Positions 1 through 64,000 of a stretch of 64,000 bases of DNA are shown piece after piece. The translations under genes and the position numbers were made by a program. How positions within the stretch are numbered: the stretch's first letter is position 1; the number at the start of each line of letters is the position of its first letter. The DNA comes from Hyphochytrium catenoides (lineage: Eukaryota; Protista; Hyphochytriomycota). The notes under the pieces were generated by a model. That model did no database searches, had not been told where the DNA came from, and saw only the letters and a list, made by a program, of their open reading frames with translations. Location of the stretch: NCBI GenBank assembly GCA_900088475.1, contig FLMG01001221.1, positions 49,338 to 113,337 of the forward strand, given 5' to 3'.

Positions 1-12420: not shown

Positions 12421-13088
12421 TCTAATCTGTTCCGTTCCTTGGCTCTCCTCTGATGCTGTCTGCAGGTTGTCATCTGCGTAAGACATGAGCTGCTAGAGAA
12501 AGAGAAGAACTATTCTTCCCTTTCACTCATCGTCCAATCCCGTGAAAGCCCAGCGGATGTCTCCTTAGCGTTGCCTGGCTGCCCTCGTCCCGTCATCTGC
12601 AGTCTTCTTTTCCTGCCTCAGAGATAATGAGGATGTCTTCTCCTTAAGTCTCTCTTTAGCAGCGTCACGCTCTCCTGCAGCAGTCTCAGCTGGTTCCTCG
12701 TGATTCCTTTGTCTCCTTTTTCTCTCTCTCTCGCTTTCTCTTTCTCTTGTTCTCTCCCTCACTTTCTCTCTTTATCTGGCTCTCTCTCCTTTGTTTGTCA
12801 CTAAGTTAGCGGCGGCAGTAGTGATAGCTGGCCCCCTTCTCCTCGAGGGCTGAGGGTATCACCTCGATTTGGAGCGGAAGCTGTGACAAGAAACTGTTGG
12901 AGAGGGATTGCTCGTCTCCATCTCTTCCTTTTCCTTTCTCTATCTCCTCCGTTCTGTGTCGTCTTCCGCTCTCCAGTAACGGATGTAAGCTGGCAGAGAC
13001 AACCTCCAAGAGATAAACTTAGGAACAGAAGCTCTGGAGGAGGACTAGAAGGGCAATAGCACACATTGTTACCTTACTGACCAGCATC

Positions 13089-15135
13089 ATGGGCCATCAT
13101 AACCAGCGCCAGGCGGAGGCCGCGGCTGAGTCGGATCCCCTCTTATCGCATCCTCCGTTAAAGAGGAAGCGCTCGTATCCCTTGTTTTCTTCCTTCAAGC
13201 TCCGAGCCCTTCTTCTCCTTTGCCTACTTCCTCTCGGGGGCCATTTTGTCAAAGTAAGTGCGCCACTTCCTCTCTCTTCGCCTTCCTGTTTATCCGTCAT
13301 ACCTGTTGTCTAGCAGTGATTTGCTGGATCTTCAATGCACTCCTAGCTGCACTTCTTCCTTAGACTCCTTCTCCTCTTGAGCCCCAGCTTCGCCGAGTAT
13401 CGCAACCGGGNNNNNNNNNNNNNNNNNNNNNNNNNNNNNNNNNNNNNNNNNNNNNCTCGCTTGTCTGGTTCCTCTTCATTGGCATGCTGGGACAAGCCCT
13501 TTTCTCTGTCTCCATGACCTATGCCATCTTTCCCCTCTCCCTTCTATCCCGCCTCATCTTTGGCATAGGAGAGGGTAGTGCTGTGGTGGGCCAGAGAGCA
13601 CTTCTCGCTCTAATTTTCCAACAAGAAGAGCTAACCTTTGCTATTGGCGTCGCAGTATCGGTCACCAACATTAGCAGAATGCTAGCCAAAGCGACTGTCA
13701 CGCCTGTAGCCGTCCATTTTGGGAGCTATTCGTATGCCCTTTGGTATGGGACCGTGTGGTGCTTTGTCTCTTGGATGGCGGGTCTTGTGCTGCTTAGCTG
13801 GCAGAAGAGTAGAGAGGGGTCAGGCAGGGGCCTTTCATCTCTGTCGAGAGATGGGTCGGACCTCTCTCCTTCCGCCTCTGCTCAGCAGAGGGAGAAGGTG
13901 AGGAAATGGTGGCATAAGAGGAGGCAAACCGTTTCTGAGAGACAGAGCGCACTCCAGAACGGACATGTAGAAGACGTTAAGAGCCTGTCAGCCATGGTAA
14001 GTGGACAAGGCAACGGTAGTAGCAGAGTGAGAGAAGGAGAGAGGGAGCACACCACTATCAACAATATTCTTGTGGCTTTTGTTCGGTCAATTTTTCACCC
14101 TTGTGGCAGCACATGTCTGCGATCCATTACCTCCCAGTCCTAGTTGCGTCGTTGGTGGGCCCTTATCACATCTGTTACACTGACTGGTTGCCTTCTTTTT
14201 CCCTCTCTCTCTCCCTTCTCTCTCTACCCTATACGGATACTGCCATCCCCGTGGCGCCCTATCGCTAGTTCTGGCTGCTCGTGCTGTCGCACGCTCTCTT
14301 TGTGAACGTGTTTCACTTGTTTTATAACAACTCAGCCAACTACTTGATAGAAAAGTACGGCTATGACTCCATCAAGGCAGGAGTCGTCTCTTCTTTCTCA
14401 TCCTTTCTCTGCATCTTTGCCCCGTTGGTGGGATTGCTTGTAGACAAGGTCGGGGGCGGGATGGTCATTATCCTCCTCTCGAACGTGACGGCTGTCCTCA
14501 TCTTCATAGCGCTCTCCTTCTTCTCTGTCTCGCCAGTGTCTCTCATGCTCCTCATGTCGGCTTGCATGACAGTCACTCCTACCATAATGATGGCCTTCCT
14601 TGCGCTCTCGGTAGATGTGAGAAGGGTCGGTGTAGCCTTTGGGATCAGTGAGGTCCTCACTGCGTTCGTCTCTTTCCTGGGGAACATTTTGATTGGCTTC
14701 CTTAGAGATACCACAGGGACCTATGAATCCTCTCTCTTTTTCCTTCTCGTACTCTCTGTTCTCTGTCTTCTCCTGGTCTTGGCAGCTGTCTTCCTAGATC
14801 TTTCGATGTCAAGCAACATTGTGGTTGCCAAGACACCAAGGATCTTGGACAGTCCAATTGTGTTCGGCTTTGATAACCCAGAAATGTACGAGGACGACGA
14901 AGAATTGGAAGAAGAGGTAGAAGAGGGACAACAGGCCCCCAAGAGCAGCACGAGGAGACAGAAGGAAGATCACTGGGATGACAACACCGTCGATGGCCTC
15001 ACTGGTAGAATGACTGCTGGAGAAGAGCTTCTGGCGCAAGATCTTTACGAAGATTGCGGTGGGGAGAGGCAAAGGAAAGGAGCGGGCAGTGAGAGCCTGC
15101 TCCACGTCGTCAAGTGGTCACCTAGAGAGCCATAG
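13089..15135 (+). CDS. MFSD1: Major facilitator superfamily transporter, MFSD1-like (spliced, with an internal assembly gap)
   Basis: Exons approximately 13089-13253, (gap)-13996 and 14269-15135. N-terminal dileucine-type ESDPLL. Motifs SRLIFGIGEGSAVVGQ..F..EELTFAIG and PLVGLLVDKVG. Many TM helices and an acidic C-tail. Confidence 0.75.
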
Positions 15136-15419
15136 AAAACAGAAGGGACTGTTCTCTATAAGACCTTTCCTTGTATCTCCTATCACTAGTCTGCTAGGCA
15201 CCCCACCGTCTAACCTAAGTTAATTCTCTAGAGTCTGCAATATAACGGACTAACAACAAAGTAATTTTTATCATTTACAAGGCGAGACGTGGATCACAAC
15301 GCAGGGCATAGCCCACTACCTAGAACTCGCCCGTAGGACAGACCTTAACAAATACACCGATAAACATAGCAGGCCAAACGAAGAGTTTGGCTTCAGTCGA
15401 AAAAGAATGAACACGACCG

Positions 15420-18400
15420 CTAAAGCTCCTTCAGTAATAAACCTCCGGGCCCTTTCAAAGCAAGCCACCCTTGCTCTTTCTCGCCTGGCCTTTCCCTCAT
15501 TTTCAACCAGTTTCCCTTTCTTCCCACAGTTTCTATAATATCGCCGTATTCTCTTTCTCCTTTCTTCTTGCTGCTCAAGCAGGGCGAGCGCCGAATGTTG
15601 ACACCTCCTGGCCAGATTACCTGGTATCGCTTCATGTGAGGGACCAGCGGAAGCGATCGGCAGTCTACATGGATCCGGTGAAACATACGGAGGAAGTGTG
15701 GGTTCAGGACCAGATAGTTCACCTTCCTATCATGTTCCGCGTACCTTCTTGGATGCCGTTTGGCTTGGAGGCCTCTTGGGCCTGCTTCTGATTGAGCTCT
15801 AACCAGCGCTGGAACAACTCCTTGGCGTTTTTGGGGGCGGCCATAAGGATCGAGCGTACCTCCGCCGCTGTTTGCTGAAGGATGACTGGAAAGTCCATCA
15901 TGGTAGCGTCTTTTTGAAAAAGAGGGTCAGTGAATGTGGGCGAAACGAGCGGAGACGAAGAAGCAAGATAGCCAATGTAAAGAGCAGGAGAAACAACGTG
16001 CGAAGTAACACCGAGCCAGATGATATTAGCACAGACGCAAGGGCCCTCACTTGCTCGTGTCCAGTTTCTATCCAGCAGCATCATGGCAACGCAAAAGAGT
16101 ATCTCGAAGGCATGTGGATCGTCGAAAAGTCTGGTCATGGAAAGGGTAACCATGTAAGTCAAGTCTGTCTGAGAGTGACGAAGACACGAGCGACCACGAC
16201 AAAATTGGCAGTGAGACACTTTAGACGAACCACTGACTGCCACAGAAGAGATAGAACTAAGGGATGGGTCGGTGGGATCACCTCCACGCGGGATGGACCG
16301 ACATTTTGTCCCCATGTCCTACTCTAACAGTTGAGATGAACTCAGGAGGCTGAATGATGGCAATAGTAGCAGGAAGCCCTTCCGCAACTCTGCCTTCCTC
16401 TGGTTCCTCTGGCGTCCTGTCGCTTTGCACTATCTGTAATTGCTCATGCTCCGCCAGTCGCTGTCCAATGCTTACATGATCGCACCACCTGTGCCATCGG
16501 TCTGGCCAGAGCTCCACCTGAGGGTGGACCCCATTAGATAGACGGGAAGCGTTTGTTCATTAGTATTGAAGGCTGACATAGCGAGAGAGAGACGGGAGGC
16601 AATGGATCTTACACATTAGCGGTTGGACTTATAAAGAGCGGAAGAAAGCAGAAACCTCAACTGCTTGTTAGTTATATGTCATGGCCGGCATAGAAAAGAG
16701 GATGCAGGTTAAGGCAGGCTCCCCGATACAAAGAACGTGGAACTTACTTCTCTTTCGTTCTTCTCGTCTTCCTTGAGGTTCAAAAGGTCCAGAAGGAGGT
16801 TCACTAAGTGACCAGCGGCTTGAGGAAAAGGAAAATCTTCTTTGGTCCTCCCAGCCCTTTTTCTAACGATCTGGCGGGAGAGTTGTGGATGTTGATCCAG
16901 GAAATAGAGGATGCAGTCTATCGTCAATATCCCAAATGGCTGGAGGTCTTTCATTGGGTCATTCTACAGGGAGCCGTAACGAGGTGGAAAGAGAAAGCGG
17001 TGAGCGTCCGATCAGGTGGAGAGTTACGCCTGATGACTAAGGACAAAAGCTCTGCTACTTAGAGCACGAAGTCATCATCTGGTCGGAAAAGAAGCACAAT
17101 GGGGGTGGGGCGTGGAAGAGACTCGAAGGAGGTTGCTGGAAGAGGGTGGATGGCAATTAGGGTCAAGGGCCATCGCAGGGGAAACTTGTCTCTCAACTTA
17201 GAGTAGGCAAAAGCTATCAAGCAAGGAGAGATGAGAATACGTAGAGAAGAATGGCATCGAGGAGTAAGTAGGAGCGCCCTCCTGTCAACGCCAGGCCAAG
17301 AAGAAAGCGTTGGAAGCGAAAGTGCGTGAAAGTCAAAGAACATGAGGTAGCCGTCAGAGATGAATATATCAGGTGATCACCTTATGAAATCCGTTCTCTT
17401 CCCAAATTCGAGACTTAAGAATGATCTCAAGTGTAGGGAGGCTCGTCGCATCCTTTGGAGCCACCGGAGCACTTCGTCCTTGGCCCCATCTTTCCTTTCT
17501 TTGCAGTAGCCCAGCTCTAGGGCTGGCCACGGGGCTCACAGAGGGGGAGCGTGACTGAGGAAGTGACGAAGACAAGAGAGTCCTAGCTCTCCTGAAAGAA
17601 GATGGAGAAGAAAGAGGATTTGTTTCCATTGGAAGGAGCTCTCCCCAAAGCCTCCGGAGCTTATTCGCATGTCTCATATTGCTCTGCAACCAGAGACATC
17701 ACCAACCTTGTTAGAACAGGACGACAACTAACATGCGAAGCAGACAGCAGGGAAGGGAAATACCTTACAGGAGAAGGAAGATCATAGAAAGTGGAGCTTA
17801 CGAGGTTAAGGGAAGAAAGGAAGAGAGAGCGAACTTACGAGATCAAACTGACTGCTGCTTCTGCGGACGAGGTCTGAGAGACCTGAGAGTTTTCTAGCCA
17901 GGTGCTGCAAGACAACGGGATCGTGTAGGACACAAAAAGTTCAGCAAAAGACGGGAGAGACTATGTCAGCCCATTCGCCTAGTACCTTCTTCTCCCGCCT
18001 CGTACAGAGTTAGACATACGTAAGGTATCACGCAGTCGTGGCCATTGAGGTGCAGGATGGCAGAACATAGTGTAGGGAGATTATATCTAAGAACCGTGAA
18101 CACTAAGAGACTAGAATCTAACGCGATTTTGAGGAAAGAAACGAGAAGCTACAACGACCATGCCCACCTCTCTCTCCCTTCTGAGACTCTCTCTGACTTC
18201 CATAAATATATCCTGTTCATGGTCCAGCAGGCTCTCTAGGACTGCGCAAGCTCTGGGATCCTCGCACGCTCTCCTTAGCCCTTTCTCGTCGGAAGAGGGA
18301 ACGGACGGGGAGGCAAATATTACTCGAGAGAGAGCCCGGGCAAGTACGGACAGAGAGAGGCCGTTGCTTTCATGATGTTGTAAAGCCCTAGAAAGACTGG

Positions 18401-21214
18401 TGACCAGGCGCTCCAGACAAGGCTGAGAGGCTGCTGGGAGGGAGTTGACCAATAACCGGAGATTCCTGATCCGCTCTTCTATCACCTCCAACTCGTTCGC
18501 CCTTAAGAAAGATTGAATCACGGAAGAAATGGATAAGCAAGGTTTAGGCATGATAGGAACGGAGGGCAGACCCATATCGGAAACTTACCCAATAAAGGCC
18601 TGATACATATAGCTTGGGATTAGTGGCTCAGGAAGCTCCATGAGAAACTGAGACCAGGATAGAGTAAAAAAGATTCTTCAGTGTACTCAGAGTGTGTGGA
18701 GCAAGACTCGGATGCACATAGAGGGCCAGGCAGGCCAGGATAGCTATAGGCTTATGGTATTTGAGGGGATCGGTATGACTTGCAGTCGAGAAGCCGCACC
18801 TGCATCATCATAGTCGTGGCGTGATGAACATGACTCCATACGCTGAGCTTGCCTGTCTGCAGAATGTCTAACCAAGGAAGAGAGGAAATAGGGCAAAGGC
18901 TTAGAAGTGCGCAGGCCCCTTCATGTCGTAAGTGTCAGGGGAAACAAGGTGTAATAGCAAAAGCTCTAGGGTCCAGAATACTATGCTTCGGAGAGAGACA
19001 GTCGATCAACGCTATAGCAGGATGGACCTAGGCGGAAGAGGATATGAGAGTCTTATGATAGATTGAAGTCATCAGTGCTAAAGACCGAGAGCGGTGCGAC
19101 GAAGGAGTCATTTTTCCTCTTCGTTGCTTTCCTACCGGCCATCAACCGCTGCCAAGTAGTGGACGCCAAATCTGTTTGGAAGATACCTTCTGTCTCCACT
19201 CCCGCATCCAACACACGGCAGCACCCTTCCAAGAAGTTCGGAACGGAAAGCGCGGGAGAGAGGAGAGCAAGATCGGAGGATACAGGGGACGAGACCAGCT
19301 GGGACAAAGGGACACGGAAGAGAAGAGGCGCAGAAAGGGATCGGCTGTTCTTCTTGTCGTGCAAAGGATGTGGCAACAAGTGAGAGGGAAGGGTAAAGAG
19401 AAGCCGCGTAATCATGGCCTTCGCCTCTTCACTCAAAAGCTGGTAAACCGATCTTGACACCGTGCGTTTCTTTCCCATTCCTTGGATTTTGTCTTCATCA
19501 ATCGCTCTCTCAGTTGCCCTCTCTCTTTTGTCTTGACTGACAGTTTGATGCTTCTCAGCAGCTTCAGGTCCAGCAGATGTGCCCCCACCTTGAGAATCCG
19601 CACAGTGCGATGGACCCGAGGAAGCCCGGCTCTCTCTATATCTTCTCCTCCGAGACTAGCATGAGAAAGAAGGGCCGACAAGGGACGATGAAAGAGAGGG
19701 CGAGGAGGATCCTCACGCTGATTAGTGGTTTAAAAAAGGGTGGATTCAAGGTCTTTCAAGAGAAGTTGTAGAAGGCTCGAGCTCTTTTACCTTCACTTCA
19801 AGCGCCAAACCAAAGGGCAACTGATCCAGAAGCAGTGTCAGGGAGCAGAGGAGTTCGAACTGATTGTCGTCTCTCACTAGGGCATCAGAAGGATAAATGG
19901 ATGCCAAAAGCGCGCTCTCATCCTTTCTCCTGGCCGATTCGGCAATAGGAACAGGATCAGCAACAGATTTGGAAGCTTTGTGACAGCTTCGCGGGAGGCA
20001 TCCAGTAACAAATACCGAGAGAGGAGATGACGTTCAGAATAGGATAGAGACACCGACCTAGATAAACAAGGGCATAGGAAAGAAGTGAAGAACCGTTGGT
20101 AATCGTAACCCAGGTTGCGTTCCTACCTCCAACTACGAAGTACTTTACTAAGTATGTGCGTGTTGAGACACTGACGCAGCCACGCATGGACTTTTGCTCG
20201 GACTGTCTGGACACCAACAAGGGACTCTGCCACACAGAGCGAGGAGTGCAGACCCTTGACGGCAGGACCCTCTGCCTTTTTCTTTCCGTCTCCCTCTTTC
20301 TCCTTTTGCAGTCGTTCCGCCTCTATCTTGGCTAGTTTGAGCTCGGAGGGAAAGAGGGAGGAGGAAGAAAGCTCCAGCAGTTCCTCGTTGAACTCCATCT
20401 CGTACCACGAGAGTGCTTTCGCTTTGGCCAAAAGAATCTCCTGCTGTATCTCCCACTCCCTCTGTCTTTCGAGCTGACCTTTATCAATTGCCTGCAGAAA
20501 TGACCAAAAGCTTGCTGCAGCTTTCTCTGTCTGGCCATTAGTTTCCTTCAGCGGTCTCCTTTCTCTTCTTGATGCCAATCCATGCAACAGACACTGTTCT
20601 AAAACTCTGCATAGCTCTTTCACGGTCTTGTCTTCATCGTCTAAGGTGGGCAGAGTCTCCGTAGAGATGACGGCGTTAGCATTGACCCGTTCTGTTGTCT
20701 CTCTAAGAAGCCTTTTAACGAGAAGAGAGAGGAGGGCTAGCTCACTCTCTGCACCTTCTTCTGTTAGCTGTCGTTCCTCTTCCTTTTCTCTGGTCAAGCT
20801 GCTGCTATCTGCAGGAGAGGAAAAGATAGCAGAGCATGTGGTATCGAACGAATCGGTTCTTTCCTTGATTTTCTCCAGTGATAGAGGATCATGGCGAGAG
20901 GCAGGGTAAGGAGAGGGAGAAGGTTTAAGCTCCTCGCTTGGCTCTATTCTCTCCTCCTCTTCAGGGCTGTCAGAGCTAAGGGGAGAACCTTTTGCTGTCT
21001 GTCTGTTGCTCTCGGAGAGAGGGACTGGCGGGGATGACGAAATATTTCCCTCCGGATGGCTTCCCTTCTTGGCCTTGGCAAGAGTGGTGAGGGATGAGGA
21101 TGAGAAAGCGCTTTCTCCAATCTCTGCCTCGACAGGGAGGGCATGGCGCTCCTCCTGATTAGAAGGACCCGCAGGATCCACTGATAGCTGTCTGTCTCGC
21201 TGTATTCCCACCAT
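15420..21214 (-). CDS. Multi-exon RUN - RhoGAP(Q) - ELMO(Q) - SH3b-like scaffold protein
   Basis: RUN: LCRVLEQCLLHGL, FWSFL, AKVHAWLRQCLNTHIL. RhoGAP: LFRVPL..VPNFLEGC..ETEGIFQ, LRLLVNSLP, HESNGLSLSVLA. ELMO: WEENGFHK|NDPMKDLQPFG, FPFPQA, FEILFCVAMMLLDRNW, ATMMDFPVIL. Last exon after intron 15665-15744: GGVNIRRSP..GDIIETVGRKGNWLKM..GWL. Not every internal exon boundary was resolved. Confidence 0.8.
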
Positions 21215-21749
21215 AGCGCTGGGCCAATAGAGCACAGAAACGGACAGAAACAAAAGAAACTGAAGGTTACTTGCACGGGACGGCGTGTCTAACAGAGAAG
21301 GGAAGCGGAAGGTGTTGTCAACGAGCGCACAAACGGGAGATTTGACCTCCGGCACATGGAGACAAGGAGTTCCTTAGACAGGACAGAGAGAAAGAGAGAG
21401 AGAGGACAGAGAGAGAGAGAGACCCACAGACAGACTACACGGTTGACCTAAGGACACAAATAAGCGCTGAGCGCTTGTGACGCTAAAAGGGGAGAGAAGT
21501 GTTCCTTTACTGCTCGAGGAGTGCTCGGGCTTCCCCCTTGGTTCTTGTCTCTAGGCGACTTCCACTCAGAAGAGTGCTTCTCAGTCGCGCTAAAGCGTCA
21601 TGCAGCGTGGCCTTAGATGATGCTTGGCATGGGAGGAAGCTTCACCTTCTGACTGGGGGACAGGCTGATCATGAAGATAAGAGCTGGGCAAGGAAGGGCA
21701 TGAGAGATAGCGAGAGTGATTGAGAAAATGAGTGCAAGGAAGAGAAAGC

Positions 21750-21763
21750 GTGAGAGAGAGAAA

Positions 21764-21821
<58 letters not shown>

Positions 21822-21845
21822 AGAGAGAGAGAGAGAGAGAGGACA
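21750..21845. repeat. (AG)n microsatellite
   Basis: Direct AG run. Confidence 0.95.
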
Positions 21846-22457
21846 GACTGGAGATGATGATGGAGGAGGGAGAGGAAAGAAGAAGAGTGATGACTCAGAA
21901 CATCCTTTCGAGGGAACATATCCGCTAACGTCCTCTCCTCCTGTCCCTAAGACAAATAAACCCCAGCATTCAAAGGGACACTTTCTTACAAGTACGTCCT
22001 CCTCCCTTTACCCCCGCATCCCACTCAACCCCCAGGTGAACTGACACTAGACAAGGCAGGTAGTTATCTTACTGCAATAGCTCTTGATTACTGCTTCTAC
22101 CTAGCGGGTAACGGCTAGAGAAGCGAGGAATGATTGTTTCCCTTTCCTCCCTCCTCCTCCTCCCTCACACATATAATTTCTATGGATCTTCCACTGTGGG
22201 GGATGAAGGCAAGCTTGTTGGTGCTTCTGATCCCGGTGAAGACAGAGCGGAGTGCTGATGATGGCGCAACGGACTGAGAGGAGTAGCTGGCTCTACTTCA
22301 CCCTTGCTGGCCTCTCCCTGTGCGTCAACCTCGCTTGTCCTCAGGAGTAGGCGCAGCTGGCTTCCTACTACTCTTAATTTGCTCTACTCTAAGCAGCGGG
22401 TGCCATAAACTAGTTGACCCAATCGTACTAACAGGGGCATCAGGAAGAGACAACGAA

Positions 22458-25400
22458 ATGGCAGAGAAACGAGGAGAAAGAGTGTCAATGAAGACAAGGA
22501 ATGGGAGGATGGAAGGGCAATCGCTTTCGCATTATATGAGTCCGGAGGAGCTAAGGGAACAAGCTCTGTCCTCCGAGAAGGAGCGTCGGGAAAGAGAGTG
22601 GGAGCGTGTCTTCTCTGGCCCCGATTGTAGCCAAGCAAAGCAGCTAAAGATTCAGTTTCTTCCGTTCCTCCCTCGTGACAATTATAGCGACCGCAGCGTT
22701 CTTCCTCCTTCCACTGCAACGGATTCTGTCGGAAGCAGCAATTCCACTGGTAGCCTCACGCTTCTGACCTTACTGTTCGTTTACTCTCCTGCTTCATCTT
22801 GGAGCTCATTCATATCTCCTTCTTATGACTTTTTCCTGTCCACCTTGCTTCTCCCTGGACCTCTCTTGGACCATGATAGATGCGGCACTCATATAGCAGA
22901 TTGATCTCTTCACTGACTTTCGTCTCATCCCTGGCAGCGTTGGCAGTAATGAACAATGACCTGAGGTCGCTCTTGAAGGCGCCTTTTAGCATATTTCTCA
23001 GTACTGTGCTGTACAACGAATCATTGCTAAAGTACTTGGATACCTTCCTAAGGTTTGTGACTCCATAATGAGGAAAGAGTATCTCCAAAAATGTAGATGA
23101 GCAACCGAGAAGAACAGAAAGAGGAAAGAGAGAGCCGGTGATGGACCTAGCCAAAGTATAGGACAGGAGAGGAGTAAGATGATGCCTAGCAGGCTTACAA
23201 CGCCTGTTTTAGGACCCTTGAGTCCATACTGGAGCGCACAGGAGCAGCTCCACGTTATTTATTATCTCTTACTATAGGTACCGGTCGCGTTGGTATGATT
23301 CAAATGACGTCCAAGACGAAGGGAGAGAAGAGGCGCGCCATGAGCAGAGTTCAGAGCTCAAAGATCTTTCTCGTCGGACTCTTCTAGTGCTTGTCAGGTA
23401 AAAGTTGCTCTTAACGACGAGGAATGTCTTGTGTGTGACTCGGGGGAAATGGACAAGAAAGGGAATCGGCAACTCAAGGGAACGTAGTGGGCTCCGCCTA
23501 GCAGTGACGGAACAGAAAGATGTATCAAATCTGGAGAAGCTCGTATGCCACTCCTTCATTACTCGTTTCTGGCCTGGTTTTGTCCCAATGTTAAGGATCA
23601 ATCGTTGCTCTTTCTTTCTCTCATGGCCGAAAGGTTATGCTCGGACGAGTCCGATGGGTTTATTATCTCCTATAGTTCCATAGGTAAGCATCAAACTGGA
23701 TCTCTTTTAGCCCTCTCTCCCCTTGCAATTGTTCTCTTCGGCAGGTCCCTCTCCTTTAGCTTTATGCCTGTCGTCAGATCTTTGGTATGGCAAACTTCCG
23801 GTTGCCTTTACTGACATTTTACCTTAAACCGACAGACAGAGATGAAGAGACCCTTTCCAGAATCTACATCCAGACGTTGCGCTCAAAGGTAACGGCTCAG
23901 CTTGAGCTTACGGTCTACAACCTATTTTTGATTACTGCTGCCGTGGCTTTGCCTTAATCCTCATTCCCTGCTCTCATTTCTTATCTGTAGTCTTGACGTT
24001 TCGTCTATCTTTCCCTGGTGTATGATGGCCCGCCATAGAGTTTGACGGAACGGGTCTTCCTGTCATCTTCTGGAAATAGTCGCTTAAATAGTCACTTACT
24101 TACAATCCTCTCCCTCCTCTGAACAGGGCCTATTCACACTGCCGAGTCTCCTAGATATTGCTGCCCTTTGGGGTCGGGACAATCAAAAACTAGCAGCTCT
24201 GGTGGCGGAGAAAGTTGCAGAAAGAGGAATACTGAAAGAGATAGAAGAAGAAGAGAGGCAAATGTTCCTGACCCTCACCAAGGTAAGTGAGTCCAAGGTC
24301 ACGGTGCGTCTGGCGTGAGTCTTATTGAAAAAGGCGAGAAGGGATGTAGATAGACGGAAGGCGGAACAAACCGGAGACAATCCGCTTCGATCGAAGGGTC
24401 ATAAGTTTCCTTCTGGACAAGAGGGTAGTTAGAGTAGGATGAATGGCCTGAATCTGCTCGTGAACTTACGAAGCCGTCCGAGCGCAGATACTAGAAGACA
24501 CTAGGGAACGACTTCTAGTAAGTCGTGGGGGGGAGGATGAGACAGACCTAGTCAGTTATGTGCGAGACATCAGCTTGACAGTAAGTCATCAAATAGGGCT
24601 TTCCTTTCTACTTCAAATCGGACCTGCTTTGTGTTCTGCTTAGGCTTTAAAGCATTGGTCCTCTTCTTCCTCTCTCCGATGAAGACCTTCTGCTACCGAT
24701 TCTTTTTGTGTAGATCACTTGAGACTCTCCTTCTCGCCTTTCAGGAGGGTTTACATCACATCATTTGCGTTAGGTGGTGTCTTTCTCTTATTTTTTTCTT
24801 TCTTTAAGCACTCGTAGTAATCCGTATTCCACCCAATATACTACAGGTATCATCCTATATTGCATGCCGACCGTACGCGGCTGCTCAAGTTATCCCTCCA
24901 GATGCTACGACAATGGGCGGCCCCGGCTCGTTACTGGGTGAAGTTTCTTTTATCTACGAAGAGGCCCTGGCCAGTAAAGAGGTCAGAACATCAAGAGAGA
25001 AAGAAGCTTGATTAGGTCAAGAGTTAGTAGCTAGAAGTGTTGGGCTTAATACTACGCATTGACTGTTTCACCGTGGACTTTCTCGAAACATCTGAATGGG
25101 CGAAGAACAAATATTCCTAAGAAGAGCTCCGACTGACTCCCGTTGTACTGTTTTCCTTCCCCTTCTGGCATTCGCCTCCTGATGTGCACAACTCTGGTGT
25201 CCCTACCTGTCCGGTAGAGCCGCGAGGTTGCAGGAGCCAAGTTAGGCCTCCTGGAGGTAAGACTACTTTAGCACAGAAAACGTTGGTAGCTCTTGGTCCT
25301 GCTCCCTCAGCCTAACCCTCTTCCTCCTTGCTCTCTGCGTGATACTTTTGCTCGGTTGACAGCTCTCCTGCGCACTACTGCTCAATGGGCTTGTCCGGCA

Positions 25401-28400
25401 GATTATGGGTGATGAATCTCCATTGAATACTAGAGAGGCAAAGGTGAGTTTCTCTCTGTCCTGTTGCCTCAAACCCATTCCTTGTTAGCTTTTATCATGA
25501 ACCCTCTCCTTCATGACTCCCTGCTACGTGCCACGGCGTTGCTGGCAATTTGCTTCATCAACCTTACTGCGGCCTTTTGCGAAGGTGGCTATGTCAGAAG
25601 CACTATACTTCACCATCTCGAATCTGCACTCCATTGGGCGAGGAGAGTTTCTTTCTGACCTCAACGCTATGCACAGTTTGCAAGTAAGAAAACCTTTCTT
25701 TGCTCTGTCTTTTAGTACGATGGCCGTAACCAGGTTCTATCTCGTTGCTCTGACAATGCTCAAACCTTCTGCACGTACCCTCCTTCTACGAGGCTTTGCT
25801 GACGCTGCTCGTCTTGTTACGGTGTGCCACGGTGCCTTACGTATAGGATCTCTTCGTTCCTTTGAGAGCGGAAGGGTACCTAGATGAAATGTATTTCTCC
25901 TACTTGGAAGGTTTGAGAAACAACCTACCGAAACCCAGGTTGCGAGCTGGTTAGTAGCGTCCGCAATCTTGTCTGACCGTCGTGCCGGCATCCTGCCTCT
26001 CTCTCCAAAGCCTACATTTGGGCAAGATTATAGATATTTGCAGTCCTCACCATAATTTTGAGTCCAGGCAAGCGACATCAGCAAGAGGGTGAGAGAGCTA
26101 GCGAGGGACCAGCACTGGCTAGTAAAGAAGCACCCCAGAGCTCCGCCGCTATTGTAGCTCCAAACGGTAGCGAAGATAAACAGGAGAAGGCCCTTGTTAA
26201 ACAGGTCCCTGTCTTCCTCTGACCCTCTGTTGACCGTAACCGCTCCCATGCTTCGATGCCTTTTCTCTTCTATCACTTTTGGTCAGCGTGGTTCTTCCCT
26301 ATCCACGTGCGTGAACGGTTGCCCAGCAAACCAATTTGCTTTTACTTTACTCGTTAACTTTCCAGCAATGTCTTTCTCACACTACCCTCTATTCACCTTC
26401 ACTTCGCCCTGCCCAATGAGTAGATCTTGGAGTTCTTTCCAGACTTAAGCCCAGCGCGTGCTCATCAGCTCCTAAAATACTTTGATCTGAACGCTGAGAG
26501 GACCATCACAGCCGTTCTTGAAGGAACGCTGCCTCCAGGTCAGTACGAGTTAGCCTTAAGAAGCATGAAGTAGCGGAGAGTGGAAGGAGCCGACATAGTG
26601 AACGGCAAATGTGACCTTCTCGCAAGAATATTCTAAAAGAAAGCGTAGAGGTGTGGAGGGGAGAGGTCAGTTGAAATCGGTTGAGACAAGGTTATCAGTG
26701 CCATGCCACCCTCTCTCATCCTTGGCTTGGATCTTAAGCTGAGCTTGCCTCATTCCCTCTTTTACTTTCGAGAAGACGACCTGCTTGGGCCGGATGGGGA
26801 GGCCACTCATGTCGCTGCGCCCTCAATTGACCGAGAGAAGAAAGAAGGTGAGCCTTACCTCTTACTGCGGAGACTCTGTTTTCTGAAAGTTTTTTCTTTT
26901 GCGATGTCTCTCGCTGGTGAAAGCGCTGCTCTTCTTGACCTTGTACTTAGAGTCTTAAACTTCCGCTTTCAGAGCCCGTTGCTCGGGTGGAGCCTCGGAC
27001 TGTTTTTGATAACGACGAGTTTGAGACGGCAGACTTCCTCGATCCGAGCAGGGTGTGGGTAAGGACATTTGAAAGGAAGTGGTTGGTATGAGGGGATAAA
27101 CCGCGTCGCTGTGAGCTCTTATGCTGACATAGCTTAAAAGCTTGTTAACCTAACGCGAAAGGGTAAAACTGAACATGGGAAGAGCGGCAGAGAAGGCACT
27201 TAGAAGGCGTCGCGAGGGAAGAGTAGAAAGCAACCTCTGAGTCTCGTGTTTGATGTATCAGGTGGGAAAGAAGAGAGGGGAAAAGCGGTACCTTGCTGGC
27301 CAGGACAAGCGCACACGAGAAACACTTGCATTTTTGAGGTATGTAGCTCTACACTACCCTCGGCGCAATCTTGCGTCACCTCCTCTCGTACCCTAACGAT
27401 GCTCTTGCTCCCGTCTTTTCTCTATATTTATCGTGCGGTTGACCATCCTGCTAACTTCGCTTTCAGCTCTTTTGATGGTTATGACGACGACTACGATTCT
27501 GAGTACGACGAGCCCGCGGTGACGGTCGCTGACAGTCTCGCCGAGTTGGAGAGTATTAGAAAGCACAATGAAAGACTCAAGCAGCAAGAAGAGGTACACT
27601 TAGCCCCAAATTCATGCTGGGACACTTTTACGTCCGTTGACTGCTTTGGTTATCTCTGTCATGCAACGCTTGTCTCTCTAAAAGGAAGCGTCTAGCATTT
27701 TCCTTCGGCTTACCACGTTGGGCATCTGAGGGTTGCTTTTCTCGCTGTCAGAGAATAGTTCGTGAAAAGTCTTAGTCCCACAAAGAGATAGATTCTGATT
27801 ACCGCTTTTGCCCTCTCCGCTGTGTTACGAAGGAGGATAGCTTTTGGGAGCAAATGCGGAACCCCAATAGGCCAAAGATATACGATGGGGAAGATGGTGA
27901 GGAAGATGGAAAAGAGGAGGAGACAGAGAAAGCAGCGAAAGGAGAAGCACCGGCTGGCGGGAGAGGAGGTAAGACAAAGAGTGCAGTTCTCAGGCGAATG
28001 GAACTGCTGACTCCAGTTATTATGTTCAGGTTTTGCCAATAGAGGCAGAGGCGGAAGAGGGACAGGCGGTAGGGGCAGCAACGGTAGGACCTCAACCAGT
28101 TCTGTCCTTTGGTTCTACTTCCTTGTGATCTCTCCGATCTCCTAGCGTTCATGTCATACTTGCTGTACCTTGTGCAGTTCATGCTCTCTCTCCTGAATGA
28201 AATTTACGACTCAAACTTATCATGACCTTTGCTCCCAGACCAAGATACCGTCGAAGGCGCAGGAGGCAAAAGCGGCGAGAGAGGCTCTTCGGATAGAGGT
28301 CGAGGCGGAAGAACTGGCGGTCGGGGAGGGAGAGGGAGAGGAGGAAGGGGAGGCGAAGGCGAGGGTGAGCTCAGCGCCTTGCAAAAGAGAAGGAAGGACC

Positions 28401-28474
28401 AGAACAAGGCTAAAGCCGCAAATCACAACCGCAAGGCAGGAGCAGCGCGGAAAGCAGCGAAAGGAATGTTCTAG
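22458..28474 (+). CDS. ASCC2: Activating signal cointegrator 1 complex subunit 2 (CUE-domain), multi-exon
   Basis: Exons encode QFLPFLP, MNNDLRSLL..NESLLKYLDTFLRF, CUE DLSPARAHQLLKYFDLNAERTITAVLEGTLPP (~26445-26538), YDDDYDSEYDE, an RGG tract and the characteristic C-terminus RRKDQNKAKAANHNRKAGAARKAAKGMF*. Internal boundaries are approximate. Confidence 0.85.
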
Positions 28475-29399
28475 AGCTAGTTCGTGGCTTCTATACTACC
28501 TATCCTCTGTCCCAAGAGGTTCGCACCACCAGGCTTGGCCTTCCAAGGCCATCGATTCCAGCGTTGGTCAGGAGCAAAGAAAGATGTTCACCTCTGTCAT
28601 GAGGTGAAAGAATGGGATCCCAGGACGCTTTGTAACCGACCAAATTGCTGCATCGCAGGCTGCAGAGCGGAAAATAGCAACTATTGCCTTTGCCAACGCT
28701 CGAGGTGTGGCCAAAGTGTGGCGAGCATATCTGACTCATTCGTCGGCGTGGTACACGTAGCATAAAAGGCGACCTTCAATGAGGATGAGTAACGCGATGT
28801 CTCCGAAGCTACTAGTCAAGCAGCTAGTCAAGCGATGGTGGCTGTAAGCGGTGTGCTCCTTCCTTTCTTATCTTGTTCAGAACCTGTATGAATAGACATC
28901 CCGCTTATAGCGCTACATCTTTATTCGCTCTTCGCTGCCCTCTTCAATGTACGCTCTCGATCTACCTCCGTCTATGCTATCTGGTCTCTAGTCCTACATA
29001 CCCGAATATTCCTTCACGGCGAGATCATGGAACTCTCGTTGCAATAGAAGATAACAGGACGACAAAGACCAAGACTTACAATAAGCATTGGCTCTTTCTC
29101 ACACATTACGATCATCAGTCGGGGACCGATAGCTGTCAGAGTCTAACGGCCCTGAAGCACTGGCTTATGTTAAAGTGGACAAATAACTTGCTTAACTGTT
29201 ATTCTTACATAGCTGATTGACTTGGCAAAACGTGGTAGCGAAATCGAGTGACAAACAAGTTTCGAGACAGGAATATTGAAGAAGAGAGTCAGCCACACCG
29301 GAAACCCAGACGACGGTAGACGACACAGCCGGTTTTCAAAATACGAGGTAGTGCTGGAGAGGGAGAAGACAGGCTCAGTCCTAGAACAGAGACCAAAGT

Positions 29400-30335
29400 T
29401 TACTGGCACTTGCCGCCGGTGAAAGTAGTGCCGGATGGGCAATTGAGCACCTTGTCCACGTAGGAGCGGAGGATAGCGACTCTGCTGTAGACACCAGGCT
29501 GCTCCCTGGCGCATCCCTCTCCCCAGGAGGTGAGGCCCACGAGTACAGGTACGGCATTATCGACGATCATAGGTCCGCCAGAGTCTCCCTGGCAGGTATC
29601 TACGCCTGGACGCTTGGCACAGATCATGGTCTTATGAATGGACGAAGGGTTTCCATAGAGTCTCTGGCATTCGCTCTGGGTGACGAGCTTCACACTTGCT
29701 TGAAGAAGCTTTGGGCTTGTGGATCCGCCCTCGGAGGTTGCTCCCCAGCCCAGAATCTTGAAAGTACGGGCGCTGCTCTCAGTGCTGTAAGACCCATCGT
29801 CCAGCTCAGGGTAGGAACGGAGGTCAGCTCCTCCAGTGACCTTCAAGATAGCGATGTCGTTAGCCTGAGCGGGAGAGCCATAGCTTGGGTGGACGTTGAT
29901 CTCTACGACATCCATCTTGATCCCCTTCTCGGAAGTGTCACGCCAGTCGTGGCGGCCAGCCTCCACTCTGATGCGAGATGGGTTGCTCACGAGGTCGTCC
30001 ACGCAGTCTAAACACAGGGAGGAGGGAGGTGTAAGAGATGGGCTCGCACATGTAATGGACACGATCAGAGGAAAGAGGCAGAGTATGGCTAGGAGAAGAC
30101 AAGGCAATGGAGGATAAGGGTACGTACGGGCAGCGGTAAGGACGACATTCTTTCCAATGTAGGAAGCGCCACAGAATGGTCTGGTTCCAGTCTTCGACAG
30201 GAGGCCGACCGTCCAGTTGGAATATTTGAACTTTGGCGCTTCCTGGCCTCCGACAATGGTAGAGTCAGAAGCAGACACCAGTGAAGACTGGGCTAGCAGA
30301 GCAGCCGCGAAAAGGAGCTGAATGACACCTGGCAT
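29400..30335 (-). CDS. Secreted trypsin-like serine protease (S1A), 2 exons (30335-30128, 30007-29400), 271 aa
   Basis: Signal peptide, IVGG, TAAH|C (His codon split by a 120-nt GT-AG intron), NDIAIL, DTCQGDSGGP and SWGEGC..PGVY. Confidence 0.95.
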   Translation of the reverse strand: MPGVIQLLFAAALLAQSSLVSASDSTIVGGQEAPKFKYSNWTVGLLSKTGTRPFCGASYIGKNVVLTAARTYPYPPLPCLLLAILCLFPLIVSITCASPSLTPPSSLCLDCVDDLVSNPSRIRVEAGRHDWRDTSEKGIKMDVVEINVHPSYGSPAQANDIAILKVTGGADLRSYPELDDGSYSTESSARTFKILGWGATSEGGSTSPKLLQASVKLVTQSECQRLYGNPSSIHKTMICAKRPGVDTCQGDSGGPMIVDNAVPVLVGLTSWGEGCAREQPGVYSRVAILRSYVDKVLNCPSGTTFTGGKCQ

Positions 30336-32065
30336 GTTGTTGTTGACGGGGTAGGTAGACGGTGGGGTCTGTCTGAAGTGTGGAGGACGGCGGCGGTGGA
30401 GATTGCCTGGCGTTTGTTGGTTGGCTGGTACGCTGGAAATTGGAGAATGAACGTGAAGGAGGGAGCCTCAGCTTGAGGAGAATAGCGCCGTGTTGCTGGT
30501 AGGTAGCAGTTTTTCAGGGGAGAGAAGAAGGACCGTCACGGGCTGCTAGGCAAGCATGGAAAGAGAGTGTAGAACTCTAGAGCAGGCAGTTGTGCTCGCT
30601 ATCTCTTCTCACTCTAGAAAGGGAAGAGACCCACCTTTTTATTCTCGGCAGCTTCTCGCTCTCTACTCTTCCCGTCTGGCGCTCTATCATTGAAGAAGTC
30701 TGTGCAGAGATCGGGTGTGACAGCTCATGATCAGACTCTTCACAGACTTTGGTCACTGTCTCGCATGAGCCTCAAGCATAAGCAATAATGTAACTACGGC
30801 TGTTCGGTCTGTCCTCGTCGGGGGATAAAAGGAGAATAACATAAGATTCTGTGAGATCTGGCGATCTTCAGATCTTTCTTGAGGGCCAAAAGAAGTGGGA
30901 GCGTCATAGAGGATCAGTAAATGCCTTTATCTATAGAGAGACATCGCTATTCTCTCTCTCTTTCACACCAGCAGGGTCATAAGAGGAAAGATGAAGAGTT
31001 ATTCCAAGGCACCACTATGTACACTCAGTTTATGTCGAGTCAGTGCTGCTTGCGACATTCATTCTTCAGCTCCTACAAGTAGCAGTGAGCAACACCTCTC
31101 TAGTTTAGATAGGGAGGCAACATCAGAATAAATAGACGCACAGGATAAGGGATGGCGGATGCTTCGAGCCACGTAAGAGCGAGCAATAAGGCGAAGGTTT
31201 GTGCAGGTAGGAATGGAACAGACAGTCATAAGCCCAGCTGCGCTTTGCAGAAGCCAGGACATGTGACAGAGAGTTTTATGACGTGTCCTTGCGGCAACAA
31301 CTAATAAGAAGTGTGACACTGAGGAAGCCAGCAGAGGGAGAGAGGACGCAATAGCACAGAGCACGAAGAACGAGGGAAGGGACGCGCTGGTAGGCATACA
31401 CTTCATGGCATCTCTTCAGGAGCCACAAAGCGGTTCTATTTTAGAAGTGGTGGTCGACGTTCAACAAAATTAGCCTCCGATCTGTCTTCTGACATCTCAC
31501 CTCCTGCAGCAGTCCCTCTCTCTCGCCTATCTATTCTCTTCTGGTCCCTTTGATCATGTTTGCTCCGCTGTTACATCTTCTTCTTTCTTCCTCTGCGACT
31601 TACAAAGTTCCCCTTCAACCTTCTGACTCTTCCGTCGGTGTCCCTGCTGATCAAGTGATCTCTCTTTCTTGTTTGCTCTTCCTTCTTCGACTCCGTATTG
31701 TTGCCCCTGCTGCTGGCGACGGGTCGGACACAGGCGGCGGAGGATGATGGAGGAGAGGAGGAAAGATAAAAGATACCAGGCACACAAGCCTCTTGGGGAT
31801 AAAATCATTGGACATCAGCGCTCAGGCAGCCTTGAGCTTCCTTCCGAGCGAGTAGTGAACTCTTTCCCCTGTCCGTTACGCCATCAAATCATCTGCCTGT
31901 CTCCCTGCCTTGTGAGCCAGGACGAAGACCGAATAAAACGCCAGGAGCGGGGTCTAAGGGGGGGAACTACTTGAACTTAGGATCCTGAATATTGTGCTAC
32001 TACACCTCATCTATTTTGAATTATAGATAATATAATTTGTAATACTAGGAGTAAGGAAAGTAAGG

Positions 32066-32131
<66 letters not shown>

Positions 32132-32171
32132 CTCTATCTCTTACTTTCTCTCTCGCTCTCGCTCTCTTTCA

Positions 32172-32205
<34 letters not shown>

Positions 32206-32217
32206 TCTCTCTCTTTC

Positions 32218-32252
<35 letters not shown>

Positions 32253-32410
32253 TCTCTCTCTCTCTATTTCTCTCTCTCTTCTTCTCTCATCTCTCGCTCT
32301 CTCCTCTCTCTCTCTCTCATCTCTCTCTGTGTCTCCCGCCCACTTTCCTCTCTCTCTCTGTCTCTCGCTCTCTCGTTCTTTCTCTCCCCTTCTACTTCCT
32401 TCTTTCTCCA
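32066..32410. repeat. (CT)n/(CTAT)n compound microsatellite
   Basis: Direct repeats visible in the sequence. Confidence 0.95.
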
Positions 32411-34418
32411 CTGTGGGTTTAATATGTAGAACTGTCTCTCTCCACTAAGGTTTCTTAGTAGTACACTATTGTAGTCATGTGATGGATAAGCTGCAATCAG
32501 AAGAAGAAGGGAGGAGACGCTGTGGAGGTCAAAGCAGGATGAACGAGGAGACTACGAGGCTACTAAATAATGGACTGGCGATGCTAGCGGTGGCTGCTGC
32601 TCTTTCCTTCACTTGTGCCTGGCTCCATCACGATGGTCTCACGCTCTCTCGGCGTCCTTTCTATCTAATACTTTATTCCAGACGAGTGGGGAACTGCTAG
32701 GAGAAGACGAGAGAGCCCACTCTTCATCATCCTCTGTTGGTGCTCAGATGATAGAAGGAATGATACGAGAAGGGAGATAGAACTACACTTCGATAGAGCG
32801 AAAGGAGAAAGAGAGACCTGATCGTGGCCAGGTTAGCTCAGTAGAACTCTCCTTCTCTTACTCCTTCCTGTCGGCACAGCATCCTGGCACGACTTAGGCG
32901 GTTGCTCTCAAGGTTGAGAGACTGACAGCAGCCCGTCCATGCTTGCAGAAGTTCGCTTCTTGGGAGCAGAGAAGAAGAAGACGGGGACTCCCCTCTGATC
33001 TCTGTCTCTCTTCAGCTTACTCCGTCTCCTCTACCTTTTCCCTTCTGGGTTCGTATCTCTTCAGCTGCTGTAGCTTCTCTGATGTGCGTCATGTCAAGAG
33101 ACCTCGTCTCTCCCATCCTCAGCTCACAAAATTGAAGAAAAAAGAAGGATCAGCACTTATCTTCGTCTCTGACTTCTGATCTCAACCAGCGACTATGATA
33201 ATAGAGTGGGTATAATAGGCATGGCACCTTCTATGGTGAGGGCTGTACTAGAAAAAGAAGAGAGAGAGAGAGCTAAAGATAATAAGAATGAGGAAGTTAT
33301 TCTTCCTCTATGCGCTGTCCCTCATCTCTGGACAGCTTCAGCAGCATTGGGAAAGAGAAGGAAAAGTCTGGACAAACGTGTAGGACAGCTTCTTCCTTTA
33401 ACGATGTTACAATGGGGGAAACTAGCAGCAGTCAGTAGTAAAGTTAAGATGCGGTGCCCCGTCTCCTCTGCCCCCACACATTGCTTCTTCCTCCTCCACA
33501 CTCTCTCTCGTTCCCCTCTCGCTATCTCTCATTAACTCCTTGTTGCTCGAGTGCTGTGAGCCGCTCGTCTAGGCTTCTGGCCTTGTGCGGAGGAAGGAGA
33601 ATAAAGAGCTGCCATGATGCTATTGCTCTAAGTGGGAGGAGCCATAAGAGTGAGAGAGAGAGTGCTTGTGTCTATGCTATGATTACTATGAAGAAAAAGT
33701 AGCGTCAGCTTGCCTTTTGGCTGACAAACGCTCATCACTCGTATGATCCACATCAGTGCCTCCTCCCTGTCCAGAACTATCGAGTTCCGCATCTTGATCA
33801 ACAGAGAAAGCCACAAGAAGAGGGAGGGGAACCAAGGCACAAAAGGGGCTGACGATGGTCAGGATTGAGGAAAGGCGGACATATCAGGAAGACAGAGAAA
33901 GAGGCAGGCAAGGGAAAGGGAGACTGAGATTCGGGATAGAAAGAGAGGAAAAGAGAGAGAGGAGAGTGCAAGAGAAAAGAAGGACAACAGAAACTTCTCA
34001 AGTCGAGAATGCGGGGCAGTGTGCAACTTCTACGCTCTGCATCGCGCAATGACATGAAGAAAGGTCTAAAATAGAAATCTTCTTATCCCCGCAGCGGAAG
34101 GATGAAAGAGCAGACCGAAGAGAATCTGCTCCCCTTCGCTCGCAGTGCTTCTCTCTCGCCCACCTTTCCTCCTGCCTCTTTCCTTCTCCTTCTCCTCACC
34201 AACTCCTCGGCGTTTTTATTGTCCTTCTGTTCCTTCGCCTCTCCCGTAAAGGAACAAGGAGGCTGAGCTGCGGCGCTTGGCTGTTCCTTACAGCAGCAGC
34301 CATCGCGTTCGTTCTATTCAATCACTTCCCAATCTTCCAGCCCCGGAACACCACCACCACAACCACCTCCAACCCCTCTTCGCCGTAGCGGACAACCCTT
34401 CCCACTCGCTGTTCCAAG

Positions 34419-35740
34419 ATGCAGAGCCTCCTCAAGTTTCTCTGTGCTGTTGCCCTCTTGGCACCATCCTCAACTTCCTTCTTCGTCTCTGCGGCTCACC
34501 CTCATCCGCTGAGCGATGGTCTGATTGTTGGCGGAGAAGAAGCTCCCAAGTTCAAATATTCAAACTGGACCGTGGGACTGCTCTCCAAGACTGGCACCAG
34601 GCCTTTCTGTGGAGCCTCCTACATCGGCAAAGACATCGTCCTCACTGCTGCTCGTAAGTTCCCTACCACTTTGCTCTCTCTCTCTCCCTCTCCCTATTTC
34701 TCCTCAACCACCGCTAAAAGCAAGCTAAAACTCACTCCACTCATTCGTCGCTGCTTATTTCTCTTTCTAATCGCTTTCGGGGGATGTAGCGTCAGCCCTA
34801 CGTCTTCTCTTTCTTAGAAGCTAAAGTAGCTCTCTTCTCCTCGCCTTCTTGCTCTTCCTATCTCTTTCTTCTTTTGTCCCCCTGACGTCGTGAGGCCTCT
34901 CGCTTGTCTAACAATCACTTTCGTTCTCCTTAGATTGCGTCGACACACTGGTGAGCAACCCCTCTCGCATCCGTGTTGAGGCTGGACGTCATGACTGGCG
35001 CGACACCTCTGAAGTAGGCGTAAAGATGAACGTCCTGGAGATCCACGTCCACCCTCAGTACGGAACTCCCGCGCTGTCCAACGATATTGCCATCCTGAAG
35101 GTGGCCGGCGGACAAGATCTACCTTGGTACCCGGAGTTGGATGATGGAAAGCAATCTGATGAGACGCAGAGTCGCGTCTTCAAGGTCCTCGGGTAAGTGA
35201 AGAACCTGTTCACCCAGTCGTCTTCCCTTTCTTCTGAGGACGTCTTAGCTCCTTTAGCTAATCTGAGTGCCGTTTTCTACAACCTTTTCATCTGTTCCCA
35301 GCTGGGGCGCCACCAGCGAGGGCGGAGCTACCAGCCCCAAGCTTCTCCAGGCTTCCGTCGGGCTTGTATCTCAGCAAGATTGCCGCCGCTTGTACCAGAG
35401 CGACGATAAGATCACTGAGACTATGATCTGTGCAAATGCCAAGGGCATCGACACTTGCCAAGGCGACTCAGGTACCTCTTTACCTCTACCTACTTTCCCT
35501 TCTTCCCTTTTGTAAGCAACAGAAAGCTGATCATCTCTCTCCTCTATTTCCTTCCTCTTAGGTGGACCTATGATTGTTGATAACGCTGTGCCCGTCATTG
35601 TTGGTCTGACGTCTTGGGGTGAGGGCTGCGCTAGAGAGCAACCTGGTGTTTATAGCAGAGTCTCCCTTCTCCGCTCCTATGTGAACGAGGTTCTTGGCTG
35701 CCCTGAAGGAACAACCTTCACCGGCGGGAAGTGCCAGTGA
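34419..35740 (+). CDS. Secreted trypsin-like serine protease paralog, 4 exons (34419-34653, 34934-35192, 35302-35471, 35562-35740), 280 aa
   Basis: Spliced frame is continuous. IVGG, TAAHC, NDIAIL and DTCQGDSGGP are present, and long stretches are identical to the 29400-30335 protein. Confidence 0.95.
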
Positions 35741-37120
35741 AAGCAGGCAATGGCCAGAGGGAGAGAGGGTAGAGAGCTTGACTATATCGTCTAGAAGAAC
35801 CCTGTCCACTGTTTTTAAAGCGGCAGGGGAAGGCCTTCTCCCACTACTCAGACAGAACAATTTAATGTCAACATTTCTCTTTTTCAAAAGATTTGCCTGT
35901 CAGAATCCTCCTTGGCGCGCCCTTTGTCNNNNNNNNNNNNNNNNNNNNNNNNNNNNNNNNNNNNNNNNNNNNNNNNNNNNNNNNNNNNNNNNNNNNNNNN
36001 NNNNNNNNNNNNNNNNNNNNCTGCCGCCCGTACTACTTTGACTTGACTGCACCAAAACCTGCATTAGCCTTTATCTCCCTGCTCTGAACGAACGCAATGA
36101 GATTTTACTTCGGTCCCTGGAGCACGACGAGCTCTTCTTCTGGTGAGTAGGACAGCTTGCAGAGCAGTCGTCGCGTGAAGACTATCAAAGTCACTATGCG
36201 GCTCATAGTGAATGTGTAGATCTCAAGCTGAAAGATCGGGCTGCTCAGCACTTTTCCTTACCAAGCTGTCGGTTCCTTAGGTCCTATTTGAAGAGAGGTA
36301 TAGCTCATTGAAAGTCCACAGCTAGTACCATGTTTGGGATTAGGGTTAGAGGATTCTTCCGTGATCGACTAGGAATGCATCAAGGGCCTCGCCATCTTCA
36401 AGCTACTACTATTGCCGCCATTGTCACTGCTGGCTGACGGCTGACTCTGCGCTGACGGCTGACTCTGCTCTGAAGGCTCAACCCACAACGAAGGCAGAGC
36501 AGTGGATGACCTCCTTATCCCAGCAGTCTCAGACAGTAGGTGCCTTGTCCATTCCAGAGCCCGATCATGGAATATTGATGAAGAGAATGGCGATTGTTGA
36601 GAAGACGCTGACAGAGACATCCACAGCGTCCAACCTTCTAGTTTGAATCACCACGCTGATGTCCTCGATCTCTTTCATCAAGCGCAGGGCAAAGAGAGAT
36701 TTATGTGCCGCGGGCAGCGCAATGTTGACCCGTCGAATAGCCTTTCTCTTCATCAATGAAGTGTTACAGGATACGGCTGCTGTGATTAGCCCGAAAGAAG
36801 AAGTTAGAAAAAAGATCCGACAGCCACCGCGATCAGCAGCAATGACTGCTTTAAGCGTCCCGGTAAACGACCATGGAGAAGAGGAAAAACCAATAGTCAA
36901 AGCTCTTGCTGAAGAGAAGAGAAAGAAGGTTTAGCCGAAGGATGAGAAGCTGACTGATCGCTAAGGGCGGGCTATAGTGGCAGAGCACAAAGTATCGAGA
37001 CTGGTCGTATCAATGATGGATCTATGGCGGCGATGGAGCCAGCAGCGATAGCGAGGCCCAGCATAGTGTACATGGGAAACAGAAGCGGAAAGGCTCGCGG
37101 TCCGCGCCATTGTCTATTGA
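35550..37120. repeat. Segmental duplication, copy 1 (trypsin last exon plus downstream block)
   Basis: Collinear similarity to 38960-40530, for example cttatcccagcag(t/c)ctcagacagtaggtgccttgt and gacagagacatccacagcgtcca. Confidence 0.85.
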
Positions 37121-37413
37121 GGCTTGTCTGTTGCTTCTGACTTCGAAGAGTCTTCGTTGGCTATACCGGCCGTGAAATAGAGGACTCATTACCGTGCGGG
37201 CACTGAGCTTGTTCGGAGCTCTAGAATGCGCTTGTCTCTACCTAATTTTCTATTTAACCATTTTCATGGTCTGCTGATATTGGAATGTAGTAAGAAGCCC
37301 TATGGAGGTTGACCCAGTGAACGCTACCCAGAGACTGCTTGCAGAAAGAAGCTCCATCTCGTTGCTTGATTGCAGCATCGATTCCATGGACGTCCCAAGC
37401 ACATCCTACAAGC

Positions 37414-38184
37414 CTACATGTCCTGTCGCGGATAGCTCTTCCATATGATGAGCATAGAGATAGCTGCCGCCCTTAATAAGCGCCCTCCTCCATCCTCGTC
37501 ATCAGTTATACTGTTGGCAGCTTGAGTGAGGACCAATCATCAGAAAGCCGCCTATAGTTGCTTTGAATACCTTGCTGTTGCTTGCCAAAGCTCATCTGTT
37601 GCCCAACGCCGTTTAGCCACCTCCGAGAACACACGCAAGCACAGATCTTCGACTGGCTCCTTGATCCCCTTTGATCTTCTCTGCAACATCGTTTAAACTT
37701 ATACACGAGGACGTCTAGCGACATGTGAAGCGTTTCGTACCGCGGCGAAGGTCAGGTCGGCTATCCATTTGGCTCTTACACAAAAATCAAGCCAAAGCGT
37801 ACAGATGTGACGCAGCGCCACTTGCTCCCCTCCTCCATCATCAGTCTGCAGTGGCAAGGTGTCCTCTAGATGTTGCCGCACGGTATTCTCTATAGTACGA
37901 TAGATCGCGACTGACTCTCCTTCGTTCTCGGCTATATATCGCTGGAATTTCCTGGTGTCATTCACACACCACAGCCGAGAGGAGGGAAGAGCTTGAGCAT
38001 GTATTGGAAACGACGATAGAGACCACGATCATTCTTCTTACCGGACCATCGCAACATAATCTACAGAGGAGGGTGGGTTTAGTAGGCTTGTACTGCTGAG
38101 GCACGCTTGAATGGCCTCTTCCAGCCATAACAGCGACTCTTCGGTCACAGATGATCCTGAGCTTTCTTCTCTGGATTCACTCAT
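37414..38184 (-). CDS. Stand-alone cullin N-terminal repeat protein (mini-cullin, CACUL1-like architecture), 4 exons (38184-38042, 37951-37741, 37680-37571, 37510-37414), 186 aa
   Basis: GT-AG introns of 90, 60 and 60 nt join in frame. WLEEAIQACL..DYVAMVR..EGESVAIYRTIENTVRQHL..LRHICTLWLDFC..WIADL..PVEDLCLRVFSEV..RLLRAAAISML follows the helices of cullin repeat 1. Confidence 0.65.
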
Positions 38185-38376
38185 TCTTCTTGGCGAGACG
38201 ACTAGGCGAAAGGTTACCTAATAAAATTATTAGCCTCCCAGGTCTCAAAAGAAGAACTGATGCCTCGTGACAAGATCGACGCCTTGATGCCTGGCCTACG
38301 CGGGCATTAAACGTTACTCACCAACACTCGCCCAACTCCAATGGCAAACAAAAGTTGTTCTTATTTCCTAAAACTA

Positions 38377-38560
38377 AAGGGTTGTGCTACTATTTCGCCC
38401 ATGAAGGCATGAAGGGCATTATTAGCACAGGAGGATAGTAAGAAGCTTAGTGTGATCCTGGAGTCGGTCAGGCACACTGGATTCCCACCCAACTTACACG
38501 TAGAGCATTATGTTAGGGGTGGGCATAATTGTAGCAGGGCAAAATAGTGGCACAACCCTT
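38377..38560. mobile_element. MITE, 184 bp, with 24-bp terminal inverted repeats and TA target duplication
   Basis: Left end aagggttgtgctactatttcgccc versus right end gggcaaaatagtggcacaaccctt (22/24 complementary). TA at 38375-38376 and 38561-38562. Confidence 0.75.
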
Positions 38561-38998
38561 TATAAAGCCTACAGTACTGAGAAAATAAGAAGCTTATTAC
38601 GATAGGGCCCAGGAGAGGGGCCCTTGCTAGCCGTTGCCCGCTAGTCCATGCTAAGGACAAAGATTGGGGCCCTTATTTACAAGGTGAGGGACTCTACTAT
38701 GAGGGATACTGAGCCAGCATTTCCAAGTGCACAATTTTATCCGCCTTTCCCTAGTGCCTTTGAAAGCAAGGGTTTTGTTGTTTGCTGAGCTACAGGGTGT
38801 GCAGAGGAAGTGGAGGCGAGCCAAGCGGCGGCTGGGGTGTCAGCAGGTGTTGCTGCTCGGCTTTGTTGGCCCATACAAAGCTTCCTGAATAGTGAAGGCT
38901 GAAAGTGGTGCCCTCCCTGCAGATTGCCTCGCGATGAGGTGACACTTTTTTTTGCCGCGGATCATCTCTTCGTGTCTAGAATCTCCTTCTTCCTCTAG

Positions 38999-39175
38999 GT
39001 GGGACCTATTATGATTGTTGATAACGCTGTGCCTGTCATCGTTGGTCTGACGCCTCGGGGTGAAGGCTGCGCCAGAGAGCAAACGGTGTTTATAGCAGAG
39101 TCTCCCTTCTTCGCTCTTACGTGAACGATTCCCTTGGCTGCCCTGAAGGAGGACCACCTCGGGAAATGGTTGTGA
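38999..39175 (+). pseudogene. Frameshifted copy of the last trypsin exon
   Basis: attgttgataacgctgtgcctgtcatcgttggtctgacg...tttatagcagagtctccc matches 35562-35740 with indels. The intron acceptor remnant is retained upstream. Confidence 0.85.
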
Positions 39176-39535
39176 AAGCCGACAATGGTCATTTCAGAGG
39201 GAGAGCGAGTGGAGAGCTTGACTTCATCGTCTAGAAGGGTCCTGTCTACTCTGATTTTGAAGCGGCAGGGGAAGGCCTCCTCCTTCTCTTCCCACTACAT
39301 GCGAACTCTTCCCTGATGAATGCATCAAGAGGGGTCGCTTCATCTACAAGCTACTACTGCCGCCATTGTTACCACCGCTGACTGACGGCTGACTGTGTCC
39401 TGGAGACTCAACCCACAGCGAAGGATGGAGCAGTGAATGACCTTCTTATCCCAGCAGCCTCAGACAGTAGGTGCCTTGTGCATTCCAGGGCACGGTCCTA
39501 GAACCTTGATGAAGAGAAGGGCGACTGTCGAGAAG

Positions 39536-40019
39536 TGTAATATGTGAGAGTGAGGCGGGTCTCAAGAGAGTGAGGGAAAGAAAGTGCTCTGGCTGTACCT
39601 TGGCTGGCCAGGCCTCAGTTCTGACAAGCACCACGCAGAAGAGGAAGACTTCGCGGGAACACACGCAAGTAGCAAAGTGTCTTCTTCTACTTCAGAAAGA
39701 AGTTTATTGACTGAGATATAGAGGGTCTCCCTTCCTAGAGAGTCAGTCCACCTGAGAATGCAAAGATAAAGGAGTAACAAGCAAGAGAAGTTATGTCAAC
39801 AGGCTATTATCCGAAGAACATGCAAAGAGAAAGAGCGCAGAAAGGGAAAAGGAAGAGAGCAGCCTTCTTCTTCCGAGCCATTCGTTGCCGACTTTAATTA
39901 GGACTACACGCCGTGAGAGTACTCTCAAAGAGAAGAGGTCACATCCCATACTCCGGCCGATCCGTGTCCAGTGCGCAATCAGGTGGTTAGCAGCCGTCAG
40001 AGGATATACACATATAACA
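39536..40019 (-). mobile_element. Solo LTR, 484 bp
   Basis: Starts TGTAATATGTG and ends CACATATAACA (TG...CA with a 10/11 inverted match). 5-bp TSD AGAAG at 39531-39535 and 40020-40024. The paralogous site has a single AGAAG at 36600-36604. AATAAA on the minus strand at 39703-39708. Confidence 0.88.
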
Positions 40020-42024
40020 AGAAGACGTTGACAGAGACATCCACAGCGTCCAGCCTTCAAGTGTTATCGATCACCACGCTGATGTCCTGGATCTCTTTTA
40101 TCAAGCGCAGGGCAAAGAGAAAGGGATAGGCAGGTGCCGCGGACAGCACAATAATGACCCGTCGAATAGCCTTTCTCTTCATCACTGCCGCGTTAAAGGA
40201 TACGGCTGCTGTTTGTGATTAGGCTAAGGAAGAAGCTAGAAAAAAGATCAGACATCCACGATCCCCAACAATGACTGCTTTAAGCGTCCCGTAAAGGACC
40301 ATGAAGAAGAGGAAGGCCCAATACTCGAAGCTCTTGCTGAAGAAGAGAAAGAAGAAGATCCAGCTGCGGGATGAGAAGCTGACGACTGATTGCTAAGGGC
40401 AATGTTAGCAGAGCACAAGATATGGAGACTGGCCTCACTAGTGATGGAGCTATGGTGACAGAGCCAGCAGCGATAGCTAGGCCCAGCATGTACATGCGAA
40501 CTAATAGCGGCAACGCTCGGGCTGCCATCAGCATTTACCGCCGGTTCGCTGCGAGAGATGTGCAGGACAGGCAACAAGGGCTTCGAGGGCACCATCTCAT
40601 ACACGCTTCAACTGCCGCTTTGCTGTGGGAGGGCGATGGGCGGCGGATGACCAGATCCAAGAGCAAAAAACCTCACGGAGGGAAAGGAGAGAGAGATCCA
40701 CGAGATTGTGAACAGAAGAAGAAATATAAATTGATATGAAAGGCGAAGGACGGGAAAAAGGAGGGCAAACCGGATGAGTAGCAAAGGATACGGTCCTTGG
40801 TGGTGGGTCGCAAGAACAAAGCCAGAAGATAGAGTTCTTAGGAGAAAACAATGGTGGAGGAGAAGAGCAGAGAGAGGAGAGGGAGGGCCGAGCGAATAGA
40901 AGAGAGAGCGAGAGAGACGAGACGAGGTGAGGGAGGTGGGTAGGGGAAGAAGAAACTTGAAGGAATAAAGAAGGATGTCCCCATGATCATAGAGGAGGAC
41001 TGTGAGGATAGAAGATAATAGAGCAGCAGGAACGATGGCGGGTATGGAATAGAGGATAGAAAGAAGTGGAGTGAAGGCGCGAAGTCTAGTGCTTAGCGGG
41101 AACAGGGATGGCGGGCCTGGGAAGTAGAAAGATAGAAGAGGAGAGTAAGGAGAGGAGAGGGAGAGAGGGAGAGACCTCAGAGAGGAGAGAGGCGCAGAAA
41201 AGAGGAACACAGGGAGTGAAAGAGAGAGGAGTGAGAGAAACAAGCGTAGACGTGGTCATCATGGTCTTTCCTTTATTTCCCTAAAAGGAGGACGAGGAAG
41301 AGAGGGAGGCCCCCTATGTATGGACAAACACTAGAGGAAGGGAAGAGCTCGCCGAGGAGCAGAAGCTGCCGACAAAGAAAGAGTAGAAAGACAATGAGGG
41401 AGAATGGTAGATTGCAAAGGCGGGAGAAGAGAAGAAGGGCCATTATATTGAGAACGAAAGAAGAGGAAGCATCGCTGACGGAAGGGGAAAGCCCAGTGAG
41501 AACACAGTGGTTACATGTCTCTGCCTATGAGCGCTACTGAGATCTTTATCTTCCGTAGTGCTGGAGGTAGGAAATAAGAAAGGAAAGGGGAACTGAGGAG
41601 AGAAGAAGAGAAAGGCAAATAGGACGAGATACTCTAGAGAATGAAGAGGGAGGAAGAAGGGAAGACAGGAAAGACCACCATCTTTCTTCTATTGACTACG
41701 CCAGTCCTTTAAGCCTTAAGCTAAAAGAGAGAATGTACGCTCTTTCCAGTCATTATTAAGAGCTCGTGATGAAAAGGCAGAACAACAGCGAGACAGAGAG
41801 ACAAACAGTGACGAAGAAGGAAGAAAGGAGGTATGAAAGGACCAAGAGATAACCAGGTACGTTGGCCGGCAATGGCAGAAGAGGATCCTTTGGCCTCTTT
41901 CTCCTTCAAGCGCAGACCGCCACTCTCAGAGCGCGCGGAAGGAGTTCAATAATGAAGAGATATAGCTAGAAGAGATGTCTCAATAAGACGCTCTTCTCTC
42001 GTCTTCGACTCGCCTCTGCTGTGC

Positions 42025-42921
42025 CTAAAAGTATCTGACCACATAGTTGTTTGCAAAGTGATCCATCATGTTCCCCGCTCCAGCAGAGCTAGGAAAGTCC
42101 TCGTCCTTAGGCTCGACACGGGACCCTGTCATATGGAAAGCGTTGCCCCAGTGTCTATACCGTCTGAATCCGGTAGGAGGGCCGCTGTTGGGCACTGGAT
42201 CGTTCTTGTTGACAAAGCGATACTTCACGATGTCCTCTCTGATGGATGCCAGAGGAGCAGAGGCAGAGGGCTCCTTCGTGGCAAGGGATTGAGGCTCTCC
42301 ATAGGAGTAAACGACCAGATAAGGAGACCTTGGCTCACGGAGGCGGGTGAAGTTGAATGACAGCGCCCCAGCAGCGTTCCTGTCCAGAGAAGCGTCCTTC
42401 GCAAAGTAGATGGCACTCAGCGCGGCAAGTGAAGCACCACGAGAATGCCCAGTGAGGACGAGCTTGTGCTGTGGGCTCTGGTTCAGGCAATCCTGGACGT
42501 CTGCCACAAATGCGGCGTTGTTCCTGAAGTTACTGATGGCCTTTGTGAAACCAGAGTGAGAGTACGCCACCACCTTGCCGTCCTTAGCTTTGAACTCGAT
42601 GACTTTGCTGTCTGAGTTGCCAGTCGGGCCGTTATAGTCCTCATTGTCATTGGAGCCTCTGAAGGAGATGATGCAGGTCTTGTCCCCGCTGGCAGTGAAG
42701 GCAAAGTCGTTGGCAACGGTATGGCTCTTCCTGAGCTTATACTTGGCCGAGCCAAGACCGAACCCCGTGTAGGCTTGGAGAGAGAAGAGAGCCATATCCG
42801 TGGCTAGACCTTTGTCGTAAGCAGCAGCTGCCTGCAAGCTGCTTTTTGCTTCGATGTTTGCAGTCATTGCGGCCGCCAAGAGCACCGCGTAGGCTAGGCC
42901 ACGTGTTATGAGGCGGTCCAT
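42025..42921 (-). CDS. Secreted class 3 lipase (alpha/beta hydrolase), intronless, 298 aa
   Basis: Signal peptide, ISFRGS oxyanion strand, HSGF, nucleophile LTGHSRGA, YSYGEP, RFVNKNDPVP, YRHWG and C-terminal DH..NY. Confidence 0.92.
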   Translation of the reverse strand: MDRLITRGLAYAVLLAAAMTANIEAKSSLQAAAAYDKGLATDMALFSLQAYTGFGLGSAKYKLRKSHTVANDFAFTASGDKTCIISFRGSNDNEDYNGPTGNSDSKVIEFKAKDGKVVAYSHSGFTKAISNFRNNAAFVADVQDCLNQSPQHKLVLTGHSRGASLAALSAIYFAKDASLDRNAAGALSFNFTRLREPRSPYLVVYSYGEPQSLATKEPSASAPLASIREDIVKYRFVNKNDPVPNSGPPTGFRRYRHWGNAFHMTGSRVEPKDEDFPSSAGAGNMMDHFANNYVVRYF

Positions 42922-44169
42922 CTTGGTTGTTGACAGGGTTGGCGTTCTTTTTGCAGCTGAGGCTAACGTTTCTTCCCTTCAGCCTGTCCAGCGGATAGAA
43001 AGTTGGGATATGATGATTGGAGGTCGATGATTTGGAACGTGCCCTTGCTTCCGTCCGCCACTACTCCAAGGGCGTGGAAGACCGTTCCTCTTCTGTGCGA
43101 TACTCCGTGCCTCGAGCCGCTTCACTGCTGGGTGATCGATTGGTAAAGTCTTCAGTATTATCCACCAGGTTCCCTGCTAAGAGACTAAGCGAAGCAAAGA
43201 AGATTGAGGAAGACGGAAAGACAGCGAGCGCCGCCGGACAATGATGGAGGAAGGAGCGTCAGATCTCATGGTTAACGACGTGGCTGCATGCGCTCGGTCA
43301 GTTAGGCCTGCAACAGTAGCAGAAGAATGTCCGCCTCGTCATTGCCACAAATAATCCTACCAGCAGAAACACCCTGAGGAGCACGACGCTGCGCAAGCTC
43401 TCTGCGTGCTTCAGAGATTAGGATCGAGATAAAGATGTCCCAAGAGCTGTATAGCAGGGCAGCAACCATCTACTACTCTTTGCCTCACCTTCGTCTTCCT
43501 TCAACAAGAACCATTCAATGTCAGTCTCCAGGAGACCTGGCCAACCAAGTTGCCTGCCTCCACTTTCCTGAAGTCCTGGGCTGATCTGGCTCTCTGAATT
43601 TTCTCGCGTGTGCCCACGCTCTCTTGCCCTTTGCCCAACAATAAGAAGGGAAGGACAGAAGAAGAGGACAGCTGAGACTGCTCCGCGGTCAACTCTGGCT
43701 CTAGATATTGACCGGAGGGTGTTGTCTACTCTGTGCGATGTAGAACAATTAGGAAAGATCTATAGATGTCCTTTCCCGTCCTGTCGTCCTTTCTCCTTGG
43801 CCTCTTGGAGAGGATATTGCTTCGGTCATGACCCCAGCCAAGACCGTCAAGTGAGAAGAAGAATGGAGCGAGAGAGAAGAAAGAAGATATTTTTTAGAAA
43901 AAAAAAGAGTGAAGATCACTATCATGAGGATCACAAGGGCACCTAATGGTATAGAAGAAGATGAAGACGAGAGGAAAGCCTTGAACATGAGGAGCATGCA
44001 AGAGTGATGTCCCACTGTCCGCGTAGACATCTCAAGATTCTGTTTATCCTTTACCTTCTTTTACTACGAAGGAAGCTCCTCCGACTGAGGAGGATCGAGA
44101 CTATCCTGCCTTGGTCCGTCTTTCTGCCACCATCACGAGCCGGTAGCACAACGGACTAGAAGACGATCG

Positions 44170-44540
44170 TCACATTCTCACGACGAGGAGCTCTTTGTCT
44201 TTGTCATGCTCAATGGCCTGCCAGTGCTTCGAAACTTGGCCATCTACTGTGGCCTGTACTACAGAGAAGGAAGATCCAGCATCAGCTGTCCTACGGCTGG
44301 TGGGCTGGTGCTTGTTGCCACCAGTCGGACAGCGTGAGATCCTAGCACGACCTTCCGGAACAAGAGATTGTTGATCGAAGAGGCAAAGGCAAGGGTCCTA
44401 AAACGTGGTCTGTTCAGAAAGCCTGGTACAAAGGCTTGCCTTTCTCTGCTGGTGGACGCTTGTGTCCAAGACATACATACGGAGCAGCAGCTACGAGGAA
44501 GGAGAGAGGTAGGAAGGAGGTAGGACATAGCCAGCAACTA
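44170..44540 (-). pseudogene. Possible decayed long-chain acyl-CoA synthetase fragment
   Basis: NNLLFRKVVLGSHAVRLVATSTSP and KFRSTGRPLSMTKTK loosely recall LACS motifs (LVF.KV..LGG.VRL..G.AP and GSVGRPL..TKI). Interrupted by stop codons. Confidence 0.25.
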
Positions 44541-45334
44541 AGGTGGCGAGACTGCTTGACGTCGTGGGCCAGAAGAGGAGAGGATCAAAGAGAACAGATG
44601 CCAGCTACTATGGTGGCAGAAGACAAAGGTGAAGAAGAAGCAAGCGTCTAGATCATCCTTGGACTCACTGCTCAGCAGCAGCAGGAGGAGGAGAAGCAGC
44701 CCCCGCCAGGAGGAGGACCGAGGTTGACTGTGACAACCCTGCTAGCTTGCAGCCTTACGCGCCCACGGCCAAATGCTGATGCCTAGCCGCAAACAACTAT
44801 CTCCATGGTAACGCCCCACTGTCGTTGGGATCCAACCGCCGCCGGGCCAGCCGTGGTCACCTCCTCCGCCGTCTTCTTCCATTCTCCCGGGCCTTCCTTT
44901 ACGACTGTCCATCAGGGGGTAGCCCCGGCAACGCTCAGTTCCTCGCTCTTCTTCCTGATGCTTCCCTCTATCTGTCAGTCTCTCCTCGCATCACCGTCCA
45001 GCCAGTGGGAGTCAATGAGTGAGTGCTCGGCAGGAGAACAGGCATGGTAGACAGCGCTCAACAGCAAAGATTGAACGATGTTGCTGGTCGTGATGATCTA
45101 GTTCCGCAGAGCAAGATGAGACAATCGAAGCGGGCGGGTCAGCTTAGAGACTACTCTCATAAATGAGTGATGATGCTCTCTTGCTGCTGCAAGGGAAGCT
45201 TCTTACTTTCGTCCTTCTAAGAAGGGCATGCTCGTCTTCGGCCTTTAGCTGTTCTAGCTTCTTGGGCTTTCAGCGAACGACGGCTGCTGCTCTCTCATCT
45301 TCGAGGGCGAAGACCGACGGAGAGAGTATGAACC

Positions 45335-47686
45335 ATGGCTGAGAGTATTAGCGATGGTGCACCCCTCGCCGCCGCCTCTGCCACAAGTGCAGCATTCCTC
45401 TCTCCAGTCTCCCGACATTCTTCTTCTGCGTGTCTAGATCTTTGTCACTTGTTGGTCACTCATCTAAGAGAGCGATCTGTCCGGCTGCTGGACAATTCTG
45501 TTGCCTCAAAGTATCTTTTGGCACAGGCCAGGACGTACATCGATAATGTGCTTGATGGGAACGTGACAGCCACCAAGAAGTTAGTGAAGGTCCAGACATG
45601 CCATCGAGGCGCAGATGGCAACGAACTGCTTCATGGCCTCAAAAAGCCTTTGGAAGCCTCGTCACAGCCGTCCATGCTTGCGGTATGTGGAGCATCTGGC
45701 TCCACACAGCATCGTCAACCGCAATACTCTGGCTTAGCTTCATCTGCAGACGGAACAGCAGGAGATAAGGAAGGCAAATCTAGGCCACATCAGGCACTAG
45801 TCGCTCGGCATCCTTACGTGGAACTGAGCGAAAGAGAAAGCAGCGTCACGGTAATGGAGCAGCTCATGGGGAAGCGCTTCTGTGCGTGGTACTGGGCGAG
45901 GAAGACCTTCTTCTCTCCTCTAGCCATGCTCGCTGCCCTGGCGACAAATTTTCTCTTCACCTCCTCATTCATCCTCTTCCCTCCTGGGCACTGGTCAACG
46001 AGCCTGTACGTTGTAGTCGCTCTCTTTACCATTTTCCATCAGTGTGCGGTCTTCAACTCTGCCGTCGTCCTTCGGTGCATCGGAGCTTTTGAAGGCTTCT
46101 ATCTTAGCGTTGAGCTCCTCCTCTTCTCGGTTGCCCTCAATGGCCTGCTGTGCTTTAGGCCGATGGCTCCATTGTTCTCTGGCGTGGCTTTCCTGGGCTC
46201 TTGGAGCCTCGTGATCTTCTACGACAGTCTGCCCTTAGGCGTAAGGAGACGCTCGCGGTACTTTTACTGCTTCTTCGGACTTTGCCTAGTGAGTGATATT
46301 GTGCTGCTCAACCTCCGGACACCTTCAGTGTGTATCTACCGCGTTGATTTGATGCACGGGCTCGTAGACGAGGACAAGGAAGTCGTCCCAAGAAGCCAAT
46401 GGAGCTTTTCTTTGCTAGGTTATGCCCTCAACCGCATCTTCACCATCCTCATGCTGACCTGCAGGCTAACGTATACAGCGTTCAAGCATCCGCAAGACTG
46501 CATTCTAGTGAAAAGCCGCGTGCATTTGATAGACAACTCCTGCCTCCAAAGGCAGATGGCAAGATCAGTCACACCAACCCCGGATTCCCTAGGAGACGAG
46601 GGGTCAAAAAAGCTGACCTCTTTGGATATTGATGACCTGACTTATCAGCTCATTAGCCTTCTAAAGGAGTGGCAGAAGTCCACGGGAGATGCCGCAGAGA
46701 GACAGGCATTAATCAGGGCAAGAGCTGAGATTGACATAGTTCTTAGCGATGTCTGCAACAGCTCGTCTAGCCTCGGTGTGATTGTGCCATTCGACAGTAC
46801 GGAACTGCAGCGTGGTTCCTCTATTCCACTGCCAGCGGCACAGGCGAATGGTTATAATAAATACCCAGAAAGGAATCGGCCAAGGAAGAGGAAGGTCCTG
46901 GTGGCTGTTCAAGCGTACGGCAGCTTGAGCGCGGAAGAGAGTAACCTGACACTATTGGAGAGATTTCTGGGTCAACAAAGCTTCGACCGCTATCGATCCT
47001 ATCAACAGGTCTTTCTTCCGCTAGGATGGCTCTCGTCCGTCCTCCAACCAGTGACCTTCTTTCTTGTCCTTACGGCTCCATTGCCAATGACGGCGAAATA
47101 TGTACTGCTTGTCCTTCAGCTGTTATCAACCATTGTCTGGGCATTCCAGATGACCTCTGCCATCAACCTCTGTCTGCTCCAGAAATGCCTGAAGACCTTC
47201 GACGCTCTCTTCTTCAGTATTGAAATTGCTCTCTACTCTGTGGCACTGTGGTGCGTCTTCTGCTTCAAGATCTGGGCCTTGGTGATGGGACTAACTTCAG
47301 CGCTCGGCACTTGGACTATCTTGGTCGGTTATGACAGCGGAACTTTGGCGTTTAGAAGAAGGTGCCGATATTCCTATCCGATCCTTTGCGGCTCGTTTGT
47401 TGCCCTGTTCTTTCTCTTCTTTCTTCAGGTTCCTAGTGACACATGCGAGTACCGCTTTGATCTCTTTGAGGGGCTTGTGGATGACTCAGAGTCTCCTACA
47501 CGACGAGGAGGACACAGATGGAGCATGTCCATACGCGAGTTCCTACTCAATCGCATTCTCACCATCTTAGTGCTGACTCTCAAGCAGACTATCATGGCTC
47601 TCAAGCACCCGGAAGACTGCATACTGCTAAAGTCCCGAGTGAGACTGGTGGAGATCCAAGGTCAAGATAGGGGATCAAGGAGCTAG
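45335..47686 (+). CDS. Uncharacterised multi-pass membrane protein with an internal tandem duplication (2 units), intronless, 783 aa
   Basis: Two homologous halves, each with AR.(E/Y)ID..L, Y..LS..ES..T..E...G, YDS, C.Y..DL..GL, W.+S....LNR..TIL.L and KHP.DCIL+KSRV.L. About 6 hydrophobic segments per unit. Confidence 0.85.
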   Translation: MAESISDGAPLAAASATSAAFLSPVSRHSSSACLDLCHLLVTHLRERSVRLLDNSVASKYLLAQARTYIDNVLDGNVTATKKLVKVQTCHRGADGNELLHGLKKPLEASSQPSMLAVCGASGSTQHRQPQYSGLASSADGTAGDKEGKSRPHQALVARHPYVELSERESSVTVMEQLMGKRFCAWYWARKTFFSPLAMLAALATNFLFTSSFILFPPGHWSTSLYVVVALFTIFHQCAVFNSAVVLRCIGAFEGFYLSVELLLFSVALNGLLCFRPMAPLFSGVAFLGSWSLVIFYDSLPLGVRRRSRYFYCFFGLCLVSDIVLLNLRTPSVCIYRVDLMHGLVDEDKEVVPRSQWSFSLLGYALNRIFTILMLTCRLTYTAFKHPQDCILVKSRVHLIDNSCLQRQMARSVTPTPDSLGDEGSKKLTSLDIDDLTYQLISLLKEWQKSTGDAAERQALIRARAEIDIVLSDVCNSSSSLGVIVPFDSTELQRGSSIPLPAAQANGYNKYPERNRPRKRKVLVAVQAYGSLSAEESNLTLLERFLGQQSFDRYRSYQQVFLPLGWLSSVLQPVTFFLVLTAPLPMTAKYVLLVLQLLSTIVWAFQMTSAINLCLLQKCLKTFDALFFSIEIALYSVALWCVFCFKIWALVMGLTSALGTWTILVGYDSGTLAFRRRCRYSYPILCGSFVALFFLFFLQVPSDTCEYRFDLFEGLVDDSESPTRRGGHRWSMSIREFLLNRILTILVLTLKQTIMALKHPEDCILLKSRVRLVEIQGQDRGSRS

Positions 47687-49263
47687 AAAGGAGCCGCAAA
47701 TGTAAATAGAGCTTCATTTGCCATATGATCCATCCACTGGCGAGGCCTTCTATGACCGATGATAGAGCCTCCAGGCGTTGATGGAAGAGGGCGACTGGGG
47801 CCGCCACACCTTAACAGGATGAGCTAACGATTGCAATCCTTGGAAAACTTTCCAGACTAGGTTGCACCTGGATGTTGCTGGCACTTCTTCCTTTTCTGAG
47901 CCCATTGTAGTCCTCGTCAGTCTTCAATGAGCTTGTCTGAAGCCCTTCTTGCCATGTAGTTCCTAGCGATGACGTCGGAGGTGATATATTAACTAAGATA
48001 ATATATGGATGATAATATGCAATATGCGCTTCGTCGAGAGTAAGAGCCTCAGTGTCTGAGCTCATGATGAGTCGTTGAGGTCTACTAATAAGAGCGATGA
48101 CGTGTCTGTTTAGCAGTAGTGGTGATTGTCTGGATTGAGGACAGCCTGCTACCAGGCGATGTCAATCAATGCTGGCCTTCTTGTTACTTCCTTCCCCTCT
48201 TCACTATTATCTTCTGCAGTTCGCTTGCGTACTCTTGGCACTGGCTTCGTACGAACAGCATCTGCTACTTTAGCCTTCTGGGAGTTTATCTCTTATTCAA
48301 GGTCGCGGAGCTCAGTCTCGTCTCTGACCCCTCGTCGTGCAATAGGCTCGTCATCATCCCATCGGCGATAAGGCTTTTCTCCGTCCTACTATGATGTTTG
48401 ATGGAGGAGACAGAGGTGCACTAGCACTAACAATCCAAGCAACCCGCTGCTAGGAGTGCACGGCCACCACTCTCCGTAGTACTAGTGGTCGCAATGCACG
48501 GGAGAAGAACAGGAGAAGAAGGTTCTGGGCTCACTTACACCGTCTATCATAATAAGAAAGGCGAGAAACATAATCTAGATCAGTCAGCAGCAGTGGTTAT
48601 CAACATAGAAGAGGAAAGAAAAGAGAGAGACTGATCATCGCCACGTCACCCACTTAATTAGGGCAGAGAGAGGATTCTTTTGACCGATCTGACGAAGCAC
48701 ACTCTTTTACTTGTGTCACGACATCGCTGGACGGTCAACAGAGGCCAAGGGGCCGTCTGTAAAAGAGAGTGTCAGCTATGTCTTCACACTCTGAGAACAG
48801 CATGCTTTTGGCGCTTGTCAGACGGATCCCTTGATGAGGATGACGTGACAGATGGCATGTTGCTTATCAGTGATGTCTATAACTCTTCAGATGTGCTTCT
48901 CGACCTGGTAGCTACGGGCGGCTCCTTCTTACGTCACCACCTTTGCCTTGAGCCACGACGTCCTATGTGTGTTGAACAGCTAAAGCTACCGCCAGGTACC
49001 CGCGCGCTATTATATTTCTTTGGCGCCTTTATAAAAGAAGGAACCTGACATCACGACTTAACTCCCTGAACTGCTCAGGCAGACTCAACCTCCCGCGCCT
49101 TCTACACGTGGTACGCGGCCAAGGAACAAGGAGACAGAGCCTGAACCGACAAGTACGCAGATTATGAATGTACACCTGGCCATAGCACCAGGAAAAAATG
49201 TCTGTTTATCCACTTAAGATCCAAAACTAGTTAGTGAATGGCTAATGTGAAGACGACGTGTGG

Positions 49264-51044
49264 TTAGCCCTTGGTGGGAGGAGCGCCCGGGTCTAGAGGT
49301 TGGACAGAAGCAGTCACGCCGGATTTGATAGTGATCCTCTTGCTAGGGATCGACTGCGATGTCTGCTGCTCTCTCTTGCGCTTCAAGGCAAACCGGTTGT
49401 ACGGATCAAGCAACATACCCGCGACTTCGTCATCAACTTTAAGCCAGAAGTCCGGCGAGCCACCGTCTGTGTCCACTGTCTCCATAATTCTCTTTTTCAT
49501 GGCAAATGTCACGTTGATCTCGTCCACACTTTCTGGTGCGAAATGAAGACGCGCAAGGTTTCTGCTGCTCTCCAGTCGCGAGTTCTTCGCTATATCCGGA
49601 TTCCTTAGAGCTAGAGATTGCCGGAGAAAGAGTATGTTCTCGGCGCAGAACTCAGTCACCAGGTAATCCTGAAACTCGTCCATCACAGGATGGCCAAGTT
49701 TCTCTTCCAGGAGGGAGATCAAGTCTGAGCGCTTCTGCAGCCTGCGCGTGAAGGCAATTGCTTCAGACGTGCCCTCAGTGTCAGAGGCCAGTCTACTACT
49801 GGTTCTCTTTCTCAAAAACCTTCTCATCTCCTTGCGCATCTTGAGGGTGTAAAGGATGGTTCCGAAGGGGAAGCTCATCTGGCACATCATGAGGCATGTG
49901 CCAAACAAGATGACAGATGTCCAGCTATTCAGGACGGTATCGCTTGAGACCATCCCGAAGATATTGACAGACAAGTTAGCACAAGCGACACTGATACCTG
50001 CCACTGTCAGCGCCAACCGAACCCGGAAGGCGTCTCGAACTCCTTTGATGAAGAATACGCTGAAGATCATGGATAACACGAAGAAGACCACGGTAGTATA
50101 CAGATCGGCAGAGTACTATAAGAGGCACAAAGCAGCAATGAAGATCGGTGTTAGTCTAACCTGCAACGCCATGCCACTAGCAGACAGATCCTGGTAGCAC
50201 TTACCACGTTGTTATCCTCGCCACATACACTCGTATAGTCTCCGCCGCAAGGGTAGTACTTCGGGTCATTGTAGTTAACAAGCCAGTACTTCGCCGGGCT
50301 TTGCTTCAATAGGACGATGGTGGAGGCCGATCCGGCCAGCATGAGGACGATGCTGCCGACAGTATATAGCCACTGTCCCTTCAGAAGCGGCTTGTTCCTA
50401 TAGAAGATGCTGCCTCGATTGTTTACGGAATCAAAAGCCACCTGGTAGTCGATCCGTAGATGGACGGCGTTGAGAATGATGGAAGAGCAGAAGGGAAAGT
50501 AGACTGAGAAGTAGAAGATGATGCCGTAGGTTAGACACAGCTGATCCAATTGTAACCACCACGGCGCGTCGCTATAGATCTCCAGCAGAGCGAAGCCCGT
50601 GAACATGCGGGAGACGCCCATGAGTAGATAGACAATGTCGGCAGCGACAATGAGAGGAATGTGAAGACTCGAGAACGGAGGCTCATTCCTAAGTTTGATG
50701 ACGTACACGAGGTTGAAGATTGATACCACGACTCTCAAGAGAGAGATGAAGAGTTTGAAGTAGTTGGTGAAGCTGATGCCAGCAGCGTTAAAGGCGGACA
50801 GCGGCGGACTCTCCACCGTCGTCGTGTTATCTCCATTTTCTCCAGAGGAAGAGGAGGATGAGGTACCCGATGAGCTACTAGTGGAGAGCACACAGGCAAC
50901 AGGGTCGTCCTCTGCCGGGACGTTCCCCCTGTCAGCAGTGTCAGTGCTTTGAGCCATCGACCACGATTCGGGCGTAGCACATTCAGTCCAGAAGAGGATG
51001 CCGAAGAGCAGGAGAAGGAGAGGGACATTGTTTGTCACGCGCAT
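49264..51044 (-). CDS. 7TM-RGS protein (signal peptide, seven hydrophobic helices, C-terminal RGS domain), 2 exons (51044-50205, 50115-49264), 563 aa
   Basis: An 89-nt intron (GTAAGT..GACTAAC..TATAG) joins two ORFs in frame. RGS motif FQDYLVTEFCAENILFL..F..ESVDEINVT..V..MLLDPYNRF. VRDAFRVRLAL recalls the D.F.I+.E loop of 7TM-RGS proteins. Confidence 0.85.
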
Positions 51045-51469
51045 CTTATCCTTCCCACCACTGCACAGTAAATCAGCAGTAGAGTACTCAGCAGAGCTTA
51101 ACGCAAGTTGGGTGTGTGTCCGCCCCAAAGCAATACTCCTACTGCCGCTGCGTGACGATGAGACGAAGCTCAAAGCTCAACCCTTGTGCCCCTATCTCTT
51201 CCTGGGGGGAACTCTAGACTGCTCCGTGTCTCTGTTTGCGGCTTGCCGCGCCGGCGCCGGCCCGCTTGCCTTCTCAAGTTCCTTCTCTCCTCTTGTGACT
51301 CCTTCATTGTTTGAGGAGGACAAGAGAACTAAAGGACGGGCGGTGACGGTGATGAGGAGATCATCGCCTTATAAATAACAGAGCCGCACAGTATCAAGCG
51401 CCACAGAGAGTTGTAACGGCCCCTTCTTACTGGATTCTTAGGGCGCCCTTCCTTATGATGGGGAATAAT

Positions 51470-51945
51470 ACTATAATAAGGCTATCATCTGACACTATGC
51501 GCAGGAGGAAGAACGACCAGTACGCGGATGGCTCACTTGACAGTGGTTGATGATGATGAACGAGGAGGAAGGATGATCTGCTAAAGGTTTAGCTGCTGGC
51601 TGCGGCAGGCAGGCAGGCAGGAGCTCTGTCTCAGGCTAACGATGTCCTTCGCGAGTGAGAGCCAACGGACTATCTGCTGCTCCCTTCATTGGTTGTTGAG
51701 GGGCTTTATAAGTAATAATAGGCTACCATCATCCAACTCCTATGCAGAGGAAGAGGTAAGAAGAACGACCAGTACGCGGATGGCTCACCTGCCAGCGGTT
51801 GATGATGATGAAGGAGGAAGGGTGATCTGCTGCTGTGTCTGCTGGCTGCTGTCTGCGGCATGGATGTTCGCCCGCTGTCGAGCTCTGCGGCAGGCTAATG
51901 ATGTGTTCCACGATTGGCAGGCAACAGATTATCTGTTCCTTTATC
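51470..51945. repeat. Imperfect ~240-bp tandem duplication
   Basis: gaagaacgaccagtacgcggatggctcac...ggttgatgatgatgaa...tgatctgct...gagctctg...caggctaa occurs twice (~51508 and ~51760). Confidence 0.85.
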
Positions 51946-52649
51946 CTTTATTATCGTTGGTGAGCTTCCGCCCGTCTCATTCCTCCCGTAGTTTCTGCTT
52001 CTGAGGAGACTCAGCCAGCAGGGCCAGCAGATGAACAGCAACAATTGTCATCGGCGGGTCCTACAAAGGGGAAGGAGAGTCCATCATCGCACCCTTCTTA
52101 TCATCCTTCTTCCTTCTCTTCTCCTCATCCTTTCCTTTGTTAGTTTTCCTCCAGAATAATAGAGAACAACGCTTCTGAGAAGAGCTGATGAGCTTGATGC
52201 TCGCAGGTGAATGAAGGAGTGAAGGTGGTGGAAGTAGTGGCATCGTAAGGGTGAAAGAAGAAGAAGGAACAAAGAGCAATGGGACAGCGTTGCAGCTGCA
52301 ATGTCTGATGCTAGAGAAGGACAGTTAAAGGATAAACAGCAGCGGTTCTTTATATTGTCAGCATTCTTTTATTAGATGACATCTTCTGATGCTTCAAAAG
52401 GTTATCACCATTACTGAGAGCTCCTGAATAAGAGAGATGCACGGCGAAACGACGAGGACACGGAGAGAGAGTGAGAGAGAGAGAGCAAAAAGAGAGAGAG
52501 AGCTGGCACCATGCAGCTAGTAGGGGAAAAAAGAAACAAGTCCAGACAAAGGAGTACGCAATGTAATCCTTCCAAAGGAGAGAGGAGAGCGTACTACTAC
52601 GGTTGACAGATTGACAAGAGAAAGATTCTCGGCTTCCCTTCTGCTGTGC

Positions 52650-53537
52650 TTAGAAGTATCTGACCACATAGTTGTTCACGAAGTGATCCACCATGTTCCC
52701 CGCTCCAGCAGAGCTAGGAAAGTCTTCATCCTTAGGCTCGACACGGAACCCTGTCATATGGAAAGCGTTGCCCCAGTGTCTATACCGTCTGACACCGATA
52801 GGAGGGCCGCTGTTGGGCACTGGATCGTTCTTGTTGACAAAGCGATACTTAACGATGTCCTCTCTGATGGATGCCAGAGGAGCAGAGGCAGAGGGCTCCT
52901 TAGTGGCAAGGGATTGAGGCTCTCCATAGGAGTAAACGACCAGGTAAGGAGACCTTGGCTCACGGAGGCGGGTGAAGTTGAATGACAGCGCCCCAGCAGC
53001 GTTCCTGTCCAAAGAAGCGTCCTTCGCAAAGTAGATGGCACTCAGAGCGGCGAGTGAAGCACCACGGGAATGCCCAGTGAGGACGAGCTTGTGCTGTGGG
53101 CTCTGGTTCAGGCAATCCTGGACGTCTGCCACAAATGCGGCGTTGTTCCTGAAGTTACTGATGGCCTTTGTGAAGCCAGAGTGAGAGTACGCCATCACCT
53201 TGCCGTCCTTAGCTTTGAACTCGATGACTCTGTCGTCTGAGTTGCCAGTCGGGCCGTTCCAGTCCTGGTTGTCGTTGGAGCCTCTGAACGAGATGATGCA
53301 GGTGTTGTCCCCGCTGGCAGTGAAGGCAAAGTCGTTAGCCGCCGTGTGGCGCTTCCTGAGCTTATACTTGGCCGAGCCAAGGCCGAACCCCGTGTAGGCT
53401 TGGAAGGAGAAGAGAGCCATATCCGTGGCTAGGTCCCTGTCATAAGCGGCGGCTACGCTGCTTTCTGCGTCGATGTGGGCAGTCATTGCGGCCGCCAAGA
53501 TCGCCGTGTAGGCCAGACCACGTAGTAGGCGATCCAT
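52650..53537 (-). CDS. Secreted class 3 lipase paralog, intronless, 295 aa
   Basis: Start MDRLLRG at 53537, matching the paralog. Same catalytic motifs (GHSRG, NDPVP, DH), and the central ~125 aa are identical to 42025-42921. Confidence 0.92.
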   Translation of the reverse strand: MDRLLRGLAYTAILAAAMTAHIDAESSVAAAYDRDLATDMALFSFQAYTGFGLGSAKYKLRKRHTAANDFAFTASGDNTCIISFRGSNDNQDWNGPTGNSDDRVIEFKAKDGKVMAYSHSGFTKAISNFRNNAAFVADVQDCLNQSPQHKLVLTGHSRGASLAALSAIYFAKDASLDRNAAGALSFNFTRLREPRSPYLVVYSYGEPQSLATKEPSASAPLASIREDIVKYRFVNKNDPVPNSGPPIGVRRYRHWGNAFHMTGFRVEPKDEDFPSSAGAGNMVDHFVNNYVVRYF

Positions 53538-55482
53538 CCTCCTGCTTTTTGAGGCCACTCTGGGTGTTCTATTACTGTTGAGACTGGAGCGGAGCTTGTT
53601 CTTGGGTCTGTCTGTTGGCCAGTTGGAAAATTGGAGAATGACTATAAGACGCAACGGCTCCCAACAAGAGGCCATCAGGCAGAAGTCCAGGCTCCTGCCC
53701 GTAATATACCCGCTGTCTGTGGATAGGCCAAGTCTTCATAGGTATGCAGCTTGACAAGAAGGAAGATTAGTGGCAACGCACCAAGCAAGAAAGAGCAAGG
53801 AGGGAGAAGGGAAGATAGCAAGGTGCGGGACAAGGATGATGGCAGAAAGGCGACAGATCTCAAGATTGATGACGCGCCGGCAGGGACTCCTCCTCCAGTT
53901 CCTTAGTCAGGTAGAAATCTGTCTGCGGGGACAAGTGTCCTGACTACTAGCTCGAGCAGTAGTACTCAGAGCAAAAGGGGCGCAGGCCCGCGTCGGCGTG
54001 CAATGACAGGCCGTCGGACAAAGTCTCTCAGCAGAGCAGTAAAGGGAGGGAGAAAGGAGAGGTAGCGACCAGGACCAGTTCTTATCTATGTTTTCAGTGC
54101 GTCTCCATCAAAGAAGGTAGACCATAAGTACCTTACGCCGCCTAGCTTCCTTATTCCCTCTCTCTTTCTCTTTCTCTCTCTGTCTCTCTCTCTGCTCTCT
54201 TACGTCTCTCTCCTCCTCGTCATCCACAGTAAGGTGTTAGACAGAGAGACAGGAAAGAGTGAGTGGTGGAGACGGCCAGGGCCCGCTCGCTTCTGGCTCT
54301 AGACATTGACGTGGAGATGTCCTCGCTGCGTCACCGCCCGCGAGGTAGCAGGTGATAATCTGCAGCGCGGTGGAGATGCGAGTCTAAATCTTCTCTTTAC
54401 ATGGCTCCCCTTCCAGTGTGAGAGCTACTAGATCTCCTTTGACCTTTCTTCTCGTCGTTGGCCCGATGACAAGCAGTTAGAAGGCTCTTGAAGAGGCCAT
54501 TGCTTCTGTTATGACACCAGACACAAGCGTACCGAGTCCTCCTTCTCCCTTGATCTAACAAGGAAAGAAGCAAGTGAGAAAGACAAGAAGAAGGAGAGCA
54601 AGAGAGCTATTATTCTATGAGAGCATCATCCTACTAGGAAGAAGAAGAAAGAGATGCGCCTTGCTTGCTGATGATGATCAGAGGCGGGAGGTGACTTGAA
54701 GAATGCTCCCGTTGCCCTCGCGGTCATCCTAAGAATCTTTATCCTCATCGCCATCTCTACTCAACTTTTCACATGGTCGTCTGTACGCTCTTCCATTCTT
54801 TATCATGGCCTTTCCCGTCGTCTGCGCTCCGTCTTTCTGCCATCAAGAGAGAAGTAGCACAAGGGACAGGCACCACGACGTCCCTGTCTCTCTCTCTCTC
54901 TTGATCTTCTGCGTGAGAGGAAGGCTATTGTTCCTGTTCAAATATTATTGGTCACGGAGTTGAACTGTCACGGCAGCAAAGATCCATCAGCAGCTACCTA
55001 GAGTTCTTCCTTCTCCTCCACCTCGTGCTTCTGGACTCTTGGTCCACCACTAGCCACCAGCAGAAGGGATATGGCCTGTACATCTTGGCCAGGCACGCCG
55101 CATCTGCTGCATCTTATGCAAAGACCTCACGGTTAGCACGCCAGACCTCCGCAGGAGCGAATTGCCAGAACTTCTTCCTCCCCTTGTCCAAGACATACAT
55201 CGGACAATTGAGCAGCATGATGAGACGGAGGGAGGACGGAGCTATGATGAGGGAAGGTAGGATAAAGCCTGCGATCAAGATGGCGTGAAGAGGACTGCTC
55301 GACGTGGCCAGTCAAGAGATGATGCGGCCGCAAGACGGAAAGAACATGGAGAAAGGCTGGAGAAGCCCTTGGAACTTCTGTTCAATCAACAGCAAGGTGG
55401 GTTGAGCAGAAGAAGAAAGAAGGAGAAGAGCAATTGGCGCTCCATAGTCGTTAGCAGCCTTTCGGCTCCCTACCTTCGATAT

Positions 55483-55552
55483 CAGCAGCAGTGGCAGCAG
55501 GAGCAGCAGCAGCAGGAGCAGCAGAAGAAGCAGGAGCAGCAGCAGCGGCAGC
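55483..55552. repeat. (CAG)n/(CAGGAG) triplet repeat
   Basis: cagcagcagtggcagcaggagcagcagcagcaggag... Confidence 0.85.
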
Positions 55553-56800
55553 ACTAGAACTTGAGCTCCACTAACTCTTGCGCCTTAGAGGTAGTAGTAG
55601 AAAAGGAAGTAGACGTGAGACCAGCGTAATAGATAGTAGGCTTGTCGGTAGTTGTTAGCCAGCAGCAGGTAGAAGAAAGGCCCCTTGGCGGCAAGTATAA
55701 GCGGTGTACGAGCTAGATGAAGAGGGTTAACGAGTGAGCAAGGGACGAGCGATGGATAGGTGTTGGCTTGCAGCAGAAGAGCCGCAGTCGAGCTGGACGA
55801 AACGCCCAGCTCTCCGCATTGTTGAGCGCCTAGATAGCTTTGCTAGTAGCAGAGGTGTTGCGGCAATAGAGTGAGAAGAACTCTAACGATCTGCAGTCAA
55901 CATTGACAATAAGGACATACTAATGATCTGTCATCCTTGAGCTTTCCACGGCCCTGCTGTCTCGTCTAAAGCGCTCCAGACCAGACAACGGACCTGTGAC
56001 GGACCTCTGTACAAAGTTGACAAGTCGGTGTGCTATCGTTGCAGCTGTCTCCTCATCAGCTCCTTCCTACGTCGAGAGAGAGTAGGACCTAGCCTCTTGA
56101 ATGGTCTCTATGCCGCTCCAAGATGACATCTTTGGCCCTGACACTAGGAGCCAACCTCTTCCCTGCCTTCTGCTCTACATTTGTAAGAGCGTTCATCGCT
56201 CTTAGGAACTGTTGATTAACTCTATATAACTAGTGAAAAAGGAAACCTCTTGGGCTGTCTCTCTCTCTCTCTGTTGCAGCCGCTCGACGGTGCTGAGAAG
56301 ATGACGGTAGGCACGGCCCATCTGTCAATCGATAGCTATATCAGCTCTACAGGGTGAACCTTGAGAGCAACTCTGGTGCCTCGCATCGGGTGGTTCCACT
56401 TCTGTCTGTTATAAGAGATACCAACAATAGACACTAGGCCGTCAAGACAACAGGCCATAGACACAATAGCGACGCCCCAGCACCACTAAAGCTTCCCGCT
56501 CACTATCATTGTCGCGCGTTAGCCTGCTCCTGATCACTACTTTTCTCAGCCCTTCTTCGTCAGCAACGCGGTGAGGCATTCTCTATCACTTCACTGCACA
56601 TGATCTAGGTAGAGGGAAGGCAGAGGAATGTAATAGCAGGGGAACTGCTGCTCACACTGCAGAAGAATCTTCCATTTGCTTCCTGCCGCATCAGCATCTA
56701 TGCCCAACCAAAGGTCCGTCTATTTATCATCGTCAGGGCATGGATGGGATTTGCATCCTCATTGGTGACCCTAGCCTCAATCCCTTAATCAGCTTCTTCC

Positions 56801-58360
56801 CTATCCAGGACCATCATTGGCAGTTCCTTCCCAGCACTTAGCAGGGGCCCATGCAGAAGGCACCTGTTCCTTGTTTCCTGCTCTATTGACTCTCTTTGGT
56901 GATGACTCCTGCTCCCCATCCCCACCAACGTTTGAAGGCGATGCCCCGGAGGAGACTTCGGTGTCCTTTTCTTCTCTTGATGGTGGCGACTGGTAGAGCG
57001 TAGGGCTTGCCGGGGTGGCCGAAGGAGAACCACGACCTGACAATGAGGTAACAGGAACGCCAGATAGCTCTATAATTCTCAGCCTGCTTCTGAGTATCAC
57101 GCAGTCCTTTGGATGTCTAAAGGCGAGGTAGGTAGTACGGAACATGAGCATCAGCAAGCTAAAGCCGCGGTTAAGACAGAATTCCACTACTGACAAGCTC
57201 CATTCTGAGGCTATGGGAAGACTGGACTTGCCGCTTTGCTCTCCCATCGCTAATGTTTGCTCTGCAATTCTCCGGTCGTTGCTGTCCTTATCGTCATATA
57301 GTGCGATTCCATCGCTAAAGTCCAGCTTGTAGGAGCACATGTTGGGCGACATGCGGAGGTAGATAAGGGCAAGATAAGTAGGGAAAAGGAGACTCCACGA
57401 GACGAGTGACACCTTCATGCCCTTCCGGAGGGATATAGGATAGCTGTCATACACAAGGAAGACACCTGCCGTTCCTACGACGAAGGAGAAAGCTAGGAAC
57501 CAGCCTGAGAAGCTGAAGCAGAAGACTCCCGAAAGAGACACACCAAACATCACGAACTCAGCAATGAAGATTAGTGCATCCACCGTTTTGAGAGATCTCC
57601 GAAAGAGCTCCAAGTTCCAAAACGATGCTTGTCTGAACGCCAAGAAAATGACCAAGAAGCCAAACAGCGCTGCCAGCATTGCACTCCCAGATGGTTCAAG
57701 AGGAAGGAGCAAGTGGCAATAGAGTAGTGCGCAGGTGCCAAAGAACATTGTAGTTGGTAGGGGTCCCACATTAAGAATGCGCTTGTGCCTCCACCACCAC
57801 TCGAAAAATTGTCTGCCGAAGAATGCTTCCAACCCTGTTAAATTGCTCTCTTCTAGACTAAGCTCCGCATACGACTGAACGGCAGTCATTAGTCGCACCT
57901 TCTGTTCGCGTTGTCCCTCAACTTGACGCTTGTGAGTAGATGCAGAAGGGGGAACCAGCTGTGGGGCTAGGGGAGGTTGACCTCTCCTACCCGAAGAAAA
58001 CCTTTGTTCTTCGTCGTGGGTCACCCAAAGCTTTGGAGCCACCTTCTTCTGCGTACACCTGGAGCTCTTAGCGGACGCCTCGTCAACCAGAGTTGAGGGC
58101 TGAGGAAGAACAAAGTCTTTGGCTGTTGAGGCCAGCGCAGCATCTATTTCCTCTCTAACTGCAAGCAGGGCTGCCCTGTGACCCCGCTCGTCAAGAAGAC
58201 TTCTCGGTTTGATGCGAAGATGTTGAAGGAGAGACTCACAGAGAATGAGAAGTACGGACCTCTGGGAGGATGCCTGCCCCCACGGGATGACTTCTGAGGA
58301 ATGAGGTGAGGAGGAAAACTTATTTTTGGAAGGGATGGAGCCTCTGGAAGTGCTCATCAT
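56801..58360 (-). CDS. Single-unit paralog of the uncharacterised multi-pass membrane family, 519 aa
   Basis: VREEIDAAL, AVQSYAELSLEESNLTGLEAFFG, LKTVDAL, VFCF, YDS, CSYKLDF, EWSLS..FCLNRGFSLLML and RHPKDCVILRSRLRI align with both halves of 45335-47686. Confidence 0.85.
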   Translation of the reverse strand: MMSTSRGSIPSKNKFSSSPHSSEVIPWGQASSQRSVLLILCESLLQHLRIKPRSLLDERGHRAALLAVREEIDAALASTAKDFVLPQPSTLVDEASAKSSRCTQKKVAPKLWVTHDEEQRFSSGRRGQPPLAPQLVPPSASTHKRQVEGQREQKVRLMTAVQSYAELSLEESNLTGLEAFFGRQFFEWWWRHKRILNVGPLPTTMFFGTCALLYCHLLLPLEPSGSAMLAALFGFLVIFLAFRQASFWNLELFRRSLKTVDALIFIAEFVMFGVSLSGVFCFSFSGWFLAFSFVVGTAGVFLVYDSYPISLRKGMKVSLVSWSLLFPTYLALIYLRMSPNMCSYKLDFSDGIALYDDKDSNDRRIAEQTLAMGEQSGKSSLPIASEWSLSVVEFCLNRGFSLLMLMFRTTYLAFRHPKDCVILRSRLRIIELSGVPVTSLSGRGSPSATPASPTLYQSPPSREEKDTEVSSGASPSNVGGDGEQESSPKRVNRAGNKEQVPSAWAPAKCWEGTANDGPG

Positions 58361-59119
58361 CTGTGGTTTCCTCTGTACGCCTGCCGGTTCAGTCTATCTA
58401 GGTGTTTCTCGAGCCGTAGACAGGATGGAGGTTGTCAGTTTGTTGTGATGCTATGGCGGGCTTGTTGATTGTGGAGGGCGCAGCACCTCATCATCAGTAA
58501 GTCCATCAACGCTCCACCTGGTTAGTGAAGACTTCTCAAGACAAGCCATCCATGGTCAACAAGCTCGAGGAGCTCCACTAAGTGCCATCTTCGATAACCC
58601 TCACCAGGTAATGCCACCGCCTCCGATGCTTCTGTCATGCTCAAACCGACGGAAGACTCTCTTACCCTCGTAGCTTCTTCAAGACCGGCGTTGTTCTGGC
58701 ATCATCCTGCCTCACAGCAGCAGCAGCAGCAGCAGCGGACACCGCCAAGAAGAAGGAAGAAGGCCACCAGTGACAAATAGTCCGGAGGAATAAAGTTATG
58801 AAGGTTGCAAGCAAGTCAAAGGTCATGGTCTCGTTGAAAGCTCCTCAAGCGTGCCGATTATAAATAAGAGCCAGTAAATGAGCTATGTTCAGTATAGAGG
58901 GTACAGGATCCTCAATACATGGCCGTTACGTTGATTCGGATGTGGTCTGGTGATGGCCTCTGGGATTCAAAGAAGAGTCGTCCTTTAACGACCCAGCGCG
59001 CTGCCGCCGCCAGCAGAAGGCATTGTTATCCTCCTCTGGGCCAGCTGCCTAAGAATGCGGTGGCGGCCACCATTTTAATTTCTTTACTCTTTCTTCTCGC
59101 CATAAGACTGCTATGAAGT

Positions 59120-59470
59120 GAATTTTTAGATTTACGTAAGAATCAAGGTAGCGAAGACCTTAGAGCGCGTGATCTCTTTTTAGCTATGTGGATTTCTGAT
59201 TTATTTATGAAACAAGTTGAAATAGATGGTGATTGGTATCTTATGGACCCAGATGAATGTCCTGGATTAACAGATAAATATGGAGATGAATATGAAGAAT
59301 TATATTGGAAATATGTTGAAGAACAAAAATTCAGAAGAAAGGTTAAAGCTCAAGATATTTGGTTAAAAATATTAGAATCTCAAATTGAAACAGGTACACC
59401 TTATATTTTATATAAAGACCAAGCTAATAAGAAGTCTAATCAAAAGAATATTGGTACAATTAAATCTAGT
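59120..59470 (+). other. Foreign AT-rich insertion: 117-codon fragment of class Ia ribonucleotide reductase large subunit, probably of giant-virus origin
   Basis: [76 protein letters not shown]. Hand count gives 103/351 G+C (~29%) against ~50% flanks. No introns or stops, and the ends are abrupt. Confidence 0.9.
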
Positions 59471-60995
59471 TCCCCTCCTATCGTCGCCTTTCATTCGCCA
59501 TCGACTGTTTATCAGACCGGTCACCAGGGGTTCCACGATCTTTTACGACGAAGAAGAATTTGCTATGAAACAGATCACGATGATGAAGAATGGGAGTTTG
59601 TTCGCGGACACGACTACTTTCCATAGCAGCGCGGCGGGATCGTAGCGCGGGATCATCGTAGCGCATCTACTACACTGTGCAGCAGAAGAGGAGGAAGGAC
59701 CATGCACCACCAGCAGCCACACAGACACCACCACCACCACCAGAGACAGGACCCAAGATGATTTGTCCGTAGGTGCACCAGCAAGCTTCTCCTCAGCAGT
59801 TATAAAGAGCAAGAGACTGAGATGATGGAGCCGCAGATGACAGTACTTCACGCAATACCAGGCTGCTCGACTATCGGACACTCCAACAGCAGCAGCAGGG
59901 AGGAGCATTCACGCAATACCAAGCTCCTCTCAACAAGAAAGCAGCGCCGCTCCGCCGCCCGTCGGTCGCCAACAGCAGCAGGGACGGAGGAGACGGCAAG
60001 CAGAAAGAAGAGGAGGAGGTGTTACCCTGCTGCTGTCATGGGAAGTGAGGGACACCACCACCAGAAGAGCGTTGAGGGTGTTGGGGGAAACGGGAAACGC
60101 TGTACTAGGCGATAACTGTTGTGATTGATTCATGCTAACTTGTACTACAGTAATCATCTCTGTACGGAGAATCTGGAATAACAAGTCATGTTAGACGAAC
60201 CTGTACGGTATTTTGCTCTTTTATCTGAGATTTAAAGTCTCTGTTTTTAGGCTCCAGGAATCAATAGAGCCTGATGGCCGTTAGCAGTCATATTGAGCGA
60301 TACGGCTTTTGTTCCACTGTCCCATGTGCAGCGGCGGCCAAAGATCGAGAGAGAGAGAAAAGAAGATCTTGCTGGTCACGCACCTTCACTCTTCTTTTTG
60401 TTCCCTCCTCTCGTCATCTCCTCACTCGTCTGTGAGGCAAACCAACGAAGAAGAACAGTAGCCAGCCAGAACCTGCTCCTCCTCGGCTTGACTCCTCTGC
60501 CCTATTATGGCACAAGAGGAGGAGAGAAGAAGGAACAACTGAGGAGAACAAGGAATGGGGAAGAAGAGAGAATGGCAAAAGTGTGTTCCTCCTTGAATTC
60601 TGCCTTATTTGCTGCTGGTTTGTCGACGTTGTTCTTCGTTGAGCTCCCCAGCCAGGTTTCTTGCTCTCAGCAGCAGCCTAACGCATCCCTAGAGAAGCAG
60701 ATCAAGGCACGTTAGGGGCCACCAACTACCCACCAGCTGAGTCTACGATCAGCAGAGCCCATCTTCTTCTGATGATGAGAAGCCTGTTCGCCTCGTCATC
60801 ATAATCATATTTGCATCACCATCAATAGTTCCTGAAGAGAAAGCATACAATCAGCCGCCCACTAATCATACATCTCACCAGTAAAGAGAAGTGGAAGAAG
60901 GAGACCGCCTTTTGTAAGAAACCGGAAGAAGTCATCCTCTTTCTCTCTGAGTTACACATCCTGAGCCTCCCTCCCGTTTATTACCAGCACCAACC

Positions 60996-61733
60996 ATGAC
61001 AATAAGAGACACACCCGTACCTCCTCGCGCAGCGGCTCCTCCATCTGCTGAAGGAACGACCCGAAGTCCTGGTCATTTAGCTCCACCGGAAGACGTGGTT
61101 GTTGCTGGCGGCGAGGGTAGCTGCACAGTGATCGAAAGGGGAATCTCCCCCAGAGCTTACCGAGAAAATACTTCGGGACCAGGAGGCACCGCCGTTGTCG
61201 TTAGACAATCTGACAAGGGATGGTGGGAACACATTATGGACGATGATAACCGAGTGCTCTATCTCTCTGCGGCGGCACTTGCTGTGGCAATTCCCACGCT
61301 GTACTTTGCTCTGCGAAAGAAGGCAGAAGTCTATCAACACTCTGTTACTATCAACACGCCCTCGGCACGCGTTGTCACGTTCTTCACGGATTTAGACAAG
61401 TACTTTGATGCCTTCTCCTCTCCTGACGTGCAGTACACCGTTATGGACCAAACGAGGGTGGGCACTATCACCCGCTTCAAGCTTCGGCATGCGTTGCCTT
61501 CAGGGAAAGAGGTAATCACCCATGGCAAGCGCAAGTATACCAAGCGTGACGATGGGGCCACTGTCTTTGAGGACGATCTCCCCATCGAGGGCTTAAAGGG
61601 CAAAGCTGCTNNNNNNNNNNNNNNNNNNNNNNNNNNNNNNNNNNNNNNNNNNNNNNNNNNNNNNNNNCTCCGAAAGGCGTTCATATGCCACCTGGTTCTC
61701 CTCAAGCTTTTCAACAAAACCCTTGGAGGATAG
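60996..61733 (+). CDS. Membrane-anchored SRPBCC/START-like (polyketide cyclase-type) protein; 3' end uncertain because of a gap
   Basis: TM segment VLYLSAAALAVAIPTLYFAL followed by YQHSVTINTPSARVVTFFTDLDKY..VGTITRF, a typical SRPBCC start. Confidence 0.6.
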   Translation: MTIRDTPVPPRAAAPPSAEGTTRSPGHLAPPEDVVVAGGEGSCTVIERGISPRAYRENTSGPGGTAVVVRQSDKGWWEHIMDDDNRVLYLSAAALAVAIPTLYFALRKKAEVYQHSVTINTPSARVVTFFTDLDKYFDAFSSPDVQYTVMDQTRVGTITRFKLRHALPSGKEVITHGKRKYTKRDDGATVFEDDLPIEGLKGKAAXXXXXXXXXXXXXXXXXXXLRKAFICHLVLLKLFNKTLGG

Positions 61734-63473
61734 GCTGCGGACTATCAGGACAGCAGCAGAAGCCGAGCATGGCGCTTGGTCGTCTGCCAATATTCATTAG
61801 AAGAAGCTAGAGAAAGAGGGCGCATATAGGTATATAGAGATTTGGGCCGGACACCTTGATTAATAGCCATTAATGACCTTAAAATTATAGACAGAAGAAG
61901 AAAGAGGAGAGATCTACTATACATATATATATGAAGACACCTCCAGATCTTATCGTCCCTCTGGCCCCAACAGAGGAGACAACAGTCATATAGCTATCAG
62001 CTATGATAGAACGAGGTAACGTCTGCCGTCGTGTCGGCACTCTTATGTCTCTTGCCGGTTGCCAGCTATGGAGCGAAGTGACACTATGAGCAAACCCGCT
62101 GGAGAGAAGCTTAATTCTCCAGTATAGGTAAACGACAGGAGAAGACTTGGCGATCAGAAAGGGTGGTGCAGTAGTTGCGTCTGGTAGGACGATGGAAGAA
62201 GGCACTTCTTCTGACTGGGCACCATCACTAGGGAGGATGGCAGTAGAGGTTAGCTTTTATTTCCAGGACAAACTTTTCCTTACGGACAGAACAGCAAGAG
62301 ATAAAAGAACCTGGCTGTCATCACCTTGAGCTTCAGCACCATGGCCCACCAGCAGTATGAAGATGTGATATTCATTTCTATCTTCTTCTCGTCTGGCTTC
62401 TTTCTCTAGGTGGCACTACACATCACGGCACCGTATTTATGCCTTGCGTGTACGACGCTGGAGCATCGACAGACCACAATGATTGGTCTCTATGGTTTGA
62501 AGTCAGCGTGACGCGATGATGGCTCTGATCCCACGCTGCCTGGTTCACGCTGCCTGGTTGGATGGTCGAAGACTGACATGGATTGGCAAGTTTCCACTTC
62601 ATCATCGCAAGTGCCAGCAATAGCTCGTCATCGGCCCGACAGCTTGCATCTTAGTCGCAGCGCTGCATTTTAACCATTGGCCATCAACACTCACCTTGCA
62701 GCGGTAGCATGACTAGACAGCCCATCAGCAATAAGTTCAGACAGTGTCATCTCATCAAATTCCGCATGTGTGTCATCCCCTTGCGTGTCAGCAGCACTGA
62801 GCTCTTCGATCCACAACAGTGCTGCTACTCCTTTACCAGACGCCCGGTAGCACAACGAGCCTACAGCCCATACCCTGCAAAGCTAGATACTGTCACTAGC
62901 CTTACCATCGGCTCCTCTATGAGCCACATAGCCTAATAATTGTGTCAAAGTCTAGACCGGTTGATGAAGTCTGTAGGCATCAAAAAGTTGGCTGCTACTG
63001 AGCTAAGGAGGACACATATGTTTGCATCCGCATGTCAGGTTGAAGAAGGGAGAAGAACAAGACGGACCAGAGACTGCACCGTATTGCGAGAGAGAAGCCG
63101 GGACGCAAACTACCGTATATCATCTTCTCCTGAGTCGACGCGCACTTGCTTCCAACGGACGCTTGAGAGACCAGCAAACATTAGCTGTTGGAGCTCTAGG
63201 ACTAGGCACTGCCTCAGTAAGATTAAGAAGGATTGGTCGTGGATGGTGCAGCAGCAGCACCTGGTGGACCTTGCGATGACGGAGTGCAAGTCTTCACCGC
63301 ATTTCTAACTCCTCTTCAGCAGCACCAACAGTGACATCTCGGTGATTCAACCTAGAGCACTCGCCTCTAATGATGTCTGCGACGAGAAACTCCAACTAGC
63401 CTTTTGAGACGCGTCCGTGGTCTCCGGGTGATGATGCTGCATCACGTGCTGCTTGTAGCTCGGACCCAGCTGG

Positions 63474-63475
<2 letters not shown>

Positions 63476-63504
<29 letters not shown>

Positions 63505-63541
63505 NNNNNNNNNNNNNNCTCTCTCTCTCTCTCTCTCTCTC
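63476..63541. repeat. (CT)n microsatellite with gap
   Basis: Direct CT run around Ns. Confidence 0.95.
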
Positions 63542-63613
63542 CCTCCAGGTGTGGCTTGTCCTTTCCGTTCTCCTCACTTTCCATGTCTGACTCTTGCCCT
63601 CTGCCTCTTCCAG

Positions 63614-63860
63614 GGACGCATTGGCTGTGCAAATGTCCTTTCAGACCTCTACGCGATGGGAATCCATAGCGTAGACACAATGCTGATGACACTTGGAGTA
63701 AGTAGAGATATGGGACCAGAGGAACGAGACAGAGCGACTGCTATGATGATCAAGGGCTTCAATGACGCTGCACGAGATGCGGAAACGAACGTGACGGGAG
63801 GACAGACGGTGATGAATCCTTGGCCTATTATTGGTGGAGTGGCTATGAGTGTGAGGAAAG
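63614..63860 (+). CDS. SEPHS: Selenophosphate synthetase (selenide, water dikinase), internal exon; gene is partial
   Basis: ttccag|[59 protein letters not shown]|gtaag. The 5' exons are not visible upstream of the gap, and the gene runs off the window. Confidence 0.9.
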
Positions 63861-64000
63861 GTAAGCTCTTAGAAAGATGCCTTACTTTCCTCGCTCTCTC
63901 TCTCTCTCCCTCTCTCTCCCTCTCTCTTCTGAGCTTATCCCGTTAAATTTTCTATTATCTACTCATTAGATGAGGAAATAATACGGCCAGTTCACGCCGT

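Follow-up and report, generated by a model that had tools for sequence, protein, structure and literature searches.

The question raised by this locus is how a short piece of what reads as a giant-virus gene comes to lie in the DNA of a protist, with host-like sequence resuming directly on both sides of it. An initial annotation of the stretch analyzed here (64,000 nucleotides, hereafter the window) had described this piece as an AT-rich, 351-bp fragment of an RNR large-subunit gene, freshly captured from a virus and patched into the chromosome as a record of infection, and had gone on to speculate about an acquired antiviral memory. The answer depends on what the island encodes, on where its closest relatives are found, on how its two ends are built and on how well it has been preserved, and we take these points in turn. 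The features concerned are the following (positions are those of the window):

56801–58360, minus strand: nearest long upstream host ORF, 519 aa, with no Pfam family, no homologue found and no exact match on record
59109–59117, plus strand: TGCTATGAA, left copy, judged a chance repeat
59117–59119, plus strand: AGT at the left junction, host-like except possibly for its last T (59119), which may be viral
59120–59470, plus strand: internal fragment, 117 codons with both ends cut off, of an apparent giant-virus class Ia RNR large-subunit gene (the island)
59468–59470, plus strand: AGT at the right junction, forming the final codon (Ser) of viral sequence, with AGT there in several relatives too
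59471–59560, no strand assigned: 90-bp segment, host-like in composition, that separates the island from the right copy of TGCTATGAA
59561–59569, plus strand: TGCTATGAA, right copy, judged a chance repeat
60996–61733, plus strand: nearest long downstream host ORF, 245 aa, spanning an N gap at 61611–61667

Composition, limits and coding content of the island

The island stands out first by its base composition. Its 351 bases contain 29.3% GC (44, 28 and 16% at the first, second and third codon positions, respectively), and among 351-bp windows taken over the 64 kb, which average 50.5% GC with a standard deviation of 3.2%, it is the single lowest, lying ∼6.7 standard deviations under the mean. 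Other low-GC patches of the window have 37–40% GC and no viral match, and resemble ordinary AT-rich or microsatellite sequence. The switch at the two ends is abrupt: the sign of a third-order Markov log-odds score, for which viral loci and the remainder of the window served as the two training sets, flips within ∼20 bp at each end of the island, and viral RNR genes can be aligned at the DNA level without gaps from 59119/59120 to 59469/59470, but no further. The limits proposed for the island in the initial annotation are thus recovered to within 1–3 bases.

Read in the viral frame, the island consists of 117 codons with no internal stop and no frameshift. The encoded residues match positions 93–209 of the 523 in the Pfam profile PF02867 (Ribonuc_red_lgC, the barrel domain) with an E-value of 2.7e-40, and they align end to end both with residues 310–426 of human RRM1 (E = 3e-45, ∼62% identity as counted from the alignment) and with residues 310–425 of yeast Rnr1, which bears out the earlier description of a low-GC island coding for part of an RNR large subunit. 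In relatives of 806 aa the fragment corresponds to residues 309–425; it makes up 14.5% of the gene and, counted against the barrel domain alone, 22%. Past position 59470, these relatives continue with the codons of the catalytic N-L-C (N426-L427-C428), in place of which the window carries sequence of 50% GC; the cut just before this motif, already noticed in the initial annotation, is therefore real. Compared with a functional class Ia RNR large subunit, the island is without the ATP cone, the N-terminal domain, most of the barrel and the catalytic N-L-C. Judging from its sequence, the island cannot encode a working RNR, and it appears to be an inert piece.

Situated between the 519-aa and 245-aa ORFs, the island plausibly occupies an intergenic position. 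No further RNR parts were found in the 64-kb window with full-length viral RNRs as queries, and no other viral genes were found in it outside the island with 369 ORFs from related viral loci as queries. The flanks of the island have no second copy within the window, where they give microsatellite-type matches only, and the 90-bp segment at 59471–59560, which matches neither the compared viral loci nor any other part of the window, could be either host flank or filler DNA. The Pfam domains encountered across the window are general eukaryotic ones (RUN, RhoGAP, RGS, TIR, MFS, trypsin, GH18 and lipase_3), with the trypsin ORF finding its best matches, at 30–41% identity, in insects, bacteria, oomycetes and chytrids. 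An Rfam search of the window returned no RNA gene.

Could the island nevertheless be of use to the host, by serving as an exon or by yielding small RNAs directed against the virus, in the sense of a heritable antiviral memory? In favor of this, a splice acceptor could be formed by the AG at 59117–59118 and a splice donor by the GT at 59469–59470; past the island, the viral frame meets no stop for a further 52 codons of right flank, so that a 146-aa ORF results (59186–59626); and selection could be the cause of the intact frame. We consider such co-option very improbable. Chance alone is expected to provide AG and GT dinucleotides, and as nothing beyond their presence was found to speak for an exon, we set that reading aside; the 146-aa product matches no gene on record; and the recency of the piece accounts for its intact frame more simply than selection does. 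With respect to small RNAs, a memory locus would be marked by a cluster of virus-derived pieces, and no such cluster was found, the island being a single piece within 64 kb. In addition, inverted repeats that include any part of the island do not exceed 9 nt, so that it offers no source of hairpin RNA. The proposal of an acquired antiviral memory thus finds no footing in the window, and the broader conjecture that many short, fresh giant-virus pieces have been turned into small RNAs or silencing marks, providing this protist with a heritable and sequence-specific memory of its viruses, seems to us highly doubtful.

Viral relatives and the probable donor

Close relatives of the 117 residues come from viral and metagenomic collections. 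The best identities are 90–91% among IMG/VR viral contigs (12 loci) and up to 92% in JGI metagenomes, while 1.84 billion cluster representatives yielded best identities of 92%, 90% and 80%, and then ≤76%. The closest protein listed, P0295, was found in a collection of 5.8 billion proteins, using the best representative as query and re-scoring the matches locally, and is identical to the island at 113 of 117 residues (96.6%). It is encoded on a metagenomic scaffold of 62 kb with 29% GC, 92% of which is coding. At the DNA level, the best identity between the island and any relative found is 87.7%, with dS values of about 0.75–1.1, and the exact donor virus thus appears to be unsampled.

The loci in which these relatives reside are of a consistent kind. 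Their RNR genes have 25–31% GC and the loci themselves 23–29% GC, except for a distant one (L011) at ∼41%. The genes are intronless and occur on either strand, taking up 92% of one contig (L046), and the contigs reach 220, 412 and 473 kb. Around the RNR gene, the order is conserved as Exostosin-like, asparagine synthase, two ORFs, RNR, DUF5872, AAA ATPase, an ORF and thioredoxin, with the proteins of this block being 55–92% identical between contigs; the RNR-DUF5872-AAA order is common to the P0295 contig and to L001. The latter is one of the four GVMAGs among the IMG/VR loci, the identities of which to the island are 91% (L001), 85% (L004), 84% (L005) and 72% (L009), and which are all assigned to the NCLDV lineage MGVL29 of superclade SC4 (Schulz et al. 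2020, supplementary tables, PMC7162819). MGVL29 is a metagenome-only lineage with no isolate, 27–34% GC and representatives from both freshwater and marine samples (PMC7162819), and the host-transfer table of the same 2020 catalogue gives no clear host for it (PMC7162819). The predicted structure of P0295 (pLDDT 89) has as its best named viral fold match the RNR of a klosneuvirus (Yasminevirus), at just 48% identity. No hallmark gene was found within 10 kb of the RNR of the relatives, so that the grounds for assigning them to viruses are synteny with the curated GVMAGs, gene density, contig size and composition.

On these grounds, a giant-virus origin of the island appears well supported, and we conclude that the donor was probably a giant virus in or near MGVL29. 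The giant-virus-like source put forward in the initial annotation is upheld by the 96.6% protein identity to P0295 and by the synteny with giant-virus MAGs and with viral contigs of 220–473 kb. Membership of the donor in Imitervirales, which it had named as an example of viruses with such RNRs, is not established, because the named MAG relatives belong to MGVL29/SC4, a superclade that is tabulated apart from the mimivirus superclades SC6, SC9 and SC10 (PMC7162819).

A donor of a different kind would be an AT-rich cellular organism, such as prey, a symbiont or a co-cultured eukaryote. This would fit with a protein that is of the eukaryotic class Ia type and, as noted above, more than half identical to its human counterpart, and with a circle of close relatives that includes no named isolate. 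However, comparison of the protein with viral and eukaryotic RRM1, which had been recommended as a check, gives 90–96.6% identity to the viral and metagenomic kin as against ∼62% to human RRM1, such that the island is nearer to giant-virus genes than to cellular ones, as expected of an NCLDV-derived element, and identity drops from 97% to ≤76% outside the viral clade. Furthermore, all close relatives lie on long intronless contigs that have the viral neighborhood described above in common, several of them are curated NCLDV MAGs with core NCVOG genes, and, by structure, the named protein of the viral library that comes closest is the RNR of a giant virus. We therefore hold a cellular donor to be exceedingly improbable.

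State of preservation, junctions and mode of insertion

Selection and decay were gauged by counts of conserved columns and by pairwise dN/dS. The island differs from its closest relative at 50 nucleotides, 39 of them at third codon positions, and at four amino acids. The pairwise dN/dS between the island and its relatives is 0.04–0.08, compared to 0.058 between two bona fide viral genes, which implies that the sequence was still serving as a functional gene of a virus when nearly all of the divergence accumulated. In an alignment of 55 distinct relatives (≥80% identity), no variation is seen in 46 columns, and 66 columns reach a conservation of 95% or more; the island departs from none of these 66 and has no residue unseen in the 55 relatives, which themselves carry an average of 1.1 private residues each. 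There are no stops and no indels in the island, nor is there a drift toward host GC (12 AT-to-GC vs 17 GC-to-AT differences). Given that ∼80% of sites are nonsynonymous and that private changes number zero, these counts suggest at most 3–4 neutral substitutions since capture, or about 1%, and the capture would then be recent, within roughly 1% neutral divergence. The earlier description of the piece as un-ameliorated and non-functional holds in both respects, as it has retained viral GC, has no stops and no private residues, and covers 22% of the barrel without the N-L-C. We note that this undecayed pattern is equally expected if the piece never integrated, a point to which we return below.

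Turning to the junctions, the AGT triplets that the initial annotation had placed at 59117–59119 and 59468–59470 are both present. Since the viral relatives also have a T before the first codon, the overlap on the left is 0–1 nt; on the right, where AGT repeats the host AGT of the left junction, overlap or duplication is ambiguous at 0–3 nt. Neither a poly(A) tract nor an LTR, a terminal inverted repeat or a target duplication abutting both ends was found at the ends of the island. The 9-bp direct repeat reported to bracket the island exists, in that both copies of TGCTATGAA are where they were placed, but it is at chance level: exact 9–10-mer repeats in two copies number five in the 1.9 kb around the island, where about seven are expected from N^2/2/4^9, and the simulated frequency of a bracketing 9-bp repeat ranges from 0.7 to 17%, varying with the flank allowed. 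The right copy moreover overlaps a second 9-mer match, between 59564–59572 and 59206–59214 inside the island. As it lies 90 bp from the junction, TGCTATGAA does not qualify as a target-site duplication for the viral piece, and this candidate was rejected.

We consider it the most probable explanation, with a probability of roughly 0.66, that the island is a piece of viral DNA caught at a chromosome break via end joining, and inert since. In such a course of events, an uncultured MGVL29-like giant virus (Nucleocytoviricota) would have infected the host, a short stretch of duplex viral DNA, from midway along the gene for the RNR large subunit, would have reached a break in intergenic host DNA, and end-joining repair would have sealed it into the break, as occurs with NUMTs, NUPTs and other filler DNA. 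Here, we infer the end-joining mechanism and the infection context, as well as the correctness of the assembly. What is seen at the locus is what filler capture leaves behind: junction overlaps of 0–1 and 0–3 nt, host-like flanks directly outside and no hallmark of transposons or retroposons. The abutting target duplication, TIR, LTR or poly(A) that an insertion by a transposon or retroposon would bring are all missing from the ends of the island.

The alternative that has to be taken most seriously, unlikely though we believe it to be, is that the join was made by the assembly, with viral DNA present in the sequenced sample and a chimeric read or clone, or the closing of a gap, placing 351 bp of it in a host contig. 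The join between island and host is seen in one draft scaffold, in which the window has five N runs (5, 45, 92, 57 and 14 bp) as are typical of gap-closed short-read assemblies, and a length of 351 bp is close to that of a single read or a small local assembly. The pristine sequence of the island is what a contaminant would show too, and thus counts against capture, as does the fact that the island comprises exactly 117 whole codons in the viral frame, its codon-exact limits being a ∼1-in-9 coincidence for random ends. On the other hand, an artefact of this kind needs two independent false joins 351 bp apart, and these would have to fall within ∼25 kb of gap-free sequence (36021–61610), which extends for 23 kb to the left of the island and for 2.1 kb to its right. 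At the junctions, host and virus have no k-mer in common that could mislead a graph assembler; the overlap does not exceed 1 nt at the left junction or 3 nt at the right. Finally, among the 120 closest proteins listed from the collection of 5.8 billion there is no full-length RNR identical to the island (96.6% at best), although the sequencing runs of the host itself are perhaps absent from the collection.

It could also be asked whether a large giant endogenous viral element (GEVE) once stood here, of which the island alone is left, the other parts having been deleted or lying elsewhere. Large, eroding NCLDV insertions are indeed documented in many protists, algae and fungi (e.g. PMC12455990, PMC8204020, PMC10640383). 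At this locus, however, host composition resumes within ∼20 bp on either side, no other viral ORF match occurs within the 64 kb, and the island is uneroded, whereas an element old enough to have lost everything else should show erosion. We thus view a GEVE remnant as improbable, and retain the capture of a short piece by end joining as our preferred reading.

With respect to how the viral piece came by its right-hand end, the relatives offer a lead. Many RNR relatives contain inteins with LAGLIDADG domains, and these inteins cluster at two places, one ∼21 codons before the first codon of the island (45 proteins) and the other at the N-L-C site, two to three codons past its last codon (at least 30 proteins); both positions are domain bounds in intact genes rather than breaks. 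Close kin that are 91% identical to the island carry an intein at one or the other of these places. As the right end of the island lies close to the N-L-C intein site, we offer the idea, and no more than that, that a homing endonuclease cutting an intein-free allele during a mixed infection may have made the right-hand viral DNA end. We caution that the chance of one of two ends lying this near to one of about five intein sites is roughly 8%. An extension of this idea to both ends of the island was rejected, since the left end is ∼21 codons away from the nearest hot spot.

Significance and relation to known systems

If the join is real, the island is physical evidence of contact between this host and an MGVL29-like giant virus, that is, a member of a lineage for which the 2020 catalogue has neither an isolate nor a clear host, and the pristine state of the fragment would make this contact a recent one. 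It would also be a clean example of a very short viral capture, of a size that is missed by scans tuned to multi-gene regions; counted across the genome, pieces of this kind would therefore tell how frequently viral DNA enters the nucleus and becomes fixed in it.

Among known systems, the complete counterparts of the island are the RNRs of MGVL29/SC4 and their metagenomic kin, with which it shares about 85–97% protein identity, the same GC and codon bias, and an alignment without gaps. These are complete genes of 806 aa (longer where inteins are present) in a conserved viral neighborhood, whereas the island is a 14.5% portion of such a gene. A looser likeness is to the endogenous viral elements of insect piRNA clusters and to CRISPR spacers, which are likewise short, heritable viral sequences in a host genome. 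Unlike these, the island has no array, cluster or repeat architecture and is one piece per 64 kb, and the likeness is thus conceptual.

In terms of the manner of insertion, the island resembles NUMTs and NUPTs captured as filler: in both cases, a short internal fragment of non-chromosomal DNA shows overlaps of 0–3 nt, no terminal repeat, poly(A) or abutting duplication, and no function. The difference lies in the donor, which is an organelle for NUMTs and NUPTs and would be a virus here, with the repair pathway of the island a presumed one.

Eukaryotic genomes are well known to harbor DNA of NCLDV origin, ranging from Mb-scale GEVEs down to scattered genes (e.g. PMC12455990, PMC8204020, PMC10640383). 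Like the endogenous viral elements of Nucleocytoviricota in general, the island is giant-virus DNA contiguous with host DNA (in its case, in a draft scaffold) that has kept its viral composition and would record an infection. GEVEs proper extend from tens of kb to Mb, contain numerous genes, hallmark genes among them, and have in most cases eroded; the island, in contrast, is 351 bp from a single gene, shows no erosion, is flanked by host sequence left and right and has no second viral match in the window, and so is not itself a GEVE. Rather, the island is NCLDV-derived DNA of an already known kind, at the small and fresh extreme of its range.

Draft state and simple repeats

The window is a scaffolded draft, and probably a gap-closed one, a state that affects how trustworthy the junctions of the RNR island with host-like sequence are. 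It contains five N runs, all short and of odd sizes:

4075-4079, N run
13411-13455, N run
35929-36020, N run
61611-61667, N run
63505-63518, N run

In its composition profile, the window shows spikes of extreme strand skew, which are explained by extended dinucleotide repeats of the (CT)n/(GA)n type, reaching 320 bp, and by one (CAG)n tract. Together, these tracts occupy:

32066-32386
12165-12389
4840-4972
21741-21841
4036-4117
55483-55553

Host open reading frames

The following host ORFs were recognized:

42025-42921, minus strand, class-3 lipase
52650-53675, minus strand, class-3 lipase
29400-30335, trypsin domain
6571-8331, GH18 domain
10424-11074, TIR domain
49264-50091, RGS domain
18111-18575, RhoGAP domain
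20123-21355, RUN domain
13484-15135, MFS domain
56801-58360, minus strand, long 519-aa ORF without a Pfam family
45335-47686, plus strand, long 783-aa ORF without a Pfam family

The two lipase ORFs, which share a strand and lie 10 kb apart, are probably paralogues. None of the domain-bearing ORFs has close relatives in the protein collections, and a search of a 5.8-billion-protein collection returned no homologue of the 519-aa ORF; the 783-aa ORF was compared with Pfam and by exact look-up only. The host lineage seems to be poorly sampled.

Composition of the island and position of its ends

One 60-bp stretch of the island (59140-59199) scores as host-like in the Markov test, because its synonymous codons are GC-richer than those of the relatives. 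Since this stretch keeps an ungapped alignment to the relatives and encodes conserved residues, codon usage that varies locally seems a better reading of its score than a mosaic origin.

In the intact viral RNR genes related to the island (P0002, P0003, P0299, P0306, P0308 and ~100 other proteins), inteins, many with LAGLIDADG homing-endonuclease domains, are concentrated at two places, both corresponding to positions just outside 59120-59470. The first cluster lies ~21 codons upstream of the fragment start, and the second falls at the catalytic N-L-C site, 2-3 codons beyond the fragment end. A homing site thus adjoins the fragment on its right side; the chance of an end this near is roughly 8%.

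Viral gene neighbourhood

Across the viral clade carrying intact relatives of the gene (contigs L013, L044 and L046), the surroundings of RNR, over ~4 kb on its upstream side and 8 kb on its downstream side, hold a conserved block of genes in the order Exostosin-like glycosyltransferase, asparagine synthase, two ORFs, RNR large subunit, DUF5872, AAA ATPase, ORF and thioredoxin. One ORF resembles the SLATT_4 domain weakly, with a score below threshold, and L046 carries an additional Cupin_8 gene inserted after RNR.
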